DNA of 64,000 bases from an uncultured Veillonellaceae bacterium (GTDB taxonomy: Bacteria; Bacillota; Negativicutes; JARBTT01): the NCBI GenBank assembly GCA_963805085.1, contig CAWDTA010000002.1, positions 1,120,001 through 1,184,000 of the forward strand, read 5' to 3'. Made by a program: the position numbers and the translations under genes. The notes beneath the pieces were generated by a model. It was not told the origin of the DNA and did no database searches. It was given only the letters and a program-made list of their open reading frames with translations. Of this stretch, positions 1-64,000 are shown piece after piece (the first letter of the stretch is position 1; each line of letters begins with the position of its first letter).

Positions 1-1
1 C

Positions 2-3000
2 GCTTATGCAAGGTATCGTAATGATTTGGTGGTTGCAAATCAACGACAGGGCCGGACACTATCCATCAATTGGCCATTGTGGAAAGATGGTGGGATGCAT
101 GTAGACGAGGAAACAGAAAAGATGATGCTGCAGACTATGGGTATGATGGCGATGCAGAGCTCAACTGGAATAAGAGTTTTATATGAAGGTTTAGTTTCAG
201 GGAAAGATCAGATTATGATGGTAGAAGGTAAGCTAGCACGAATGAAGCAAAAACTTCTTTCTAATCAACAATCGAAAACTTCCATTGCATCCGATTCCTC
301 AATAGAGATTGATACAAGCAATATGTTGGATAAAGTGCAGGAAGCTTTAATGCAAACAGTATCTAATTTAATTAAGGTTAATATCGGTGATATTGATGCC
401 GATGCCGAATTGAGTGAGTATGGATTTGATTCAATAATGTTTACCGAATTTACCAATAAACTCAATCAAGAGTATATGCTTGAACTGACACCGACCATAT
501 TTTTCGAATATCCTACGCTCGGTAGTTTTGCCATCTATTTGGTAAAACAACACCAAGATGTGCTTGCACCACGATTTGTAGTACGGACTAGGATAGATAT
601 ATCTGTACAGAACAGTGAAGTTGCAGCTGCTTCCTCAATGGAGATTGATACAAGCAATATGTTGGATAAAGTGCAGGAAGCTTTAATGCAAACAGTATCT
701 AATCTAATTAAGGTTAATATCGGGGATCTTGATGTAGATGCTGAATTGAGTGAATATGGATTTGATTCAATAATGTTTACCGAATTTACCAATAAGCTCA
801 ATCAGGAATACAAGCTTGAATTGACACCGACCATATTTTTTGAATATCCTACGCTCTGTAGTTTTGCTAGATATTTGGTAGAACAACACCAAGATGTGCT
901 TGCACCACGATTTGCAGTACAAGCCAAGGTAGAAGCGCCGATACAACCCATTGAAGATAAAAAGGAAGAAATTTCATCGAATAAAAGGCAACATTCCCGG
1001 TTTGTAAGAACGATGGCAGTATCCGCAGAAAAATCGACTACAAGCAATTCGGAACCTATTGCTATTGTAGGAATGAGTGGCATATTCCCTATGGCCAAAG
1101 ATGTGAATGAACTTTGGACAAACCTTTTGGAAGGTAAAGATTGCATTACGGAGATTCCTAAGAGTCGTTGGGATTGGCGAGAGTATTACGGTGATCCTAA
1201 AAAAGAAGCCAATAAATCAAACGTCAAATGGGGTGGATTTATTGACGGCATAGACGAGTTTGATCCGTTGTTTTTCGGAATTTCTCCCAGAGAAGCCGAG
1301 CTAATGGATCCTCAACAGCGGTTATTAATGATTCATGCTTGGAAGGTTATTGAAGATGCCGGATATTCGGCGCAAAGTCTTTCAGGAACCCAAACGGGTA
1401 TGTTTGTGGGAACCATGAGTACTGGTTACAATCAATTGATTGCCGAGGCAAATGTAGCCGTCGAAGGATATTCTTCTACGGGGATGGTTCCTTCGGTTGG
1501 ACCAAATCGAATGAGCTATTTTCTTAATATTCATGGCCCTAGCGAACCGGTTGAAACGGCTTGCTCCAGTGCATTAGTTGCAATTCATCGGGCAGTAAGC
1601 GCCATAGAAAATGGAAGCTGCGAGATGGCACTGGTTGGTGGTGTCAATACACTGGTAACACCAGAACTTCAGATCAGTTTCAACAAAGCAGGAATGCTAT
1701 GTGAAGATGGACGATGCAAAACTTTTTCAAATAAAGCGAATGGTTATGTACGAGGCGAAGGTGCTGGGATGATTTTTCTGAAAAAGCTTAAAGATGCAGA
1801 ACAAGCAGGAGATCATATTTATGGAGTGATTCGAGGCAGTGCTGAAAATCACGGAGGTCGTGCAAATTCCTTGACGGCGCCTAATCCAAAGGCGCAGGCA
1901 GAAGTGCTAAAAGCTGCTTATACTAAGGCGGGGATTGATCCGAGAACCGTTACTTACATTGAGGCGCATGGAACTGGTACGGAGCTGGGTGATCCGATTG
2001 AAATTAACGGGTTAAAAGCAGCCTTTAAAGACCTCTACCAAGCCACAGGAGATTCACAGGTCGTAAGTAGTCATTGCGGAGTGGGTTCGGTAAAAACCAA
2101 TATTGGTCATTTAGAAATGGCTGCAGGAATTGCGGGTGTAATTAAAGTCCTATTGCAGCTTAAACATAAAACGCTGGTTAAAACCCTTCATTGCGATACG
2201 ATTAATCCGTACATTCAGCTTAAAGACAGCCCATTCTATATAGTTCAGGAGACTAAGGAATGGAAAACCGTACAAGATGAGAGGGGCAACGATATTCCGC
2301 GGCGGGCTGGAGTGAGCTCGTTTGGATTTGGGGGCGCCAATGCTCACGTAATAATTGAGGAATATATTCCAAAGAATCAGGAACAACCTCAAGGCTCGCT
2401 TGCCAATGGTAATCCTGTAATTATTGTATTATCGGCTAAAAATGAAGGGCAACTCAAAGAACAGGCGCGGCAATTATTGTCCGGAATACAGAAACAACAA
2501 TTTTCAGATGCTAGTTTAGCGGATGTGGCCTATACACTTCAGGTTGGACGTGAAGCAATGGAAGAACGCTTGGCCATAATTGTTGGATCTGTCAAAGAAC
2601 TCGAAGAAAAATTAAAGGGTTTTATAAACGGACAAAATGGTATTCCAGATTTATATGGTGGAGGGGTCAAACGAAATAAAGATACTATAGCTATTCTTGC
2701 AGTAGATGAAGATATGCCAAAGATCATAGATGCTTGGATTGCCAAAGGGAAATTTAAGAAATTACTAGACATGTGGGTTAAGGGTTTAAACTTTGATTGG
2801 AATAAGTTGTATGGCGATATTAAACCTAGTCGTTTGAGTCTCCCAACCTATCCTTTTGCTAGGGAGCACTATTGGGTTCCGGAAAGTAAAAAACAAATAT
2901 CGACAAGTTCTTTATTTTTACCAAAAGACGTCCAATTCAATTATTCATTTTATGATCAATTATTTGATGATGTAATCAATAATACGATAAGTGTTGACAA

Positions 3001-3052
3001 TGCTAGTCAGAAAGTAATAAATTTACGGAAAAATAAAAATCTTAATATTTAG
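2..3052 (+). CDS. trans-AT PKS, 5'-truncated by window: (KR C-term)-ACP-ACP-KS-docking domain
   Basis: Frame is open from base 2 (AYARYRNDLVVA...). Two GFDS ACPs; KS with ETACSS / HGTGT / NIGH triad; no AT domain; short C-terminal helical docking segment (FYDQLFDDVINNTISVDNA). Confidence 0.95.
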   Translation, partial: AYARYRNDLVVANQRQGRTLSINWPLWKDGGMHVDEETEKMMLQTMGMMAMQSSTGIRVLYEGLVSGKDQIMMVEGKLARMKQKLLSNQQSKTSIASDSSIEIDTSNMLDKVQEALMQTVSNLIKVNIGDIDADAELSEYGFDSIMFTEFTNKLNQEYMLELTPTIFFEYPTLGSFAIYLVKQHQDVLAPRFVVRTRIDISVQNSEVAAASSMEIDTSNMLDKVQEALMQTVSNLIKVNIGDLDVDAELSEYGFDSIMFTEFTNKLNQEYKLELTPTIFFEYPTLCSFARYLVEQHQDVLAPRFAVQAKVEAPIQPIEDKKEEISSNKRQHSRFVRTMAVSAEKSTTSNSEPIAIVGMSGIFPMAKDVNELWTNLLEGKDCITEIPKSRWDWREYYGDPKKEANKSNVKWGGFIDGIDEFDPLFFGISPREAELMDPQQRLLMIHAWKVIEDAGYSAQSLSGTQTGMFVGTMSTGYNQLIAEANVAVEGYSSTGMVPSVGPNRMSYFLNIHGPSEPVETACSSALVAIHRAVSAIENGSCEMALVGGVNTLVTPELQISFNKAGMLCEDGRCKTFSNKANGYVRGEGAGMIFLKKLKDAEQAGDHIYGVIRGSAENHGGRANSLTAPNPKAQAEVLKAAYTKAGIDPRTVTYIEAHGTGTELGDPIEINGLKAAFKDLYQATGDSQVVSSHCGVGSVKTNIGHLEMAAGIAGVIKVLLQLKHKTLVKTLHCDTINPYIQLKDSPFYIVQETKEWKTVQDERGNDIPRRAGVSSFGFGGANAHVIIEEYIPKNQEQPQGSLANGNPVIIVLSAKNEGQLKEQARQLLSGIQKQQFSDASLADVAYTLQVGREAMEERLAIIVGSVKELEEKLKGFINGQNGIPDLYGGGVKRNKDTIAILAVDEDMPKIIDAWIAKGKFKKLLDMWVKGLNFDWNKLYGDIKPSRLSLPTYPFAREHYWVPESKKQISTSSLFLPKDVQFNYSFYDQLFDDVINNTISVDNASQKVINLRKNKNLNI

Positions 3053-3067
3053 GAGGGAATATGAAAG

Positions 3068-6000
3068 ATGAAAGATATTGTCAAGTACATTTTTCATGAG
3101 GTACAGAGTAGGCGATTACCGAAAACGGATGCAATAGATTTGATAAGTCAACTTCAAACTCAGATTATTTCTGATCGATCTTGTTTCCTTCACCCTCTGC
3201 TCCAGCAAAACACTTCTGATTTTTCTGAGCAAAGATTCAGTTCCACATTTACCGGGCAGGAATTTTTTCTGGCAGATCATATCGTGAAGGGACAGCGGGT
3301 TTTACCCGGGGTAGCCTATCTTGAAATGGCACGAGCAGCAGTACAGCAGGCAGCAGGCGCTCTGAAAGAGGGTAACAACCAACAAATTCAATTTAAAAAT
3401 ATTGTTTGGTCTAGACCTATTGTTATAGAAAAACATCCGGTTCAGGTAAATATTGGACTATATCCTGAAGATAATGGAGATATTGCCTATGAAATCTATA
3501 GCGGATCTGAAGATATCAATGCAGAGCCTATAGTATATAGCCGGGGCAGTGCCGTGCTCAGTTCGGGTTTTGAAATTCCAGTTTTAGATCTTAAGGCGTT
3601 ACAAACACAATGTAGTCAAAGCAGCCTTTCTTCTAGTGAGTGCTACGAAATCTATAGCGAAATGGGAATTGACTATGGTCCAGGACACCAGGGAATTGAG
3701 AAGGTGTACGTGGGCTTGGGCCAAGTGTTGGCAAAGCTATATTTACCTTCTGTTGTCTCCGAGACGCGAGATCAATTCATCCTGCATCCTAGCTTGATGG
3801 ATTCTGCCTTACAGGCATCAATTGGCTTAATAATGGGGTCTAGTACCCCATTATTATCCCTGCCTTTTGCGCTTCAGGAGCTTAAAGTCTTTAGTAAATG
3901 CACCTGTGCCATGTGGGCTTTGATTCGCTACAGCAACGGAAGTAAAGCTGGGGATAAAGTACAGAAACTTGATATTGACTTGTGTGATGAAATAGGGAAT
4001 ATTTGTGTACAGATGAAGGGTTTTTCATCGAGAGTTCTAGAAGGTGAAGTGGGATCGGTAGGCTCATCAGTGGCAGAGACAGTTGGAATGTTGAGACTTA
4101 CACCCTTGTGGAAACAACAAGATGCGCAAGGAGAGAACATGGCATCTGACTATGCCGATCATGTTGTGATACTTTGTGAACCAAAAAAAGAAATTCAGGA
4201 AAGCATTGAAACTGCAATGAAAGGAATACACTGCTTTACCTTGAAATCTGAGCACAGCGGTATAGACCAACGGTTTCAAACCTATGCAGTCCAAGTGTTT
4301 GAAAAAATCCAAAGCATTATCAAAGGAAAAACTACTGGTAAGGTGCTAGTTCAGATTGTAGTTTCTACAGAGAATGAACAACAACTATTCTTGGCATTTT
4401 CCGGGCTTCTAAAAACGGCGCAGCTTGAGAATAAAAATCTTATTGGACAGCTGATTGGTTTAGATGGATGGAAAGATTCTAAAGGAATTATAGAAAAATT
4501 GACTGAAAATAGTCGAAGCAAAGCGACTCAGATCCAATATCAAAAAGGCAAACGACAGGTTATGACTTGGAGTGAAATAGGAGTATCAGACAAAGAAGTG
4601 AGTGTTCCTTGGAAAGACCAGGGTATCTATCTGATTACCGGCGGTGTCGGCGGTTTAGGGATCATTTTTGCCAGAGATATTGCACATAAAGTTAAGAATG
4701 CCACCATAATTTTGACAGGAAGATCTCCTCTGAGTGAGGAAAAACAAGAAAAACTTAAAGAATTAGAAAGTTTAGGTATCCGGACTGAATATAAGCAGGT
4801 TGATGTAATCCAAAAGAAGGCGGTTGCCGATTTAATTAAGGATATCCAAAAGAAATTTGGAAGTCTTAATGGCATCATTCATGCTGCAGGAGTAAATCGA
4901 GATAACTTTATTATCAAAAAGACTAAAGATGAACTATTAGAAGTATTGGCTCCGAAAGTTACTGGATTGGTGAATTTAGATCTGGCAAGCAAGGATCTAA
5001 GCCTTGACTTCTTCGTGCTCTTTTCTTCAATCGCAGGAAGCTTAGGAAATTTAGGTCAGATTGATTATTCTGCCGCTAACGCCTTTATGGATGCTTATGC
5101 GAAGTATCGTAACGATTTGGTGGTTGCAAATCAACGACAGGGTCAGACTTTGTCCATCAATTGGCCATTGTGGAAAGATGGTGGGATGCATGTAGACGAG
5201 GAAACAGAGAAGATGATGTTGCAGAATACGGGCATGATGGTCATGCAGGCTTCAACCGGCATAGGAGTATTATATGAAGGTTTAGCTTCTGGCAAAGATC
5301 AGATTATGATGGTAGAAGGTAAGCTAGAACGAATGAAGGAAAAATTGCTTTCTAATCAACAATCGAAAGCTCCAGTTGCAGCTGCTTCCTCAATGGAGAT
5401 TGATACAAGCAATATGTTGGATAAAGTGCAGGAAACTTTAATGCAAGCAGTATCTAATCTAATTAAGGTTAATATCGGGGATCTTGATGTAGATGCTGAA
5501 TTGAGTGAATATGGATTTGATTCAATAATGTTTACCGAATTTACCAATAAACTCAATCAGGAATATACGCTTGAATTGACACCAACCATATTTTTTGAAT
5601 ATCCTACGCTCTGTAGTTTTGCTAGATATTTGGTAGAACAACACCAAAATGTGCTTGCACCATATTTTATAGTACAAACCAAGGTGGAAGCTCCGATACA
5701 AACCATTGCTTCAATAGGGATTGATACAAGTAATATGTTGGATAAAGTGCAGGAAGCTTTAATGCAAGCAGTATCTAATTTAATTAAGGTTAATATCGGG
5801 GACCTTGATGTAGATGCTGAATTGAGTGAATATGGATTTGATTCAATAATGTTTACCGAATTTACCAATAAACTCAATCAGGAATATACGCTTGAATTGA
5901 CACCAACCATATTTTTTGAATATCCTACGCTCTGTAGTTTTGCTAGATATTTGGTAGAACAACACCAAGATGTGCTTGCACCACATTTTGTAGTACAAAC

Positions 6001-8884
6001 CAAGGTAGAAACTTCGATACAACCCATTGAAGATAAAAAGGAAGAAGTTTCATCTAATAAAAGACAACATTCCCGGTTTGTAAGAACGATGGCAGTATCC
6101 GCAGAAAAATCGATTGCAAACAATTCGGAACCTATTGCAATTGTAGGGATGAGTGGCATATTCCCTATGGCCAAAGATGTAAATGAACTTTGGACAAACC
6201 TTGTGGAAGGCAAAGATTGCATTACGGAAATTCCTAAGAGTCGTTGGGATTGGCAAGAGTATTATGGCGATCCTAAAAAAGAAGCCAATAAATCAAACGT
6301 TAAATGGGGAGGATTTATTGACGGCATAGATGAGTTTGATCCGTTATTTTTTGGAATTTCTCCTAGAGAAGCCGAGCTAATGGATCCTCAACAGCGGTTA
6401 CTAATGATTCATGCTTGGAAGGTTATTGAAGATGCTGGATATTCGGCGCAAAGCCTTTCAGGAACAAAAACAGGTATGTTCGTGGGAACCATGAGTACCG
6501 GTTACAATCAATTGATTGCCGAGGCAAATGTAGCCATCGAAGGGTATTCTTCTACAGGCATGGTTCCTTCGGTTGGACCAAATCGAATGAGCTATTTTCT
6601 CAATATTCATGGTCCTAGTGAACCGGTTGAAACGGCTTGCTCCAGCGCATTAGTTGCAATTCATCGGGCAGTAAGCGCCATAGAAAATGGAAGCTGCGAG
6701 ATGGCACTGGTTGGTGGTGTCAATACACTGGTAACACCAGAACTTCAGATCAGTTTCAACAAAGCAGGAATGCTATGTGAAGATGGACGATGCAAAACTT
6801 TTTCAAATAAAGCGAATGGTTATGTACGAGGCGAAGGTGCTGGGATGATTTTTCTGAAAAAGCTTAAAGATGCAGAACAAGCAGGAGATCATATTTATGG
6901 AGTGATTCGAGGCAGTGCTGAAAATCACGGAGGTCGTGCAAATTCCTTGACGGCGCCTAATCCAAAGGCGCAGGCAGAAGTGCTAAAAGCTGCTTATACT
7001 AAGGCGGGGATTGATCCGAGAACCGTTACTTACATTGAGGCGCATGGAACTGGTACGGAGCTGGGTGATCCGATTGAAATTAACGGGTTAAAAGCAGCCT
7101 TTAAAGACCTCTACCAAGCCACAGGAGATTCACAGGTCGTAAGTAGTCATTGCGGAGTGGGTTCGGTAAAAACCAATATTGGTCATTTAGAAATGGCTGC
7201 AGGAATTGCGGGTGTAATTAAAGTCCTATTGCAGCTTAAACATAAAACGCTGGTTAAAACCCTTCATTGCGATACGATTAATCCGTACATTCAGCTTAAA
7301 GACAGCCCATTCTATATAGTTCAGGAGACTAAGGAATGGAAAACCGTACAAGATGAGAGGGGCAACGATATTCCGCGGCGGGCTGGAGTGAGCTCGTTTG
7401 GATTTGGGGGCGCCAATGCTCACGTAATAATTGAGGAATATATTCCAAAGAATCAGGAACAACCTCAAGGCTCGCTTGCCAATGGTAATCCTGTAATTAT
7501 TGTATTATCGGCTAAAAATGAAGGGCAACTCAAAGAACAGGCGCGGCAATTATTGTCCGGAATACAGAAACAACAATTTTCAGATGCTAGTTTAGCGGAT
7601 GTGGCCTATACACTCCAAGTGGGACGTGAAGCAATGGAAGAACGCTTGGCCATAATTGTTGGATCTGTCAAAGAACTCGAAGAAAAATTAAAGGGTTTTA
7701 TAAACGGACAAAATGGTATTCCAGATTTATATGGTGGAGGGGTCAAACGAAATAAAGATACTATAGCTATTCTTGCAGCAGATGAAGATATGCCAAAGAT
7801 TATAGATGCTTGGATTGCCAAAGGGAAATTTAAGAAATTACTAGACATGTGGGTTAAGGGTTTAAACTTTGATTGGAATAAGTTGTATGGCGATATTAAA
7901 CCGAGTCGTTTGGGTCTCCCAACCTATCCTTTTGCTAAGGAGCACTATTGGGTTCCGAAAAACCGGAGTAAACTTGGTAGAAGTAATGCAGTTGCAACCA
8001 TTCATCCGCTGCTGCAACAAAATACATCAGATTTTTCTGCCTACCGATTTAGTTCTACATTTACGGGTCAGGAGTTTTTCCTAACCAATTATGAAGTAGA
8101 GAATCAACGGGTTCTATCAGAGGTGTCCTATCTTGAAATGGCACGAGCTGCAGTAAGTCAGGCAATGGGAGATTTACAATTAGGTGAGACTAAAATTTGG
8201 CTTAAAAATGTGGTTTGGTCTAAGCCTATCGTTGTAGTGGATCAGCCCATTCAGATACATATTGAACTCTACCCCGAAGAAGATGGCGATATCGCTTATG
8301 AAATCTATAGCAAGTCTGAAAAAAATGATGCAGAGCCTGTAATACATAGCCAGGGTATAGCAGTATTAGGTTCGTCCTCTGAAATTCGAGGCTTGAATAT
8401 TAGTGATTTACAAGCGCAGTGCAGCTATGGCAACCTTTCTTCCAGCCAGTGTTACGAAAGCTATAGCCAAATGGGAATTGACTATAGCTCTGGACAGCGG
8501 GGGATTGAGAAGGTGTATGTGGGTTCAGACAAAGTGTTGGCAAAGCTGTATTTACCTTCAGCTATCTTGGATACTCAAGACCAATTCGTTCTGCATCCTA
8601 GCTTAATGGATTCCGCCTTACAGGCATCAATTGGCTTAATGATGGGCTCTGATAACCCTAAATTGTCTGTACCTTTCGCACTTCAGGAACTTGAAATTTT
8701 TAGTAAATTAACTTCCGAAATGTGGGCTCTAATTCGTTACAGCAACGGAAGTGAAGCCAGAAATAAAGTACAGAAACTCACTATTGATTTGTGTGATGAA
8801 ACAGGGAATGTTTGTGTACAAATGAAGGGACTTTCAACAAGAATTCTAAAAAGTAAAGTGTATAACTATTCGAACATCAGTTAG
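3068..8884 (+). CDS. trans-AT PKS: dock-DH-KR-ACP-ACP-KS-DH0
   Basis: RBS aggagg at ~3051; DH HIVKGQRVLP and HPSLMDS; KR GGVGGLG and YSAAN; two GFDS ACPs; KS ETACSS/HGTGT/NIGH; C-terminal DH lacks the catalytic His and Pro (TNYEVENQRVLSE). Confidence 0.95.
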   Translation: MKDIVKYIFHEVQSRRLPKTDAIDLISQLQTQIISDRSCFLHPLLQQNTSDFSEQRFSSTFTGQEFFLADHIVKGQRVLPGVAYLEMARAAVQQAAGALKEGNNQQIQFKNIVWSRPIVIEKHPVQVNIGLYPEDNGDIAYEIYSGSEDINAEPIVYSRGSAVLSSGFEIPVLDLKALQTQCSQSSLSSSECYEIYSEMGIDYGPGHQGIEKVYVGLGQVLAKLYLPSVVSETRDQFILHPSLMDSALQASIGLIMGSSTPLLSLPFALQELKVFSKCTCAMWALIRYSNGSKAGDKVQKLDIDLCDEIGNICVQMKGFSSRVLEGEVGSVGSSVAETVGMLRLTPLWKQQDAQGENMASDYADHVVILCEPKKEIQESIETAMKGIHCFTLKSEHSGIDQRFQTYAVQVFEKIQSIIKGKTTGKVLVQIVVSTENEQQLFLAFSGLLKTAQLENKNLIGQLIGLDGWKDSKGIIEKLTENSRSKATQIQYQKGKRQVMTWSEIGVSDKEVSVPWKDQGIYLITGGVGGLGIIFARDIAHKVKNATIILTGRSPLSEEKQEKLKELESLGIRTEYKQVDVIQKKAVADLIKDIQKKFGSLNGIIHAAGVNRDNFIIKKTKDELLEVLAPKVTGLVNLDLASKDLSLDFFVLFSSIAGSLGNLGQIDYSAANAFMDAYAKYRNDLVVANQRQGQTLSINWPLWKDGGMHVDEETEKMMLQNTGMMVMQASTGIGVLYEGLASGKDQIMMVEGKLERMKEKLLSNQQSKAPVAAASSMEIDTSNMLDKVQETLMQAVSNLIKVNIGDLDVDAELSEYGFDSIMFTEFTNKLNQEYTLELTPTIFFEYPTLCSFARYLVEQHQNVLAPYFIVQTKVEAPIQTIASIGIDTSNMLDKVQEALMQAVSNLIKVNIGDLDVDAELSEYGFDSIMFTEFTNKLNQEYTLELTPTIFFEYPTLCSFARYLVEQHQDVLAPHFVVQTKVETSIQPIEDKKEEVSSNKRQHSRFVRTMAVSAEKSIANNSEPIAIVGMSGIFPMAKDVNELWTNLVEGKDCITEIPKSRWDWQEYYGDPKKEANKSNVKWGGFIDGIDEFDPLFFGISPREAELMDPQQRLLMIHAWKVIEDAGYSAQSLSGTKTGMFVGTMSTGYNQLIAEANVAIEGYSSTGMVPSVGPNRMSYFLNIHGPSEPVETACSSALVAIHRAVSAIENGSCEMALVGGVNTLVTPELQISFNKAGMLCEDGRCKTFSNKANGYVRGEGAGMIFLKKLKDAEQAGDHIYGVIRGSAENHGGRANSLTAPNPKAQAEVLKAAYTKAGIDPRTVTYIEAHGTGTELGDPIEINGLKAAFKDLYQATGDSQVVSSHCGVGSVKTNIGHLEMAAGIAGVIKVLLQLKHKTLVKTLHCDTINPYIQLKDSPFYIVQETKEWKTVQDERGNDIPRRAGVSSFGFGGANAHVIIEEYIPKNQEQPQGSLANGNPVIIVLSAKNEGQLKEQARQLLSGIQKQQFSDASLADVAYTLQVGREAMEERLAIIVGSVKELEEKLKGFINGQNGIPDLYGGGVKRNKDTIAILAADEDMPKIIDAWIAKGKFKKLLDMWVKGLNFDWNKLYGDIKPSRLGLPTYPFAKEHYWVPKNRSKLGRSNAVATIHPLLQQNTSDFSAYRFSSTFTGQEFFLTNYEVENQRVLSEVSYLEMARAAVSQAMGDLQLGETKIWLKNVVWSKPIVVVDQPIQIHIELYPEEDGDIAYEIYSKSEKNDAEPVIHSQGIAVLGSSSEIRGLNISDLQAQCSYGNLSSSQCYESYSQMGIDYSSGQRGIEKVYVGSDKVLAKLYLPSAILDTQDQFVLHPSLMDSALQASIGLMMGSDNPKLSVPFALQELEIFSKLTSEMWALIRYSNGSEARNKVQKLTIDLCDETGNVCVQMKGLSTRILKSKVYNYSNIS

Positions 8885-9035
8885 GTTATTTTCTCATAAA
8901 AACAGTGAAGAATTGAATTCATTGCATCCCATTAATGAGTTGTTTAAAACTAATGATTCACTAGAAGGTTGGTCATAGATAACGTATGAAAATCGCTCAA
9001 TTAATTCGTTCGTTTAAAAAGAAGGAGGGGTATTA

Positions 9036-12000
9036 ATGAATTCGAAAGAGAGTTTACTTGCACAGCAAGCGGAAAAAACAAGTTGCGATGGTAAAAAGGA
9101 TTCAATAGAAATAGAATCAGGGCAATCTCCAAAACCAGATTTTACTGAAGAAAACAAAGTAGTTTCAGCGGTAGGTTCACAGGCAAATATGGCATTCGTT
9201 TCGCAAGTGGATCAAGGTATACTTCTAGAAAAGACTATATATAAACTTAGAGGACTCTTTGCAGAAATTATTAAGTTACCTATTGACAGAATTGATGCTG
9301 ATGAGGCTTTGGAGGTATATGGAATTGACTCGATTATGATTATCGAGTTTAATAAAAAACTAGTTAATATTTTTGGAGAACTGTCAAAAACTTTGTTTTT
9401 TGAATATAGAACCTTAGAAACTTTTGCGGGATATCTCATTGCACACTATTCGCAAGATTGTGTGAAGTGGACTGGCCTAGTAGATCAGCAGCGAAAAAGA
9501 CCGGAAGTGGATTCAGCAGCAGTGCATTCTAATGAAGACCTTCCTGTGTTAACCTCATTGAAAGCAAGCAAGAAAGCAGGGCAAAACTTTACCGTTAAGA
9601 GACCAGATAAAAGAACCCAGGAACCTATTGCCATTATTGGCATGAGTGGACGTTATCCACAAGCAAAAGATTTAAATGAATATTGGAAAAATTTAAAGGA
9701 AGGCAAAGATTGTATTACAGAAATTCCGGAAGAACGCTGGTCATTAGAAGGTTTTTTCAATCCAGATGTTCAGGAAGCTATAGCACAAGGAAAAAGCTAT
9801 AGTAAATGGGGTGGCTTTGTAGACGGATTTGCAGATTTTGATGCTTTCTTTTTCAGTATCCCGCCTCGAGAAGCGATCAACATAGATCCTCAAGAACGGT
9901 GCTTTATTGAATCATGCTGGGAAGTGTTAGAGGATGCTGGATACACTAAGGAACTGCTTGAAAAACAGTATAATCGGCGGGTTGGTATTTTCGCAGGAAT
10001 CAACAGAACTGGTTTTGCCTTATATGGACCCGACCTATGGAAACAGGGCGAAAAAATTTTCCCCTATACTCAGTTTGGCTCGGTCGCTAACAGAGTTTCC
10101 TATTTGCTGAATCTACAGGGACCAAGTATGCCGATCGATACAATGTGTTCATCTTCATTAACTGCGATTCACGAAGCCTGCGAACATATTCATAATGGAG
10201 AATGTGAAATGGCGATTGCAGGTGGGGTAACCCTGTACCTTCATCCGTCTAATTACACTCAACTTTGTAGTTTGCAAATGCTGTCTGTAGATGGACAATG
10301 TAAGAGCTTTGGACAAGGTGGTAATGGATATGTACCTGGAGAAGGAGTAGGTACTGTTTTATTGAAGCGCTTATCCCAGGCTATCGCCGATAGGGATCAT
10401 ATTTACGCCGTAATTCGAGGTACTGGTATTAATCATGGTGGAAAAACCAATGGATATACGGTACCTAATCCGACAGCCCAAGGGGAACTTATTAGAACGG
10501 TATTGGATAAAGCAGGGGTAGATGCCCGAGCAGTCAGCTATATTGAAACTCATGGAACTGGGACGGCTCTTGGCGATCCTATTGAAATTACTGGGATTAC
10601 TCAAGCGTTTCTAAAGGATACGCAAAAAACACAGTTTTGCGCCATTGGCTCTGTAAAATCAAATATTGGACATTTGGAAGCTGCAGCGGGGATTGCAGGA
10701 GTTACTAAAATTGTATTGCAAATGAAGCATCAGAAAATTGTCCCAAGCTTACATTCAAAACAATTAAACCCCAATATTGATTTTACAAAAACGCCGGTTG
10801 TTGTTCAGCAAGAACTTGTGGATTGGAAACGGCCAATTATTGAAATAAACGGAGAAGTTAAGGCATATCCTAGAATTGCCGGTATCTCGTCCTTTGGTGC
10901 GGGTGGAGCAAACGCCCACGTGCTGATTGAAGAATATATTCCAGATGATCACGAAGATGCTCAAGGGATGATTAATAACTTGGATTTTGCAATTATTGTT
11001 TTATCAGCAAAAAATCGAGAACAACTCAAAAAACAAGTGCAGCAATTGTTAGCTGCTATCCAAGAACAACAATTTTCTGATAATAGCCTGGCTGATATGG
11101 CTTACACACTTCAAATAGGGCGCGAAGCAATGGAAGAACGTTTAGCTGTGGCTGTTAGATCAATCAAAGAACTTGAGGAAAAACTACAGGGCTTTCTCGA
11201 CGACCGGGATGGCATCCCCGATCTATATCAAGGACAGGTCAAACGTAATAAAGAGACATTGTCAATTTTTAAAACTGATAAAGAATTACAGGAAGCAATG
11301 GAAAAATGGATTGAACGCGGGAAATACAGTCAGCTTATGGAGCTCTGGGTCAAAGGATTAAACTTTGATTGGGACAAGTTGTACGGAGAGGATAAACCCC
11401 GCCGTATCAGTTTGCCGACTTATCCGTTTGCCAAGGAACGTTATTGGGTGCCAGAAGTAGTGAAAAAATCTAGTATTATAACAAAGGCTTCCGAGGGAGT
11501 AGTTCTTCATCCATTACTGCAACAGAATACCTCGAATTTTTCCGGTCAGCGTTATAGTTCTATTTTTTCGGGGCAGGAGTTTTTTCTGGCGGATCATATA
11601 GTAAACGGACAGCGCGTTTTGCCTGGGGTGGCCTATCTAGAGATGGCCAGGGCGGCAATTGAACAAGCAGAAGGTTTGGAAGCAGGTGAGAAAAGGATCG
11701 GGTTGAAAAATATTGCTTGGGCCAATCCTATTGTCGTTAATGGACAGTCAGTAAAGGTACATATTGGTCTCTATCCTAAGGAGAATGGAGAAATAGCTTA
11801 TGAAATCTATGTCGGAGAGGATAACGCGGAACCTGTTATATATAGTCAAGGAATTGCAGTGTTCAATCCGGCAACGGAAGTTCCAACCTTGGATTTGAAG
11901 AGTTTACAGGCGCAGTGCAGCAAAGGTGTGCTTAGTTCCAGTGAATGTTATGACACATTTAAGGCTGTAGGGATTGAATATGGTTCAGCTTACAAGGGTG

Positions 12001-15000
12001 TTGAAAAAGTGTATGTGGGAGCAGAGAAAGTATTGGCCAAACTGTCTTTACCTAATGTTGTAACTAATACTGGAGACCAATATGTCTTGCACCCAAGTTT
12101 AATGGATTCTGCCTTACAGGCATCAATTGGGCTTTTAGGCGGCAATAATTTCAAACCGGTTTTGCCTTTCAATCTTCAAAATATAGAAATTATTAGTAAA
12201 TGCACGACGGTCATGTGGGCTCTGATTAGCTACAGTGAGGACAAAGCTAAAGGGCAAAGCCTGGACATTGATTTAAGTGATGAAAACGGAACAGTGTGCG
12301 TCAGGATGAGGGGATATTTAACAAGGGGGCTGGAAAGTGAAAGTTTGTTGAATAATATTGGAACACTATTGTTCTCTCCACGTTGGCAAGCACAAGAAGT
12401 TACCCGGGAAGCTACAGCTCCGGACTATGCCCAGCATTTGGCAGTACTTTGTGAACCGGATAATACTCTCCAGAAAAGCGTTGAAAGGCAGATGGAGGAT
12501 GTTCACTGTATTACTTTGCAATCCGTAGAAGAAGATATTGATAAAAGGTTCCAAACCTATGCTATTCAAGTGGTTGAGAAAATTAAGGACATTCTTGCAG
12601 ATAAGCCTAAAGGTAAGGTACTGTTGCAAATTGTGGTCACTAGCCAAAATGAACAGCAAGTTTTCTCCGGACTTTCGGGGCTTTTGAAAACAGCTCGGCT
12701 GGAAAATCCAAAAATCATAGGGCAGCTGATTGAAGTGGAAGCGGGAGAAGGCGGCGACGGGGTTGTAGAAAAACTTAAGGAGAACAGCAGGAGTCCAATT
12801 GATAGTCATATTAGTTATCAGGACGGAGCAAGGTATATCTCACGTTTCAGTCAATTGGAAATTCCCCAGGAACAAGTGGTTATCCCCTGGAAGGAACAGG
12901 GCATATATTTGATTACTGGAGGGGCTGGTGGACTAGGTCTTATATTTGCCAAAGAGATTGCTCAGCATGCTAAGGGGGCCACTCTGATCATTACAGGACG
13001 GTCTGCTTTAAGTGAAAACAAACAAGCAAAATTGCGAGAATTACAGTCGCTAGGAGTTCGGATTGAATACCGGCGGATTGATGTGACAGATAAAGAAGCG
13101 GTGTCAGCGTTAATCTATAGCATTCGGAATGAGTTTAAAGGCCTAAATGGCATTATTCACGGTGCCGGACTGATTCGGGATAACTTTATCATTAAAAAGA
13201 CCAAGGAAGAAATGCAAGAAGTTTTATTACCAAAGGTTACTGGGCTGGTAAACCTAGATCAGGCAAGTAGAGAACTGCCGTTGGACTTTTTAATTCTCTT
13301 TTCTTCAGCCGCCGGGGCTTTGGGCAATCCGGGACAGGTAGACTATGCAGCGGCTAATGCCTTTCTAAATGCCTATGCTAAGTACCGAAATTCACTGGTA
13401 GCCTTAACACAACGATACGGACAAACCATAGCAATGAATTGGCCGCTGTGGAAGGAAGGCGGGATGCGTGTTGATCAAGAAACCGAGAAGCTGTTAAGTA
13501 GCGAAGGTATTATCACGCTGCGGACCTCAAGCGGTATTAAGGCTCTGTATCAAGGAATGGGTTCCGGTGAAGAACAAGTCGTAGTAATAGAAGGCGATAT
13601 ACGGAGGATACAGGAGAGATTCTTAAGTACGCCGACAAAAACTGAATCACATCCTCCTAAAATGACGGTTTCGGAAATTGATACCGGAATACTGCGAGAA
13701 AAAACCCTATATCAGCTTGAAATGCTATTATCTAAAGTAACCCAGATAGATGCTGGAAAATTAGATGACGATGAACCTTTAGAGACTTATGGGATTGATT
13801 CGATCATCATTACTCAGCTCAATCATGAGCTGGCCGGAACCTTTGGAGAGATATCCAAAACACTATTTTATGAATATCAGACTTTGGGCGCCTTGGTAGA
13901 ATATTTTATTGCCGAACATACACAGACATGCAGGCAATGGACTGGACTAGTAACTGAAGTCCAGGCAAAGCCAGAAATATCGAAGAAACCTTTAACGGAT
14001 GTAGGCACTGATAATAAGGTTCCCGTTTTGACATCATGGGAAAAAGGCAAGAAGCAAAAAAGAAACTACCTTTGTACAAATTTAGATTCCAAAAACTTCG
14101 AACCTATTGCCATTATTGGTATGAGTGGGCGTTATCCGCAGGCAAAAACTCTCCAAGACTACTGGACGAATTTGGAATCCGGTAAGAATTGTATTACAGA
14201 AATTCCCCAAGAGCGCTGGCCGTTGGAGGGATTCTTCCAATCCGATAAACAAGAAGCTGTGGACCAAGGCAAAAGTTACAGTAAATGGGGCGGGTTTATA
14301 GATAACTTTGCGGATTTTGATCCCTTGTTTTTTAATATTTCGCTAAAGGATGCAAGAAATATGGATCCTCAGGAACGCTTATTTGTTGAATCCTGCTGGG
14401 CAGTGTTTGAGGATGCAGGATATACTAAGGAACAGCTTGCCGTAAAGTATAATGACCGAATCGGTGTTTTTGCGGGAATTACAAAAACAGGCTTTGAGTT
14501 ATACGGTCCTGATTTATGGAAGCAGGGTGAAAAAATATTTCCTCATACTTCGTTCAGCTCAGTGGCTAATAGGGTTTCCTACCTGCTGAATTTACATGGA
14601 CCTAGTATGCCGATTGATACAATGTGCTCTTCCTCGTTAACAGCGATTCATGAGGCTTGTGAACATCTCTATCGTGGAGAATGTGAAATGGCGATTGCGG
14701 GCGGCGTTAATTTGTATCTACATCCATTGAGTTATATTGGACTTTGTGCACAGCAAATGCTGTCTATAGATGGACAGTGCAAGAGCTTTGGACGAGGCGG
14801 AAACGGATTTGTGCCTGGTGAAGGGGTAGGAGCTATACTGCTGAAACGTCTATCCCAGGCGATAGCTGATGAAGATCATATTTACGCCGTTATCCGGGCA
14901 ACCAGCATTAACCATGGTGGAAAGACGAATGGTTATACGGTTCCCAATCCTATAGCCCAAGGGGAGATTGTCCGGGCTGTGCTGGATAAAGCAGGGGTAA

Positions 15001-18000
15001 ATGCCCGCGCAATCAGCTATATAGAAGCTCACGGTACGGGAACAGAACTTGGCGATCCGATTGAAATTACGGGATTAAGCCAGGCATTTGCTAAGGATAC
15101 CCAAGATACCCAGTTTTGTGCCATTGGCTCAGCAAAATCGAATATAGGTCATTTGGAAGCTGCCGCTGGGATTGCAGGAGTTACCAAGATTGTACTGCAA
15201 ATGCAACACAAAAAAATTGTTCCAAGCCTGCATGCCAAAGAGCTAAATCCTAATATCAATTTTGCCAAGACACCATTTGTAGTTCAACAAGATCTTGCGG
15301 AATGGAAACGACCAATAGTTGAGAGCAACGGAGTAAGTAAGGAATATCCAAGAATAGCCGGTATATCAGCTTTTGGTGCCGGAGGATCAAATGCTCACGT
15401 AGTGATTGAAGAATATATCCCGCAGGATACGGAGCGGTCTAACATTCTGATTGGTGAGCAGAGTCCTGCCATTATCGTATTGTCAGCAAAGGATGAAGAC
15501 CGTCTTAAAGCTAAGGTACAACAATTGCTCTCTGCGATTCAAAAACAAAAATTAAGTGATAATGATCTTGCCAATATCGCGTATACACTTCAGGTAGGGC
15601 GTGAAGCAATGGCAGAGCGCTTGGCTTTATTCGCAGGATCTATGAAAGAACTGGAAGAAAAACTAAAGGCATTTATAGCTGGTAAGAGTGGAATTGAAAA
15701 TTTGTATCAAGGTCAGGTCAAACGTAATAAAGAAACGCTTAATCTTTTTGCTGCAGATGAAGATTTGCAACAAGTAATCGATATTTGGGCCAGTAAAGGA
15801 AAATATGCTAAACTTTTAGATCTTTGGGTCAAGGGGCTAGTTTTTGACTGGAACAAGATTTATGAGGATGTCAAGCCTCGTCGAATCAGCCTGCCTACAT
15901 ATCCATTCGCAAGGGAACACTTCTGGATACCTAAAATTACCGATGATTTCCAAGTAACGCCGAAAAATCGACAAGGAAATGAGAAACGCAGCGCCTTGAT
16001 GTATCAAGGTGATCGTGTACAAGCATCAGAACCTTTAAAAGGCAGGCTGATTGCTTCTCCGCTGAAAGAAATGCAATTTGAATATATTATGAGTACTGAG
16101 AACTTTACTGAGCTTAGAGATAACCATAATGTGCTGCATGTTGGATATTATCAGGAAATATTGTGCGATGCTGTTAAGGCTAGTTTCAATACTAGCTCAT
16201 ATGTACTACATAATATTGAGTTCTTAACAGCTTTGAGGTTTGATGAAGATTCTGCCCGAGTTGTGAATCTGATCTTAAGTCCTGAAGATGAAAATGGTTT
16301 TATGAAGTTTCAGGTAAGTAGTCGGAAAACCGGGAAGAATAAATGGACGCTGCATGTAAAAGGAAGCCTTAAGATTAATAGGGATATTCAAGTTGATAAA
16401 TTGCCGGTTGAGCAATATCTTAATATTACCAAGGATGGGGAACAGTACACAGCCGACGAGTTTTACCAAAAAATATTTGAACAAGGTTTTCGTTTAGGTG
16501 ATAGTGTAAAATGGGTGGATCATGTATGGCATAGAAAGGGAGAAATTCTTGCCCGTTTTAGACCTTTCACTGAAATGGAGAAGTGGTGCAATTACTCTAT
16601 TGGGATTCATCCTGGTGTGCTTGATGCATGCGCACAACTTTTTGTTTTCGCCGGTCAGGAATGCCTGCCATCAGGTACCATCTTTATGGTGGTAGAAATG
16701 AAAGAATTCAGCTTTCATTGTGCAGGCAACAGGGATAAAGCTGTATGGTGCCATTTTGTGCTGGATAAAGATGGCCAGGATGGCGATTGTATACAAGGAA
16801 ACTATACGCTTTATGATGAAGATGGACTTATTCTGGCACAGGCGAGAGGAAAAAAAGTAAAAAAATTAAATATAAAAGGCTTAAAAACTATAGATCTGAA
16901 TCGTAGTCAAGCCGAAAATTTTAAGAAATCCTTATTGTCTGATGCAAATGATGGAAAATCATGTATGCAAGCTGAAGTATTGGAAGACTCATTGCGGCAG
17001 ATAATGGCTGAACAATTAGGTATGTTGCCGGAACAACTTGATACCGGTGAGTCACTGAGAGATTTGGGAATGGATTCAATTGCCGCCATGAACTTTAGAA
17101 GTATGGTTGAGAAGTCCTTGGGCACAAAGATTTCCGCGGAAGACTTACTGGAAGGACCGTGTATTAAGGAATTGGCTGCTACTTTGAATTCTCAATGGCA
17201 AAAATTGGATAAGGATGGCGAAGAACAAGAAAAAACTGAAATTGTTAAGAGTGAAGAGCTGGAGGATTCTTTGCGGCAACTAATGGCCGAACAATTAGGT
17301 ATGTTGCCAGAACAGCTTGACACTGGCGAGCCGCTGAGAGATTTGGGAATGGATTCAATTGCCGCTATGAACTTTAGAAATATGGTTGAGAAGTCCTTAG
17401 GTATAAAGATATCCGCGGAAGACTTACTGGAAGGACCGTGTATTAAGGAGTTGGCTACGATAATACAGACTGAATTACAAAATTCTGATCTTAAGCCTAA
17501 AAAATTGGCAACCGTACAGGAGCAATCAAAAGGGGCAAGTATATGGTATGCGCATAGAATTATCAATAAAAATGCTAAATTTAGACTCTTTTGTTTACCA
17601 TATGGCGGCGGGGGAGCCTCATTATATCGTGAATGGCAAGGAAAACTGCCGGATTATATTGAAGTATGTCCTATTCAGATGCCAGGTAAAGAAAACAGAA
17701 TAAAGGAAGTTCCTATTGACAATATTGATGACGCAGTAAATACGCTGGAAAAAGCTATCAAAACTGAATTAGATATTCCTTATGCCTTTTATGGGCATAG
17801 CTTGGGAGTACTAATTGGCTACAGACTATCTTACCGTTTATGGCAAACGGCAAAAAATAAACCTAGCCACTTCTTTGTGGGAGGTTTTAGCCGACCTGAG
17901 GCTATTCCTAATTTTAATCTTGGAAAGAGGCTTGCTATGTTAAAATCTAGAGGTTTTGACAGTATTCCCACTGTAAGTGAAATCGAAGCGTTACCAGCTG

Positions 18001-18341
18001 AACAGCTTGACTTCTTGGTGCACCAAATAGGGGGCATGGAAAATGTCGTTGTAGAGGACGACATAGCTAGGAAACTGATAGCGGCCGCTCTTTGTGATTT
18101 GAGAATTTGTGAGAGCTTTAAGTTTAAAGAGGAGCCTCCATTTGACGTACCGATTACTGTTTTTCACGGCATAAAGGATGAGCGTGTTCCGGTAGAGAGT
18201 ATGGAGGCATGGAAATTGAATACTACATCAGCCTTTAAACTCCATGTGCTACCAGGAAATCATTTCTTCCTAAATAAAGAGCAGTATCAAGATGAATTGA
18301 TGGCCTTTATTAAAGAAGATATAGATCTGCATATATCCTAA
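9036..18341 (+). CDS. terminal trans-AT PKS: ACP-KS-DH-KR-ACP-KS-(atypical hotdog)-ACP-ACP-TE
   Basis: RBS aaggagg; GIDS ACPs; two KS with DTMCSS/HGTGT/NIGH; DH HIVNGQRVLP; KR GGAGGLG and YAAAN; two GMDS ACPs; TE GHSLG...GNHFF. Confidence 0.95.
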   Translation: MNSKESLLAQQAEKTSCDGKKDSIEIESGQSPKPDFTEENKVVSAVGSQANMAFVSQVDQGILLEKTIYKLRGLFAEIIKLPIDRIDADEALEVYGIDSIMIIEFNKKLVNIFGELSKTLFFEYRTLETFAGYLIAHYSQDCVKWTGLVDQQRKRPEVDSAAVHSNEDLPVLTSLKASKKAGQNFTVKRPDKRTQEPIAIIGMSGRYPQAKDLNEYWKNLKEGKDCITEIPEERWSLEGFFNPDVQEAIAQGKSYSKWGGFVDGFADFDAFFFSIPPREAINIDPQERCFIESCWEVLEDAGYTKELLEKQYNRRVGIFAGINRTGFALYGPDLWKQGEKIFPYTQFGSVANRVSYLLNLQGPSMPIDTMCSSSLTAIHEACEHIHNGECEMAIAGGVTLYLHPSNYTQLCSLQMLSVDGQCKSFGQGGNGYVPGEGVGTVLLKRLSQAIADRDHIYAVIRGTGINHGGKTNGYTVPNPTAQGELIRTVLDKAGVDARAVSYIETHGTGTALGDPIEITGITQAFLKDTQKTQFCAIGSVKSNIGHLEAAAGIAGVTKIVLQMKHQKIVPSLHSKQLNPNIDFTKTPVVVQQELVDWKRPIIEINGEVKAYPRIAGISSFGAGGANAHVLIEEYIPDDHEDAQGMINNLDFAIIVLSAKNREQLKKQVQQLLAAIQEQQFSDNSLADMAYTLQIGREAMEERLAVAVRSIKELEEKLQGFLDDRDGIPDLYQGQVKRNKETLSIFKTDKELQEAMEKWIERGKYSQLMELWVKGLNFDWDKLYGEDKPRRISLPTYPFAKERYWVPEVVKKSSIITKASEGVVLHPLLQQNTSNFSGQRYSSIFSGQEFFLADHIVNGQRVLPGVAYLEMARAAIEQAEGLEAGEKRIGLKNIAWANPIVVNGQSVKVHIGLYPKENGEIAYEIYVGEDNAEPVIYSQGIAVFNPATEVPTLDLKSLQAQCSKGVLSSSECYDTFKAVGIEYGSAYKGVEKVYVGAEKVLAKLSLPNVVTNTGDQYVLHPSLMDSALQASIGLLGGNNFKPVLPFNLQNIEIISKCTTVMWALISYSEDKAKGQSLDIDLSDENGTVCVRMRGYLTRGLESESLLNNIGTLLFSPRWQAQEVTREATAPDYAQHLAVLCEPDNTLQKSVERQMEDVHCITLQSVEEDIDKRFQTYAIQVVEKIKDILADKPKGKVLLQIVVTSQNEQQVFSGLSGLLKTARLENPKIIGQLIEVEAGEGGDGVVEKLKENSRSPIDSHISYQDGARYISRFSQLEIPQEQVVIPWKEQGIYLITGGAGGLGLIFAKEIAQHAKGATLIITGRSALSENKQAKLRELQSLGVRIEYRRIDVTDKEAVSALIYSIRNEFKGLNGIIHGAGLIRDNFIIKKTKEEMQEVLLPKVTGLVNLDQASRELPLDFLILFSSAAGALGNPGQVDYAAANAFLNAYAKYRNSLVALTQRYGQTIAMNWPLWKEGGMRVDQETEKLLSSEGIITLRTSSGIKALYQGMGSGEEQVVVIEGDIRRIQERFLSTPTKTESHPPKMTVSEIDTGILREKTLYQLEMLLSKVTQIDAGKLDDDEPLETYGIDSIIITQLNHELAGTFGEISKTLFYEYQTLGALVEYFIAEHTQTCRQWTGLVTEVQAKPEISKKPLTDVGTDNKVPVLTSWEKGKKQKRNYLCTNLDSKNFEPIAIIGMSGRYPQAKTLQDYWTNLESGKNCITEIPQERWPLEGFFQSDKQEAVDQGKSYSKWGGFIDNFADFDPLFFNISLKDARNMDPQERLFVESCWAVFEDAGYTKEQLAVKYNDRIGVFAGITKTGFELYGPDLWKQGEKIFPHTSFSSVANRVSYLLNLHGPSMPIDTMCSSSLTAIHEACEHLYRGECEMAIAGGVNLYLHPLSYIGLCAQQMLSIDGQCKSFGRGGNGFVPGEGVGAILLKRLSQAIADEDHIYAVIRATSINHGGKTNGYTVPNPIAQGEIVRAVLDKAGVNARAISYIEAHGTGTELGDPIEITGLSQAFAKDTQDTQFCAIGSAKSNIGHLEAAAGIAGVTKIVLQMQHKKIVPSLHAKELNPNINFAKTPFVVQQDLAEWKRPIVESNGVSKEYPRIAGISAFGAGGSNAHVVIEEYIPQDTERSNILIGEQSPAIIVLSAKDEDRLKAKVQQLLSAIQKQKLSDNDLANIAYTLQVGREAMAERLALFAGSMKELEEKLKAFIAGKSGIENLYQGQVKRNKETLNLFAADEDLQQVIDIWASKGKYAKLLDLWVKGLVFDWNKIYEDVKPRRISLPTYPFAREHFWIPKITDDFQVTPKNRQGNEKRSALMYQGDRVQASEPLKGRLIASPLKEMQFEYIMSTENFTELRDNHNVLHVGYYQEILCDAVKASFNTSSYVLHNIEFLTALRFDEDSARVVNLILSPEDENGFMKFQVSSRKTGKNKWTLHVKGSLKINRDIQVDKLPVEQYLNITKDGEQYTADEFYQKIFEQGFRLGDSVKWVDHVWHRKGEILARFRPFTEMEKWCNYSIGIHPGVLDACAQLFVFAGQECLPSGTIFMVVEMKEFSFHCAGNRDKAVWCHFVLDKDGQDGDCIQGNYTLYDEDGLILAQARGKKVKKLNIKGLKTIDLNRSQAENFKKSLLSDANDGKSCMQAEVLEDSLRQIMAEQLGMLPEQLDTGESLRDLGMDSIAAMNFRSMVEKSLGTKISAEDLLEGPCIKELAATLNSQWQKLDKDGEEQEKTEIVKSEELEDSLRQLMAEQLGMLPEQLDTGEPLRDLGMDSIAAMNFRNMVEKSLGIKISAEDLLEGPCIKELATIIQTELQNSDLKPKKLATVQEQSKGASIWYAHRIINKNAKFRLFCLPYGGGGASLYREWQGKLPDYIEVCPIQMPGKENRIKEVPIDNIDDAVNTLEKAIKTELDIPYAFYGHSLGVLIGYRLSYRLWQTAKNKPSHFFVGGFSRPEAIPNFNLGKRLAMLKSRGFDSIPTVSEIEALPAEQLDFLVHQIGGMENVVVEDDIARKLIAAALCDLRICESFKFKEEPPFDVPITVFHGIKDERVPVESMEAWKLNTTSAFKLHVLPGNHFFLNKEQYQDELMAFIKEDIDLHIS

Positions 18342-18823
18342 TATTTGCCGAGACTAAATAAATTATTCGCAGCTTCGTTTTATCTGTAATTTCATGCCTA
18401 AGTGGAATTTCTCATCCCGGAAAATCGTATAGAAAATTTGAATGCTAATACAAATATATAGACCAACTGATTAAGGACAAAAAAGGCTAGAGGATGAAAT
18501 AGGTGTGAAAGCAGGACATTGTAAATCACAAAAAGAGCAAGAATCAAGTAGCTTAATAGGATGAATACTTAAGGCCCAGACCAAATCTTTTGGGGTATTC
18601 GATTATAGAAAAAAGAAGAGTGGTAAATGGAGATACCTGTGGATTTCATGAAAAATAAGGGTCTTTTGTTTAACCACTCTTCTTTGTTTTTGAAGATTTA
18701 GATTTGAATGATAACAGGAGGTGAAGGTTTATGTGACCTAATAACTTTAGAGTAAAGTATTCAATCGTTGCTAAATGAATGACAATTTTAGTATTTTCGA
18801 GAAAGTAGGAGGTGCGCAGTTTT

Positions 18824-19612
18824 ATGATGAACGTAAGTTTGGTATTAAGAAAAGAAATTTTAAATGGATGCAATACATTTACGGATTATTTCTCCATAAA
18901 ATTATCTGAAAAAAGCTACAAAGTTTCTTTGAATTTTTCTAAATTTAATAAGTTTGATGCAAGTTTAAACATAAAAAATCTTCTTCATGACGTTGAGCGT
19001 AAATATTTTGAGACTCTTAAATATAATCGAAGAATAAATAGTTTCCTTTTAGGAAGATATTCTGCTAAAAGAGCCATTACTGCATTAGTTGGTAATGAGA
19101 AAGATTTTACAAAAATTCTTATCAAAAAGGGAGTGTTTAATCAGCCAATTGTAGATTGTGAGACATCCAGTAATATACAGGTCAGTTTAAGCCATAGTGA
19201 TGACCTTGCAGCAGCAATAGCATTTAATGATATGCTGATTTTAGGAATTGATATTGAAAAAGCTAGTAGGCATATCAATCAAGAAGTGGAAGCAGTGTTA
19301 ACACAATGCGAAAGGGACCTTTCTTTTAAAGTTCCATGCTCATATAGAAATTTTCTGTTAATGATTTGGACAGTAAAGGAATCTCTTTCTAAGGTTCTTA
19401 AAACCGGGTTAACAGTACCTATGCGCATTTTAGAAGTAAGAAATATTGAAGAGCTTGAGGGATATTGCGTCAGCACTTTTACAAATTTTCCACAATATAG
19501 TACAGTGTCCTTTATAGTGGAAGATTATGTTTGCTCGATTACATTCCCAAAAAATGTTGAAATATATATAGACATTAATAGGATAAAGGATAATTTATAT
19601 AAGATTTTATAA
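18824..19612 (+). CDS. Sfp-type 4'-phosphopantetheinyl transferase
   Basis: VSLSHS, LGIDIE and WTVKESLSK motifs; RBS aggagg at 18807-18812 favours the ATG at 18824; adjacent to the PKS. Confidence 0.9.
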   Translation: MMNVSLVLRKEILNGCNTFTDYFSIKLSEKSYKVSLNFSKFNKFDASLNIKNLLHDVERKYFETLKYNRRINSFLLGRYSAKRAITALVGNEKDFTKILIKKGVFNQPIVDCETSSNIQVSLSHSDDLAAAIAFNDMLILGIDIEKASRHINQEVEAVLTQCERDLSFKVPCSYRNFLLMIWTVKESLSKVLKTGLTVPMRILEVRNIEELEGYCVSTFTNFPQYSTVSFIVEDYVCSITFPKNVEIYIDINRIKDNLYKIL

Positions 19613-19763
19613 AGAAAAAATGTAAGTGTCCGTGAAGGATAAAAAGTATGAAATCATACAATTCAATGATATCATTGCTGATACTAACACCTCGATCGCT
19701 TTCACACAGTCTGGCATCCCTAGTGTACTTGAGTTAAAGACGATTGCAATATAAAATTTTATT

Positions 19764-19818
19764 GAAAAAGTGTGCCTCAACAAAGACTTCATGAGCCATT
19801 GTTGAGGCACGCTTTTTT
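19764..19818 (+). terminator. Rho-independent terminator after PPTase
   Basis: gtgcctcaaca...tgttgaggcac stem followed by a T-tract. Confidence 0.65.
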
Positions 19819-20043
19819 ATTAGCGTATTTGGTAGTATAATTTCAAAACAATGAAAACAGCAAGAATACAATGTAAACTCTGTTGGAACACAAGCTTGTA
19901 ACGTATTATAATGTTCATCAAGGACCCTAATGTTTTTGTTTTACTATTTATGTTTCAGTATTTGCTACTGGAATTATTCTTAGTCATCGTAGTTCGGAGA
20001 TGTAATAAAGGCTTTGGTGATATATTAAAAATAAGGGGTGAAA

Positions 20044-20179
20044 TTGACAAAAAAATTAGGTGGGTGTAAAATTAACTCAATTGATTAACTAGTTAACTAA
20101 TTAGACTGATAATAATAAAAAGAGTAAAAGATATAATTGGTGAAGCTGCTATTCTATATAGTTAACTAGTTAATCAATT
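20044..20179 (+). promoter_or_regulatory. sigma70/A promoter with two palindromic operators upstream of MFS gene
   Basis: TTGACA (20044)-17 bp-TAAAAT (20067). 21-bp inverted copies at 20079-20099 and 20159-20179, each containing the palindrome TTAACTAGTTAA. Confidence 0.75.
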
Positions 20180-20239
20180 ATCGAAGGAAACAAATATATA
20201 AGTTAGTCTAATTTTTATTTGCTAAAAAGGAGAGTATAT

Positions 20240-21436
20240 ATGAGTACTGTACAGTTGTGGACAAAAAACTTTATCGCTTTGATTTTATCCAATGCATTAA
20301 TGTTTGGAGGATTTCATATTTTGCTTCCGACGCTTCCGGTTTATGCTGCATATAACGGAGCAACAGGGACACAGATTGGGATTATTACTGGAATCTTTGG
20401 AGTTTCAGCTATCTTTATTCGACTTTTTACAGACTTAGGTGTAAAAACCATGGGAAAGAAAAATTGTTTGTACATTGGTTTACTTATTTCATTGATTTGT
20501 ACTATTAGTTATGCTGTATTTTCTTCAGTAGAAGGAATGATTATCACGAGGGTATTACATGGTTTTGGCTTTGGACTCACTACTACTTTTTCGGCTGCGA
20601 TTGCTGCAGATATTATTCCTGGATCGCGACGCGGCGAAGGTATAGGATATTTTGGTCTAGGAAGTACAGTCGCGATGGCTTTGGGGCCAGCTATTGGTGT
20701 CTGGTTAATTAGTGACTATGGATTTGTAGCTATGTTTATAGCTTCAGCAGTAGGTACTGGTATTGCTCTATTAGGAACAAAATTTTGCTATGTTCCTAAT
20801 AATGCTATTGCTAAGAAAAAAAATGAACTTCATGTATCTTTATTAGATAAGTTTTTTGAAAAAGGTACAGGAATTCCATCTTTACTGACAATGCTATTTG
20901 GAATTAGTTATGGAAGTGTTAATACCTTTATCGCAATGTTGGCACAGGAAGCTCATATTGCGAATTCTGGCTATTTCTTTATAGTCGGTACATTATGCGT
21001 GTTCCTATCTCGTCCGATAGGAGGAAAAATCTTTGATACAAAAGGTGCCGCGTGGATTATATTACCTGGATCAATTTTTTTACTTTTAGGGTTAATTGTG
21101 CTTATTAATACGAAATCGCTTAGTATGCTATTAGGAGCTGCGGTATTATATGGATTCGGTGGAGGCTTTTTACTTCCATCGCTCATCACATGGATGCTAA
21201 ATTTAGTACAGCCTAGTCGGCGTAGTGCAGCTAGTGCTACTTTTTATAATATGCTGGATGTTGGAACGAGTGCAGGCGCTATTTTACTTGGCATGGTAGC
21301 TGAAAAAACAGGATTTATTAGTATGTACAAGTATTCTGCTGGTGCTATGGTACTTTTTTTAATCGTCTTTGCACTTCAAACTTTGATAAGTAGAAGTGTT
21401 AGTGAGAAAAAAGAAGAGCTAATTGAGACTAAGTAA
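20240..21436 (+). CDS. MFS transporter (possible polyketide exporter)
   Basis: ~12 hydrophobic segments; WTKNF N-terminus; RRGEGIGYF motif; RBS aaggag before ATG 20240. Confidence 0.88.
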   Translation: MSTVQLWTKNFIALILSNALMFGGFHILLPTLPVYAAYNGATGTQIGIITGIFGVSAIFIRLFTDLGVKTMGKKNCLYIGLLISLICTISYAVFSSVEGMIITRVLHGFGFGLTTTFSAAIAADIIPGSRRGEGIGYFGLGSTVAMALGPAIGVWLISDYGFVAMFIASAVGTGIALLGTKFCYVPNNAIAKKKNELHVSLLDKFFEKGTGIPSLLTMLFGISYGSVNTFIAMLAQEAHIANSGYFFIVGTLCVFLSRPIGGKIFDTKGAAWIILPGSIFLLLGLIVLINTKSLSMLLGAAVLYGFGGGFLLPSLITWMLNLVQPSRRSAASATFYNMLDVGTSAGAILLGMVAEKTGFISMYKYSAGAMVLFLIVFALQTLISRSVSEKKEELIETK

Positions 21437-21531
21437 AAATGGCGTATAAATAAAAGTAATTGTATTTTCGTTGAATGTCCAAGATGAAATCTAACTTTTA
21501 CACTTCCAGTTATGCTGGAAGCCTTTTTCTA

Positions 21532-21579
21532 TGGGGCTGATAATCAGGATCGAACCCACGACCCACTCGTTACAAATGA
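21532..21579 (-). pseudogene. degenerate 3' half of tRNA-Thr (att-like remnant)
   Basis: About 80% identical to 49103-49150; runs from the anticodon arm to CCA and is followed by a terminator-like hairpin at 21503-21528. Confidence 0.75.
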
Positions 21580-21620
21580 AAATATAAACTTTAGTTTACG
21601 TTTTACTATGTCTCGGAACT

Positions 21621-21672
21621 AAATAAAATCAAGGATTATAAAGATTTTTCTTTATAATCCTTGATTTTATTT
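21621..21672. terminator. long perfect hairpin, probable bidirectional terminator
   Basis: 24-bp perfect stem aaataaaatcaaggattataaaga / tctttataatccttgattttattt between convergent genes. Confidence 0.65.
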
Positions 21673-21862
21673 TACATATTTTAGAAAATAAATACTAGAT
21701 GATAACGCTTGGCAACGTTTAGTTGTATAGTCATATAAGAATTTCAAAAATAAACTCTGTGTTTCGTTGAGTTCCGCTGGTTCTTTCGCTCTTATTTTTG
21801 GACCCATCTTTTATTTTAGCTTCAGCCCCAATAACCTCTTTTCGCAACTTAACTTTTTGCAC

Positions 21863-23341
21863 TTAGATTATACATTCGCGACTCGAATAATTAGCGGCGA
21901 TTTTTTTCTCAGCATCCGTTAATAATCGTTTACGCAATACAACTTGCATTTCGTCAACGGCACGTGGAGTAGCAAGAATCTCAGCCAAGGAGGCATGGTT
22001 CGCTTGCATGGCAAGTCCGGCGGAATTCAGTGTAAATAGATTTTCCACTAAGTCAAATCTCGCTTCCGTCCAACCAACATACCAACTCCATTCCGTATAA
22101 TAAAGCCAGCTCTTTTCATTAAATGCCCGCACATGAGTTGGATCCTGCCATGCTCCACAAGACAAATCATAGGGAACATTAATTTTAAAAACACCTCCTA
22201 CTTTTAATAATTTCAAACACACGGTCATCGCCGTAATTAACTCCCTAATATGTTCTAAAACATGACTTGCAATAATCTCATCGAAGGAGTCTTCCTTGAT
22301 CGTTATTATGCCAAATCGTGCAGTTGCAACTTCCTTATTTAAAGGAAAATTATTACTTATGTCAGCAACGACATCAGGCTGCCAATACTGGTTTATATCA
22401 ATATTCAACCAATCTGGCCGAAAAAGCTTCCCACTGCCAAGGTTTATAATTGTTGGTAGCTGTTGTAATTCATTTTTAACAAGGGTTTTTTCAGTAATCA
22501 CGTCACGCAAAATATCGATTTCATTTCTTAAACTAAAACTTTCAAACCCATTCTTCTCCAATAGTTGGCGTTTCTCATCATTGTTAACAAGCTTGATACA
22601 GGTTTCAACAAGTTTATCATAAGGTACTAAAGCAACGGCTGTTCTTAAATCATCAGCAATTTCAGTGTTGTCATTGCATTCAGCGACAACTGCTTTATGA
22701 TTAGCTAATAAATAAGATATTCGAACAATCTCAAATATACTAGAAGCATAAAAATGAATATTAATGATTACTTTGGCCCGGGCAATAGCTACATCTCTTT
22801 CCTTTCCATATACACCAAATAAAGTAACAACAGTAAGCCCACTTTTTTTTAGCTCTTCCATAATTTTTTCACGCCTTACATTCATAGAACCATAAAATAA
22901 AACATCAATATCTTGGGGTGAAACTGGGGCGATGCAGGTCAACTCTGGTACATAACCGATTGGCACATAATATAAAAGATTTTTACAACCCATTTTTCTA
23001 TATTTTTCAATATTGCGTTTGCTATAATCCCATACAGTAAACCTCTTAAACAAAGGCAGCGTTGCAGCGTTAAGCATAGATTTCGAATCAAATTGTTCTA
23101 AATTATAAATAATTGAAGACAAAGGAATTTTATCAATCAAGTCTGCCGTTATAAGATGGATACCTAAGATAATATTAATATTGTCCATTGAAAAGTCGTT
23201 TTCTGTAATTATGATGTTATACCCTAGTCTTTCTATTCCATACCTTAGCATTGTTGCGACCTCTCGAAACCCATCGGAATGTTGATATCCCTGTGGACGA
23301 ATAATTACAATTTGGTAGGTAGTCAAACATACAGGTTCCAT
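21863..23341 (-). CDS. glycosyltransferase-like (GT-B/CgeB-like) domain fused to class I SAM methyltransferase
   Basis: N-terminal DIDVLFYGS...RAKVIINIH...FEIVRISYLL; C-terminal INLGSG, ASHVLEH, LKVGGVF, QDPTHVR (Methyltransf_11-like). Confidence 0.75.
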   Translation of the reverse strand: MEPVCLTTYQIVIIRPQGYQHSDGFREVATMLRYGIERLGYNIIITENDFSMDNINIILGIHLITADLIDKIPLSSIIYNLEQFDSKSMLNAATLPLFKRFTVWDYSKRNIEKYRKMGCKNLLYYVPIGYVPELTCIAPVSPQDIDVLFYGSMNVRREKIMEELKKSGLTVVTLFGVYGKERDVAIARAKVIINIHFYASSIFEIVRISYLLANHKAVVAECNDNTEIADDLRTAVALVPYDKLVETCIKLVNNDEKRQLLEKNGFESFSLRNEIDILRDVITEKTLVKNELQQLPTIINLGSGKLFRPDWLNIDINQYWQPDVVADISNNFPLNKEVATARFGIITIKEDSFDEIIASHVLEHIRELITAMTVCLKLLKVGGVFKINVPYDLSCGAWQDPTHVRAFNEKSWLYYTEWSWYVGWTEARFDLVENLFTLNSAGLAMQANHASLAEILATPRAVDEMQVVLRKRLLTDAEKKIAANYSSRECII

Positions 23342-23566
23342 TTCAACACCTCATACCTTTTGGATATATCTATGTTAATCGTTTTAAGTATATGACTATA
23401 TTTAGCCATGTAGTCATATTGAGCGGAGATTTAAGGAATATATTGGTTGGCTTTCAAAACTTAACTAGTACACAAAAATTATATATCAATTCTGTTTCAC
23501 GTCGTTGTCACTCTATGCGTATTATAGGGTGATAACATTTTTTTTTGAAAAAGGAGGCTAATTATT

Positions 23567-24268
23567 ATGTCAGATAAAGATGAAGAACGTTATGGATGTC
23601 ATGGATGTCATGGATATAATGAGTGTAATGAGTGTAATGAGTGTAATGAGTGTAATGAGTGTAATGAGTGTAATAAATTTTCAACAGCATGTTTTATGAT
23701 CCCGGAACCAGGTGCTCAAGGAGCCACCGGAGCCACTGGACCTGCGGGTAGCTCTACTGGAGCAACAGGGCCAACAGGAGCAACAGGACTAACAGGAGCA
23801 ACAGGACTAACAGGAGCAACAGGCTTAACTGGTGATACGGCCCAAATAAGCGGGAGGGAAATTCAGTTACAAAATCCAGCAGTAGTATCTGTTGCATCCG
23901 GAGCACCTGTTTTGTTTGACACAACAGTAAGCGTTCAGTCACTTTTTATTGCATATAACGCATTGACAGGCACGATAACCATTACGGAGACAGGCGTTTT
24001 CTATATTAATTGGTGGGTATCAGTTGATGGGATGGAAGGCGGAGTAGATTTAGTGCCGACATTTTCCATAATTACTTCTGAAGGCGATAATGTAAGAGCA
24101 TCAAGTCCGATCATAACAGGACAATTGAGTGGAAATGCTTTAATTGAAGTTGTCGCCACCCCAATAAGCCCGGTGACTTTACAACTTGTAAATGCTACTG
24201 ATGCAACCATAGGCTATGGTGCAACGCCAATTAAGGCAGATTTAACAATTTTTAATGTAACTTTTTAA
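23567..24268 (+). CDS. short collagen-like protein with Cys-rich N-terminus and BclA/BclB-type C-terminal domain
   Basis: RBS aaggagg; (GCH)2 and (NEC)6; short Gly-X-Thr tract; beta-rich C-terminus ([18 protein letters not shown]). Confidence 0.85.
23618..23671 (+). repeat. 9-bp tandem repeat (aatgagtgt)x6 encoding NEC
   Basis: Six exact units read directly from the sequence. Confidence 0.95.
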
Positions 24269-24390
24269 TTTATAACCCATAGAAACTGCTGATTTGACAA
24301 GTCAAAATATAATAGGAAAATTAACAAGAATAGAAAGAGTCATGTAGATATATTGAACATGACCCTTTTCATAATATATGGCACATTGTG

Positions 24391-28258
<3,868 letters not shown>

Positions 28259-28274
28259 CAAAGTTACCTGTCTA

Positions 28275-28310
28275 AACAAGAGTTGGAAGCTAAAACTTCC
28301 AACTCTTGTT
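28275..28310 (+). terminator. stem-loop after collagen gene
   Basis: aacaagagttggaag / cttccaactcttgtt perfect stem. Confidence 0.6.
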
Positions 28311-28449
28311 ATGTTATTTCGTAATGAGATTCACTGTAGCGCGAATAACGACGAATTTGTTTTTGTAGAAAATGGAAGTGTATTTTTTATTAATAAACAA
28401 TGCCACCAATGAATATATTTGTAATATATTCCGGAGGAGGTATTGAAAA

Positions 28450-29562
28450 ATGAATGAATTGGAACAAAATTCAGCATCAGCAATAACCATCAGTCTATGT
28501 ATGATTGTAAAAAATGAAGCAGCAACGATTGAGCGTTGTTTACGATCAGTAGCTAGCGCCACTGACGAAATCATAATTGTTGATACAGGCTCTACCGATC
28601 AAACAAAAGAAATCGTCCGTCAATTTACTGATAAAATTTATGATTTTCCGTGGATAGATGACTTTGCGGCTGCGCGCAATTTCGCTTTTAGTCACGCATC
28701 GCAAGAGTATATTCTCTGGTTGGATGCCGATGACGTTCTATTGTCAAACGATTTACAAAAATTGCTACTGTTAAAACAGAATGCTGACGGAACAGTAGAC
28801 TCCTATACCATGAATTACAATGTATCCTTTGACGAAGCTGGCAATGTTGTTTCAACCTTGGGAAGGAATCGGCTTGTCAAACGGTCAAAACATTTTCAAT
28901 GGATTGGACCCGTTCATGAATGCCTAGTAGTTGGTGGGAAGATAGCTAATATGGATATCAGTGTAACGCATAAAAAGGAACATCACGACACTTACGACCG
29001 CAACCTGAATATCTATGAAAATCGCCTTGCAAAAGGTGAAACCTTTTCACCAAGGGATTTATATTACTATGCCAATGAACTAAACGATCACCAAAGGTAC
29101 GAAAAAGCCATTGAATATTATCGAAAAGCTTTAGATACTCAGTTATGCTGGGTCGAAGATAATATTTCCATTTGCGGAAAACTGGCCGACTGTTACAGTG
29201 TTCTTGGCGATGACCAAAATAAGTTAAACTATACGTATCTTTCCTTCAATTACGATACACCACGAGCAGAATTTTGCTGTCGCCTAGGCTTCCATTTTCT
29301 AGGCTTAAAGAGATATCAACAAGCTATATTTTGGTATACACTCGCGATTAACCTGCAAAAGCCTAAAGATCCTCTAGCTATGTTAAACAATGCCTGTTGG
29401 ACGTGGCTCCCCCATCTTCAGCTCTGTGTATGCTACGACAGAATCGGCAAATATGAATTAGCGTGCAAGCACAACGAAATAGCAGCAGGTTTTGTACCAG
29501 AGCATTCTGGAATTTTGTACAATCGCACATATTTCGAAAACCTCTTTAATAAAACTACGTAG
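28450..29562 (+). CDS. GT2 glycosyltransferase with C-terminal TPR repeats
   Basis: ISLCMIVKNE, VDTGSTD, DFAAARN, WLDADD, VHE motifs; helical TPR-like C-terminus. Confidence 0.92.
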   Translation: MNELEQNSASAITISLCMIVKNEAATIERCLRSVASATDEIIIVDTGSTDQTKEIVRQFTDKIYDFPWIDDFAAARNFAFSHASQEYILWLDADDVLLSNDLQKLLLLKQNADGTVDSYTMNYNVSFDEAGNVVSTLGRNRLVKRSKHFQWIGPVHECLVVGGKIANMDISVTHKKEHHDTYDRNLNIYENRLAKGETFSPRDLYYYANELNDHQRYEKAIEYYRKALDTQLCWVEDNISICGKLADCYSVLGDDQNKLNYTYLSFNYDTPRAEFCCRLGFHFLGLKRYQQAIFWYTLAINLQKPKDPLAMLNNACWTWLPHLQLCVCYDRIGKYELACKHNEIAAGFVPEHSGILYNRTYFENLFNKTT

Positions 29563-29627
29563 TCCATTCACCTAACGTAAGACCTCTCCTGTTACTACAT
29601 TGAATACTTCCTGTTTTTGCCGAAGAA

Positions 29628-29712
29628 GCTACTGGTTGAACTGGCGGAAGGATTGCATTTGATTCCGCAGACGATACTGCGCCGCTTACTGGAGCTCATT
29701 CCTACACGTTAA
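29628..29712 (+). pseudogene. internally deleted relic of collagen gene C-terminal region
   Basis: The 5' part matches ~27854-27892 and the 3' part matches ~28136-28175. Confidence 0.75.
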
Positions 29713-29788
29713 AGGTAGTGTGTACTAAAAGATTCATTTCCTGACATTCCTTTGGTCCTTTATAAAAAAGAAAGAGGTGATAAGCTAA

Positions 29789-30553
29789 ATGGAATCTACT
29801 GAATTTGTAACCATTGCCATTTTGGCAAAAGACAAAGCGCATGTATTACCTTTGTATCTTAATTTAATTGAGAATCAGACTTATCCCGCTGACAAAATCA
29901 AGCTTTATATACGTACAAACAATAATCATGATCAAACCGCAGTTTTGCTTGAGCAGTGGATAGAAAAAGTTAAGGATCGGTATTCAGAAATCTATTACGA
30001 TTCGAGCGATGTTGCAGACCCCATCCATGAATACAGTCCACATGAATGGAATGCATTGCGATTCCAAGTGTTGGGGCGGCTGCGCCAAGAGTCAGTAGAA
30101 TGGGCGCGAGCAAAAGGAACTCACTATTTCGTAGCTGATTGCGATAATTTTATTGTTCCTAAAACACTGGAAATGCTTCTTAATACCGGTTTGCCAGTCA
30201 TTGGACCCTTGCTAAGAAATGGTGATGATCCAGCCAGCTTATATTCTAATTACCACTACGTTACTGATGAAAATGGTTACTATAAAGGCTCGAAATTATA
30301 TTTCGAAGTATTATACCAGACAATTAAGGGGTTAATTGCGGTGGAAGTAATCCATTGCACTTATTTAATTCGGAATGATGTTTTAGATTTTGTCAGTTAT
30401 GATGATAAAAGTGGTCGGCATGAATATGTAATTTTTAGTGATACCTTAAGAAAGTCAGGTATACCCCAATATATTGACAATCGTCATAATTATGGAAAGC
30501 TGACTTTCTGCAATACAGCGGAAGATTTCCAGTCCAAGAATATAACAATATAG
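29789..30553 (+). CDS. GT-A fold glycosyltransferase resembling COLGALT/PLOD collagen-modifying domains
   Basis: QTYPADKIKLYIRTNNNHDQT, VADCDNF (DxD), LPVIGPLL, YSNY...ENGYY, VIHCTYLI, IDNRHNYGKL. Confidence 0.7.
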   Translation: MESTEFVTIAILAKDKAHVLPLYLNLIENQTYPADKIKLYIRTNNNHDQTAVLLEQWIEKVKDRYSEIYYDSSDVADPIHEYSPHEWNALRFQVLGRLRQESVEWARAKGTHYFVADCDNFIVPKTLEMLLNTGLPVIGPLLRNGDDPASLYSNYHYVTDENGYYKGSKLYFEVLYQTIKGLIAVEVIHCTYLIRNDVLDFVSYDDKSGRHEYVIFSDTLRKSGIPQYIDNRHNYGKLTFCNTAEDFQSKNITI

Positions 30554-30670
30554 TCCAATTTATTGGGTTCAGACCCAATGAATCAAGCGCTTGTCAAATC
30601 TAACAATAAGCAATATAGTATGGAAGAAATAAAGAAATAAAGAAATAATCCCGGAATTCGGAGGCTGCCA

Positions 30671-31336
30671 ATGAACGCAAATAAAATTTGTTTTGTAACC
30701 TGCGTAAACGATGAGAAAATGTACCAAAAATGTCTTTGGGATATTCAGCACCTTGAAGTTCCCGTTGGTTATGAGATTGAAACGCTGGCTATAAGAAAAG
30801 CTGTCTCAATGACTGGTGGTTACAATGACTCCCTACATCGGACAGATGCAAAGTATAAGGTGTATTTACATCAAGACGTATATATTATTAACAAGAACTT
30901 TCTTCAAGAAGTATTACATTTGTTTAAACATCCTCAAATCGGTATGATTGGTGTTGCTGGCTGCACGCAAATTCCTTTTAGTGGAATTTGGTGGGAAGCA
31001 GAGAATCTCTATGGGAAAGTTTATGATAGCCATGCGGGAATCATGGGATTACTTGCTTTTCATGAAGTGGAGAATGAATATAAAGAAGTGCAAGGTATTG
31101 ATGGGTTAATTATGATCACCCAATTTGATATAGCATGGCGAGAAGATATTTTCACTGGATGGCATTTTTATGACTTATCACAAAGTAGAGAGTTCAGCCG
31201 CGCTGGATATAAGGTCGTAATTCCCCGACAGTCGGAACCCTGGTGTATTCACGATTCTGGAGTGGCAAACATAAGTGGATATCATCATTATCGCCAAGTG
31301 TTTTTAAATGAATATTGCCCAAAACAATTTCTTTAA
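30671..31336 (+). CDS. GT2-like glycosyltransferase (Glyco_tranf_2_5/StrF-like)
   Basis: ICFVTCVNDE, KYKVYLHQD, GMIGVAG, WHFYD motifs. Confidence 0.85.
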   Translation: MNANKICFVTCVNDEKMYQKCLWDIQHLEVPVGYEIETLAIRKAVSMTGGYNDSLHRTDAKYKVYLHQDVYIINKNFLQEVLHLFKHPQIGMIGVAGCTQIPFSGIWWEAENLYGKVYDSHAGIMGLLAFHEVENEYKEVQGIDGLIMITQFDIAWREDIFTGWHFYDLSQSREFSRAGYKVVIPRQSEPWCIHDSGVANISGYHHYRQVFLNEYCPKQFL

Positions 31337-31400
31337 GCCAATATGCTGAATCTGTCATAAGATAATAGATATCAAAGGTGTGTTACGTAATGGCAAAAAG

Positions 31401-31553
31401 ATGCTTTTACAGAATCGGACACCACAAATACATATTGATCCCAATGAATTAGCTGCAGCAGAATGGTTTGAACGCAGTGAAATTCCTGATGATTCAATGA
31501 AAGGCAGCATAGCCCATGAAATGATTGAAGCCTTTCGAATACAACTATGTTAA
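31401..31553 (+). pseudogene. C-terminal fragment of NADH pyrophosphatase (NudC-like)
   Basis: IHIDPNELAAAEWFERSEIPDDSMKGSIAHEMIEAF resembles a NudC C-terminus; no Nudix box upstream. Confidence 0.6.
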
Positions 31554-31991
31554 TAGAAATTTAAGAACAAGTTATTCAGGTTCGGGAAATTGCCTGCGCT
31601 TTGAGTAATCGGATTTACTCTGTTGCTTCCCAAAAGAGAGTCCTTCTAGAGCTGGATTCAACCTTGCTTTCATCTTATCATGGTGGTGCATATAAGAAAA
31701 AATATCAAAATCAGTTTAGATGAAATTTAGAATGGAGAAGATTCGAAAAAAATCAAGTAGCAAAAGTGGGGAAGAACGCTTTACCTGATAGTAAAAACTC
31801 TATAAATAATGAATCATCAGCAGCTTTCTATGATAAAATTAAAAATCATAGAAAGTTATTTTTTTTCTTAGGTTGATCCAATTGGTGCTATGTCTTTGCA
31901 TGTATGAGATAACTGGTTGAGATTACGAGCGTGAGAAAGTTATTTTTTGCGTAGATTCAGATATGAATTGAATTAGAAGAGGTGTATAAAT

Positions 31992-33812
31992 ATGGAGTCG
32001 ATTTTGTTTATTGCGCCGTTTCAAGAAATAGCCGATATTGCTAAACGCGTTATTTTGGAAATGGAACTATCCATACCCGTTATCGTTGCCAATAATGAAA
32101 CAGCCTTGCAGGCAATCGAAGAATTTCCCAACGCATCGGTGCTCATAAGTCGTGGTGGTACAGCGAATGATTTGAAAGTTTTACCGGAAAAGACGATTGT
32201 TGAAATCAATACATCGTTTACGGATATATTAATGGTTATAGAAAAAGCTTTGCGCAAAGGATATAAACGAATTGCTATCGTAACGAAGGATAATATTATT
32301 GATAATATAGAAACAGATTTTAATTTTCTAGGTACTAAAATACAAATTCGACCGTGTCATAGCGACCTTGACATAAAAAATAGGGTGCAGTCCCTGGGAA
32401 AAGATGGGGTTGACTGTATTATCGGCTGTAAACGGGCGGTTGAAGCGGCAAATGCTTGTGGTTTGCACTATGCGTATATTGAATCGGGCGAAATATCGAT
32501 ACGCAAAGCGATTAGCGAAGCAAAAAATATCGTTTATTCTAACGGGGTGGCAGAGCTTCAGTTGGAGCGGATGAATGCAGTCATTAATAATATACAAGAA
32601 GGCGTTGTGATTCTTGATCGTGAACAAAAACCGATATTTTCTAATAAAATTGCCAACGAAATATTAAGTGGTGAAAGTGAGTACGACTGGCGGAATAATA
32701 TACTAAAGAAGATGGCCGGATTTGACAAGGAGAAAATTGTTGAAATCGAGGGCAATCGAATTTTGTTAAAAAGTATCCCGCTAGAGGTTTATAACCAATA
32801 CAAAAATGATGTGTGGATTTTTGAGGAAATAAGCCGTATAGAAAAAGCAGAAAGAAAAATAAGGTTATCTATGTATAACAAAGGTTTCTATGCAAAGTGG
32901 CATTTTGAGGATATTATAACAGCTTCGCCAGTGATGAAACATGTTGTGATGACAGCCCAAAAATTTGCGCTGGCGAATTCTAACATCTTGATTTATGGTG
33001 ATACAGGAACAGGTAAAGAAGGCTTGGCTCAAAGCATACACAATGCAAGCGCCCGAGCGAAACAGCCGTTTATATCGGTGAATTGCGCATCGTTGCCACC
33101 TAGCTTGATTGAAAGCGAATTATTTGGCTATGCAGAAGGTGCTTTTACAGGGGCTCGTAAATCAGGGAAGCGTGGACTTTTTGAGCTGGCACATAAGGGG
33201 ACTATTTTTCTTGATGAAATTGGTGAAATGCCATTGGATGTGCAGAGTCGATTGCTGCGTGTATTACAAGAACGCGAAATCATGCGTATTGGTGATGATA
33301 GAATTATGCCGCTAGATATTCGTGTTATTTGTGCAACGAATAAAGATTTATTAAAATTATCTCAAACTGGAAAATTTCGTTTTGATCTGTACTACAGGAT
33401 TAATGTGCTGAAACTGCAATTACCTTCGCTAAAAAAACGGCGTGAAGATATTCTGCCGATTTTTTATCATTATTTAAAAAAGTACCATACAGATCGAAGT
33501 AATATTCCACAATTGGATGCGAAAAGTGAAAAGCGTTTACTGGACTATAGTTGGCCGGGAAATATTCGAGAATTAAAAAATATAGCAGAAGTCTTGGCTT
33601 TTGAGAGTGGAAATATTGATGCGGCGCAGGTGGCAGAAATTTTAGCGCCGAGTGCTGAGGGGCAGCAAGAAGGAATTTACGTATCGACAGATCTTTCTTT
33701 AAAAGAAATAGAGCGAGAAATCATCCAGCATTTATTAAAAAAGCATACAGCAGAAGAAGTTTGTGCAAAAATGGGAATAAGTCGTGTGACTTTGTGGAGA
33801 AAAACAAAATAG
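31992..33812 (+). CDS. sigma54-dependent activator, PrpR-like (PrpR_N-PAS-AAA+-HTH)
   Basis: GDTGTGKE, GAFTGA, FLDEIGE, WPGNIREL and Fis-type HTH (MGISRVTLWRK). Confidence 0.93.
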   Translation: MESILFIAPFQEIADIAKRVILEMELSIPVIVANNETALQAIEEFPNASVLISRGGTANDLKVLPEKTIVEINTSFTDILMVIEKALRKGYKRIAIVTKDNIIDNIETDFNFLGTKIQIRPCHSDLDIKNRVQSLGKDGVDCIIGCKRAVEAANACGLHYAYIESGEISIRKAISEAKNIVYSNGVAELQLERMNAVINNIQEGVVILDREQKPIFSNKIANEILSGESEYDWRNNILKKMAGFDKEKIVEIEGNRILLKSIPLEVYNQYKNDVWIFEEISRIEKAERKIRLSMYNKGFYAKWHFEDIITASPVMKHVVMTAQKFALANSNILIYGDTGTGKEGLAQSIHNASARAKQPFISVNCASLPPSLIESELFGYAEGAFTGARKSGKRGLFELAHKGTIFLDEIGEMPLDVQSRLLRVLQEREIMRIGDDRIMPLDIRVICATNKDLLKLSQTGKFRFDLYYRINVLKLQLPSLKKRREDILPIFYHYLKKYHTDRSNIPQLDAKSEKRLLDYSWPGNIRELKNIAEVLAFESGNIDAAQVAEILAPSAEGQQEGIYVSTDLSLKEIEREIIQHLLKKHTAEEVCAKMGISRVTLWRKTK

Positions 33813-33813
33813 C

Positions 33814-33848
33814 TTCAAAAATGAAATATATGAATTTCATTTTTGAAA
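33814..33848. promoter_or_regulatory. probable enhancer (UAS) for the PrpR-like activator
   Basis: Two TTCA-N4-TGAAA palindromic sites in an inverted arrangement, ~150 bp upstream of the sigma54 promoter. Confidence 0.6.
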
Positions 33849-33990
33849 TCGTGAATTTAAATTGTGAGAAAAATCTAAATATAATCATTGCAATAAATAA
33901 CCGTTTAAAAATTTTTTAAACGGTTTTTTATCTTGAATTACGTGGGTTCGAAAAGGATATATTCAGAAAATAATGACTATAGCGCAAAAC

Positions 33991-34006
33991 TTGGCACTAT
34001 TATTGC
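33991..34006 (+). promoter_or_regulatory. sigma54 -24/-12 promoter
   Basis: TTGGCAC-TATTA-TTGC matches the TGGCAC-N5-TTGC consensus. Confidence 0.88.
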
Positions 34007-34206
34007 GTTAGTTTATGGTGTGATAATTTTAGAAGATGAAATCTAAAGATATAAATGATTTCATAAGTGTTATAAATAGATTTGCGTAATTGATTGAAAA
34101 CATAGAATATTTGTTTATTTCCCAATATACTGTGTTTTAAGGTGCGGACAGATTTATGCGTAAGTTTTATCACAATAAAGTGTAAAAAAAGAGAGGTCTT
34201 GTCAAA

Positions 34207-35235
34207 ATGAAAAGCATAGTAATCAACAATCCAGGTAACGTAGAAATCCGTGAAGTAAAAAAACCAGTACCGCAAGAAGGGGAAGCACTACTCAAACTCT
34301 TATATGGCGGAATTTGTGGCAGTGATCTGGGGACATACCGAGGTACTTTTGCGTATGCTTCTTATCCGAGAGTTCCTGGACATGAATTTTCGGCAGAGAT
34401 CATTGAAATAGGAACGAATAGTCAGGGGCTTAAACCAGGGATGATTGTAACCTGTAATCCGTATTTTAACTGTGGAACATGTTATTCTTGTGAACGTGGA
34501 CTGTTAAATTGCTGTACAAGCAATGAAACGCTAGGTGCACAACGAGATGGGGCTTTCTCAGAATATATAACGATGCCGATTGAACGTATCTATGATGGCA
34601 AAGGTCTTCCGGCTAAAACGCTGGCATTGATTGAACCATTTTGTATAAGTTATCATGGTGTCAGCCGGGCCAGTGTGCAAAAAGGAGATAAAGTTTTGGT
34701 GATAGGTGCTGGTACGATTGGTGTGTTGGCGGCTGTTTCGGCTAAAGCATTGGGGGCACAGGTTTATATCGCCGATGTAGCAAAAGGTAAAATAGAGTAT
34801 GCGATAAACACTTTCGGATTGGAAGGTGGTATCTTAAACGATACTGCAGAGAATTTTGCAAAAAAAATAGATGACTGCACGTCTGGCAAAGGGTTTGATG
34901 TTACGATTGAAGCGGTGGGTTTACCGTCAACCTTCCAAAACTGTATTGATGCCGTAGCTTTCGGCGGGAAAGTGATACAAATTGGTGTTGGTAAGAAAAA
35001 TCATGATTTTGATTTCACGTTGTTGCAGAAAAAAGAATTGAATGTTTTTGGTTCGAGAAATGCGTTAAAAAAAGACTTTCTGGAATTAATTGATTTGGTA
35101 AAAAGCGGAAAAGTTGATTTAGAAAAAATCATTACGAATACTTATAAAATGGAAGATGCAGCAAAAGCTTTTGAAGATTTTGATAAAAATGCTGCCTCCA
35201 TGTTAAAAGTTGTCTTGGAATTTCAATCGAACTAA
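34207..35235 (+). CDS. Zn-dependent dehydrogenase, L-galactonate 5-dehydrogenase (LgoD/YjjN)-like
   Basis: GICGSD, GHE, CGTCYSC...C, GAGTIG, GSRNA motifs; lies upstream of uxaB-uxaA. Confidence 0.8.
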   Translation: MKSIVINNPGNVEIREVKKPVPQEGEALLKLLYGGICGSDLGTYRGTFAYASYPRVPGHEFSAEIIEIGTNSQGLKPGMIVTCNPYFNCGTCYSCERGLLNCCTSNETLGAQRDGAFSEYITMPIERIYDGKGLPAKTLALIEPFCISYHGVSRASVQKGDKVLVIGAGTIGVLAAVSAKALGAQVYIADVAKGKIEYAINTFGLEGGILNDTAENFAKKIDDCTSGKGFDVTIEAVGLPSTFQNCIDAVAFGGKVIQIGVGKKNHDFDFTLLQKKELNVFGSRNALKKDFLELIDLVKSGKVDLEKIITNTYKMEDAAKAFEDFDKNAASMLKVVLEFQSN

Positions 35236-35282
35236 ATAATTTTACGAACTTATATAGAGTATTTTTTAAGGAGTGATGTCAA

Positions 35283-36566
35283 ATGGAACTTGCAAGAACA
35301 CAAAAAATGACAAAAGCTAGGTATGTTGTTGCTATATTTATGTTAGGGGCAATTGCGATAAATTATTTAGATCGTACAGTCATGTCTGCGGCCGCGCCGA
35401 CAATGATGAAAGAATTGAATCTGAGTTCGACTGAGATGGGCTGGGTCATGTCGATGTTTTTCTTAAGCTATGCTTTATTTCAAATTCCATCGGGGTGGCT
35501 CGCGGATCGTGTTGGACAGAGACTGTGTTTGGCGGTAGCAGTTGTTTGGTGGTCTGTGGCAACGGCTGCAACGGCTGGGGTGAAAACGGTAAGCGGACTG
35601 ATTGGTGCGAGATTGTTCATGGGTATGGGGGAAGCCGGGGTATATCCCTGTAATGCCGGTATTACGGCCAAGTGGTTTCCCGATAACGAGCGCGGAAAAG
35701 TAACGGCGTTGTTTGACAGCGGCAGTAGATTCGGGACGGCCTTTGCGATGCCTTTAGTTGCTTGGATGGTAACTGTGTATGGCTGGCAATTTCCTTTCAT
35801 TGCTTGCGGCGCTTTGGGGCTTGTTTGGACAGTTGCATGGCTAGCATATTATAATGACCCAGAACGGCATAAATTTATCAATGAACTTGAACTTAGATAT
35901 ATCCGTGATAACCAAGTGAAAAAAGAAGGTATTGATAAAACACAACCAATGAAATGGCATGAGTTATTAAAGTACCGTAATGTAAAAGCGATGTGTCTTG
36001 GGTTTTTCTGCTTAAATTATGCAGTTTATTTTTTCATTACGTGGTTCCCGACTTATCTAGTCAATGATCGTGGTATGCAGTTGACGACAATGGGCTGGAT
36101 GGCGATGTTGCCGCCTTTATGTGGTATCGTGAGTCAATGGTTTGGCGGTTGGTTTACTGATTACACTTATCAAAAAACCGGCAATTTAACAAAAGCCAGA
36201 AAAACAAACCTCGTAATTGGGATGCTTTTTGCGACTTCGGTTACGTTTGCAGGTCTCGTTGAATCCAATACCCTAGCGATGATTTTATTATGTGTTTCTT
36301 ATGCTGGATTGGCCTTTGCTGGAGCCGCATTATGGTCGTTGCCAGGTGATGTTGCACCGCGCAATATGACTTCGGTTTTGGGTGGAATTCAAAATTGTGC
36401 TTCAAATATAGGTGGTTTCCTTGGCCCGATTATTACTGGATATCTCATCAGTAGCAGCGGGAATTTTGGTACAGCGCTCGTTGTTTCCGGTGTAGCTTGC
36501 CTTGTCGGAGCCTTGACGTATGCATTTTATTTGACTGAATTAAAAGCAATTGAAGTAGAATCGTGA
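35283..36566 (+). CDS. MFS anion:cation symporter (ACS family, aldonate/hexuronate)
   Basis: INYLDR, GWLADRVG, KWFPDNERG, WFPTYL motifs. Confidence 0.88.
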   Translation: MELARTQKMTKARYVVAIFMLGAIAINYLDRTVMSAAAPTMMKELNLSSTEMGWVMSMFFLSYALFQIPSGWLADRVGQRLCLAVAVVWWSVATAATAGVKTVSGLIGARLFMGMGEAGVYPCNAGITAKWFPDNERGKVTALFDSGSRFGTAFAMPLVAWMVTVYGWQFPFIACGALGLVWTVAWLAYYNDPERHKFINELELRYIRDNQVKKEGIDKTQPMKWHELLKYRNVKAMCLGFFCLNYAVYFFITWFPTYLVNDRGMQLTTMGWMAMLPPLCGIVSQWFGGWFTDYTYQKTGNLTKARKTNLVIGMLFATSVTFAGLVESNTLAMILLCVSYAGLAFAGAALWSLPGDVAPRNMTSVLGGIQNCASNIGGFLGPIITGYLISSSGNFGTALVVSGVACLVGALTYAFYLTELKAIEVES

Positions 36567-36614
36567 TTATAGAGGAGTACTTCTTATTAAGAAGCAAAGA
36601 ATAGAGGTTGAGCT

Positions 36615-39596
36615 ATGAAAAAGTTAGATTTGTCATACGATATGAATTTGCGCAGCGATTTGCCAGAAAGAATCATTCAATTCGGTGAAGGGAATTTCCT
36701 GCGGGGCTTTATCGATTGGATGGTTCATCAGTTAAACAAAAAAGGTCTTTTTAATGGGCGAATTGTAGCCGTGCAACCAACACCGCATGGACGAGTAGTC
36801 GGCAAGCTGAATGCGCAAAACGGCCTCTATACAACTATTTTGCAAGGTTTAAAAGATGGTCAGATTGTCGATGAAAGGGAGATTATAACCTCGGTCAGCC
36901 GAGGTATAAATCCATATGAAGATTGGCAGGCTTGTTTAAAGTGTGCGGAAGATCCAGCGATTGAATATGTTTTTTCCAATACAACAGAAGCTGGGCTTAC
37001 CTATAATTCTGAAGATAAAGCCGATATGATGCCGCCGCTTTCCTATCCGGGAAAACTGACGCTTTATTTATATCATCGTTATATGTTCTTTCATGGCGCG
37101 GCAGATAAAGGGATGATCATCGTTCCTTGTGAATTGCTAGATGATAATGGAATTGTTTTAAAGAACCTCGTGCTTCAATACTGTAAGGATTGGGAGCTGC
37201 CAATTGAGTTCAAGCAGTGGATTGAAGCAAGTAATTTGTTTTTGAATACATTGGTGGATCGTGTAGTCAGTGGCTATCCAAAAGCTGCTGCTGATAAATT
37301 TGCCACTGAACTTGGCTATGAAGATCAGCTCATGGTTTGCGGCGAATTGTTTCACTTTTTCGCCATTGAAGGTGATGCTTCGATTGAAGAAAAACTTCCT
37401 TTTCGTCAAATTGGTCTAAATGTTATGATTGCAAGAGACATTACTCCATATCGTAAGCGCAAAGTCAGAATCTTGAATGGGGCACATACATCGAGTGTCC
37501 CGGCAACTTTTTTAGAAGGACTGGATACAGTCGGTGCGATGATGGCAGATAAAATAGCTGGAAAGTTTGTTCGGCAGACGGTATATGAGGAAATTATGCC
37601 ATCCATTGATTTAGATCAAAGCATGCTCGGCGAATTTGCGAATGATGTTATGGAACGTTTCCAAAATCCGTTTATCGAGCATTATCTACTCAGTATTCTC
37701 CTCAATTCATCTTCTAAATTTCAGGCACGGGTTATGCCGTCTATTGAAGAATATAACAACAAATTTGGCAATTTGCCGCAAAGATTATTGTTTTCATTTG
37801 CCGCCTATATATATTTATACAAAAACGATAGCGGCAGCGGCAATACCGTCAAAGGGCAGCGTGGCAATGATGCATATGAAATAACCGATGATGCGGCAGC
37901 AGTAATGGCGATGCGTGAGGCTTGGCAGCTGTATGATGGCACGCTTACGCAGGCAATCAAAGTCTCTCAAGCAGTGCTACAAAATAAAACGTTATGGAAA
38001 AAAGATCTAAGCGCTAGCAAAGAAATGACAGAAAAAATTGGTGCATTCTTGTTTGAAATTGATCAGCAGGGGGCGGCTTCGGTGATGCAGCGACTCTGTG
38101 AAACGCAAACAACCGACGCCTTGCGAATTCATGCGGAGGATAACGTAGCGGTAGCTTTACGTGATTTACCAGAAGGACATGAAGTTAAGATTGAAGATCA
38201 CTATATAACCTTACAAGAAGTTATTGCGCGTGGACATAAATTCGCCTTGGAAAAGATCGTGGCAGAGGAAGATGTTATAAAATATGGTTCTCCCATTGGT
38301 CGCAGTAAAATGGATATAGAAAAAGGCAGTTGGGTACATACCCATAACATTGCTACGAAACTCGATGAAAAAATGGAATATCGGTATGAGCCAGTGGCTT
38401 TACCAGTTTTGCCAAAACAAGAGCGGTTTTTTCAGGGGTATCGGCGCAGTTCGGGCAAGGTTGGAATTCGAAATGAAGTGTGGATTATTCCAACGGTCAG
38501 TTGTGTGAATCGTACAGCGCAGCTTTTGGCACAGGCAGGTCAAAAAATAATCGATCAATATGATCATGTCGATGCTTGCTCGGCATTGACGCATCCTTAC
38601 GGATGTTCGCAAATGGGTGACGATCAGGATACTACGCAGCAGATATTGGCCGACTTTGTGAATCATCCCAATGCCGGTGCTGTACTCATAGTAGGCCTTG
38701 GCTGTGAAAATAACAATGTTGAAGCATTCAAAAAAGTATTGGGCGAATATGACGATAACAGGGTGAAATTTATTGTTGCACAGGAGGAAGAAGATGAATT
38801 TGCAGCCGCTGAAAAACTGCTGAAAGATTTACTCTCTTATGCGGAGCAAAACAGGCGGACTCCTTGTCCATTCGATGAATTGGTGGTTGGTCTCAAATGC
38901 GGCGGATCGGATGGTTTGTCTGGAATTACGGCGAATCCGCTGATTGGAGCTTTTTCCGATATTCTTGTTGGCAGTGGTGGTACGGCAGTGTTGACGGAGG
39001 TTCCAGAAATGTTTGGCGCAGAAACACTGTTGATGAATCGGGCGCAAGATGAGCAGGTTTTCAATAAAATGGTGGGTCTAATCAATCATTTTAAAGGCTA
39101 TTTTGAAAGCCATCACCAAACGGTATATGAAAATCCTTCTCCCGGTAATAAAAAAGGTGGTATTTCGACACTAGAAGATAAATCGCTGGGCTGTGTGCAA
39201 AAAGGCGGCAGAGCTTCTGTGGTAGATGTGATGAAGTATGGAGAATGTGCTACGAAAAAAGGTTTGCAGGTTTTACAGGCACCGGGAAATGATGCTGTGT
39301 CTACGACAGCCCTTGCGGCGGCTGGCTGTCAACTGATTCTTTTTTCTACTGGGCGTGGAACGCCATGGGGAACCGCTGTGCCAACGGTGAAGATTTCTAC
39401 CAATACTGCTTTGTTTGAACATAAACGAAATTGGATTGATTTTAATGCAAGCAGTTTAGTTAATGAGAAAGAACTGAACACCTTGCGCGATGAATTGGCG
39501 GACTATATCATAGCCGTTGCTTCTGGACAAAAAGTCAAAGCAGAAGAAATGGGCTTTCAGGAAATTGCTATTTGGAAAAGCGGCGTAACGATGTAA
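36615..39596 (+). CDS. uxaB/uxaA: fused tagaturonate reductase (UxaB) and altronate dehydratase (UxaA)
   Basis: N-terminal IIQFGEGNFLRGF, SNTTEAG, RKVRILNGAHT; C-terminal SAF domain (DNVAVAL, GHKFAL), HPYGCSQ, LKCGGSDG, NPSPGNKKGG, WKSGVTM; one continuous 993-aa frame. Confidence 0.92.
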   Translation: MKKLDLSYDMNLRSDLPERIIQFGEGNFLRGFIDWMVHQLNKKGLFNGRIVAVQPTPHGRVVGKLNAQNGLYTTILQGLKDGQIVDEREIITSVSRGINPYEDWQACLKCAEDPAIEYVFSNTTEAGLTYNSEDKADMMPPLSYPGKLTLYLYHRYMFFHGAADKGMIIVPCELLDDNGIVLKNLVLQYCKDWELPIEFKQWIEASNLFLNTLVDRVVSGYPKAAADKFATELGYEDQLMVCGELFHFFAIEGDASIEEKLPFRQIGLNVMIARDITPYRKRKVRILNGAHTSSVPATFLEGLDTVGAMMADKIAGKFVRQTVYEEIMPSIDLDQSMLGEFANDVMERFQNPFIEHYLLSILLNSSSKFQARVMPSIEEYNNKFGNLPQRLLFSFAAYIYLYKNDSGSGNTVKGQRGNDAYEITDDAAAVMAMREAWQLYDGTLTQAIKVSQAVLQNKTLWKKDLSASKEMTEKIGAFLFEIDQQGAASVMQRLCETQTTDALRIHAEDNVAVALRDLPEGHEVKIEDHYITLQEVIARGHKFALEKIVAEEDVIKYGSPIGRSKMDIEKGSWVHTHNIATKLDEKMEYRYEPVALPVLPKQERFFQGYRRSSGKVGIRNEVWIIPTVSCVNRTAQLLAQAGQKIIDQYDHVDACSALTHPYGCSQMGDDQDTTQQILADFVNHPNAGAVLIVGLGCENNNVEAFKKVLGEYDDNRVKFIVAQEEEDEFAAAEKLLKDLLSYAEQNRRTPCPFDELVVGLKCGGSDGLSGITANPLIGAFSDILVGSGGTAVLTEVPEMFGAETLLMNRAQDEQVFNKMVGLINHFKGYFESHHQTVYENPSPGNKKGGISTLEDKSLGCVQKGGRASVVDVMKYGECATKKGLQVLQAPGNDAVSTTALAAAGCQLILFSTGRGTPWGTAVPTVKISTNTALFEHKRNWIDFNASSLVNEKELNTLRDELADYIIAVASGQKVKAEEMGFQEIAIWKSGVTM

Positions 39597-39621
39597 GGCG
39601 AAGAGGTAGATTTTTTATATG

Positions 39622-39678
39622 AAAAGAGCTGCTGCATAAGTAGATGAAAATCATACTTATGCAGCAGCTCTTTCTTTT
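39622..39678. terminator. bidirectional terminator between uxa operon and thiT
   Basis: aagagctgctgcataagta / tacttatgcagcagctctt stem with A and T tracts. Confidence 0.8.
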
Positions 39679-39801
39679 GAATTTGCAAAAATGTATTTGT
39701 CATTAACCTTGCTACATCAGACCATCCCTTGCGTATGCTGACGTATTCTCCAGCAACAATGGAACAATAAAACAAGCAATCGTTAATTCATATTCTTTAG
39801 T

Positions 39802-40446
39802 TCATTGTCTGCGCCCAGAAACATCATTTTTCATTTGAGACAGTATCCGCTTCATTGGCAGTGTACGTAAAATGATTAGGCAGACAGTCAATTCGGGTAC
39901 GAGATAGGTCGCATTGAATACAAAGGAATACCAATAGGGTGACGTTCCAACTGGTGCATAGCTGGCAAAGAAAACAGATCCAGATATAAAATGACAAATA
40001 AATCGACCACAAATGCCGACAATAGCTCCCAAGAAAATTCGATCTTTAAAATAGCCTGCCAAGCCAATCGCCATATAGGGCAAAGGATAATCAAAGAGCA
40101 CTTGGAAAGGATGCAAGATAAAAGGATCTTGGATTAAATTAATCAATCCATAGGAAAAGCCTGACAGATATCCGACGGCAGGTCCATAACGAAAAGCAAT
40201 CAATAAAAGAGGAATCATTCCTCCTAAAGTTACACTACCACCTTGTGGCATATGATACAGGCGGAAAGTATGCAGGATCACGGTTAAAGCAAGCATCAGA
40301 CCAATATGAACGATCATGCGCGTATTTAGTTTGACTTTTTTTATGTACATAAAAGCTAGAAGGAGGGCCACCAATCCTACTAGAGTAAAAACACTAGCTG
40401 GTTGCTCTAAAATCATTGTTACTTTACTATAAAAAGTTTCTTCCAT
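39802..40446 (-). CDS. thiT: ECF-type thiamine transporter S component ThiT
   Basis: MPQGGSVT, LFDYPL, HFISG..FFASYAP, YSFVFN motifs; downstream of a TPP riboswitch; RBS ggag supports the ATG at 40446. Confidence 0.9.
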   Translation of the reverse strand: MEETFYSKVTMILEQPASVFTLVGLVALLLAFMYIKKVKLNTRMIVHIGLMLALTVILHTFRLYHMPQGGSVTLGGMIPLLLIAFRYGPAVGYLSGFSYGLINLIQDPFILHPFQVLFDYPLPYMAIGLAGYFKDRIFLGAIVGICGRFICHFISGSVFFASYAPVGTSPYWYSFVFNATYLVPELTVCLIILRTLPMKRILSQMKNDVSGRRQ

Positions 40447-40487
40447 ACTACTCAACTCCATTTTGTTTTTTATTACTGGGTATAAGC

Positions 40488-40530
40488 AAAAATAAAGCAC
40501 CACATTCTCATCCCAGGAATGCGGTGCTCT
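40488..40530 (-). terminator. expression-platform terminator of TPP riboswitch
   Basis: agcacc(g/a)cattc stem followed by a U-tract on the minus strand. Confidence 0.75.
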
Positions 40531-40537
40531 TTATTGA

Positions 40538-40624
40538 ATCGCTTCCCTACGCTGGCATTATCCAGACAGGTAAAGGGTAATGGAATTTATTCCATTTCTC
40601 AGCCGATTTGGCACCCCTAGCATA
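40538..40624 (-). ncRNA. TPP riboswitch
   Basis: Minus strand reads ctaggggtgcc...gctgaga...acccttt acctg tctggataatgccagcgtaggga. Confidence 0.93.
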
Positions 40625-40682
40625 TTTTATATTTCGTATTGTATCTATTTTACTACTTAATACTTATCAATTGCAATTTAAA

Positions 40683-41417
40683 CTACTCGTTATTTAAACT
40701 TTTTTCATCCCAGCACAAATAAATGCCTAACCAACCGGATTCTATAGCAACCGTAATCTCCGTCCCCGATTGATCAGGACGATTGCTCACAGCATAGGGT
40801 AAGGTATCGTAGAGTTCAACATCCGTTAACGGCCAGTGAACACCATCGATACATACACCGGAACATTGGGGTGACAAAGGAAGTAAGGAAACTACTTCTG
40901 GACGAGTCGTTGTTTCTATGCATACAGAATCTTTACCTTCTAACAGAATAAGTACTTCCTTTTCATCGGCAGCGCAACAGCCTCGTACCCCCCAATTTTC
41001 GCAGTCCTTTAATGAATAAATGTTGCTGAAAGTATGGTCAAAACGTCCGCCCCACACGCCGGTTACAATAATCATAGCTTGTTTATGCACGAATCCTACT
41101 GTTTGTAATGCCAGTTGTAAATCGGTCAAGTTCTTTTCCGGCGGGTAAACTTCGACAGGAATCCCCAATCGATTTCCCCAAGCCCATCCTTCAGAGGTAG
41201 CACTATCACCATCGCCAATAAGTCGCTCAGGGATAACATTACTCGCGTAACAAATATCGATTCCACTATCTACACACCAAACTGGAAACTGAGTAGCAGC
41301 CTTAGTCAGCCATTTTGACCCAGGTTTCCTTCCTCCAGCAACGACTAAAACTTGTGAATCTGGTAGTTCTCTTTCAAAGGAACAGCGTAATTGTGGTAGT
41401 ATCAAAAGGTTATTCAT
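40683..41417 (-). CDS. thiN: thiamine diphosphokinase
   Basis: CVDSG, IGDGDS, EKNLTDLQLAL, GGRFDH, WPL...VSN motifs. Confidence 0.9.
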   Translation of the reverse strand: MNNLLILPQLRCSFERELPDSQVLVVAGGRKPGSKWLTKAATQFPVWCVDSGIDICYASNVIPERLIGDGDSATSEGWAWGNRLGIPVEVYPPEKNLTDLQLALQTVGFVHKQAMIIVTGVWGGRFDHTFSNIYSLKDCENWGVRGCCAADEKEVLILLEGKDSVCIETTTRPEVVSLLPLSPQCSGVCIDGVHWPLTDVELYDTLPYAVSNRPDQSGTEITVAIESGWLGIYLCWDEKSLNNE

Positions 41418-41575
41418 TCCATCAATCTCCCGAATTTTTGTCCATAAATCCTTGCAGCAATCGTATCATAGAATACTCTTTAACGCAAACTGCAACTGGT
41501 TTTCTCAGCTGTTGCAAAACTATTACAGCCAGATAAAAACGACCGTAAAGATCTAAAGCTCATTTAAAAAAATCC

Positions 41576-41606
41576 TTGACATGGGAATGTTCCCACAAAT
41601 TAAGAT
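41576..41606 (+). promoter_or_regulatory. promoter with LacI-type operator TGGGAATGTTCCCA
   Basis: TTGACA at 41576 is followed directly by a 14-bp palindrome (41582-41595); a LacI gene lies at the end of the operon. Confidence 0.75.
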
Positions 41607-41645
41607 GATGTTATCTTAAAAATATAAATTGGGAGGTAAAAATGT

Positions 41646-43040
41646 ATGTCGAGGAATGCATTAAAAATAGTTACTATCGGTGGAGGTTCTAGCTATACTC
41701 CAGAATTAATAGAAGGATATATTAAACGTAGCGACCAATTGCCTATCAAAGAAATTTGGCTGGTTGATATTCTAGAAGGAAAAGAAAAACTGAAAATAGT
41801 TGGAGAAATGGCTAGGAGAATGGTCAAAGCTGCTAACTTGGATTGGGATATCCATTTGACAATAGATAGACGTGAAGCGTTGAAAGATGCTGATTTTGTA
41901 TCTACGCAGTTTAGAGTAGGGTTTTTACAATCACGTATAAAAGATGAAAGAATACCTAATTATTATGGAATCATTGGACAAGAGACGAATGGTGCTGGTG
42001 GTATATTTAAGGCTTTTAGATCTATTCCAGTAATTCTTGATATAGTTAAAGATATGAAGGAATTATGTCCAGATGCTTGGTTGGTTAACTTTACGAATCC
42101 AAGTGGGATGCTTACGGAAGCAATCGTTTCATATGGACATTGGAATAAAGTCATCGGTTTATGTAATGTACCAGTTATGGCAATGATTAGTGAGCCAAAA
42201 TTGATTGATAAAACTTTAGATGAACTTACGTATAAATTTGCAGGGCTCGACCATTTCCATTGGCATCGCGTTTGGGATAATACTGGTAAAGAAATGACAA
42301 TGGAAATCATCAACAAAATGTATGAAGGTAAAGATACCGGATTACCTAAAAATATTTTTAATGTTCCATTCTTTAAAGAACAATTAAGTCAAATGAAAAT
42401 GATTCCATGCGGTTACCATAGATACTATTATCGTCAGGAAGAAATGCTGAAACATGGCTTAGAAGAGTATGAAAGTGAAAAAGGTACACGCGGACAGCAG
42501 GTTATGAAGATTGAAAAAGAGCTGTTTGAATTGTATAAAGATTCTAAACTGGATTATAAGCCTAAGCAGTTGGCAGAACGAGGCGGCGCAAATTATTCTG
42601 ATGCAGCTTGTGAAGCTATTGCGTCTGTTTATGGTAACAAGAAAACACAAATGGTTGTATCTACCGTAAATAATGGTGCTGTTCCGGATTTACCTAGCGA
42701 GCAGGTAGTGGAAGTTTCTTCGCAAATTGGTGCATCTGGTGCTGTTCCAATGGTCTTTGGTCCTTTTGCACCGGCAGAACGAGGCTGGCTGCAAGTGATG
42801 AAGAATATGGAATTGGTAACAGTTCAAGCAGCGGTAACTGGTGATTATGGTTTAGCTTTACAAGCATTTACATTAAATCCGCTTATTCCGAGTGGGCAAA
42901 AAGCTAAGGATTTACTAGATGAAATGCTAGTGGCAAATAAAAAACATTTACCACAGTTTGCTGAAAAAATCAAGGAATTGGAAGCTGCTGGTGTAAAGGT
43001 ACATGATAAGATAGCTGCAAATATCGATGATACAATTTAA
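41646..43040 (+). CDS. licH: GH4 6-phospho-beta-glucosidase
   Basis: IGGGSSYTPE, GQETNGAGG, NFTNP, GLCNVP, RGGANYSDAAC motifs. Confidence 0.9.
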   Translation: MSRNALKIVTIGGGSSYTPELIEGYIKRSDQLPIKEIWLVDILEGKEKLKIVGEMARRMVKAANLDWDIHLTIDRREALKDADFVSTQFRVGFLQSRIKDERIPNYYGIIGQETNGAGGIFKAFRSIPVILDIVKDMKELCPDAWLVNFTNPSGMLTEAIVSYGHWNKVIGLCNVPVMAMISEPKLIDKTLDELTYKFAGLDHFHWHRVWDNTGKEMTMEIINKMYEGKDTGLPKNIFNVPFFKEQLSQMKMIPCGYHRYYYRQEEMLKHGLEEYESEKGTRGQQVMKIEKELFELYKDSKLDYKPKQLAERGGANYSDAACEAIASVYGNKKTQMVVSTVNNGAVPDLPSEQVVEVSSQIGASGAVPMVFGPFAPAERGWLQVMKNMELVTVQAAVTGDYGLALQAFTLNPLIPSGQKAKDLLDEMLVANKKHLPQFAEKIKELEAAGVKVHDKIAANIDDTI

Positions 43041-43115
43041 TTTGTAATTAAATAATTAGTGTATTTATGACAACTGAGAGTAAGAATCTAAAAAGTTGGT
43101 ATATACACTAGGACC

Positions 43116-43195
43116 TGTTGATTAATTTATAGCCTTTGAAAATGCACTATTGCAGTATTATAGATGATGAGGATAGTTCTATAAATTAATCAACA
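43116..43195. repeat. 17-bp perfect inverted repeat pair (MITE-like or stem-loop)
   Basis: tgttgattaatttatag at 43116-43132 and ctataaattaatcaaca at 43179-43195. Confidence 0.7.
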
Positions 43196-43368
43196 CTTTA
43201 AAAATAATGGAAATATTAAATTATTTTTAATTAATCAATATTTTGAAAATTTCAATAATTGTTATATATTATAGCTTTTCGTCACAAAAATTTGAGTTAT
43301 CGGTTAATATCGTTTTATAGGGAATTTTATATTTTATGTTCTAAATTTACTTGCAGAAAGAAGGGTTT

Positions 43369-45213
43369 ATGTTGAAACAAGAAAATATATCTAATCTAAT
43401 CATAGAAAATGTTGGCGGTACTGAAAATGTTGTAAACCTATATCACTGTATGACTAGATTGAGATTTATTTTAAAAGACCAAAAAAAATTTAATACCGAA
43501 GCATTAAAGAATATCCCGGGTGTTATAAATACAGTACAATCTGGAGCAGAGTCACAAATTATTATTGGTGCAGAAGTTGATAAATTTTATAATGATTTAT
43601 TAAAACATGGATTAGAGAATTTTAGTGATTGCTCAAGTAACCAAGAAAAACAAAAATTCAATATTAGAGATATGTTTCAAAAAGGCTTGAACACACTGGC
43701 TGGAATTATGGCGCCTATTTTACCTATTTTGATTGCTGGTGGTATGGTAAAGGTTGTGCTTGCATTGCTGGTGCTTTCGGGAATGAGTCGTGATTCGCAA
43801 AATTATAAAATACTTTATTTTATTTCGGATGCTACTTTTTATTTTTTACCGTTTTTCATCGCCAATAGTTTTGCAACGAGGATTAAGGCCAATAATTATA
43901 TGGCAATGGTTATAGCAGGGATAATGCTTCATCCTAATTTTATGAGCATGGTCAGTGCTGGTAAAGCAGTTTCTTTCTTTGATTTGCCAGTGCGCTTAGT
44001 ATCATATAGTGCAACGGTTATTCCTATTATTTTTGCTGTTTGGTTTATGAGCTATGTGGAAAAGGTTGTGGAAAAATACACGCCTAAATTAATTAAGACG
44101 ATGTTTAGACCATTATTAACCCTTTTGATAACCGCACCAGTGGTTTTGATTGTAGTTGGGCCTTTGGGGGGATATTTAGGTGAGGGTCTTTACTATATTA
44201 TACAAATACTCAATGAAAATGTTCCTTGGGCTGTACCAACGTTGATGGGAGCCTTTGCACCGTTGCTAGTAATGGCTGGTATGCATTTATCAATAACACC
44301 GTTTGCCATCTTGTCAGTATCTAAATTTGGCTATGAAACACTCATGGGCCCGGGAATGCTTGGCAGCAATATTGCACAAGGCGGTGCTTCACTGGCAATC
44401 GCATTTAAAGAAAAGCGAATAGAAAAACGTGAAGTGGCCATTTCATCAGGGATTACAGCTTTATCAGGAATAACGGAACCGGCACTTTATGGTGTAACGG
44501 TAAAATATAAAAGAGCGTTGGTCTGTGTTATGGTTTCAGGGGCTGTTGCTGGCCTTTATGCCGGAATAACAGGTGTGGTAAGATATGCCATTGCATCGGC
44601 AAGCTTTTTGTCTTTGCCGGTTTTTATTGGTGACAATCCTAATAATATAATCAATGCAGTTATTACAGCAATAATAGCATTAGTACTTTCTTTTGTATTG
44701 ACTTATGTGTTTGTTCCAGTAGAAAGTGTTGCAGCAGAAACAAAAAAAGAAGTAGAAAACGGTAAAGAAGAAATTAAAAATGTAGTAGCAGGTACATTGA
44801 TTCCATTGCAAGATGTTAAGGATGAAGCATTTTCATCAGGTGCTCTAGGGGGCGGGGCAGCGATAATACCACAGGAAGGGGCAATACATTCTCCTGTTGA
44901 TGGTGTAGTATCAATGGTATATCCTACTGGTCATGCGATTGGGATAACTAGTAAAAGCGGCAAAGAAATATTGATTCATATTGGTATAGATACTGTAAAG
45001 CTGGAAGGAGAAGGATTTAAGTCACATATAAAAAATGGAATGGAAGTCAAAAAAGGTGATTTGTTGATCGATGTTGATTTAGATCTTCTTAAAGAAAAAG
45101 GGTATGATACGACAGTAGTTATTGTCATATTGAATAGTGTAATAGATAATATGATAATCACAAAAAAAGACAGGTTGACCATCAATGATACATTGTTAGA
45201 AATTATTGATTAA
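43369..45213 (+). CDS. bglF: PTS beta-glucoside EIIBCA
   Basis: EIIB HCMTRLRF; EIIC GITEPALYG; EIIA DEAFSS, TGHAIG, LIHIGIDTV. Confidence 0.9.
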   Translation: MLKQENISNLIIENVGGTENVVNLYHCMTRLRFILKDQKKFNTEALKNIPGVINTVQSGAESQIIIGAEVDKFYNDLLKHGLENFSDCSSNQEKQKFNIRDMFQKGLNTLAGIMAPILPILIAGGMVKVVLALLVLSGMSRDSQNYKILYFISDATFYFLPFFIANSFATRIKANNYMAMVIAGIMLHPNFMSMVSAGKAVSFFDLPVRLVSYSATVIPIIFAVWFMSYVEKVVEKYTPKLIKTMFRPLLTLLITAPVVLIVVGPLGGYLGEGLYYIIQILNENVPWAVPTLMGAFAPLLVMAGMHLSITPFAILSVSKFGYETLMGPGMLGSNIAQGGASLAIAFKEKRIEKREVAISSGITALSGITEPALYGVTVKYKRALVCVMVSGAVAGLYAGITGVVRYAIASASFLSLPVFIGDNPNNIINAVITAIIALVLSFVLTYVFVPVESVAAETKKEVENGKEEIKNVVAGTLIPLQDVKDEAFSSGALGGGAAIIPQEGAIHSPVDGVVSMVYPTGHAIGITSKSGKEILIHIGIDTVKLEGEGFKSHIKNGMEVKKGDLLIDVDLDLLKEKGYDTTVVIVILNSVIDNMIITKKDRLTINDTLLEIID

Positions 45214-45369
45214 AGCGAATGTAGCCCCAACTGTAGAGTAGGATTATATTTTGTTATTACAAAGTGTATAACCATAGTTTTAGTACAACGATTAAGTTAA
45301 GCAATCTGGTAATATGCCAAGCCCAAAAAATAAAGAATTGTAAACAAATTGAGAAAAAAGAGTACACTT

Positions 45370-45532
45370 CAAGCTTTTTGAGCAGTCACCATAAGGTGCT
45401 GTAGGAGGCGAAAGACGTAACCTTTGCTACAATTTATTGTAGCATCAGGAGTTCCTAATAAAGGAGTTGAAAGTAAAAAAATAAGCTTTGTAAGTTGGCG
45501 GATATCTGCTTACAAAACTTATTATACGAGGA
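45370..45532 (+). repeat. structured intergenic element, copy A
   Basis: Homologous to 46358-46538; the last 59 bp are identical; two hairpins ending at the RBS. Confidence 0.85.
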
Positions 45533-45542
45533 AGGTAATCTT

Positions 45543-46343
45543 ATGAAAAAGAAAATAGTGTTTTTTGATATTGATGGAACCATGATAGATATTCCTGCGG
45601 GAATGCTTGAACCATTACCAAGTACGATTAAAGCAATAGAACAGCTAAGATTGAATGGTCATTATTCAGTCGTTGCAACAGCAAGGGCTAGTATGCCAGA
45701 AGCTTTTTCAAACCTAAACTTTGATGGCTTTATTTTTTGTAATGGAAACTATATAGAGTTCCAAAACAATCTTATTTATGACAACTTTTTTTCAGAAAAG
45801 CAAACCAAATTTCTAGTAGATTTATTTAAACAAAATGAAGGACAATACATTTTCAACGGACATTTTGGTAAATGGACAAGCCTTTCAACTCATCCACTAA
45901 TACTTCGCCAGATAGAACTTTTTGGAGGCTCTGTTTCTAGCAAAATTAGTGGGCAAGATGATTGGAAGACAAAAGATGTTCACGCAAACATGGTTACGGC
46001 TTTGTTTAAAACAGAAAAACAGTTGCTTAATTGCAAAGCTAATGTTCCAAGTGATTGGGTTATAGATGTTTATACCACCAGCAATATACGAATGGATATT
46101 CATTTACCAGGGTATACAAAAGGAACTGCAGTTGGCTATTTATCTAAAGTTTTTGGCGTGTCTTTTGACGATACTTTCGCTTTTGGGGATGCTTGTAATG
46201 ATATTGAAATGCTAAAAACTGTAAAGCACGGAATTGCCATGGGTAATGGGACTGATCAAATTAAAGCAATTGCCTCTGATATTACTGATGATGTTGCAAA
46301 TGATGGTATTTATAATGCATTGAAGAAATATAATGTAATTTGA
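45543..46343 (+). CDS. Cof-type HAD-IIB phosphatase
   Basis: FFDIDGT, ATAR, TKG, AFGDACNDIEML, AMGN motifs; RBS supports ATG 45543. Confidence 0.92.
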   Translation: MKKKIVFFDIDGTMIDIPAGMLEPLPSTIKAIEQLRLNGHYSVVATARASMPEAFSNLNFDGFIFCNGNYIEFQNNLIYDNFFSEKQTKFLVDLFKQNEGQYIFNGHFGKWTSLSTHPLILRQIELFGGSVSSKISGQDDWKTKDVHANMVTALFKTEKQLLNCKANVPSDWVIDVYTTSNIRMDIHLPGYTKGTAVGYLSKVFGVSFDDTFAFGDACNDIEMLKTVKHGIAMGNGTDQIKAIASDITDDVANDGIYNALKKYNVI

Positions 46344-46357
46344 GCTGAGGAAATCTG

Positions 46358-46538
46358 CAAGTTTTTGAGCCAAATCTACAGTGCTGGGCTGGTTATTGGC
46401 AACAGCAAAAGGCGTAACCTTTGCTACAGCTCACTAAAATCTATTGTAGCATCAGGAGTTCCTAATGAAGTAATTAAAATAAAAAAATAAGCTTTGTAAG
46501 TTGGCGGATATCTGCTTACAAAACTTATTATACGAGGA
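46358..46538 (+). repeat. structured intergenic element, copy B
   Basis: Homologous to 45370-45532. Confidence 0.85.
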
Positions 46539-46547
46539 GAATTATTG

Positions 46548-47720
46548 ATGAAGATTACGGATGTAGAAATATTCTGTGCTGATTTTGATAAAACAGCACC
46601 AAATGAACCAATTTTTATAAAAATAAATACTGATGAAGGGGTAAGTGGTTTTGGTGAAGCTGGTGTAGCCTATGGTAATGCCAAACTGGGGGCTATCGGG
46701 CAAGTCCAAGATTTTGCTAAATTGATTATAGGTGAAAATCCCTTCTGTATAGAAAAAATTTGGGATCGTTTATACAGAGATACTTTCTGGGGACAAGGCG
46801 GTGGTACAGTAATTTTTGCGGCTATGAGTGCAATCGATATCGCTCTCTGGGATATCAAGGGTAAGGCATTAGGCGTTCCTGTTTATGAACTGTTAGGCGG
46901 AAAAACGCGTGATAAAATAAGAGCATATGCTAGTCAGATTCAGTTTGATTGGGGGAAGAATGCTATTCCTCTCGGTGGTGTAGAAGAATATGGCCTAGCT
47001 GCTCAGAAAGCTGTTGCAGACGGTTATACAGCAATTAAAGTCGATCCATTGCAGCGTGATGAAAATGGCAATAAAAACCATAGAAATGATGGGCTTTTAA
47101 CGTTTGATAAGTTAAAACTGTGTCGTGACAGATTAGTAGCAATAAGAAAAGCTGTTGGAGATAAAGTAGATATTATTTTGGAATTGCATGCCAAGACAGA
47201 TGTTAATTCAGCATTTCAAATTAGCAAGATGATCGAAGACTTAAATATCTATTATATGGAAGAAGCATGCGGTTCTTTGAATCCACAATTAACTAAAGAA
47301 TTGAAAAATAAAGTAAATGTTCCCTTAGCTGCTGGTGAGAGGATTTATTCACGTTATGGATTTAAGCCTTTTTTAGAAAGTCGCTCTTTGGATGTGATTC
47401 AACCAGATCTTGCTACTTGCGGCGGAATATCTGAGTGTAAAAAAATATGTGATATGGCTAGAATATATGATGTTTTAGTGCAACCGCATGTATGTGGTGG
47501 ACCTATTTCTTGTGCAGCGGCAATACAAATAGAAGCAGTAATTCCTAATTTTTGCATCCATGAACACCATATAGGTAATCTAACTGATTTTACAAGAAGT
47601 TTGGGTGTTTATGATGATCAGCCTGTTAATGGCTATATTATAGTGTCGGATCGACCGGGGCTAGGTCAGGAAATTCCTGCTGATATTTTGGCGAAATGTA
47701 GTAAAATAAAGATAGTCTAA
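46548..47720 (+). CDS. mandelate racemase/enolase superfamily acid-sugar dehydratase (DgoD-like)
   Basis: TDEGVSGFGE, SAIDIALWDIKGK, LELH, MEE, AAGE, IQPD, GGISE motifs. Confidence 0.88.
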   Translation: MKITDVEIFCADFDKTAPNEPIFIKINTDEGVSGFGEAGVAYGNAKLGAIGQVQDFAKLIIGENPFCIEKIWDRLYRDTFWGQGGGTVIFAAMSAIDIALWDIKGKALGVPVYELLGGKTRDKIRAYASQIQFDWGKNAIPLGGVEEYGLAAQKAVADGYTAIKVDPLQRDENGNKNHRNDGLLTFDKLKLCRDRLVAIRKAVGDKVDIILELHAKTDVNSAFQISKMIEDLNIYYMEEACGSLNPQLTKELKNKVNVPLAAGERIYSRYGFKPFLESRSLDVIQPDLATCGGISECKKICDMARIYDVLVQPHVCGGPISCAAAIQIEAVIPNFCIHEHHIGNLTDFTRSLGVYDDQPVNGYIIVSDRPGLGQEIPADILAKCSKIKIV

Positions 47721-47735
47721 TATATAATTGATGAT

Positions 47736-47786
47736 AAAAAAGGCAGTTCTCCATGTATATAAGATACAGAGAGAACCGCCTTTTTA
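47736..47786. terminator. terminator between dehydratase and LacI genes
   Basis: aaaaaaggcagttctc / gagaaccgcctttttt stem. Confidence 0.7.
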
Positions 47787-47839
47787 TGCGTGTTTATAAA
47801 ATATTTTATAGTAAAGACAACGAGAACTGATATTTTTTG

Positions 47840-48802
47840 TTAGCAAGTTTCTCTAAACACCAATTTTGGAGTGATTTGCTTGTATGTAAGGTTTGTATTA
47901 TTTAAGTTATTATAGATATAGTAAAATGAATTTATTGCTTGTTTTTCAAGAAATGTATCTACTGTGGATATATTCATTAAACGTCCGAAATTGCTATTAT
48001 CAAAACCAAAGATAGCACAATCTTTAGGTAGTTGATAGCCGTTTTCTTTAAGTATAGAAATAAATTCAGTAGCAACATAATCAGAATATATTACCACTGT
48101 TTTGGGGGCTGCTTTTCCGGCGGCAATCCATTTATGGGCGGCATCAATGCCAGCATCTTTTTGCGCATTATAAAATAATCTCCATTCATTATCCATGGAA
48201 TGAGTTTTTTCAAAGGTTTGTATTGCTTCTAAACGAGCTTGGGTATTAGAGTTTTTTTCACAATTTAAAATGTGACCGACAAGGCGTGCTCCTTTAGCAT
48301 AGATATATTCTAAGATTTGCATGTATATGGGGAAATGATCAATATATGATGAATATATCTTATCAGATTCGATTCGGCGCCAAGTTGCAATGGGACCAAA
48401 CTTTGTATATGGAATGATTTTATCCCAATCATTTATTTTTGCTAACAAAAATAAACCATCTAGAGAGCGTGTCGTCAATAGATTAAGAGCCGTTAATTCA
48501 TCTTGGAAATTTCCTGTGAAATATATGTTTACACGGTAGTTATATAGCTTGGCGGTATTGACGAAATAATTTATAAAATCTCCGACTGTAGGATAATAAT
48601 CATTTACTAAAAATCCTATGGTATTAGTGCGTTGATACTTCATCTGGCGAGCAATTTGGTTAGGGATATAGTTCAGTTCGTTTATTGCATCTAAAATACG
48701 AGAACGAGTTTCTGTACTGACATAACCATGATCACTAATAACTCTGGAAACAGTAGATTTAGAGGTCTTTGCTAACTTTGCTATATCAAATATAGTTGCC
48801 AA
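47840..48802 (-). CDS. LacI family transcriptional regulator
   Basis: TIFDIAKLAKTSKSTVSRV, LNYIPN, IFGFDN, PKLVFRET; TTG start chosen at the HTH. Confidence 0.9.
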   Translation of the reverse strand: MATIFDIAKLAKTSKSTVSRVISDHGYVSTETRSRILDAINELNYIPNQIARQMKYQRTNTIGFLVNDYYPTVGDFINYFVNTAKLYNYRVNIYFTGNFQDELTALNLLTTRSLDGLFLLAKINDWDKIIPYTKFGPIATWRRIESDKIYSSYIDHFPIYMQILEYIYAKGARLVGHILNCEKNSNTQARLEAIQTFEKTHSMDNEWRLFYNAQKDAGIDAAHKWIAAGKAAPKTVVIYSDYVATEFISILKENGYQLPKDCAIFGFDNSNFGRLMNISTVDTFLEKQAINSFYYIYNNLNNTNLTYKQITPKLVFRETC

Positions 48803-49102
48803 TGAATCACTTTCTTTCCCGAATATATCAATATGATATATTTTTTGATATTGTAGTTGGTTTAAAACAGTTTTTATTCTGATTTTTCCGAATATTAAAC
48901 TATACACCATTCTAGGTTTGGTAGACAAGGCCTTGTCAGAAAAAACGGATGAATCTTAAAGTAGTTTAATCTCTCATACTGCGGATGGTTAATCTTAGTA
49001 GAGGTTTTTCTTTGATCTTTTGACACTTACCTTATAGAAATTGGGCATCAATAGATACCAGAAAAGCCTTCCGAAATTATCGGAAGACTTTTATATTTAC
49101 TA

Positions 49103-49178
49103 TGGAGCTGATAATAGGATTTGAACCTACGACCTACTCATTACGAATGAGTTGCTCTACCAGCTGAGCTATATCAGC
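49103..49178 (-). tRNA. tRNA-Thr(CGT)
   Basis: gctgata/tatcagc acceptor stem, D arm, actca-ttCGTaa-tgagt anticodon arm, ggttcaaatcc T loop, encoded CCA; terminator at 49063-49092. Confidence 0.96.
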
Positions 49179-49353
49179 AATTACATATTATATTCTAATC
49201 CTCTGTTGTCATAATGTCAAGAACTGGACTTGAATATTTATTTTTATGAAAGAAACCGCAATATTTACCTAGGTTCATTTGTGTAAATAGTTCTTTTAAT
49301 ATTAATTGAAAATCTAGATGGATATAAAGTAATTCTCGCTTTTTCTAATGAAT

Positions 49354-50745
49354 TTATTCTTTAGATGATAAACGATAAAATTCAATTCGGTTACGACCAT
49401 TAGATTTTGCTTGATAAAGAGCTTGATCTGCGTTATGAATAGTTTCAAAAACTTCTTGGTTTGGTGTGCATTGTGTGTTCGCAACACCAAGACTGACAGT
49501 AACGTAATCTGAAGTTTTAGATTCTTTATGGGAAATGTGGAGATTTTCAACGCTCGTTCTCATTTTCGCAGCAATCAATCCAGCATCCTCCATACTTGTT
49601 TCTGGCAGCATGCAAATGAATTCTTCGCCACCATACCGGGCGACGAGATCTTCGGGACGAGAAATGTTGCTGGCTAGTACTTTTGCAACTTGGCGTAGAC
49701 AGTCGTCGCCAGCAAGATGCCCATAGGAGTCATTAAAGCCCTTGAAAAAGTCAATATCAATCATAATAAAAGATAACCTAGCATTACTTTGAGATAATCT
49801 AGCATATTCTAAAGATAATGCTTCGTCAAAATACCGTCGGTTTGCCAAATTGGTCAAGCCATCTTCATTACTTAGTACTTCGAGCTTTTTTATTGCATTT
49901 TTTAACTGTTTTTCGAGTAGTTTTCTTGCATGGATATCAGTCAACATAGCAAATGATCCTGTATAGTGTCCTTCCTCATCCATTATTGCTTTCGCAGAAA
50001 TAATTACCCAATGTTTAGAACCGTCTTTTTTTCGCAAGTATCTCTCGTACAATGCGTCTTTACCCTGCTGTCTTTCTTTCATCTGCACGTCAAGGTCGCT
50101 TAAATGTTCCTTAAATAATAAACTTTTAAAACTTAGTCCCAACAATTCTTCCGTTTCATAACCGAGCATAGAAGACAATTTATAATTAACAAATGAAATT
50201 TTTAAGTCGGGCTTTAAAATCATAATTCCTTCATTGGCTGCCTCGACAATAAAGCGATAACGTGCTTCGCTTTTTTGTAATTTTTCTTCGGCTATTTTAC
50301 GATCCGTTATATCAGTGCCAAGGACAATAAATGAACTAACATTTCCCATGGCATCAAATTCAGGGATATAATCCACTTTAACCCAACGATTTCCGATAGG
50401 GACATTAAAATAATATTCGTAAGTTGTGGGGGTTCCTTTTTTTACTGCTTCAATATATTGAATTGCGTTTTGATAGTTTTTTTCTGGGAGTATTTCACTC
50501 ATATGACGACCTAAAATCTGTTCCCTTGGAAGCTGATAGCCTTTTGCAAATGCGTTGTTAACAAACTTGTATCGTAAAGTAGTGGCATCAATATAGCAAA
50601 CATAAGCAGCAATACTATCTAGGATAAAAAACAATTTTTCATTGAGAGCCTTTTTTAATATAGCTTTACTTGGAATATATGTGCTTTCTTCTATTTCAGC
50701 AGCTATTTTTTTATAGGGGAAATGCTTTGGGGTCAATGGGCTCAC
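49354..50745 (-). CDS. diguanylate cyclase, PAS-PAS-GGDEF
   Basis: DGLTNLANRR, DIDFFK, RPED I-site, RYGGEEF, ADQALYQAK; two PAS/PAC domains. Confidence 0.92.
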   Translation of the reverse strand: MSPLTPKHFPYKKIAAEIEESTYIPSKAILKKALNEKLFFILDSIAAYVCYIDATTLRYKFVNNAFAKGYQLPREQILGRHMSEILPEKNYQNAIQYIEAVKKGTPTTYEYYFNVPIGNRWVKVDYIPEFDAMGNVSSFIVLGTDITDRKIAEEKLQKSEARYRFIVEAANEGIMILKPDLKISFVNYKLSSMLGYETEELLGLSFKSLLFKEHLSDLDVQMKERQQGKDALYERYLRKKDGSKHWVIISAKAIMDEEGHYTGSFAMLTDIHARKLLEKQLKNAIKKLEVLSNEDGLTNLANRRYFDEALSLEYARLSQSNARLSFIMIDIDFFKGFNDSYGHLAGDDCLRQVAKVLASNISRPEDLVARYGGEEFICMLPETSMEDAGLIAAKMRTSVENLHISHKESKTSDYVTVSLGVANTQCTPNQEVFETIHNADQALYQAKSNGRNRIEFYRLSSKE

Positions 50746-50903
50746 TCCTTCTGTTGATGATTCCTGATTGCTACTTAATATTTATTGTGTTTTATAAAGT
50801 CGATATTTGTAAAAAATGAATTTTTATAATAATTATATACTATCCTTTTTCAATTGCAAAACAAAAAAGGCTTCCGAAATTTTCGGAAGCCTTAAAGCCT
50901 CTA

Positions 50904-50968
50904 TAGAGCTGAGAAACTACGACCTACTCATTACGAATGAGTTGTTCTACCAACGGAGCTATTACTGG
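50904..50968 (-). pseudogene. pseudo-tRNA-Thr(CGT) with broken T arm and acceptor stem
   Basis: ctacgacctactcattacgaatgagttg is identical to the tRNA; it carries nearly the same terminator (cttccgaaat...tcggaag) at 50864-50892. Confidence 0.8.
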
Positions 50969-50994
50969 AATGGTAAACCTATGAATAGATATTT

Positions 50995-53900
50995 CTAATG
51001 AGAAGTGAAGATTTTTTTTAACTTATTTATAACACTAACTTTTAATTTTTTATTTATACGGTCAATAACAATAAATAAGACAGGAATTAAAAACACTCCG
51101 AGTGAAGTTGCTGCAAACATACCGCCAACAACAGCTGTCCCCATGGAGACTCTTGATCCTGCTCCGGCGCCGGTAGCAAGAGCTAAAGGAATACAGCCAA
51201 TAATAAAAGCCAGTGATGTCATTAAAATTGGTCGTAAACGTATTTTAGCTGCTTCAATTACTGCTTGTAATGGGTTCATCCCGTTATCAACTCTTAATTT
51301 AGCGAATTCTACAATTAAAATAGCATTTTTAGCCGCTAGGCCAATCAGCATAATTAAGCCAATCTGCATATAAATATCGTTTTCTATGTGGCGTAAATAC
51401 TGAGATAAAAAGGCGCCAAAGATACCTATGGGAACACAAAGAATAATTACAAATGGTATACTCCAACTCTCGTATAAAGCTGCTAAACATAGAAATACAA
51501 ACAATAGAGAAAAAGCGAACAAAACAGGTGCTTTACCACCAGAAATTTTTTCTTCACGACTCTGATCTGACCATTCATAACTGAATTGGGCAGGTAGCGT
51601 TTGTGCGGCAACTTCTTCTAATGCCTGCATCGCTTGTCCAGAACTGTAGCCAGGGGCAGGATTACCGCTCAGTTGGATGGCGCGATATCCGTTGAAGCGC
51701 TGAATGACAGCAGGACCGCTAGTAAATGTTGGCTTGACTAAAGTATTAAGTGGCACCATTACCCCATCGCTACTCTCAACATAAAAGAAACGGATATCCT
51801 CTGCGTTGTTTCTGAACTGTGATTCAGCTTGCATTATAACTTTAAAGGTTCTACCAAAATCATTGAAGTCATTCACTTGATAACCACCAAGAAAGACTTT
51901 TAATGCGCTATATATGTCAGTTAATGAAACTTTTAAAGTTTTGGCTTTTTCCCGATCTACTTCATACTTATAAAGTGGCGTATCAATCCGGAAAGTCGAA
52001 TTAACGTTACCGATTTCAGGTCGATTTTTAGCGGTAGCAATAAATTTTTGGGAAATCTGATTGAGTTCGTCATCAGAACTGCTCTCCATGTCTTCAAGCA
52101 TCAGTGTAAATCCGCCACGAGAACCAATACCCGGTAAAGAAGGGGCGTTAAAAGATTGAATGCTAGCCTCTGGAACATTTTTGCTTTTAGCGGCAACCTG
52201 TTGGATTATTTGGCTAACCTGCAAATCAGGTGTTTCGCGCTCACCCCATGATTTAAGGCGTGTATAGAGTAAGGCTGTGTTTGGCTTGCTTGCACCAGAT
52301 ACAAAGTCAGTACCATTAATAACAAGTACGTCTTGAACTCCTGGAATAGACCGCACTTCGTCAGCTACTTTATCTGCTACAGCGCGGGTACGCTTCATGT
52401 TTGTTGCTTCGGGCAAAGTAACGGCAATGGTAAAGAAACCTTGATCTTCCGAAGGGACAAAAGAAGAAGGAACCATATGAAATAGTGCGCCAGATAAAAT
52501 TACCAAGACTGCCAATAAAACCATACACATTCTTGCCTTTTTCGTAACTTTATTTAGCCCTTGGCCGTAGTTTTCAATTAGTTGATCGAACCAAGTGTTG
52601 AATTTTTCAAACCATAGCCCGAGTTTGCCAGTGTGTGCATTTGGATTATGTGGTTTAAGCAATAAGACACAAAGAGCCGGTGTTAAGGATAAAGCTACTA
52701 TAGCAGATAAGCCCATGGATACAGCGATCGTTAAGGCAAACTGCCGATATAAAATGCCGGAAGTTCCGCCAAAAAAGGCCACGGGAATAAATACTGAAGC
52801 GAGTACAAAGGCAATTGCGACAACTGGTCCGGAGACTTCGTTCATTGCCTTTATGGTTGCTTCCTTTGGCGTAAGAGCGTTATAACGCAGGTGATGTTCA
52901 ACTGCTTCAATAACGACAATCGCATCATCGACAACCAAACCAATCGCTAGCACCATGGCAAACATGGTTAAAATATTAATAGAAAATCCTAAAATATAGA
53001 AGGAGCCCAATGTACCAACTAAAGATACCGGCACCGCTAGCATGGGAATCAATGTAGCACGCCAAGTTTGCAAGAAGATAAAAACAACTACCATTACTAG
53101 TAAGAGTGATTCGAGCAAAGTGATGAGTACTTCTTTCATGGATTCTTTTACAAATTCATTAAAATCAACGATTACCTTGTATTCCATATCGTTAGGAAAT
53201 TTTTTTGAAGCTTCATCAATAGTTTTTTGGCATTTTGCAATCGTTTCTAGAGCGTTTGCATCTGTTGTCAATTGAATTCTAAATGTTGCAGCTGGCTGAC
53301 CGTTAATATCGCTATTAGAAGTGTAACTTTTAGCGCCTAATTCTACTCTACCTACATCGCGAATGCGAATAAGCGAGCCATCTGTATTTTCTTTTATAAT
53401 TATGTTGGAAAATTCCTCGGGATTTAGTAAACGACCTTGTACAATGGCTGATATCTGTGATTCTTGGTCAGCAGGCGATGGTTCTCCGCCAATCGTTCCT
53501 GCTGGAGCTTGTGCATTTTGTTCGGTGATTGCATTGGCAATCGCTGTTGTCGTAATCCCTAAATGAGCCATTTTGTCAGGTTGCAGCCAAATTCTCATAG
53601 CAAAGTCGGAACCAGACTCTACAACATTCCCAACACCGGGAACTCGTTTCAACGCATCTACAAGATTAATGTCGCCATAATTTTTTAAAAAGGTGCCATC
53701 ATAGGTTCCGTTTGGAGACCACAAGGAAAAGACATAAGCTGTTGCTGGTGAAACCTTTCGGATGGTAAGACCCTCTTGGGTTACGGCGGTAGGAAGAGAT
53801 GCATTTGCTTGTGAGGCCCGATTTTGAGTTTGCACAGTTGCAATATCTGGATCTTGTCCTAATTCGAATTTGACATTTAGATTGTATGTACCGTCGTTAG

Positions 53901-54147
53901 CGCTGGTAGATAACATGGACACCATATTTTGCACGCCATTGACTTGCATTTCGATCAACTGAGCGACCGTTTGCTCCACGACTTTCGCATTGGCCGCCGA
54001 ATAGGTCGTCGAAACGTTAACTTGTGGCGGGGTAATTTGTGGATAGCGGGCTATTGGTAAATTCACTGCGGAAATTAATCCTATCAACGTTATAATAATT
54101 GATAACACAATAGCGAAAATTGGACGCTCAATAAAAAATTTAGCCAT
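50995..54147 (-). CDS. RND efflux permease, HAE1 (AcrB/MexB-like)
   Basis: FFIERPIFA, AIGLVVDDAIVV, AKNAILIVEFA, RLRPILMTS motifs; RBS ggag before ATG 54147. Confidence 0.95.
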   Translation of the reverse strand: MAKFFIERPIFAIVLSIIITLIGLISAVNLPIARYPQITPPQVNVSTTYSAANAKVVEQTVAQLIEMQVNGVQNMVSMLSTSANDGTYNLNVKFELGQDPDIATVQTQNRASQANASLPTAVTQEGLTIRKVSPATAYVFSLWSPNGTYDGTFLKNYGDINLVDALKRVPGVGNVVESGSDFAMRIWLQPDKMAHLGITTTAIANAITEQNAQAPAGTIGGEPSPADQESQISAIVQGRLLNPEEFSNIIIKENTDGSLIRIRDVGRVELGAKSYTSNSDINGQPAATFRIQLTTDANALETIAKCQKTIDEASKKFPNDMEYKVIVDFNEFVKESMKEVLITLLESLLLVMVVVFIFLQTWRATLIPMLAVPVSLVGTLGSFYILGFSINILTMFAMVLAIGLVVDDAIVVIEAVEHHLRYNALTPKEATIKAMNEVSGPVVAIAFVLASVFIPVAFFGGTSGILYRQFALTIAVSMGLSAIVALSLTPALCVLLLKPHNPNAHTGKLGLWFEKFNTWFDQLIENYGQGLNKVTKKARMCMVLLAVLVILSGALFHMVPSSFVPSEDQGFFTIAVTLPEATNMKRTRAVADKVADEVRSIPGVQDVLVINGTDFVSGASKPNTALLYTRLKSWGERETPDLQVSQIIQQVAAKSKNVPEASIQSFNAPSLPGIGSRGGFTLMLEDMESSSDDELNQISQKFIATAKNRPEIGNVNSTFRIDTPLYKYEVDREKAKTLKVSLTDIYSALKVFLGGYQVNDFNDFGRTFKVIMQAESQFRNNAEDIRFFYVESSDGVMVPLNTLVKPTFTSGPAVIQRFNGYRAIQLSGNPAPGYSSGQAMQALEEVAAQTLPAQFSYEWSDQSREEKISGGKAPVLFAFSLLFVFLCLAALYESWSIPFVIILCVPIGIFGAFLSQYLRHIENDIYMQIGLIMLIGLAAKNAILIVEFAKLRVDNGMNPLQAVIEAAKIRLRPILMTSLAFIIGCIPLALATGAGAGSRVSMGTAVVGGMFAATSLGVFLIPVLFIVIDRINKKLKVSVINKLKKIFTSH

Positions 54148-54447
54148 GAATCTTGTCTCCATTCTAATTCTGTCATTACTTCTTCAATTTTAATTCCAGA
54201 TGCTTCAACAAATTTGCTCACCTACGGATGCACAAAACACTATGTTTCATTTTCGTATACTTTAAGATTGAAATCTTCAAAAGCCTTTTTATCGTTTTCG
54301 ACAATTTCCTTGTTTTTTTTACACAATGAAACTACAATAAAAAAATAATAGCACAATGTGGCAATTACTACAATATTCGATCTACATGAATTGGGCTGTA
54401 GAAAAAAAAATAAGCCTAGAAGTTTTAGTGCTATATATATTTGTGTA

Positions 54448-54595
54448 TTGACAAATATAAAAAATTAAACTAAAATCATAAACATATTAATCATATATGA
54501 ACAATATAGAATGTCAAAAATAAATAGTTTTGCTGATCAGAAAACTGAAGGCAGAAAAACAGGTAATTACTGTTTTTCTGCCTTCGTTTTTTTTT
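54448..54595 (+). promoter_or_regulatory. sigma70/A promoter followed by a leader terminator (attenuator)
   Basis: TTGACA (54448)-17 bp-TAAAAT (54471); 16-bp stem at 54547-54585 plus U9, upstream of the first start codon. Confidence 0.7.
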
Positions 54596-54650
54596 ACTGT
54601 ATTAAAGCCATAAGGATTCAATCAAAACAAAATAAATGGAGGAATTTCAT

Positions 54651-55646
54651 ATGACGCAGACAAAAAAAGAATTGGTGCAAGCGGCACTCAACAATCAACC
54701 AGTGGATCGTGTTCCGGTGGGGTTCTGGTTTCATTACTTGGCGGATGAGGTAAATTCAAATGCACTTATTGATCCGAATATCGCGAGGCAGAATCTCGAC
54801 GGCCATCGCGCGTTTTATGAACGGTTTCAGCCGGATTTTGTAAAACTGATGAGTGATGGTTATTTCATCTATCCAAATGAAGGATTACAAAAGGTAACCT
54901 CGGTGCAAGACCTTAAAAATCTTCGTCATCTTGGTCCTAAGCATCCGTGGATTGAAAGGCAGGTTGAACTTGTAAAGAATCTACAGGACATCTTTGGCGA
55001 TGAGGTACTGACGTTTTACAACATATTTGCGCCAGCTCGCTATCTTGAGTGGTCGTTGCCTACTTACGGAAAAAATATTCTCGGTGATTTTATCGCAGAG
55101 GATAAGGAAGCCTTTAAAGCAGCACTTGCTGTTGTGACCGAGGATGTGGCCTCCTTGGCAGAGAGGATTATCAAAGACGGCGGTGCCGATGGTATTTATT
55201 TTAGTGTTCAGAACATTGATGATAGTCGGGTTACGCACTCGGTATATAAAGATGTGATTGAGCCGGGTGAACAATCCGTTTTGGCGGTGGCCAATGAAGT
55301 GAGCGATAACAACATTCTCCATATCTGCGGTTACGAAGGGCATCACAATGATCTTAGCTGGTATGCGGATTACGCAGCCAAAGCCTATAACTGGGCGGCC
55401 AAGGTTGAAAATATATCACTTGAGGCAGGCAAAAAAATCTTTGGTGGTAAAGCCGTAATTGGCGGTTTTGGTAATACAAGAGAAGATGTATTATATAGCG
55501 GCACAGAGAAAAGCATTACGGACGAAACAGCAAGAATTCTGCAGGCTGCTGGCAGTACGGGCATCATTTTAGGAGCCGACTGCACAGTGCCGCGCGATAC
55601 CGATTTGAAACATCTGGAATGGGTGCGGCAGGTGGGGAAACACTGA
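54651..55646 (+). CDS. uroporphyrinogen decarboxylase-like (URO-D/CIMS) family protein
   Basis: DRVPVGFWFH, PDFVKLMSDG, LHICG, ILGADCTVP motifs; RBS ggagg. Confidence 0.85.
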   Translation: MTQTKKELVQAALNNQPVDRVPVGFWFHYLADEVNSNALIDPNIARQNLDGHRAFYERFQPDFVKLMSDGYFIYPNEGLQKVTSVQDLKNLRHLGPKHPWIERQVELVKNLQDIFGDEVLTFYNIFAPARYLEWSLPTYGKNILGDFIAEDKEAFKAALAVVTEDVASLAERIIKDGGADGIYFSVQNIDDSRVTHSVYKDVIEPGEQSVLAVANEVSDNNILHICGYEGHHNDLSWYADYAAKAYNWAAKVENISLEAGKKIFGGKAVIGGFGNTREDVLYSGTEKSITDETARILQAAGSTGIILGADCTVPRDTDLKHLEWVRQVGKH

Positions 55647-55696
55647 AGGTGAAGACAGCAGTGTACTACAATGATAAATAAAAGGAGAGAAGCATC

Positions 55697-56560
55697 ATGA
55701 ATTTCATAAAGGCAAAAAAAGCTTTTGGTATTATATTTACGGCAATTATCGCCATTGGGCTCGTCGGTTGCGGTGGTGAGAAGGCTGTGAAAGGAAATGA
55801 TGGCGGTCAGGGACCAAAGGTTGTCCGAGTTGCACATACGCAGACCTATGTACCTTATGATTTTGTTAATGATAAGGGCGAATCTGATGGTTTTGAAGTG
55901 CAGGTACTTAAAGAGGTGGCTAAACTTTTGCCACAGTATAAGTTTGAATTTGTGCCGACCTCCGATGACGATTTGCTGATTGGCGTGGAATCTGGTAAAT
56001 ACAATGTAGGCATCAAGGGGGCATGGTATACGGAGCAGCGCAAGGATAAGTTCATCTTCCCGAAAGAACCAGTCGGCGCGAGTATCATCGGTTTTGCCTT
56101 CCGTAAGGAAAATGCCGATCAAATAAAGGATATTGAGTCCTTTGCGAAATTTAGTGGTAAACTTGTGCCGATTGCACCGCAGAACGCGCAGTATGCTGTC
56201 ATCGAAAACTTTAACAAATCACATACTGATAAGCCAATCAAGCTTGTATCCTCAGAAGCATTCACCATTGCCGATGCTTATACCTGGGTCCTTGAAGGGC
56301 GCTACGACGCGTACCTTGATATTGATTTGAGTTATAAAAACAATGTTGAAAAAGAAAGTGGTGCCTACCACAATCTCGCTGATAAGCTCTCTTATGTACG
56401 CTATAAAGCTATCCCAACGTATCCGTTATTTAATAAAAAAGATCAACAGTTTGCTGATGACTATGACAAAGCTTACAAACAGTTAAAGGAAAGTGGCAAG
56501 ATTCTTGACCTCGAAAAGCAGTATTTCGGGGAAGATGTCTTCCAATATGTAAAAGATTAA
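55697..56560 (+). CDS. polar amino acid ABC transporter substrate-binding lipoprotein (cystine/S-alkylcysteine type)
   Basis: Lipobox LVGC; PYDFVNDKGESDGFE; SBP family 3. Confidence 0.88.
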   Translation: MNFIKAKKAFGIIFTAIIAIGLVGCGGEKAVKGNDGGQGPKVVRVAHTQTYVPYDFVNDKGESDGFEVQVLKEVAKLLPQYKFEFVPTSDDDLLIGVESGKYNVGIKGAWYTEQRKDKFIFPKEPVGASIIGFAFRKENADQIKDIESFAKFSGKLVPIAPQNAQYAVIENFNKSHTDKPIKLVSSEAFTIADAYTWVLEGRYDAYLDIDLSYKNNVEKESGAYHNLADKLSYVRYKAIPTYPLFNKKDQQFADDYDKAYKQLKESGKILDLEKQYFGEDVFQYVKD

Positions 56561-56569
56561 AGTTGAGGA

Positions 56570-57277
56570 ATGATAGGAATGAGACCATTTAATCCGCAAT
56601 TTATCCTAGATGTCATACCGAATTTGCTACCGTTTTTATGGGTGACATTGGCGGTAGTGCTGGGAACTGTATTTTTCGGTTCACTCCTCGGTTTCGTGCT
56701 AGCACGGGCGAAACTGAGCCAGAAGCCGCGCTACCGTTGGTTGGCAGATGGCTATACATATATCATTCGCTGCACACCATCAATCGTGCTCCTATTCATC
56801 GTGTTTTACGGTCTGCCTAAGTTCTTCCTTGAAGTATGCGACACGGATATCAACGGCTACGACAAGATCTTCTTTGTTCTAGTGACGTTTACGCTACTAT
56901 TTGCGGCGCCGATATCCGAGGTCATGCGTTCAGCATATGAGGCGATTGACCACGGACAGTATGAAGCAGCAGTCAGCATCGGGCTTACGCCCCGGCAGGC
57001 ATTTTATCACATAGTTTTGCCACAGGCGACGGTCGTTGCCCTGCCGAACTTTGGTAATTCGGTGATCAATCTGATGAAAGAGGGATCGCTTGCCTATACG
57101 ATCGGACTGATTGATCTGATTGGTAAAGGTCAACTCATCATTTCGCAGAATTATGGAGCCTATGCTCTAGAAACGTATTTGGCATTGTCCTTTCTTTATC
57201 TGTTGCTTACGTTGGGCGTAGAAAAATCGTTTTTACGTTTAGAACATGCATTTTCCCGGCAGAAGAAAGTAGCCTAG
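56570..57277 (+). CDS. amino acid ABC transporter permease
   Basis: RCTP, SEVMRS...GQYEAA...GLT (EAA motif). Confidence 0.9.
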   Translation: MIGMRPFNPQFILDVIPNLLPFLWVTLAVVLGTVFFGSLLGFVLARAKLSQKPRYRWLADGYTYIIRCTPSIVLLFIVFYGLPKFFLEVCDTDINGYDKIFFVLVTFTLLFAAPISEVMRSAYEAIDHGQYEAAVSIGLTPRQAFYHIVLPQATVVALPNFGNSVINLMKEGSLAYTIGLIDLIGKGQLIISQNYGAYALETYLALSFLYLLLTLGVEKSFLRLEHAFSRQKKVA

Positions 57278-57287
57278 GAGGCAGACT

Positions 57288-57998
57288 ATGGATATCGATT
57301 ATCAATTTTTAGTAAAGACATTTTATCTGGTGTTGTCGGCCGTACCGATGACGATTAACATCACGGCAGTATCACTCTTAATTGCCATGCCACTTGCGTT
57401 TTACTTGGCGGTACTCAGACTGCGTCCAGGAAAATACATTAGGCCCATCATCAGTGGCTATATTACCTTTGTGCGCGGCACGCCGATTGTTCTGCAAATT
57501 CTCATTATCTATAGTATCTTGCCGAGTCTCCTGAACAGTATAGCCAAAGGATTTGCATTACCAGTCAATGTATTTGAATGGAATCCAATCATGTATGCGT
57601 ACATTATTTTTTCGCTGAATACGACGGCGCTTTTGTGTGAGGTGTTTCGTTCGGCGCTTGGCAGTATAAATAAGGGGCAGTTAGAGGCAGCACTTTGTGC
57701 TGGCATGACGACCGTACAGGCCTATCGGCATATCATCATTCCGCAGGCACTGGTCGTTGCGATGCCCAATATATGTAATATAACAGTGAATCTCATCAAA
57801 GGAACTTCACTTGCGTTCTTGATGACGGTCAAGGACATGACCGCTGTCGCCAAGATCGCGGCGTCTTACGGCTACAATTACATTGAAGCGTATATGGATG
57901 TTTTTGTCGGTTATATCATTGTCTGCTCCGTCGTACAGGTCGCATTCGCTTTCGCGGAAAAACACGTCGGAAAGTTTCGTCTCATCAAGCAAAAGTAG
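57288..57998 (+). CDS. amino acid ABC transporter permease
   Basis: [22 protein letters not shown] motifs. Confidence 0.9.
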
Positions 57999-58006
57999 GT
58001 GTAAAT

Positions 58007-58759
58007 ATGTTAAAGATCACGAATGTCCATAAAAAATACAACGATAATGAAGTCCTGAAAGGTGTCGATATCACTGTTGATAAAGGAGATGTCGTTGTTA
58101 TCCTCGGACCGAGCGGTTCAGGCAAGACAACGCTGCTGCGGTGTATAAACTTTCTTGACCATGCCGATCAAGGCGAGATGGAATTCGATGAATACCATCT
58201 GCAGCTAAACAGTGCATCGACCAATGAAGTGAGAAAAATCCGTCAGAAAACAGCATTCGTCTTTCAAAATTATAATTTATTCCAAAATAAAACGGTGTTA
58301 GAAAATGTTACGGCAGGGCTCATTATCGGTCGCAATATGGAAAAGAAGGAAGCAGTAGACCTCGCACAAAAGGCACTTGCTAAAGTAGGTCTAGCTGATC
58401 GCGCCGACTTTTATCCCACGCAACTTTCTGGGGGACAGCAGCAACGTGTCGGCATTGCAAGAGCGATTGCTGTACAGCCGGATGTTATCTTGTTCGATGA
58501 GCCGACATCGGCACTTGATCCCGAGCTTATCGGCGAAGTGCTAGGTATTATCAAGCAGCTCGCCAAGGAAGGAACGACGATGGTCATTGTAACGCATGAA
58601 ATGAAGTTTGCTGCCGATGTGGCTACGCACGTCATCTTTATGGCTGATGGGAATATCATTGAAGAGGGGCCGCCGAAAGATATATTTCAGCGGCCTAAAG
58701 AAGAGCGCACGCGAAACTTTTTGCGTCGTATCCTGCCGCAGGTGGAATACAATATTTGA
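58007..58759 (+). CDS. amino acid ABC transporter ATP-binding protein
   Basis: [24 protein letters not shown] motifs. Confidence 0.93.
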
Positions 58760-59227
58760 ACCGCTGTAACGCTTTCGCGGCGCAGGGGAAAAGTGCAAAG
58801 AAATGCTAATTTTTTTGGTAAATATATAGTGCGAAATCAAAATGCCAATCAACTAACTTTATGTTATTTGTATTGGCATTTTTTATTTATTAGATGTGTT
58901 GAGGTTTATCTTAGAATAAGCCTTATTTATTTGCAATAGAAGACAAAAAATATATAGAATATCTCATCTGTAAATAAAGGACATATCTTTTTGACAGATA
59001 GAATGTTAATGATATATAATTCTAAATAAAAATGAATATGTTCTTCTGGAAATAAATACCTAATAAAAGAAGATATTACTTCTAATTTTCAAATATAGTT
59101 GTAAAGAAAATATCGCAATGACGCGTCACATTGGTTTAAATTCTATATGCACTTCAATGTGTTTATTTGCTATTGACGCTACAATAAGAACTATTAAAAG
59201 ATATATGATGAAGGAGAAAATGCAATT

Positions 59228-59941
59228 ATGGTTAAATATCGAGAAATTGCCAAAGATTTGCGAGATAAAATATTAAATAAACTATATTTGCCAGGGGTGC
59301 AGCTTCCTCAGGAAAAGGAAATGTGCCGCACTTATAATGTTAGCCGTATTACGATAAAAAAAGCGGTAGATGAATTGGTTAATGCAGGGCTTGTGATCAA
59401 GCGACGAGGAGCTGGAACTTTTATAAAGTCAGTAAATGATGATGCGGTGAAGGAACTTAGTATGGTACAGCAATTTACTGGTTTTACAGAATCGAATCAA
59501 GGGAAAAGTATCTTTTCGGAGATTATTAGGTTTGAGATAGTTCATCCTTCGGCTGAAGTTGCGGATAAATTGCAAATTGACAAAGACGGTTTTGTTTATG
59601 ATATTATTCGTGCTCGTTATGCGGATAAAGAACCGTTTGTTGTAGAATATACCCAGATGCCATTGGATATCATCCCGGGATTAAAACGTGATGTTTTATT
59701 CGATTCTATTTACCGCTATATTCAAAGTGGATTAAAATTAAAGATTCAGTCTGCGCATCGTGCAATACGAGCAATGTGGCCAAATGAGATAGAACAAAAA
59801 TATTTGAAAATAGATACTAGTTTTCCTATGCTAGAGGTGGAGCAAGTTGCTTATTTGGACGATGGCCGTGCATTTGAGCATTCTATTTCACGACATCGTA
59901 GTGATAAGATTATTTTTAAAACTTTGAGTATCAGAGCTTAA
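59228..59941 (+). CDS. GntR/HutC (UTRA) regulator, GmuR-like
   Basis: N-terminal wHTH (LPQE...VSRITIKKA...RRGAGTF) and C-terminal UTRA; next to a mannanase. Confidence 0.88.
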   Translation: MVKYREIAKDLRDKILNKLYLPGVQLPQEKEMCRTYNVSRITIKKAVDELVNAGLVIKRRGAGTFIKSVNDDAVKELSMVQQFTGFTESNQGKSIFSEIIRFEIVHPSAEVADKLQIDKDGFVYDIIRARYADKEPFVVEYTQMPLDIIPGLKRDVLFDSIYRYIQSGLKLKIQSAHRAIRAMWPNEIEQKYLKIDTSFPMLEVEQVAYLDDGRAFEHSISRHRSDKIIFKTLSIRA

Positions 59942-60057
59942 TTCATAATATTCAGAGACTAGAATGACAATCTACGCGTTTGTACATGATCGTCAAAAGG
60001 ATATTAGACTATCAGCTCTTCGCGGTATGATCTTGATTTATCAAAGTAAGTCCTAAT

Positions 60058-60108
60058 AAAAAAACAGTCATTGAGTGTCTATATTTCCTCAATGACTGTT
60101 TTTTTTTT
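60058..60108. terminator. bidirectional terminator
   Basis: A-tract-cagtcattgag / ctcaatgactg-T-tract. Confidence 0.8.
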
Positions 60109-60222
60109 GTAATTCATATAAAAAGTAGCGTATTTTACAGTAGCTAATTTAAAGGTATAAATATCATCCTGTTAGTACAGTAGTGCAATTCAATAGTTTA
60201 TATTTGGGAATTAAATTTGGAA

Positions 60223-61575
60223 TTAGAAGGCGAAGATGAGATTCGAGAAGAAAGCTGTATGATGGGGATGATTCGCGTCATAGTTAGAGTCAATTGCCTT
60301 ACCGAAGAAGACATAGTTCTGCAACTGAATACTCTTCGTGAAGTGGTACCAGACGCTGGCCTCCATGCCCTTGCTGCCTGGTTTTTCACTGCCATTGACA
60401 ACGCTAGACATAATCAGGGCATCAGAGCCGAGGTAACGATAGCCGATGGATGAACCCCAGCGCTTGTCGGTTCCCCATGGACTGCCGTTGTAGACGAGCT
60501 TGAAATCATAGGCTTTGTTCTGATAGTCCTGGTTACCGTGAGAATAGAAGCCCACGAGATTGAGATTGTCGGCCAGCTTCTGACGGGCGTTGAGAGCGAT
60601 AATTCCCAGTCTACTGTCATCATAGGCATTCGGGGACTTCAGGCTGTAGTAGCCAAGGCCGGCAGAAGTCTTGGGCGTAAAAGTATGCTCAGCAGAAAAA
60701 CCATAGACACCAAGCGTATTGTCATCTTTATCGCTTCCGTCATTGTAGAAATCATAGCGATTGCCATGACGGATGAAGCCGTCCGACCAAGGAGAGGACA
60801 GATCAGCATTCTTTTCATACACTTTACCGGTATAGGCGCGAAGTGTAGTTTTACCAACATTGTAGTCAACCTCAACACCTTTGGTGCGGGCATTGCCAAC
60901 AACACCTTCCTGTAAGCTAGGGGTGAAGAGACCAATCGAGGCGTTGAGATCTTTACCGAGCGGGCCCTGGGCATAGAGTCGGTAAATCATGGCATTGACA
61001 TCTTTATTAGATGTGCCATAAAGATCAGAGAAGGATTCTTCCCCATTCCAGCCCTTGGTGTTGGTTCCCCATTTCCAGTCAAGACCGCTGTGGACTCCCC
61101 ATCCATCGCCGATATCGCTATCGACATTCAGGAACAGTTCTTTTTCCCACCAGGTATTGCCGCCTGTAATGCCTTTCATGGCCTTGTTGGCGAAGACGCC
61201 GCTAAATTTTACGTTGCCGGACTTCTTTTCAAGGTTCTGTATGCGGATGCCGAGAGAATTCAACTCATCGGAGAATTCATTAGACAGGCGCTGGATTAGA
61301 GCCTTGTCCTCTTCGCTGGCCTTTTCAGAATGCGTGCGGGCGCTGGCAATCATCTGTGCCATTTCATAGCGGGTGATTGCGCGGTCGCCGCGAAACGTGC
61401 CATCGCCATAGCCCGTGACAATACCGTCATTGGTCAGTTTGGTGACAGCGGCTACCGCCCAGTTATCCTTCGATACATCATAGTATAACTGATCAGCAGA
61501 TGCTGCAGATGCTGCACTTGCGCTGATGATGAGTGTGGATAAGACCGATAGAACAACTTTCTTTTTGTTTCTCAT
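60223..61575 (-). CDS. SLH-domain outer membrane porin (OmpM-like)
   Basis: Signal peptide; SLH (WA..AV..L...GIVTGYGDGTFRGDRAITRYEMA); coiled coil; aromatic beta strands; C-terminal Phe. Confidence 0.88.
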   Translation of the reverse strand: MRNKKKVVLSVLSTLIISASAASAASADQLYYDVSKDNWAVAAVTKLTNDGIVTGYGDGTFRGDRAITRYEMAQMIASARTHSEKASEEDKALIQRLSNEFSDELNSLGIRIQNLEKKSGNVKFSGVFANKAMKGITGGNTWWEKELFLNVDSDIGDGWGVHSGLDWKWGTNTKGWNGEESFSDLYGTSNKDVNAMIYRLYAQGPLGKDLNASIGLFTPSLQEGVVGNARTKGVEVDYNVGKTTLRAYTGKVYEKNADLSSPWSDGFIRHGNRYDFYNDGSDKDDNTLGVYGFSAEHTFTPKTSAGLGYYSLKSPNAYDDSRLGIIALNARQKLADNLNLVGFYSHGNQDYQNKAYDFKLVYNGSPWGTDKRWGSSIGYRYLGSDALIMSSVVNGSEKPGSKGMEASVWYHFTKSIQLQNYVFFGKAIDSNYDANHPHHTAFFSNLIFAF

Positions 61576-61640
61576 AGTTCTTCCTCTCTCCCATTACTAT
61601 TTAAGTAAAACTTTAAAAAATAAAACTTTACTTAAATACG

Positions 61641-61718
61641 ATAGTACAATAAAGGTGTTACATTGTCAATTAAAAGATATAACTTTTAATTGACAATAGA
61701 TATACTTAATCTTATAAT
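61641..61718. promoter_or_regulatory. back-to-back divergent promoters sharing a 15-bp inverted repeat
   Basis: attgtcaattaaaag-N6-cttttaattgacaat. Plus strand: TTGACA (61690)-17-TATAAT (61713). Minus strand: TTGACA (61669)-17-TACTAT (61646). Confidence 0.8.
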
Positions 61719-61783
61719 TGAAAATGAAAGCAAAAAGCATTAGGCAATGATTTAGTAAAGAAGATAAATAAGAGGAGATGTTT

Positions 61784-61882
61784 ATGAAAGAAAAATTTAT
61801 TAAGGTTGCAATCGTATGTGCGCTCATTGGTGAGACTATACCGGTATTAGCTTTTGCGGCAGTGAGTAGTAAGGATTTATAG
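61784..61882 (+). pseudogene. 32-aa signal-peptide-like ORF, probable relic of a secreted protein gene
   Basis: Strong RBS gaggag; MKEKFIKVAIVCALIGETIPVLAFAAVSSKDL*. Confidence 0.45.
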
Positions 61883-62004
61883 CTAACGATCCAAATAACA
61901 AGGTATACATAGAAAGAACTGCTTATGCCGACAATGGTAAGGCGAGTAGGATTGCATAGAGGTAGAATTTCAATTATATTTCAAATCAAAAGGAGAATTA
62001 TACG

Positions 62005-64000
62005 ATGAAAAGAAAAAGCTTTGTTTCTTTTATTGTGTTAGTCCTATGTTTTTTTTCAGTAATAACTTTAAAATCAGTTGCTTTAGCTAATGATAGTAAT
62101 GAGCAAAATAGTGATTTTGTGACTCGCCAAGGCGACAAACTTATGTTAAATGGTAAAGAATTTAGATTTTCCGGTTCGAACAATTATTATTTTCATTATC
62201 GTTCTAATAAAATGATTGATGATGTAATGGATAACGCTAGTAAAATGGGATTAAAAGTGATGAGATGTTGGGGCTTTATTGATGGTAATGGGGAAGATAA
62301 AACAACAGACCCCAAAATAGAGATGCAACCCAACATGGGAGAATACGCTGAGAGTGGCTTTGAAAGATTAGACTATGCTATCAAAAAAGCTAGTGAAAAA
62401 GGTATAAAATTAGTTATAGTGTTAGTAAATAACTGGGATGACTTTGGCGGTATGAATGCCTATGTCAATTGGGCAAAAGATCCGAATAGACATGATGGAT
62501 TTTATACTAATGAAAAAATTAAAAGTGCCTATAAAGCTTACGTAAATCACATGCTGAATAGAGTTAATACATATACTGGTGTAAAGTATATGTATGATCC
62601 TACTATTATGACATGGGAATTAACTAATGAAGCACGTTGTGAATCTGATCCGTCAGGGAAAACACTTTTTAACTGGACAAAAGAGATGAGTGAATATGTT
62701 AAATCTGTTGATAATAGCCATCTTGTAGCATTAGGTGAAGAAGGATTTATAAGAGATACTAAAAGTACTATCTTAGAATACAATGGCTCAAAAGGCCTTG
62801 ACTGGGGGCAAGTTATTGCATTGCCAACTATCGACTATGGTACTGTACATTTGTACCCTGATTATTGGGGTGATCCTTGGAAAGATGGCGTGAAATCGGG
62901 TTCTGCTTGGTTAAAAGCTCACGCTGGTTTAGCGAAAGCTGCTAACAAACCTGTCGTTTTTGAAGAATATGGAGTATTAAAAACAAGTGTTACAAATCGT
63001 GATTATGCATACGAAACTTGGAATAATTTAGCATACGAACTTGGTTATAGTGGAAGTATGTTTTGGCTTTTAACAGGTATTGATGATTTAAAGCCAGATG
63101 CAGATGGGCTTTATCCGGATAATGATAGTCTTAGAATCGTATACAATAAAAAAGAAAATGCGGCAAGCGTTAAAATTTTCGAAGAAAATGCAAAGTTAAT
63201 GAATGGTAAAAAAGTAACAAGAACTCCACATATTTATATAACTGCACCAAGTAAAAACGAAAGAATCAAAGATCTTGCTTCTGTAGAAGTTAAAATCATA
63301 CCATATGGTAAAGAAATAAATAACGTATTGTTTTCAACACCAAAAGAGAAAAATATCATAATGAAAGCAAATGCTGGCAGTTACAAGTATGATCTTGATA
63401 TATCCAAAGAAGAAAATGGTAAAATGCCTATTTCAGCTGTAGTTCAATTTAAAGATGGAACCTCTGCAGCTACATCAGATATAATCAACATCCGAAATAA
63501 ACAAGGAAAATTGGTTAGTGAAAAAGTATTTGATTTCAGCAAAGAAATCGATGGATGGGATCAAAATGGCATATATCAATCAGAAATTAAAGATGTGAAA
63601 TACACGAAAGAAGTTGGAAATGGGTCCTTACAGCTCGATGTTAAATTCCCTGGAGCTTCTGATTGGGAAGAACTTAGAATAGCTCTTAAATCTATAGATT
63701 TAACTCCTTATGCCGGCTGTAAGTATGACATATATATTCCCAAGGAAGGATTACCAGCACATGCTCAATTAAGACCGTATGTCGTTGTTACACCAGGCTG
63801 GGTGAAATGTGGTGTAGATCAAAATAATGCTTATATCGGTCAATTACCTACTGTTACATTCAGCGGAAAAGAATATGTAAAATTACAAGTTACAAATATG
63901 TTCAATGGACAAGCAAAAGATAAGAATGAACTTGATATTGATCTGGTTGCAAACATGTTTAAATATGAAGGTCCAATCTATTTTGATAATATTGAATTGC
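62005..64000 (+). CDS. secreted GH5 endo-beta-1,4-mannanase with Ig-like and CBM27-like domains (3'-truncated by window)
   Basis: Absent from the ORF track because there is no stop in the window. RBS aaggag; signal peptide; FRFSGSNNYY, VNNWDDFGGM, WELTNEARC (acid/base), HLYP, KPVVFEEYG (nucleophile); C-terminal DWEELRI...RPY...PGWVK. Confidence 0.9.
   Translation, partial: MKRKSFVSFIVLVLCFFSVITLKSVALANDSNEQNSDFVTRQGDKLMLNGKEFRFSGSNNYYFHYRSNKMIDDVMDNASKMGLKVMRCWGFIDGNGEDKTTDPKIEMQPNMGEYAESGFERLDYAIKKASEKGIKLVIVLVNNWDDFGGMNAYVNWAKDPNRHDGFYTNEKIKSAYKAYVNHMLNRVNTYTGVKYMYDPTIMTWELTNEARCESDPSGKTLFNWTKEMSEYVKSVDNSHLVALGEEGFIRDTKSTILEYNGSKGLDWGQVIALPTIDYGTVHLYPDYWGDPWKDGVKSGSAWLKAHAGLAKAANKPVVFEEYGVLKTSVTNRDYAYETWNNLAYELGYSGSMFWLLTGIDDLKPDADGLYPDNDSLRIVYNKKENAASVKIFEENAKLMNGKKVTRTPHIYITAPSKNERIKDLASVEVKIIPYGKEINNVLFSTPKEKNIIMKANAGSYKYDLDISKEENGKMPISAVVQFKDGTSAATSDIINIRNKQGKLVSEKVFDFSKEIDGWDQNGIYQSEIKDVKYTKEVGNGSLQLDVKFPGASDWEELRIALKSIDLTPYAGCKYDIYIPKEGLPAHAQLRPYVVVTPGWVKCGVDQNNAYIGQLPTVTFSGKEYVKLQVTNMFNGQAKDKNELDIDLVANMFKYEGPIYFDNIEL

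Follow-up and report, generated by a model that had tools for sequence, protein, structure and literature searches.

A stand-alone bacterial relative of the collagen galactosyltransferase GT1 domain, encoded beside Gly-X-Thr collagen-like genes

BclA of B. anthracis carries rhamnose/anthrose glycosylation. In C. difficile, the Gly-X-Thr exosporium protein BclA3 is encoded beside its glycosyltransferase SgtA (GT plus TPR), which puts beta-O-GlcNAc on Thr of BclA3, with extension or capping of the glycan by further enzymes after SgtA; no COLGALT-GT1-like enzyme is reported in the available parts of that account (PMC7157674). Enzymes of animal and giant-virus collagen are the closest described relatives of the protein discussed here. 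In human COLGALT1/GLT25D1 (9evj, 8zgc and 9u7h) a GT1 domain is welded to the GT25 catalytic domain and, according to the accessible part of the structural report (PMC12003778), is itself non-catalytic and binds Ca2+ and UDP-Gal in a structural role; the acceptor of COLGALT is hydroxylysine in Gly-X-Lys. The accessory (AC) domain of LH3/PLOD3 (6fxk and others) is also a GT-A domain inside a collagen-modifying enzyme, of which it is the inactive middle domain of three, and mimivirus R699 (9dyt) is described, in the portions of PMC9546862 and PMC12279948 at hand, as a giant-virus collagen glucosyltransferase. As given in the accessible part of the COLGALT1 report, BLAST with GT1 returns vertebrates, invertebrates and giant viruses only, with bacteria appearing only with the GT2 domain (PMC12003778).

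We analysed a window of 64,000 nt from an uncultured Veillonellaceae bacterium (GCA_963805085.1, contig CAWDTA010000002.1, positions 1,120,001-1,184,000, forward strand), in which a gene for a single-domain relative of GT1 lies close to collagen-like genes (Table 1). The reading we prefer, at a probability of roughly 55%, is that this 254-aa protein is an active metal-dependent GT-A enzyme that elongates the Thr-linked glycan of a collagen-like (BclA-type) spore-surface protein.

Table 1. Features of the collagen-like gene region, with positions numbered from the first nucleotide of the window.
Feature	Coordinates	Strand	Basis
492-aa protein with weak methyltransferase-like region	21863..23341	-	Pfam Methyltransf_23/12/11, E 7e-5 to 2e-4
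Small BclA-like collagen protein, 233 aa	23567..24268	+	Pfam Collagen, E 6e-5
Giant Gly-X-Thr collagen-like gene, presumed acceptor	24663..28258	+	Repeat count, ORFs in three frames
GT2 + TPR protein glycosyltransferase, 370 aa, GmaR/SunS/SgtA type	28450..29562	+	Pfam, PDB matches
Decayed remnant of collagen-like gene 3' end	29628..29712	+	blastn, spacer upstream of the 254-aa glycosyltransferase
Stand-alone GT-A glycosyltransferase, 254 aa	29789..30553	+	ORF listing, ATG start; COLGALT1 GT1/PLOD accessory-domain homologue
Third cassette glycosyltransferase, 221 aa	30671..31336	+	Pfam Glyco_tranf_2_5 (PF13712), E 1.3e-87

The 254-aa ORF is a real gene and not a chance ORF, because 609 relatives of similar length and 769 cluster representatives match its product at E<=1e-3 (324 of the representatives at E<=1e-30). 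The sequence-only reading had described a distinctive motif order and an intact DxD in a stand-alone protein, and all of the quoted motifs are present: the translation contains YPADKIKLYIRTNNNHDQT, RQES, YFVADCDNFIVPKTL, PVIGPLL, YSNYHYVTDENGYY, IHCTYLI, RKSGIPQYIDN and YGKL, and the DxD is D117-C118-D119. Pfam gives sub-threshold matches only, the top one to Anp1 (PF03452/GT62; E 6e-4, 19.7 bits, not reaching the cut-off of 28.8), a cut-off that some relatives do reach (28.8-47.3 bits), and another to Glyco_tranf_2_4 (PF13704; 18.6 bits, cut-off 27.5). PF13704 stands in the precomputed Pfam column of 120/120 among the relatives listed, and the open-access literature on it, including work on a brown alga, held nothing relevant to function. 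Searches of NCBIfam and PHROGs gave no match, and the GT2-then-TPR layout of SgtA, GmaR and SunS is absent, with neither a TPR nor a PF00535 match in Pfam. The nearest ESM Atlas clusters are mostly labelled 'Viruses' (Uroviricota, Nucleocytoviricota), together with Bacillota, which serves as no more than a lead; tblastn of the 254-aa protein found no match among 50,697 records of isolated phages and so lends the phage label no support. A weak hint of expression comes from a relative's contig in a peat RNA library that spans 29479-30858 and could reflect DNA carry-over; a scan of 23200-32100 for sigma-70 promoters and terminators is uninformative, because it found 18 promoter-like sites against 15.2 expected.

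In phmmer searches of the PDB, residues 7-239 of the 254-aa protein align with residues 14-252 of COLGALT1 (E 1e-25), followed by LH3 (276-494, E 9e-8) and R699 (E 5e-3); with a family profile the values are 1.6e-44 (positions 4-246), 7e-17 and 7.5e-11, respectively. At E<=0.01 the profile matches nine distinct PDB sequences, all of them COLGALT1, LH3 or R699 and none from another family, generic GT2 chains and Mnn9 included. Foldseek with an AF2 model (pLDDT 93.7) ranks the same three enzymes first, bearing out the COLGALT/PLOD resemblance that the sequence-only reading had drawn from motifs: TM scores are 0.84-0.89 across the COLGALT1 structures (rmsd 2.0-2.6, 26% identity; TM 0.86 and rmsd 2.0 to 9evj), 0.71-0.78 for LH3 and 0.64-0.67 for R699 (E 1e-12). 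RmlT, SpsA, TarP and Mnn9 come after the collagen enzymes at E 1e-8 to 1e-10, with TM scores of 0.56-0.62 for RmlT, SpsA, TarP and TarS and of 0.71 for Mnn9 with GDP and Mn, the highest outside the collagen-enzyme group.

The likeness to COLGALT1 GT1 covers the full domain, the GT-A fold, the DxD and most ligand contacts, and both proteins are linked to collagen-type substrates. The AC domain of LH3 is the second-best match in sequence and fold, with strong profile alignment confined to its C-terminal half (positions 110-239), and R699, which matches the profile through its C-terminal residues 325-457, is distant at 17-18% identity; giant-virus relatives in IMG/VR (172 stretches) are much closer, at 41-57% identity to the 254-aa protein, compared with 26% for the human domain. 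By sequence and by modelled structure the 254-aa protein is a true relative of the non-catalytic COLGALT1 GT1 and PLOD3 accessory domains, and its predicted fold is nearer to these than to generic GT-A enzymes. Since GT1 is non-catalytic in COLGALT1, the 254-aa protein is no counterpart of the catalytic GT25 galactosyltransferase domain, which is missing from this one-domain protein. The suggestion that it could be a prokaryotic counterpart of collagen glycosylation enzymes thus survives as homology to GT1 and AC and fails for the catalytic part.

The 233-aa protein starts with a Cys-rich (NEC)n stretch, continues with about 15 G-X-T triplets and ends in a globular domain; it gives a weak BclA_C match (E 6e-3, 16.8 bits, under cut-off). 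Its C-terminal part is resembled by the N-terminal globular domain of the giant gene, where 306 G-(A/E)-T triplets lie between N-terminal and C-terminal globular domains. The X position of the giant repeat is occupied by A 225, E 73, V 4, L 3 and Q 1, and the Y position by T 302, Q 3 and P 1, with 0 Lys in the 306 triplets. The repeat is effectively without Pro, because the Q and P residues coincide with frame breaks: as assembled, the gene occupies three frames, with changes at about 25643, 25840, 26298, 26387-26421 (three) and 26933, every one of them compatible with one missing base. The neighbouring repeat had been read as lacking Lys and Pro, which is right for the giant gene, but the short neighbour has Pro within its few triplets. 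The presumed acceptor residue is Thr, unlike the hydroxylysine of COLGALT substrates, as the window repeat is without (hydroxy)lysine. In the spacer directly upstream of the 254-aa gene, blastn detects a collagen relic in which 29673-29712 matches 28136-28175 (92.5% over 40 nt, E 2e-13) and 29628-29683 matches 27854-27909 (78.6% over 56 nt, E 4e-10); its translation is EATG*TGGRIAFDSADDTAPLTGAHSYTLK. The genome holds 3 SASP and 6 GerA genes, and the organism is therefore read as an endospore former, despite Spo0A_C and SpoIVA not being found in this genome, which is 83% complete.

The 370-aa protein matches Pfam Glycos_transf_2 (E 2e-25) plus TPR, the NCBIfam SunS family (73.6 bits, under its cut-off) and, in the PDB, GmaR (E 9e-28) and SunS (E 1e-14). 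Compared with the sgtA-bclA3 locus, as far as the available parts of PMC7157674 describe it, SgtA corresponds to this protein (same GT plus TPR layout) and not to the 254-aa protein. Its relatives are present in 8/20 Bacillota loci at E<=1e-8, and in P0277 (80% identity to the 254-aa protein), P0169, P0133 and P0143 the GT2-TPR is fused to a COLGALT-GT1-like domain. By analogy with SgtA, the initiating Thr sugar would more likely come from the GT2-TPR enzyme than from the 254-aa protein; a predicted complex of the two scores 0.01 (mark 0.32), which counts neither for nor against. Relatives of the 221-aa enzyme occur in the flanks of four other loci (L009, L012, L016 and L017). The methyltransferase matches of the 492-aa protein, whose gene is divergent from the small collagen gene, are around or under the cut-offs, and its role as a candidate glycan-capping enzyme is speculative; close relatives of the 254-aa protein are fused to SAM methyltransferases (P0276, 83% identity).

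We propose that these genes would act as a cassette of three glycosyltransferases just downstream of genes for putative Gly-X-Thr BclA-type surface proteins. In this scheme the 370-aa GT2-TPR enzyme would attach the first sugar to Thr of the repeats, the 254-aa protein would add a GDP-mannose-derived sugar, either mannose or a 6-deoxyhexose (D-rhamnose, fucose), and the glycan would be finished by the Glyco_tranf_2_5 enzyme, possibly also by a methyltransferase.

Linkage to collagen-like genes extends beyond the window. Runs of at least 8 Gly-X-Thr triplets were sought within 10 kb of family members and are present at 17/44 genomic loci (39%), 11/20 in Bacillota and 6/24 in others, including Parachlamydiales and Babeliales; in the genome from which the window comes, 124/4111 windows of equal size (3.0%) have such a run, a background drawn from one genome, and collagen genes may be more numerous in those of Paenibacillus. 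The co-occurrence expected by the sequence-only reading is thus seen, and given this linkage of homologues to Gly-X-Thr genes, the outcome under which the resemblance was to be given up, with generic GT2 or Anp1 proteins as best profile matches and no collagen linkage, is not what was found. The full set of collagen gene, gmd, family member and GT2-TPR gene is present in L009 and L011. Collagen runs are nevertheless not within the flanks examined at 27/44 genomic and 74/79 viral loci (present at 5/79), leaving room for an active glycosyltransferase with some other acceptor, such as a spore-coat, exosporium or envelope polysaccharide, an S-layer or another glycoconjugate, and a collagen linkage that reflects shared surface-glycan islands. 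Such an acceptor would suit the very large multi-GT relatives in Bradyrhizobium, Methylobacter and others, which carry GT4, GT25, GT11, sulfotransferase and methyltransferase modules and resemble polysaccharide builders, as well as the member in L005 that sits among PMT_2, GT2, acetyltransferase and methyltransferase genes. We consider it unlikely, if the best of the alternatives, given an enrichment that recurs across three distant phyla, a fused or adjacent partner of the TPR-bearing protein or peptide glycosyltransferase type, and a window cassette that directly follows the collagen genes and has a relic of one in the spacer ahead of the 254-aa gene. The 254-aa protein, in our preferred reading, probably helps to glycosylate the bacterial collagen-like protein.

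Whether the domain is active bears on the same reading. COLGALT1 GT1 and the LH3 accessory domain, the only relatives to have been characterised, both lack catalysis, which counts against an active enzyme, and searches of open-access full text yielded no assay of any family member. We counted conservation over 111 microbial relatives. Fifteen of the residues checked, K14, N44, D48, W87, R99, S102, D117, D119, N120, P140, H156, Y192, Y204, Q227 and G236, are kept in 111/111, and D230 in 103/111. The COLGALT1 residues listed as contacting UDP-Gal and metal in the accessible part of PMC12003778 (L59, R61, W135, R139, V143, R147, D166, D168 and D265) align with L12, K14, W87, R91, L95, R99, D117, D119 and E212, which are kept in 98-111 of the 111. 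At seven sites with full or near-full conservation in the microbial family, human GT1 carries a replacement: S102->A, H156->W, Y192->F, Y204->F, S217->A, Q227->M and D230->C. Both E212, aligned with the sugar-contacting D265, and D206 are also retained in the inactive human domain, so the catalytic base is not nameable from sequence alone.

These patterns could also be read as those of a pseudo-glycosyltransferase that holds a nucleotide sugar and metal as structural cofactors and serves as a scaffold or substrate presenter for neighbouring enzymes. Both solved relatives are non-catalytic (as stated in the accessible part of PMC12003778), conservation is highest at donor-site residues common to GT1, and fusions of the domain to GT2, GT4 or GT25 are very common, the last in COLGALT order in P0124, P0170, P0210, P0211, P0214, P0220 and P0241. 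We regard this as improbable, more so than a different acceptor. In L004 and L010 the family member is the sole glycosyltransferase within 4 kb, directly behind gmd, and fusions to Gmd (P0303) or to a methyltransferase (P0276, P0278 and P0282) have no second glycosyltransferase domain; the inactive human domain has lost several of the 111/111-invariant residues, and family identity is 64-98% across Bacillus, Paenibacillus and Sporomusaceae. The sole-GT modules and the additional invariant residues argue against pseudo-enzyme status, and, as judged from these sequence patterns, microbial family members probably retain enzymatic activity.

Gene context also bears on the donor of the putative elongating enzyme. 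A true gmd, defined by at least 50% identity to that of L004, stands directly beside the family member in L004, L006, L008, L009, L010, L011 and L038, and manC is abutting or near in L001, L003, L008 and L017; together, gmd or manC lies beside the family member in 9/20 Bacillota loci, and in P0303 Gmd is fused to the COLGALT-GT1-like domain. The donor is therefore likely a GDP-mannose-derived sugar rather than UDP-Gal. In the window no gmd or manC adjoins the cassette; elsewhere in the genome there are manC, gmd (about 1 Mb distant) and a reductase-like gene. We count toward the same donor the top weak Pfam match, Anp1, whose yeast members Anp1 and Mnn9 are GDP-mannose mannosyltransferases, together with the fold match to Mnn9-GDP and the non-conservation of the uracil-reading Tyr126 of COLGALT1, which aligns to the variable P78. 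Direct glycosylation of repeat Thr, in place of hydroxylysine, with a UDP-hexose as in COLGALT1 would fit the collagen-enzyme homology, the adjacency to repeat genes and the binding of UDP-Gal by GT1, but is very improbable given that the animal domain homologous to the 254-aa protein lacks catalysis (both points from the accessible part of PMC12003778), that a dedicated GT2-TPR lies next door and is fused to COLGALT-GT1-like domains in relatives, that the 254-aa protein itself lacks TPR repeats and any other module for peptide binding, and that gene context favours GDP-mannose-derived donors.

By sequence, the 254-aa protein is a member of a large, unnamed microbial GT-A family, many members of which are fused to further domains, unlike the stand-alone window protein. 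Carriers are spore-forming Bacillota, amoeba-associated Chlamydiota, Dependentiae, some Pseudomonadota and many giant-virus contigs, and the family is present in 0/400 of the other genomes sampled from the phylum of the window; this sharing and sparsity mark a clear mobile glycosylation module. The family of bacterial and giant-virus homologues of GT1 (E 1e-25 to 1e-44) is new relative to the BLAST described in the accessible part of PMC12003778, and the bacterial GT1 homologues are new relative to the open-access literature, with an earlier report in a subscription journal possible. For BclA-type glycans, of which SgtA alone is defined, as initiator, in the available parts of PMC7157674, the family suggests both a candidate enzyme for elongation and a candidate GDP-sugar as donor.

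With this family, the origin of GT1 and AC, two pseudo-enzyme domains that have been puzzling, becomes testable, and the 254-aa protein offers a simple soluble model for the role of the ancestral active site. Tentatively, and with rather more doubt than attaches to the elongation role, we suggest that the silent animal domains may descend from an active microbial glycosyltransferase family already devoted to collagen-like triple helices and to Thr-linked GDP-mannose-derived glycans, and spread by horizontal transfer among endospore-forming bacteria, amoeba-dwelling bacteria and giant viruses; the family tree is from a quick IQ-TREE search with the animal COLGALT and PLOD sequences outside it. 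If this is true, the bacterial order of a COLGALT-GT1-like domain followed by GT25 would be the direct precursor of COLGALT, and part of the collagen glycosylation toolkit would predate animals and be microbial or viral in origin.

The ORF listing confirms the glycosyltransferase gene at 29789-30553 on the forward strand, with an ATG start and a 254-aa product, and every motif that the sequence-only reading had claimed is found in this protein, the DxD being D117-C-D119.

Features of the window around the glycosyltransferase gene and further downstream
Feature	Position	Strand	Remark
BclA-like collagen protein	23567-24268	+	233 aa
Very large Gly-X-Thr gene	24663-28258	+	divided among three reading frames
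Frame changes in the large Gly-X-Thr gene	about 25643, 25840, 26298, 26387-26421 (three), 26933		
GT2-plus-TPR protein	28450-29562	+	Pfam
GT-A glycosyltransferase (window protein)	29789-30553	+	
Glyco_tranf_2_5 protein	30671-31336	+	Pfam E 1.3e-87
Sigma-54 activator		+	follows the Glyco_tranf_2_5 gene in order
TPP riboswitch	40527-40628	-	65 bits
tRNA	49106-49178	-	

With frames corrected, the large Gly-X-Thr gene contains 306 triplets, with A (225), E (73), V (4), L (3) or Q (1) at the X position and T (302), Q (3) or P (1) at the Y position; save for that single P, the counts agree with the earlier description of this repeat as having no Lys or Pro. The seven frame changes share one direction and each resembles one base missing from a short run (e.g. 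GCAACA read as GCACA); given the 5-contig assembly they look like long-read consensus error rather than a pseudogene, and once they are repaired the protein would run to about 1,200 aa. The small BclA-like protein begins with a Cys-rich repeat, GCHGCHGY(NEC)x6 N (23567-23700), which has no family match and might anchor the protein by cross-linking or by binding metal. Upstream of the glycosyltransferase gene, the 226-bp spacer includes two pieces of a collagen-like gene 3' end (29628-29712), which blastn matches to 27854-28175, one of 40 nt at 92.5% and one of 56 nt at 78.6%; they are a decayed junction of repeat and C-terminal domain together with the gene end, with an internal deletion and a stop. 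Small insertions at 29713-29724 differ among the contigs of relatives.

Pfam matches to the window protein are sub-threshold (Anp1, E 6e-4, 19.7 bits, cut-off 28.8; Glyco_tranf_2_4, 18.6 bits, cut-off 27.5), and NCBIfam and PHROGs give no match. As a single sequence against all PDB chains it matches COLGALT1 (E about 1e-25; residues 7-239 of the query align with the N-terminal GT1 domain), LH3/PLOD3 (E 9e-8, chain 276-494, the accessory or AC domain) and the mimivirus collagen glucosyltransferase R699 (E 5e-3), and a profile built from 27 family members matches the same three (E 1.6e-44, 7e-17 and 7.5e-11) with no further PDB protein at E<=0.01. A structure search with the AlphaFold2 model (pLDDT 93.7, pTM 0.91) places COLGALT1 at the top (TM 0.84-0.89, rmsd 2.0-2.6, 26% identity), followed by LH3 (TM 0.71-0.78) and R699, with the generic GT-A enzymes RmlT, SpsA, TarP, TarS and Mnn9 ranking lower (E 1e-8 to 1e-10). 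The proposed COLGALT1/PLOD affinity is thus specific, with only COLGALT1, LH3 and R699 at E<=0.01 in the PDB, and neither the sequence nor the structure searches reduce it to generic GT2 or Anp1 similarity.

The further proposal of a counterpart to collagen-glycosylating enzymes holds in part, as the protein is homologous to GT1 and AC but matches a silent module and not the galactosyltransferase proper. In the available sections of the 2025 COLGALT1 structure paper, Ca2+ and UDP-Gal are bound by GT1 in the role of structural cofactors, the catalytic domain is not GT1 but the C-terminal GT25-type GT2 domain, and the inactive LH3 AC domain is the nearest structural relative of GT1 (PMC12003778). 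Since GT1 is non-catalytic, the window protein is the homologue of a silent module; it forms one common domain family with GT1 and AC by homology, but is not a COLGALT, having neither the GT25 domain nor the hydroxylysine acceptor.

Ligand contacts of COLGALT1 given in those sections (PMC12003778) were transferred through HMMER alignments: L59, R61, D91, W135, R139, V143, R147, D166, D168 and D265 correspond to L12, K14, N44, W87, R91, L95, R99, D117, D119 and E212 of the window protein, and Y126, the uracil carbonyl reader, corresponds to P78, a variable position. Fifteen residues (K14, N44, D48, W87, R99, S102, D117, D119, N120, P140, H156, Y192, Y204, Q227 and G236) are invariant in 111 of 111 family sequences, D230 is retained in 103 of them, and position 212 is E or D in 110. 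By profile alignment human GT1 retains the donor-holding residues and replaces S102, H156, Y192, Y204, S217, Q227 and D230 by A, W, F, F, A, M and C, the pattern that would be expected of an acceptor or catalytic site kept in the microbial proteins and lost in the animal pseudo-enzyme.

Independent support for the predicted activity comes from modules in which the family domain is the sole glycosyltransferase: at two loci (L004, L010) gmd lies directly 5' of the family gene with no second glycosyltransferase within 4 kb, one relative (P0303) is a Gmd fused to the family domain (Gmd Pfam E 6e-150), and in P0276 (83% identity), P0278 and P0282 (from a chlamydial MAG) the domain is fused to a SAM methyltransferase. 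The silent role of GT1 and AC is probably not shared by the window protein, which would work like a DxD-dependent glycosyltransferase of the GT-A type that elongates a protein-linked glycan; its catalysis, donor and acceptor are predicted.

The candidate acceptor is the neighboring collagen. At 17 of 44 genomic loci (11/20 in Bacillota, 6/24 in other bacteria, the latter including Parachlamydiales L026 and Babeliales L025 and L033) the family gene has, no farther than 10 kb away, a run of 8 or more Gly-X-Y triplets in which Y is mostly Thr. Such runs are present at 5/79 viral loci, and in 124/4111 (3.0%) of 20.75-kb windows of the source genome, a one-genome control. The proposed co-occurrence with Gly-X-Thr genes is therefore seen, and 17/44 is probably a lower bound because the runs reach the contig edge in several loci. 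Elsewhere in the source genome a second enormous collagen-like region (C1:315937-332592) has 1292 + 558 consecutive Gly-X-Y triplets, 74% with Thr at Y, over >16 kb in one frame; smaller Gly-X-Thr genes are at C2:1619407, C2:2105055 (adjoining a SASP gene) and C5:117739.

The adjacent gene product, with a GT2 domain and TPR repeats, has as its closest solved relatives GmaR (E 9e-28), the Listeria flagellin O-GlcNAc transferase, and the peptide glycosyltransferases ThuS (PDB chain 7msk) and SunS (E 5e-17 and 1e-14). GT2-TPR relatives are present in 8/20 Bacillota loci at E<=1e-8, with weaker matches in L018, L019 and L025, and fusions to the family domain occur in P0277 (631 aa; GT2, TPR, then family domain, 80% identity to the window protein), P0169, P0133 and P0143. 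The GT-plus-TPR layout is shared with C. difficile SgtA (GT 1-255, TPR 262-358), which uses UDP-GlcNAc to place beta-O-GlcNAc on Thr in collagen-repeat peptides of BclA3 (PMC7157674). On the strength of these relatives, the SgtA layout, the co-occurrence and the fusions, the neighbor would add the first sugar and the window protein would extend it.

A true gmd abuts the family gene at L004, L006, L008, L009, L010, L011 and Babeliales L038, and manC abuts or is near it at L001, L003, L008 and L017, so that 9/20 Bacillota loci have one or both; L009 and L011 have the whole set of collagen, gmd, family gene and GT2-TPR. A GDP-mannose-derived donor is more likely than UDP-Gal in view of this context, the fusion to Gmd, the weak affinity to Anp1/Mnn9 and the lack of conservation at the uracil-reading position. 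There is no gmd beside the window's three-glycosyltransferase cassette; the source genome carries manC, gmd (621.7 bits, over the TIGR01472 cut-off) and a reductase-like gene at a distance of about 1 Mb, within a polysaccharide cluster.

The family includes 609 relatives of similar length, with named ones at 64-82% identity in Bacillus, Cohnella, Paenibacillus, Peribacillus, Propionispora, Sporomusa, Dendrosporobacter, Anaerospora and Anaeroselena, and an exhaustive HMMER scan returned 769 cluster representatives at E<=1e-3, of which 324 reach E<=1e-30. A pattern scan of one genome per species gave the 44 loci, 20 in Bacillota and the others in Chlamydiota (Protochlamydia, Parachlamydiales, Rhabdochlamydia), Dependentiae/TM6/Babeliales, Pseudolysobacter, other Pseudomonadota and unnamed MAGs; in IMG/VR, 172 stretches encode relatives with 41-57% identity, and many of these stretches are giant-virus MAG contigs. 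Few genomes of the window's own phylum carry the gene: none of 400 others, evenly sampled, has it at E<=1e-20, and it is present in 4 of 40 nearer relatives; the source genome has one copy.

A quick maximum-likelihood tree was built on 111 distinct rows, taken from 122 loci matching over 220 aa or more once duplicate sequences and those interrupted by stops had been removed. It joins the window and 19 Bacillota loci in a single clade (SH-aLRT 98), whose internal branching departs from taxonomy, with the window beside Bacillus arachidis and Paenibacillus thalictri beside Sporomusa; three viral rows are sister to it (support 91) and amoeba-associated bacteria are nearby (87). Two contigs filed as Flavobacteriaceae/Bacteroidetes MAGs (L041, L043) fall within virus clades and are probably mis-binned giant-virus contigs; L043 encodes an Rpb2-type RNA polymerase subunit, MutS and an AAA protein, and L041 has zero Pfam matches. 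Stand-alone non-Bacillota relatives (L021-L036) are 277-325 aa with a signal- or anchor-like N-terminal hydrophobic extension and Bacillota proteins begin directly at the first beta-strand, which suggests different cellular locations. An uncultured Pseudomonadota locus (L040) has a 685-aa fusion of GT4 and family domain within a row of four GT4 genes.

The source genome (4.2 Mb, 5 contigs, 37% GC, 83% complete) has 3 SASP and 6 GerA genes, and the window encodes RND pump-like and SLH-like proteins as read from their sequences, suggesting a diderm, spore-forming member of the Bacillota. Spo0A_C and SpoIVA were not found in this 83%-complete genome; either they are in the missing 17% or the lineage is unusual. 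Peat metatranscriptome contigs of a relative cover 27900-28268, 28477-28833, 28956-29485 and 29479-30858, the last spanning the entire glycosyltransferase ORF, a weak hint of expression in that relative, as RNA-library contigs are no proof of transcription. One such contig skips 383 nt (30858-31242) inside the Glyco_tranf_2_5 gene, so that this relative may have a version of the third glycosyltransferase with a deletion. A probable PKS/NRPS cluster occupies the left of the window (2-19612), with three very large ORFs of 1016, 1938 and 3101 aa and, after them, a 4'-phosphopantetheinyl transferase (Pfam ACPS E 4e-14).

The enzyme class is ordinary. Bacterial GT1/AC homologues, or their link to collagen-like genes, are not described in the open-access literature searched; in its available sections the structure paper explicitly found no bacterial GT1 homologues, its BLAST with GT1 giving vertebrates, invertebrates and giant viruses, and bacteria for GT2 only (PMC12003778). 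Among 49 long relatives scanned, 7 have the family domain followed by GT25, including a 1882-aa Bradyrhizobium protein, so animals did not invent the domain order of COLGALT. What is new and testable is the family, its link to collagen-like substrates across bacteria and giant viruses, and how it relates to two pseudo-enzyme domains of animals.
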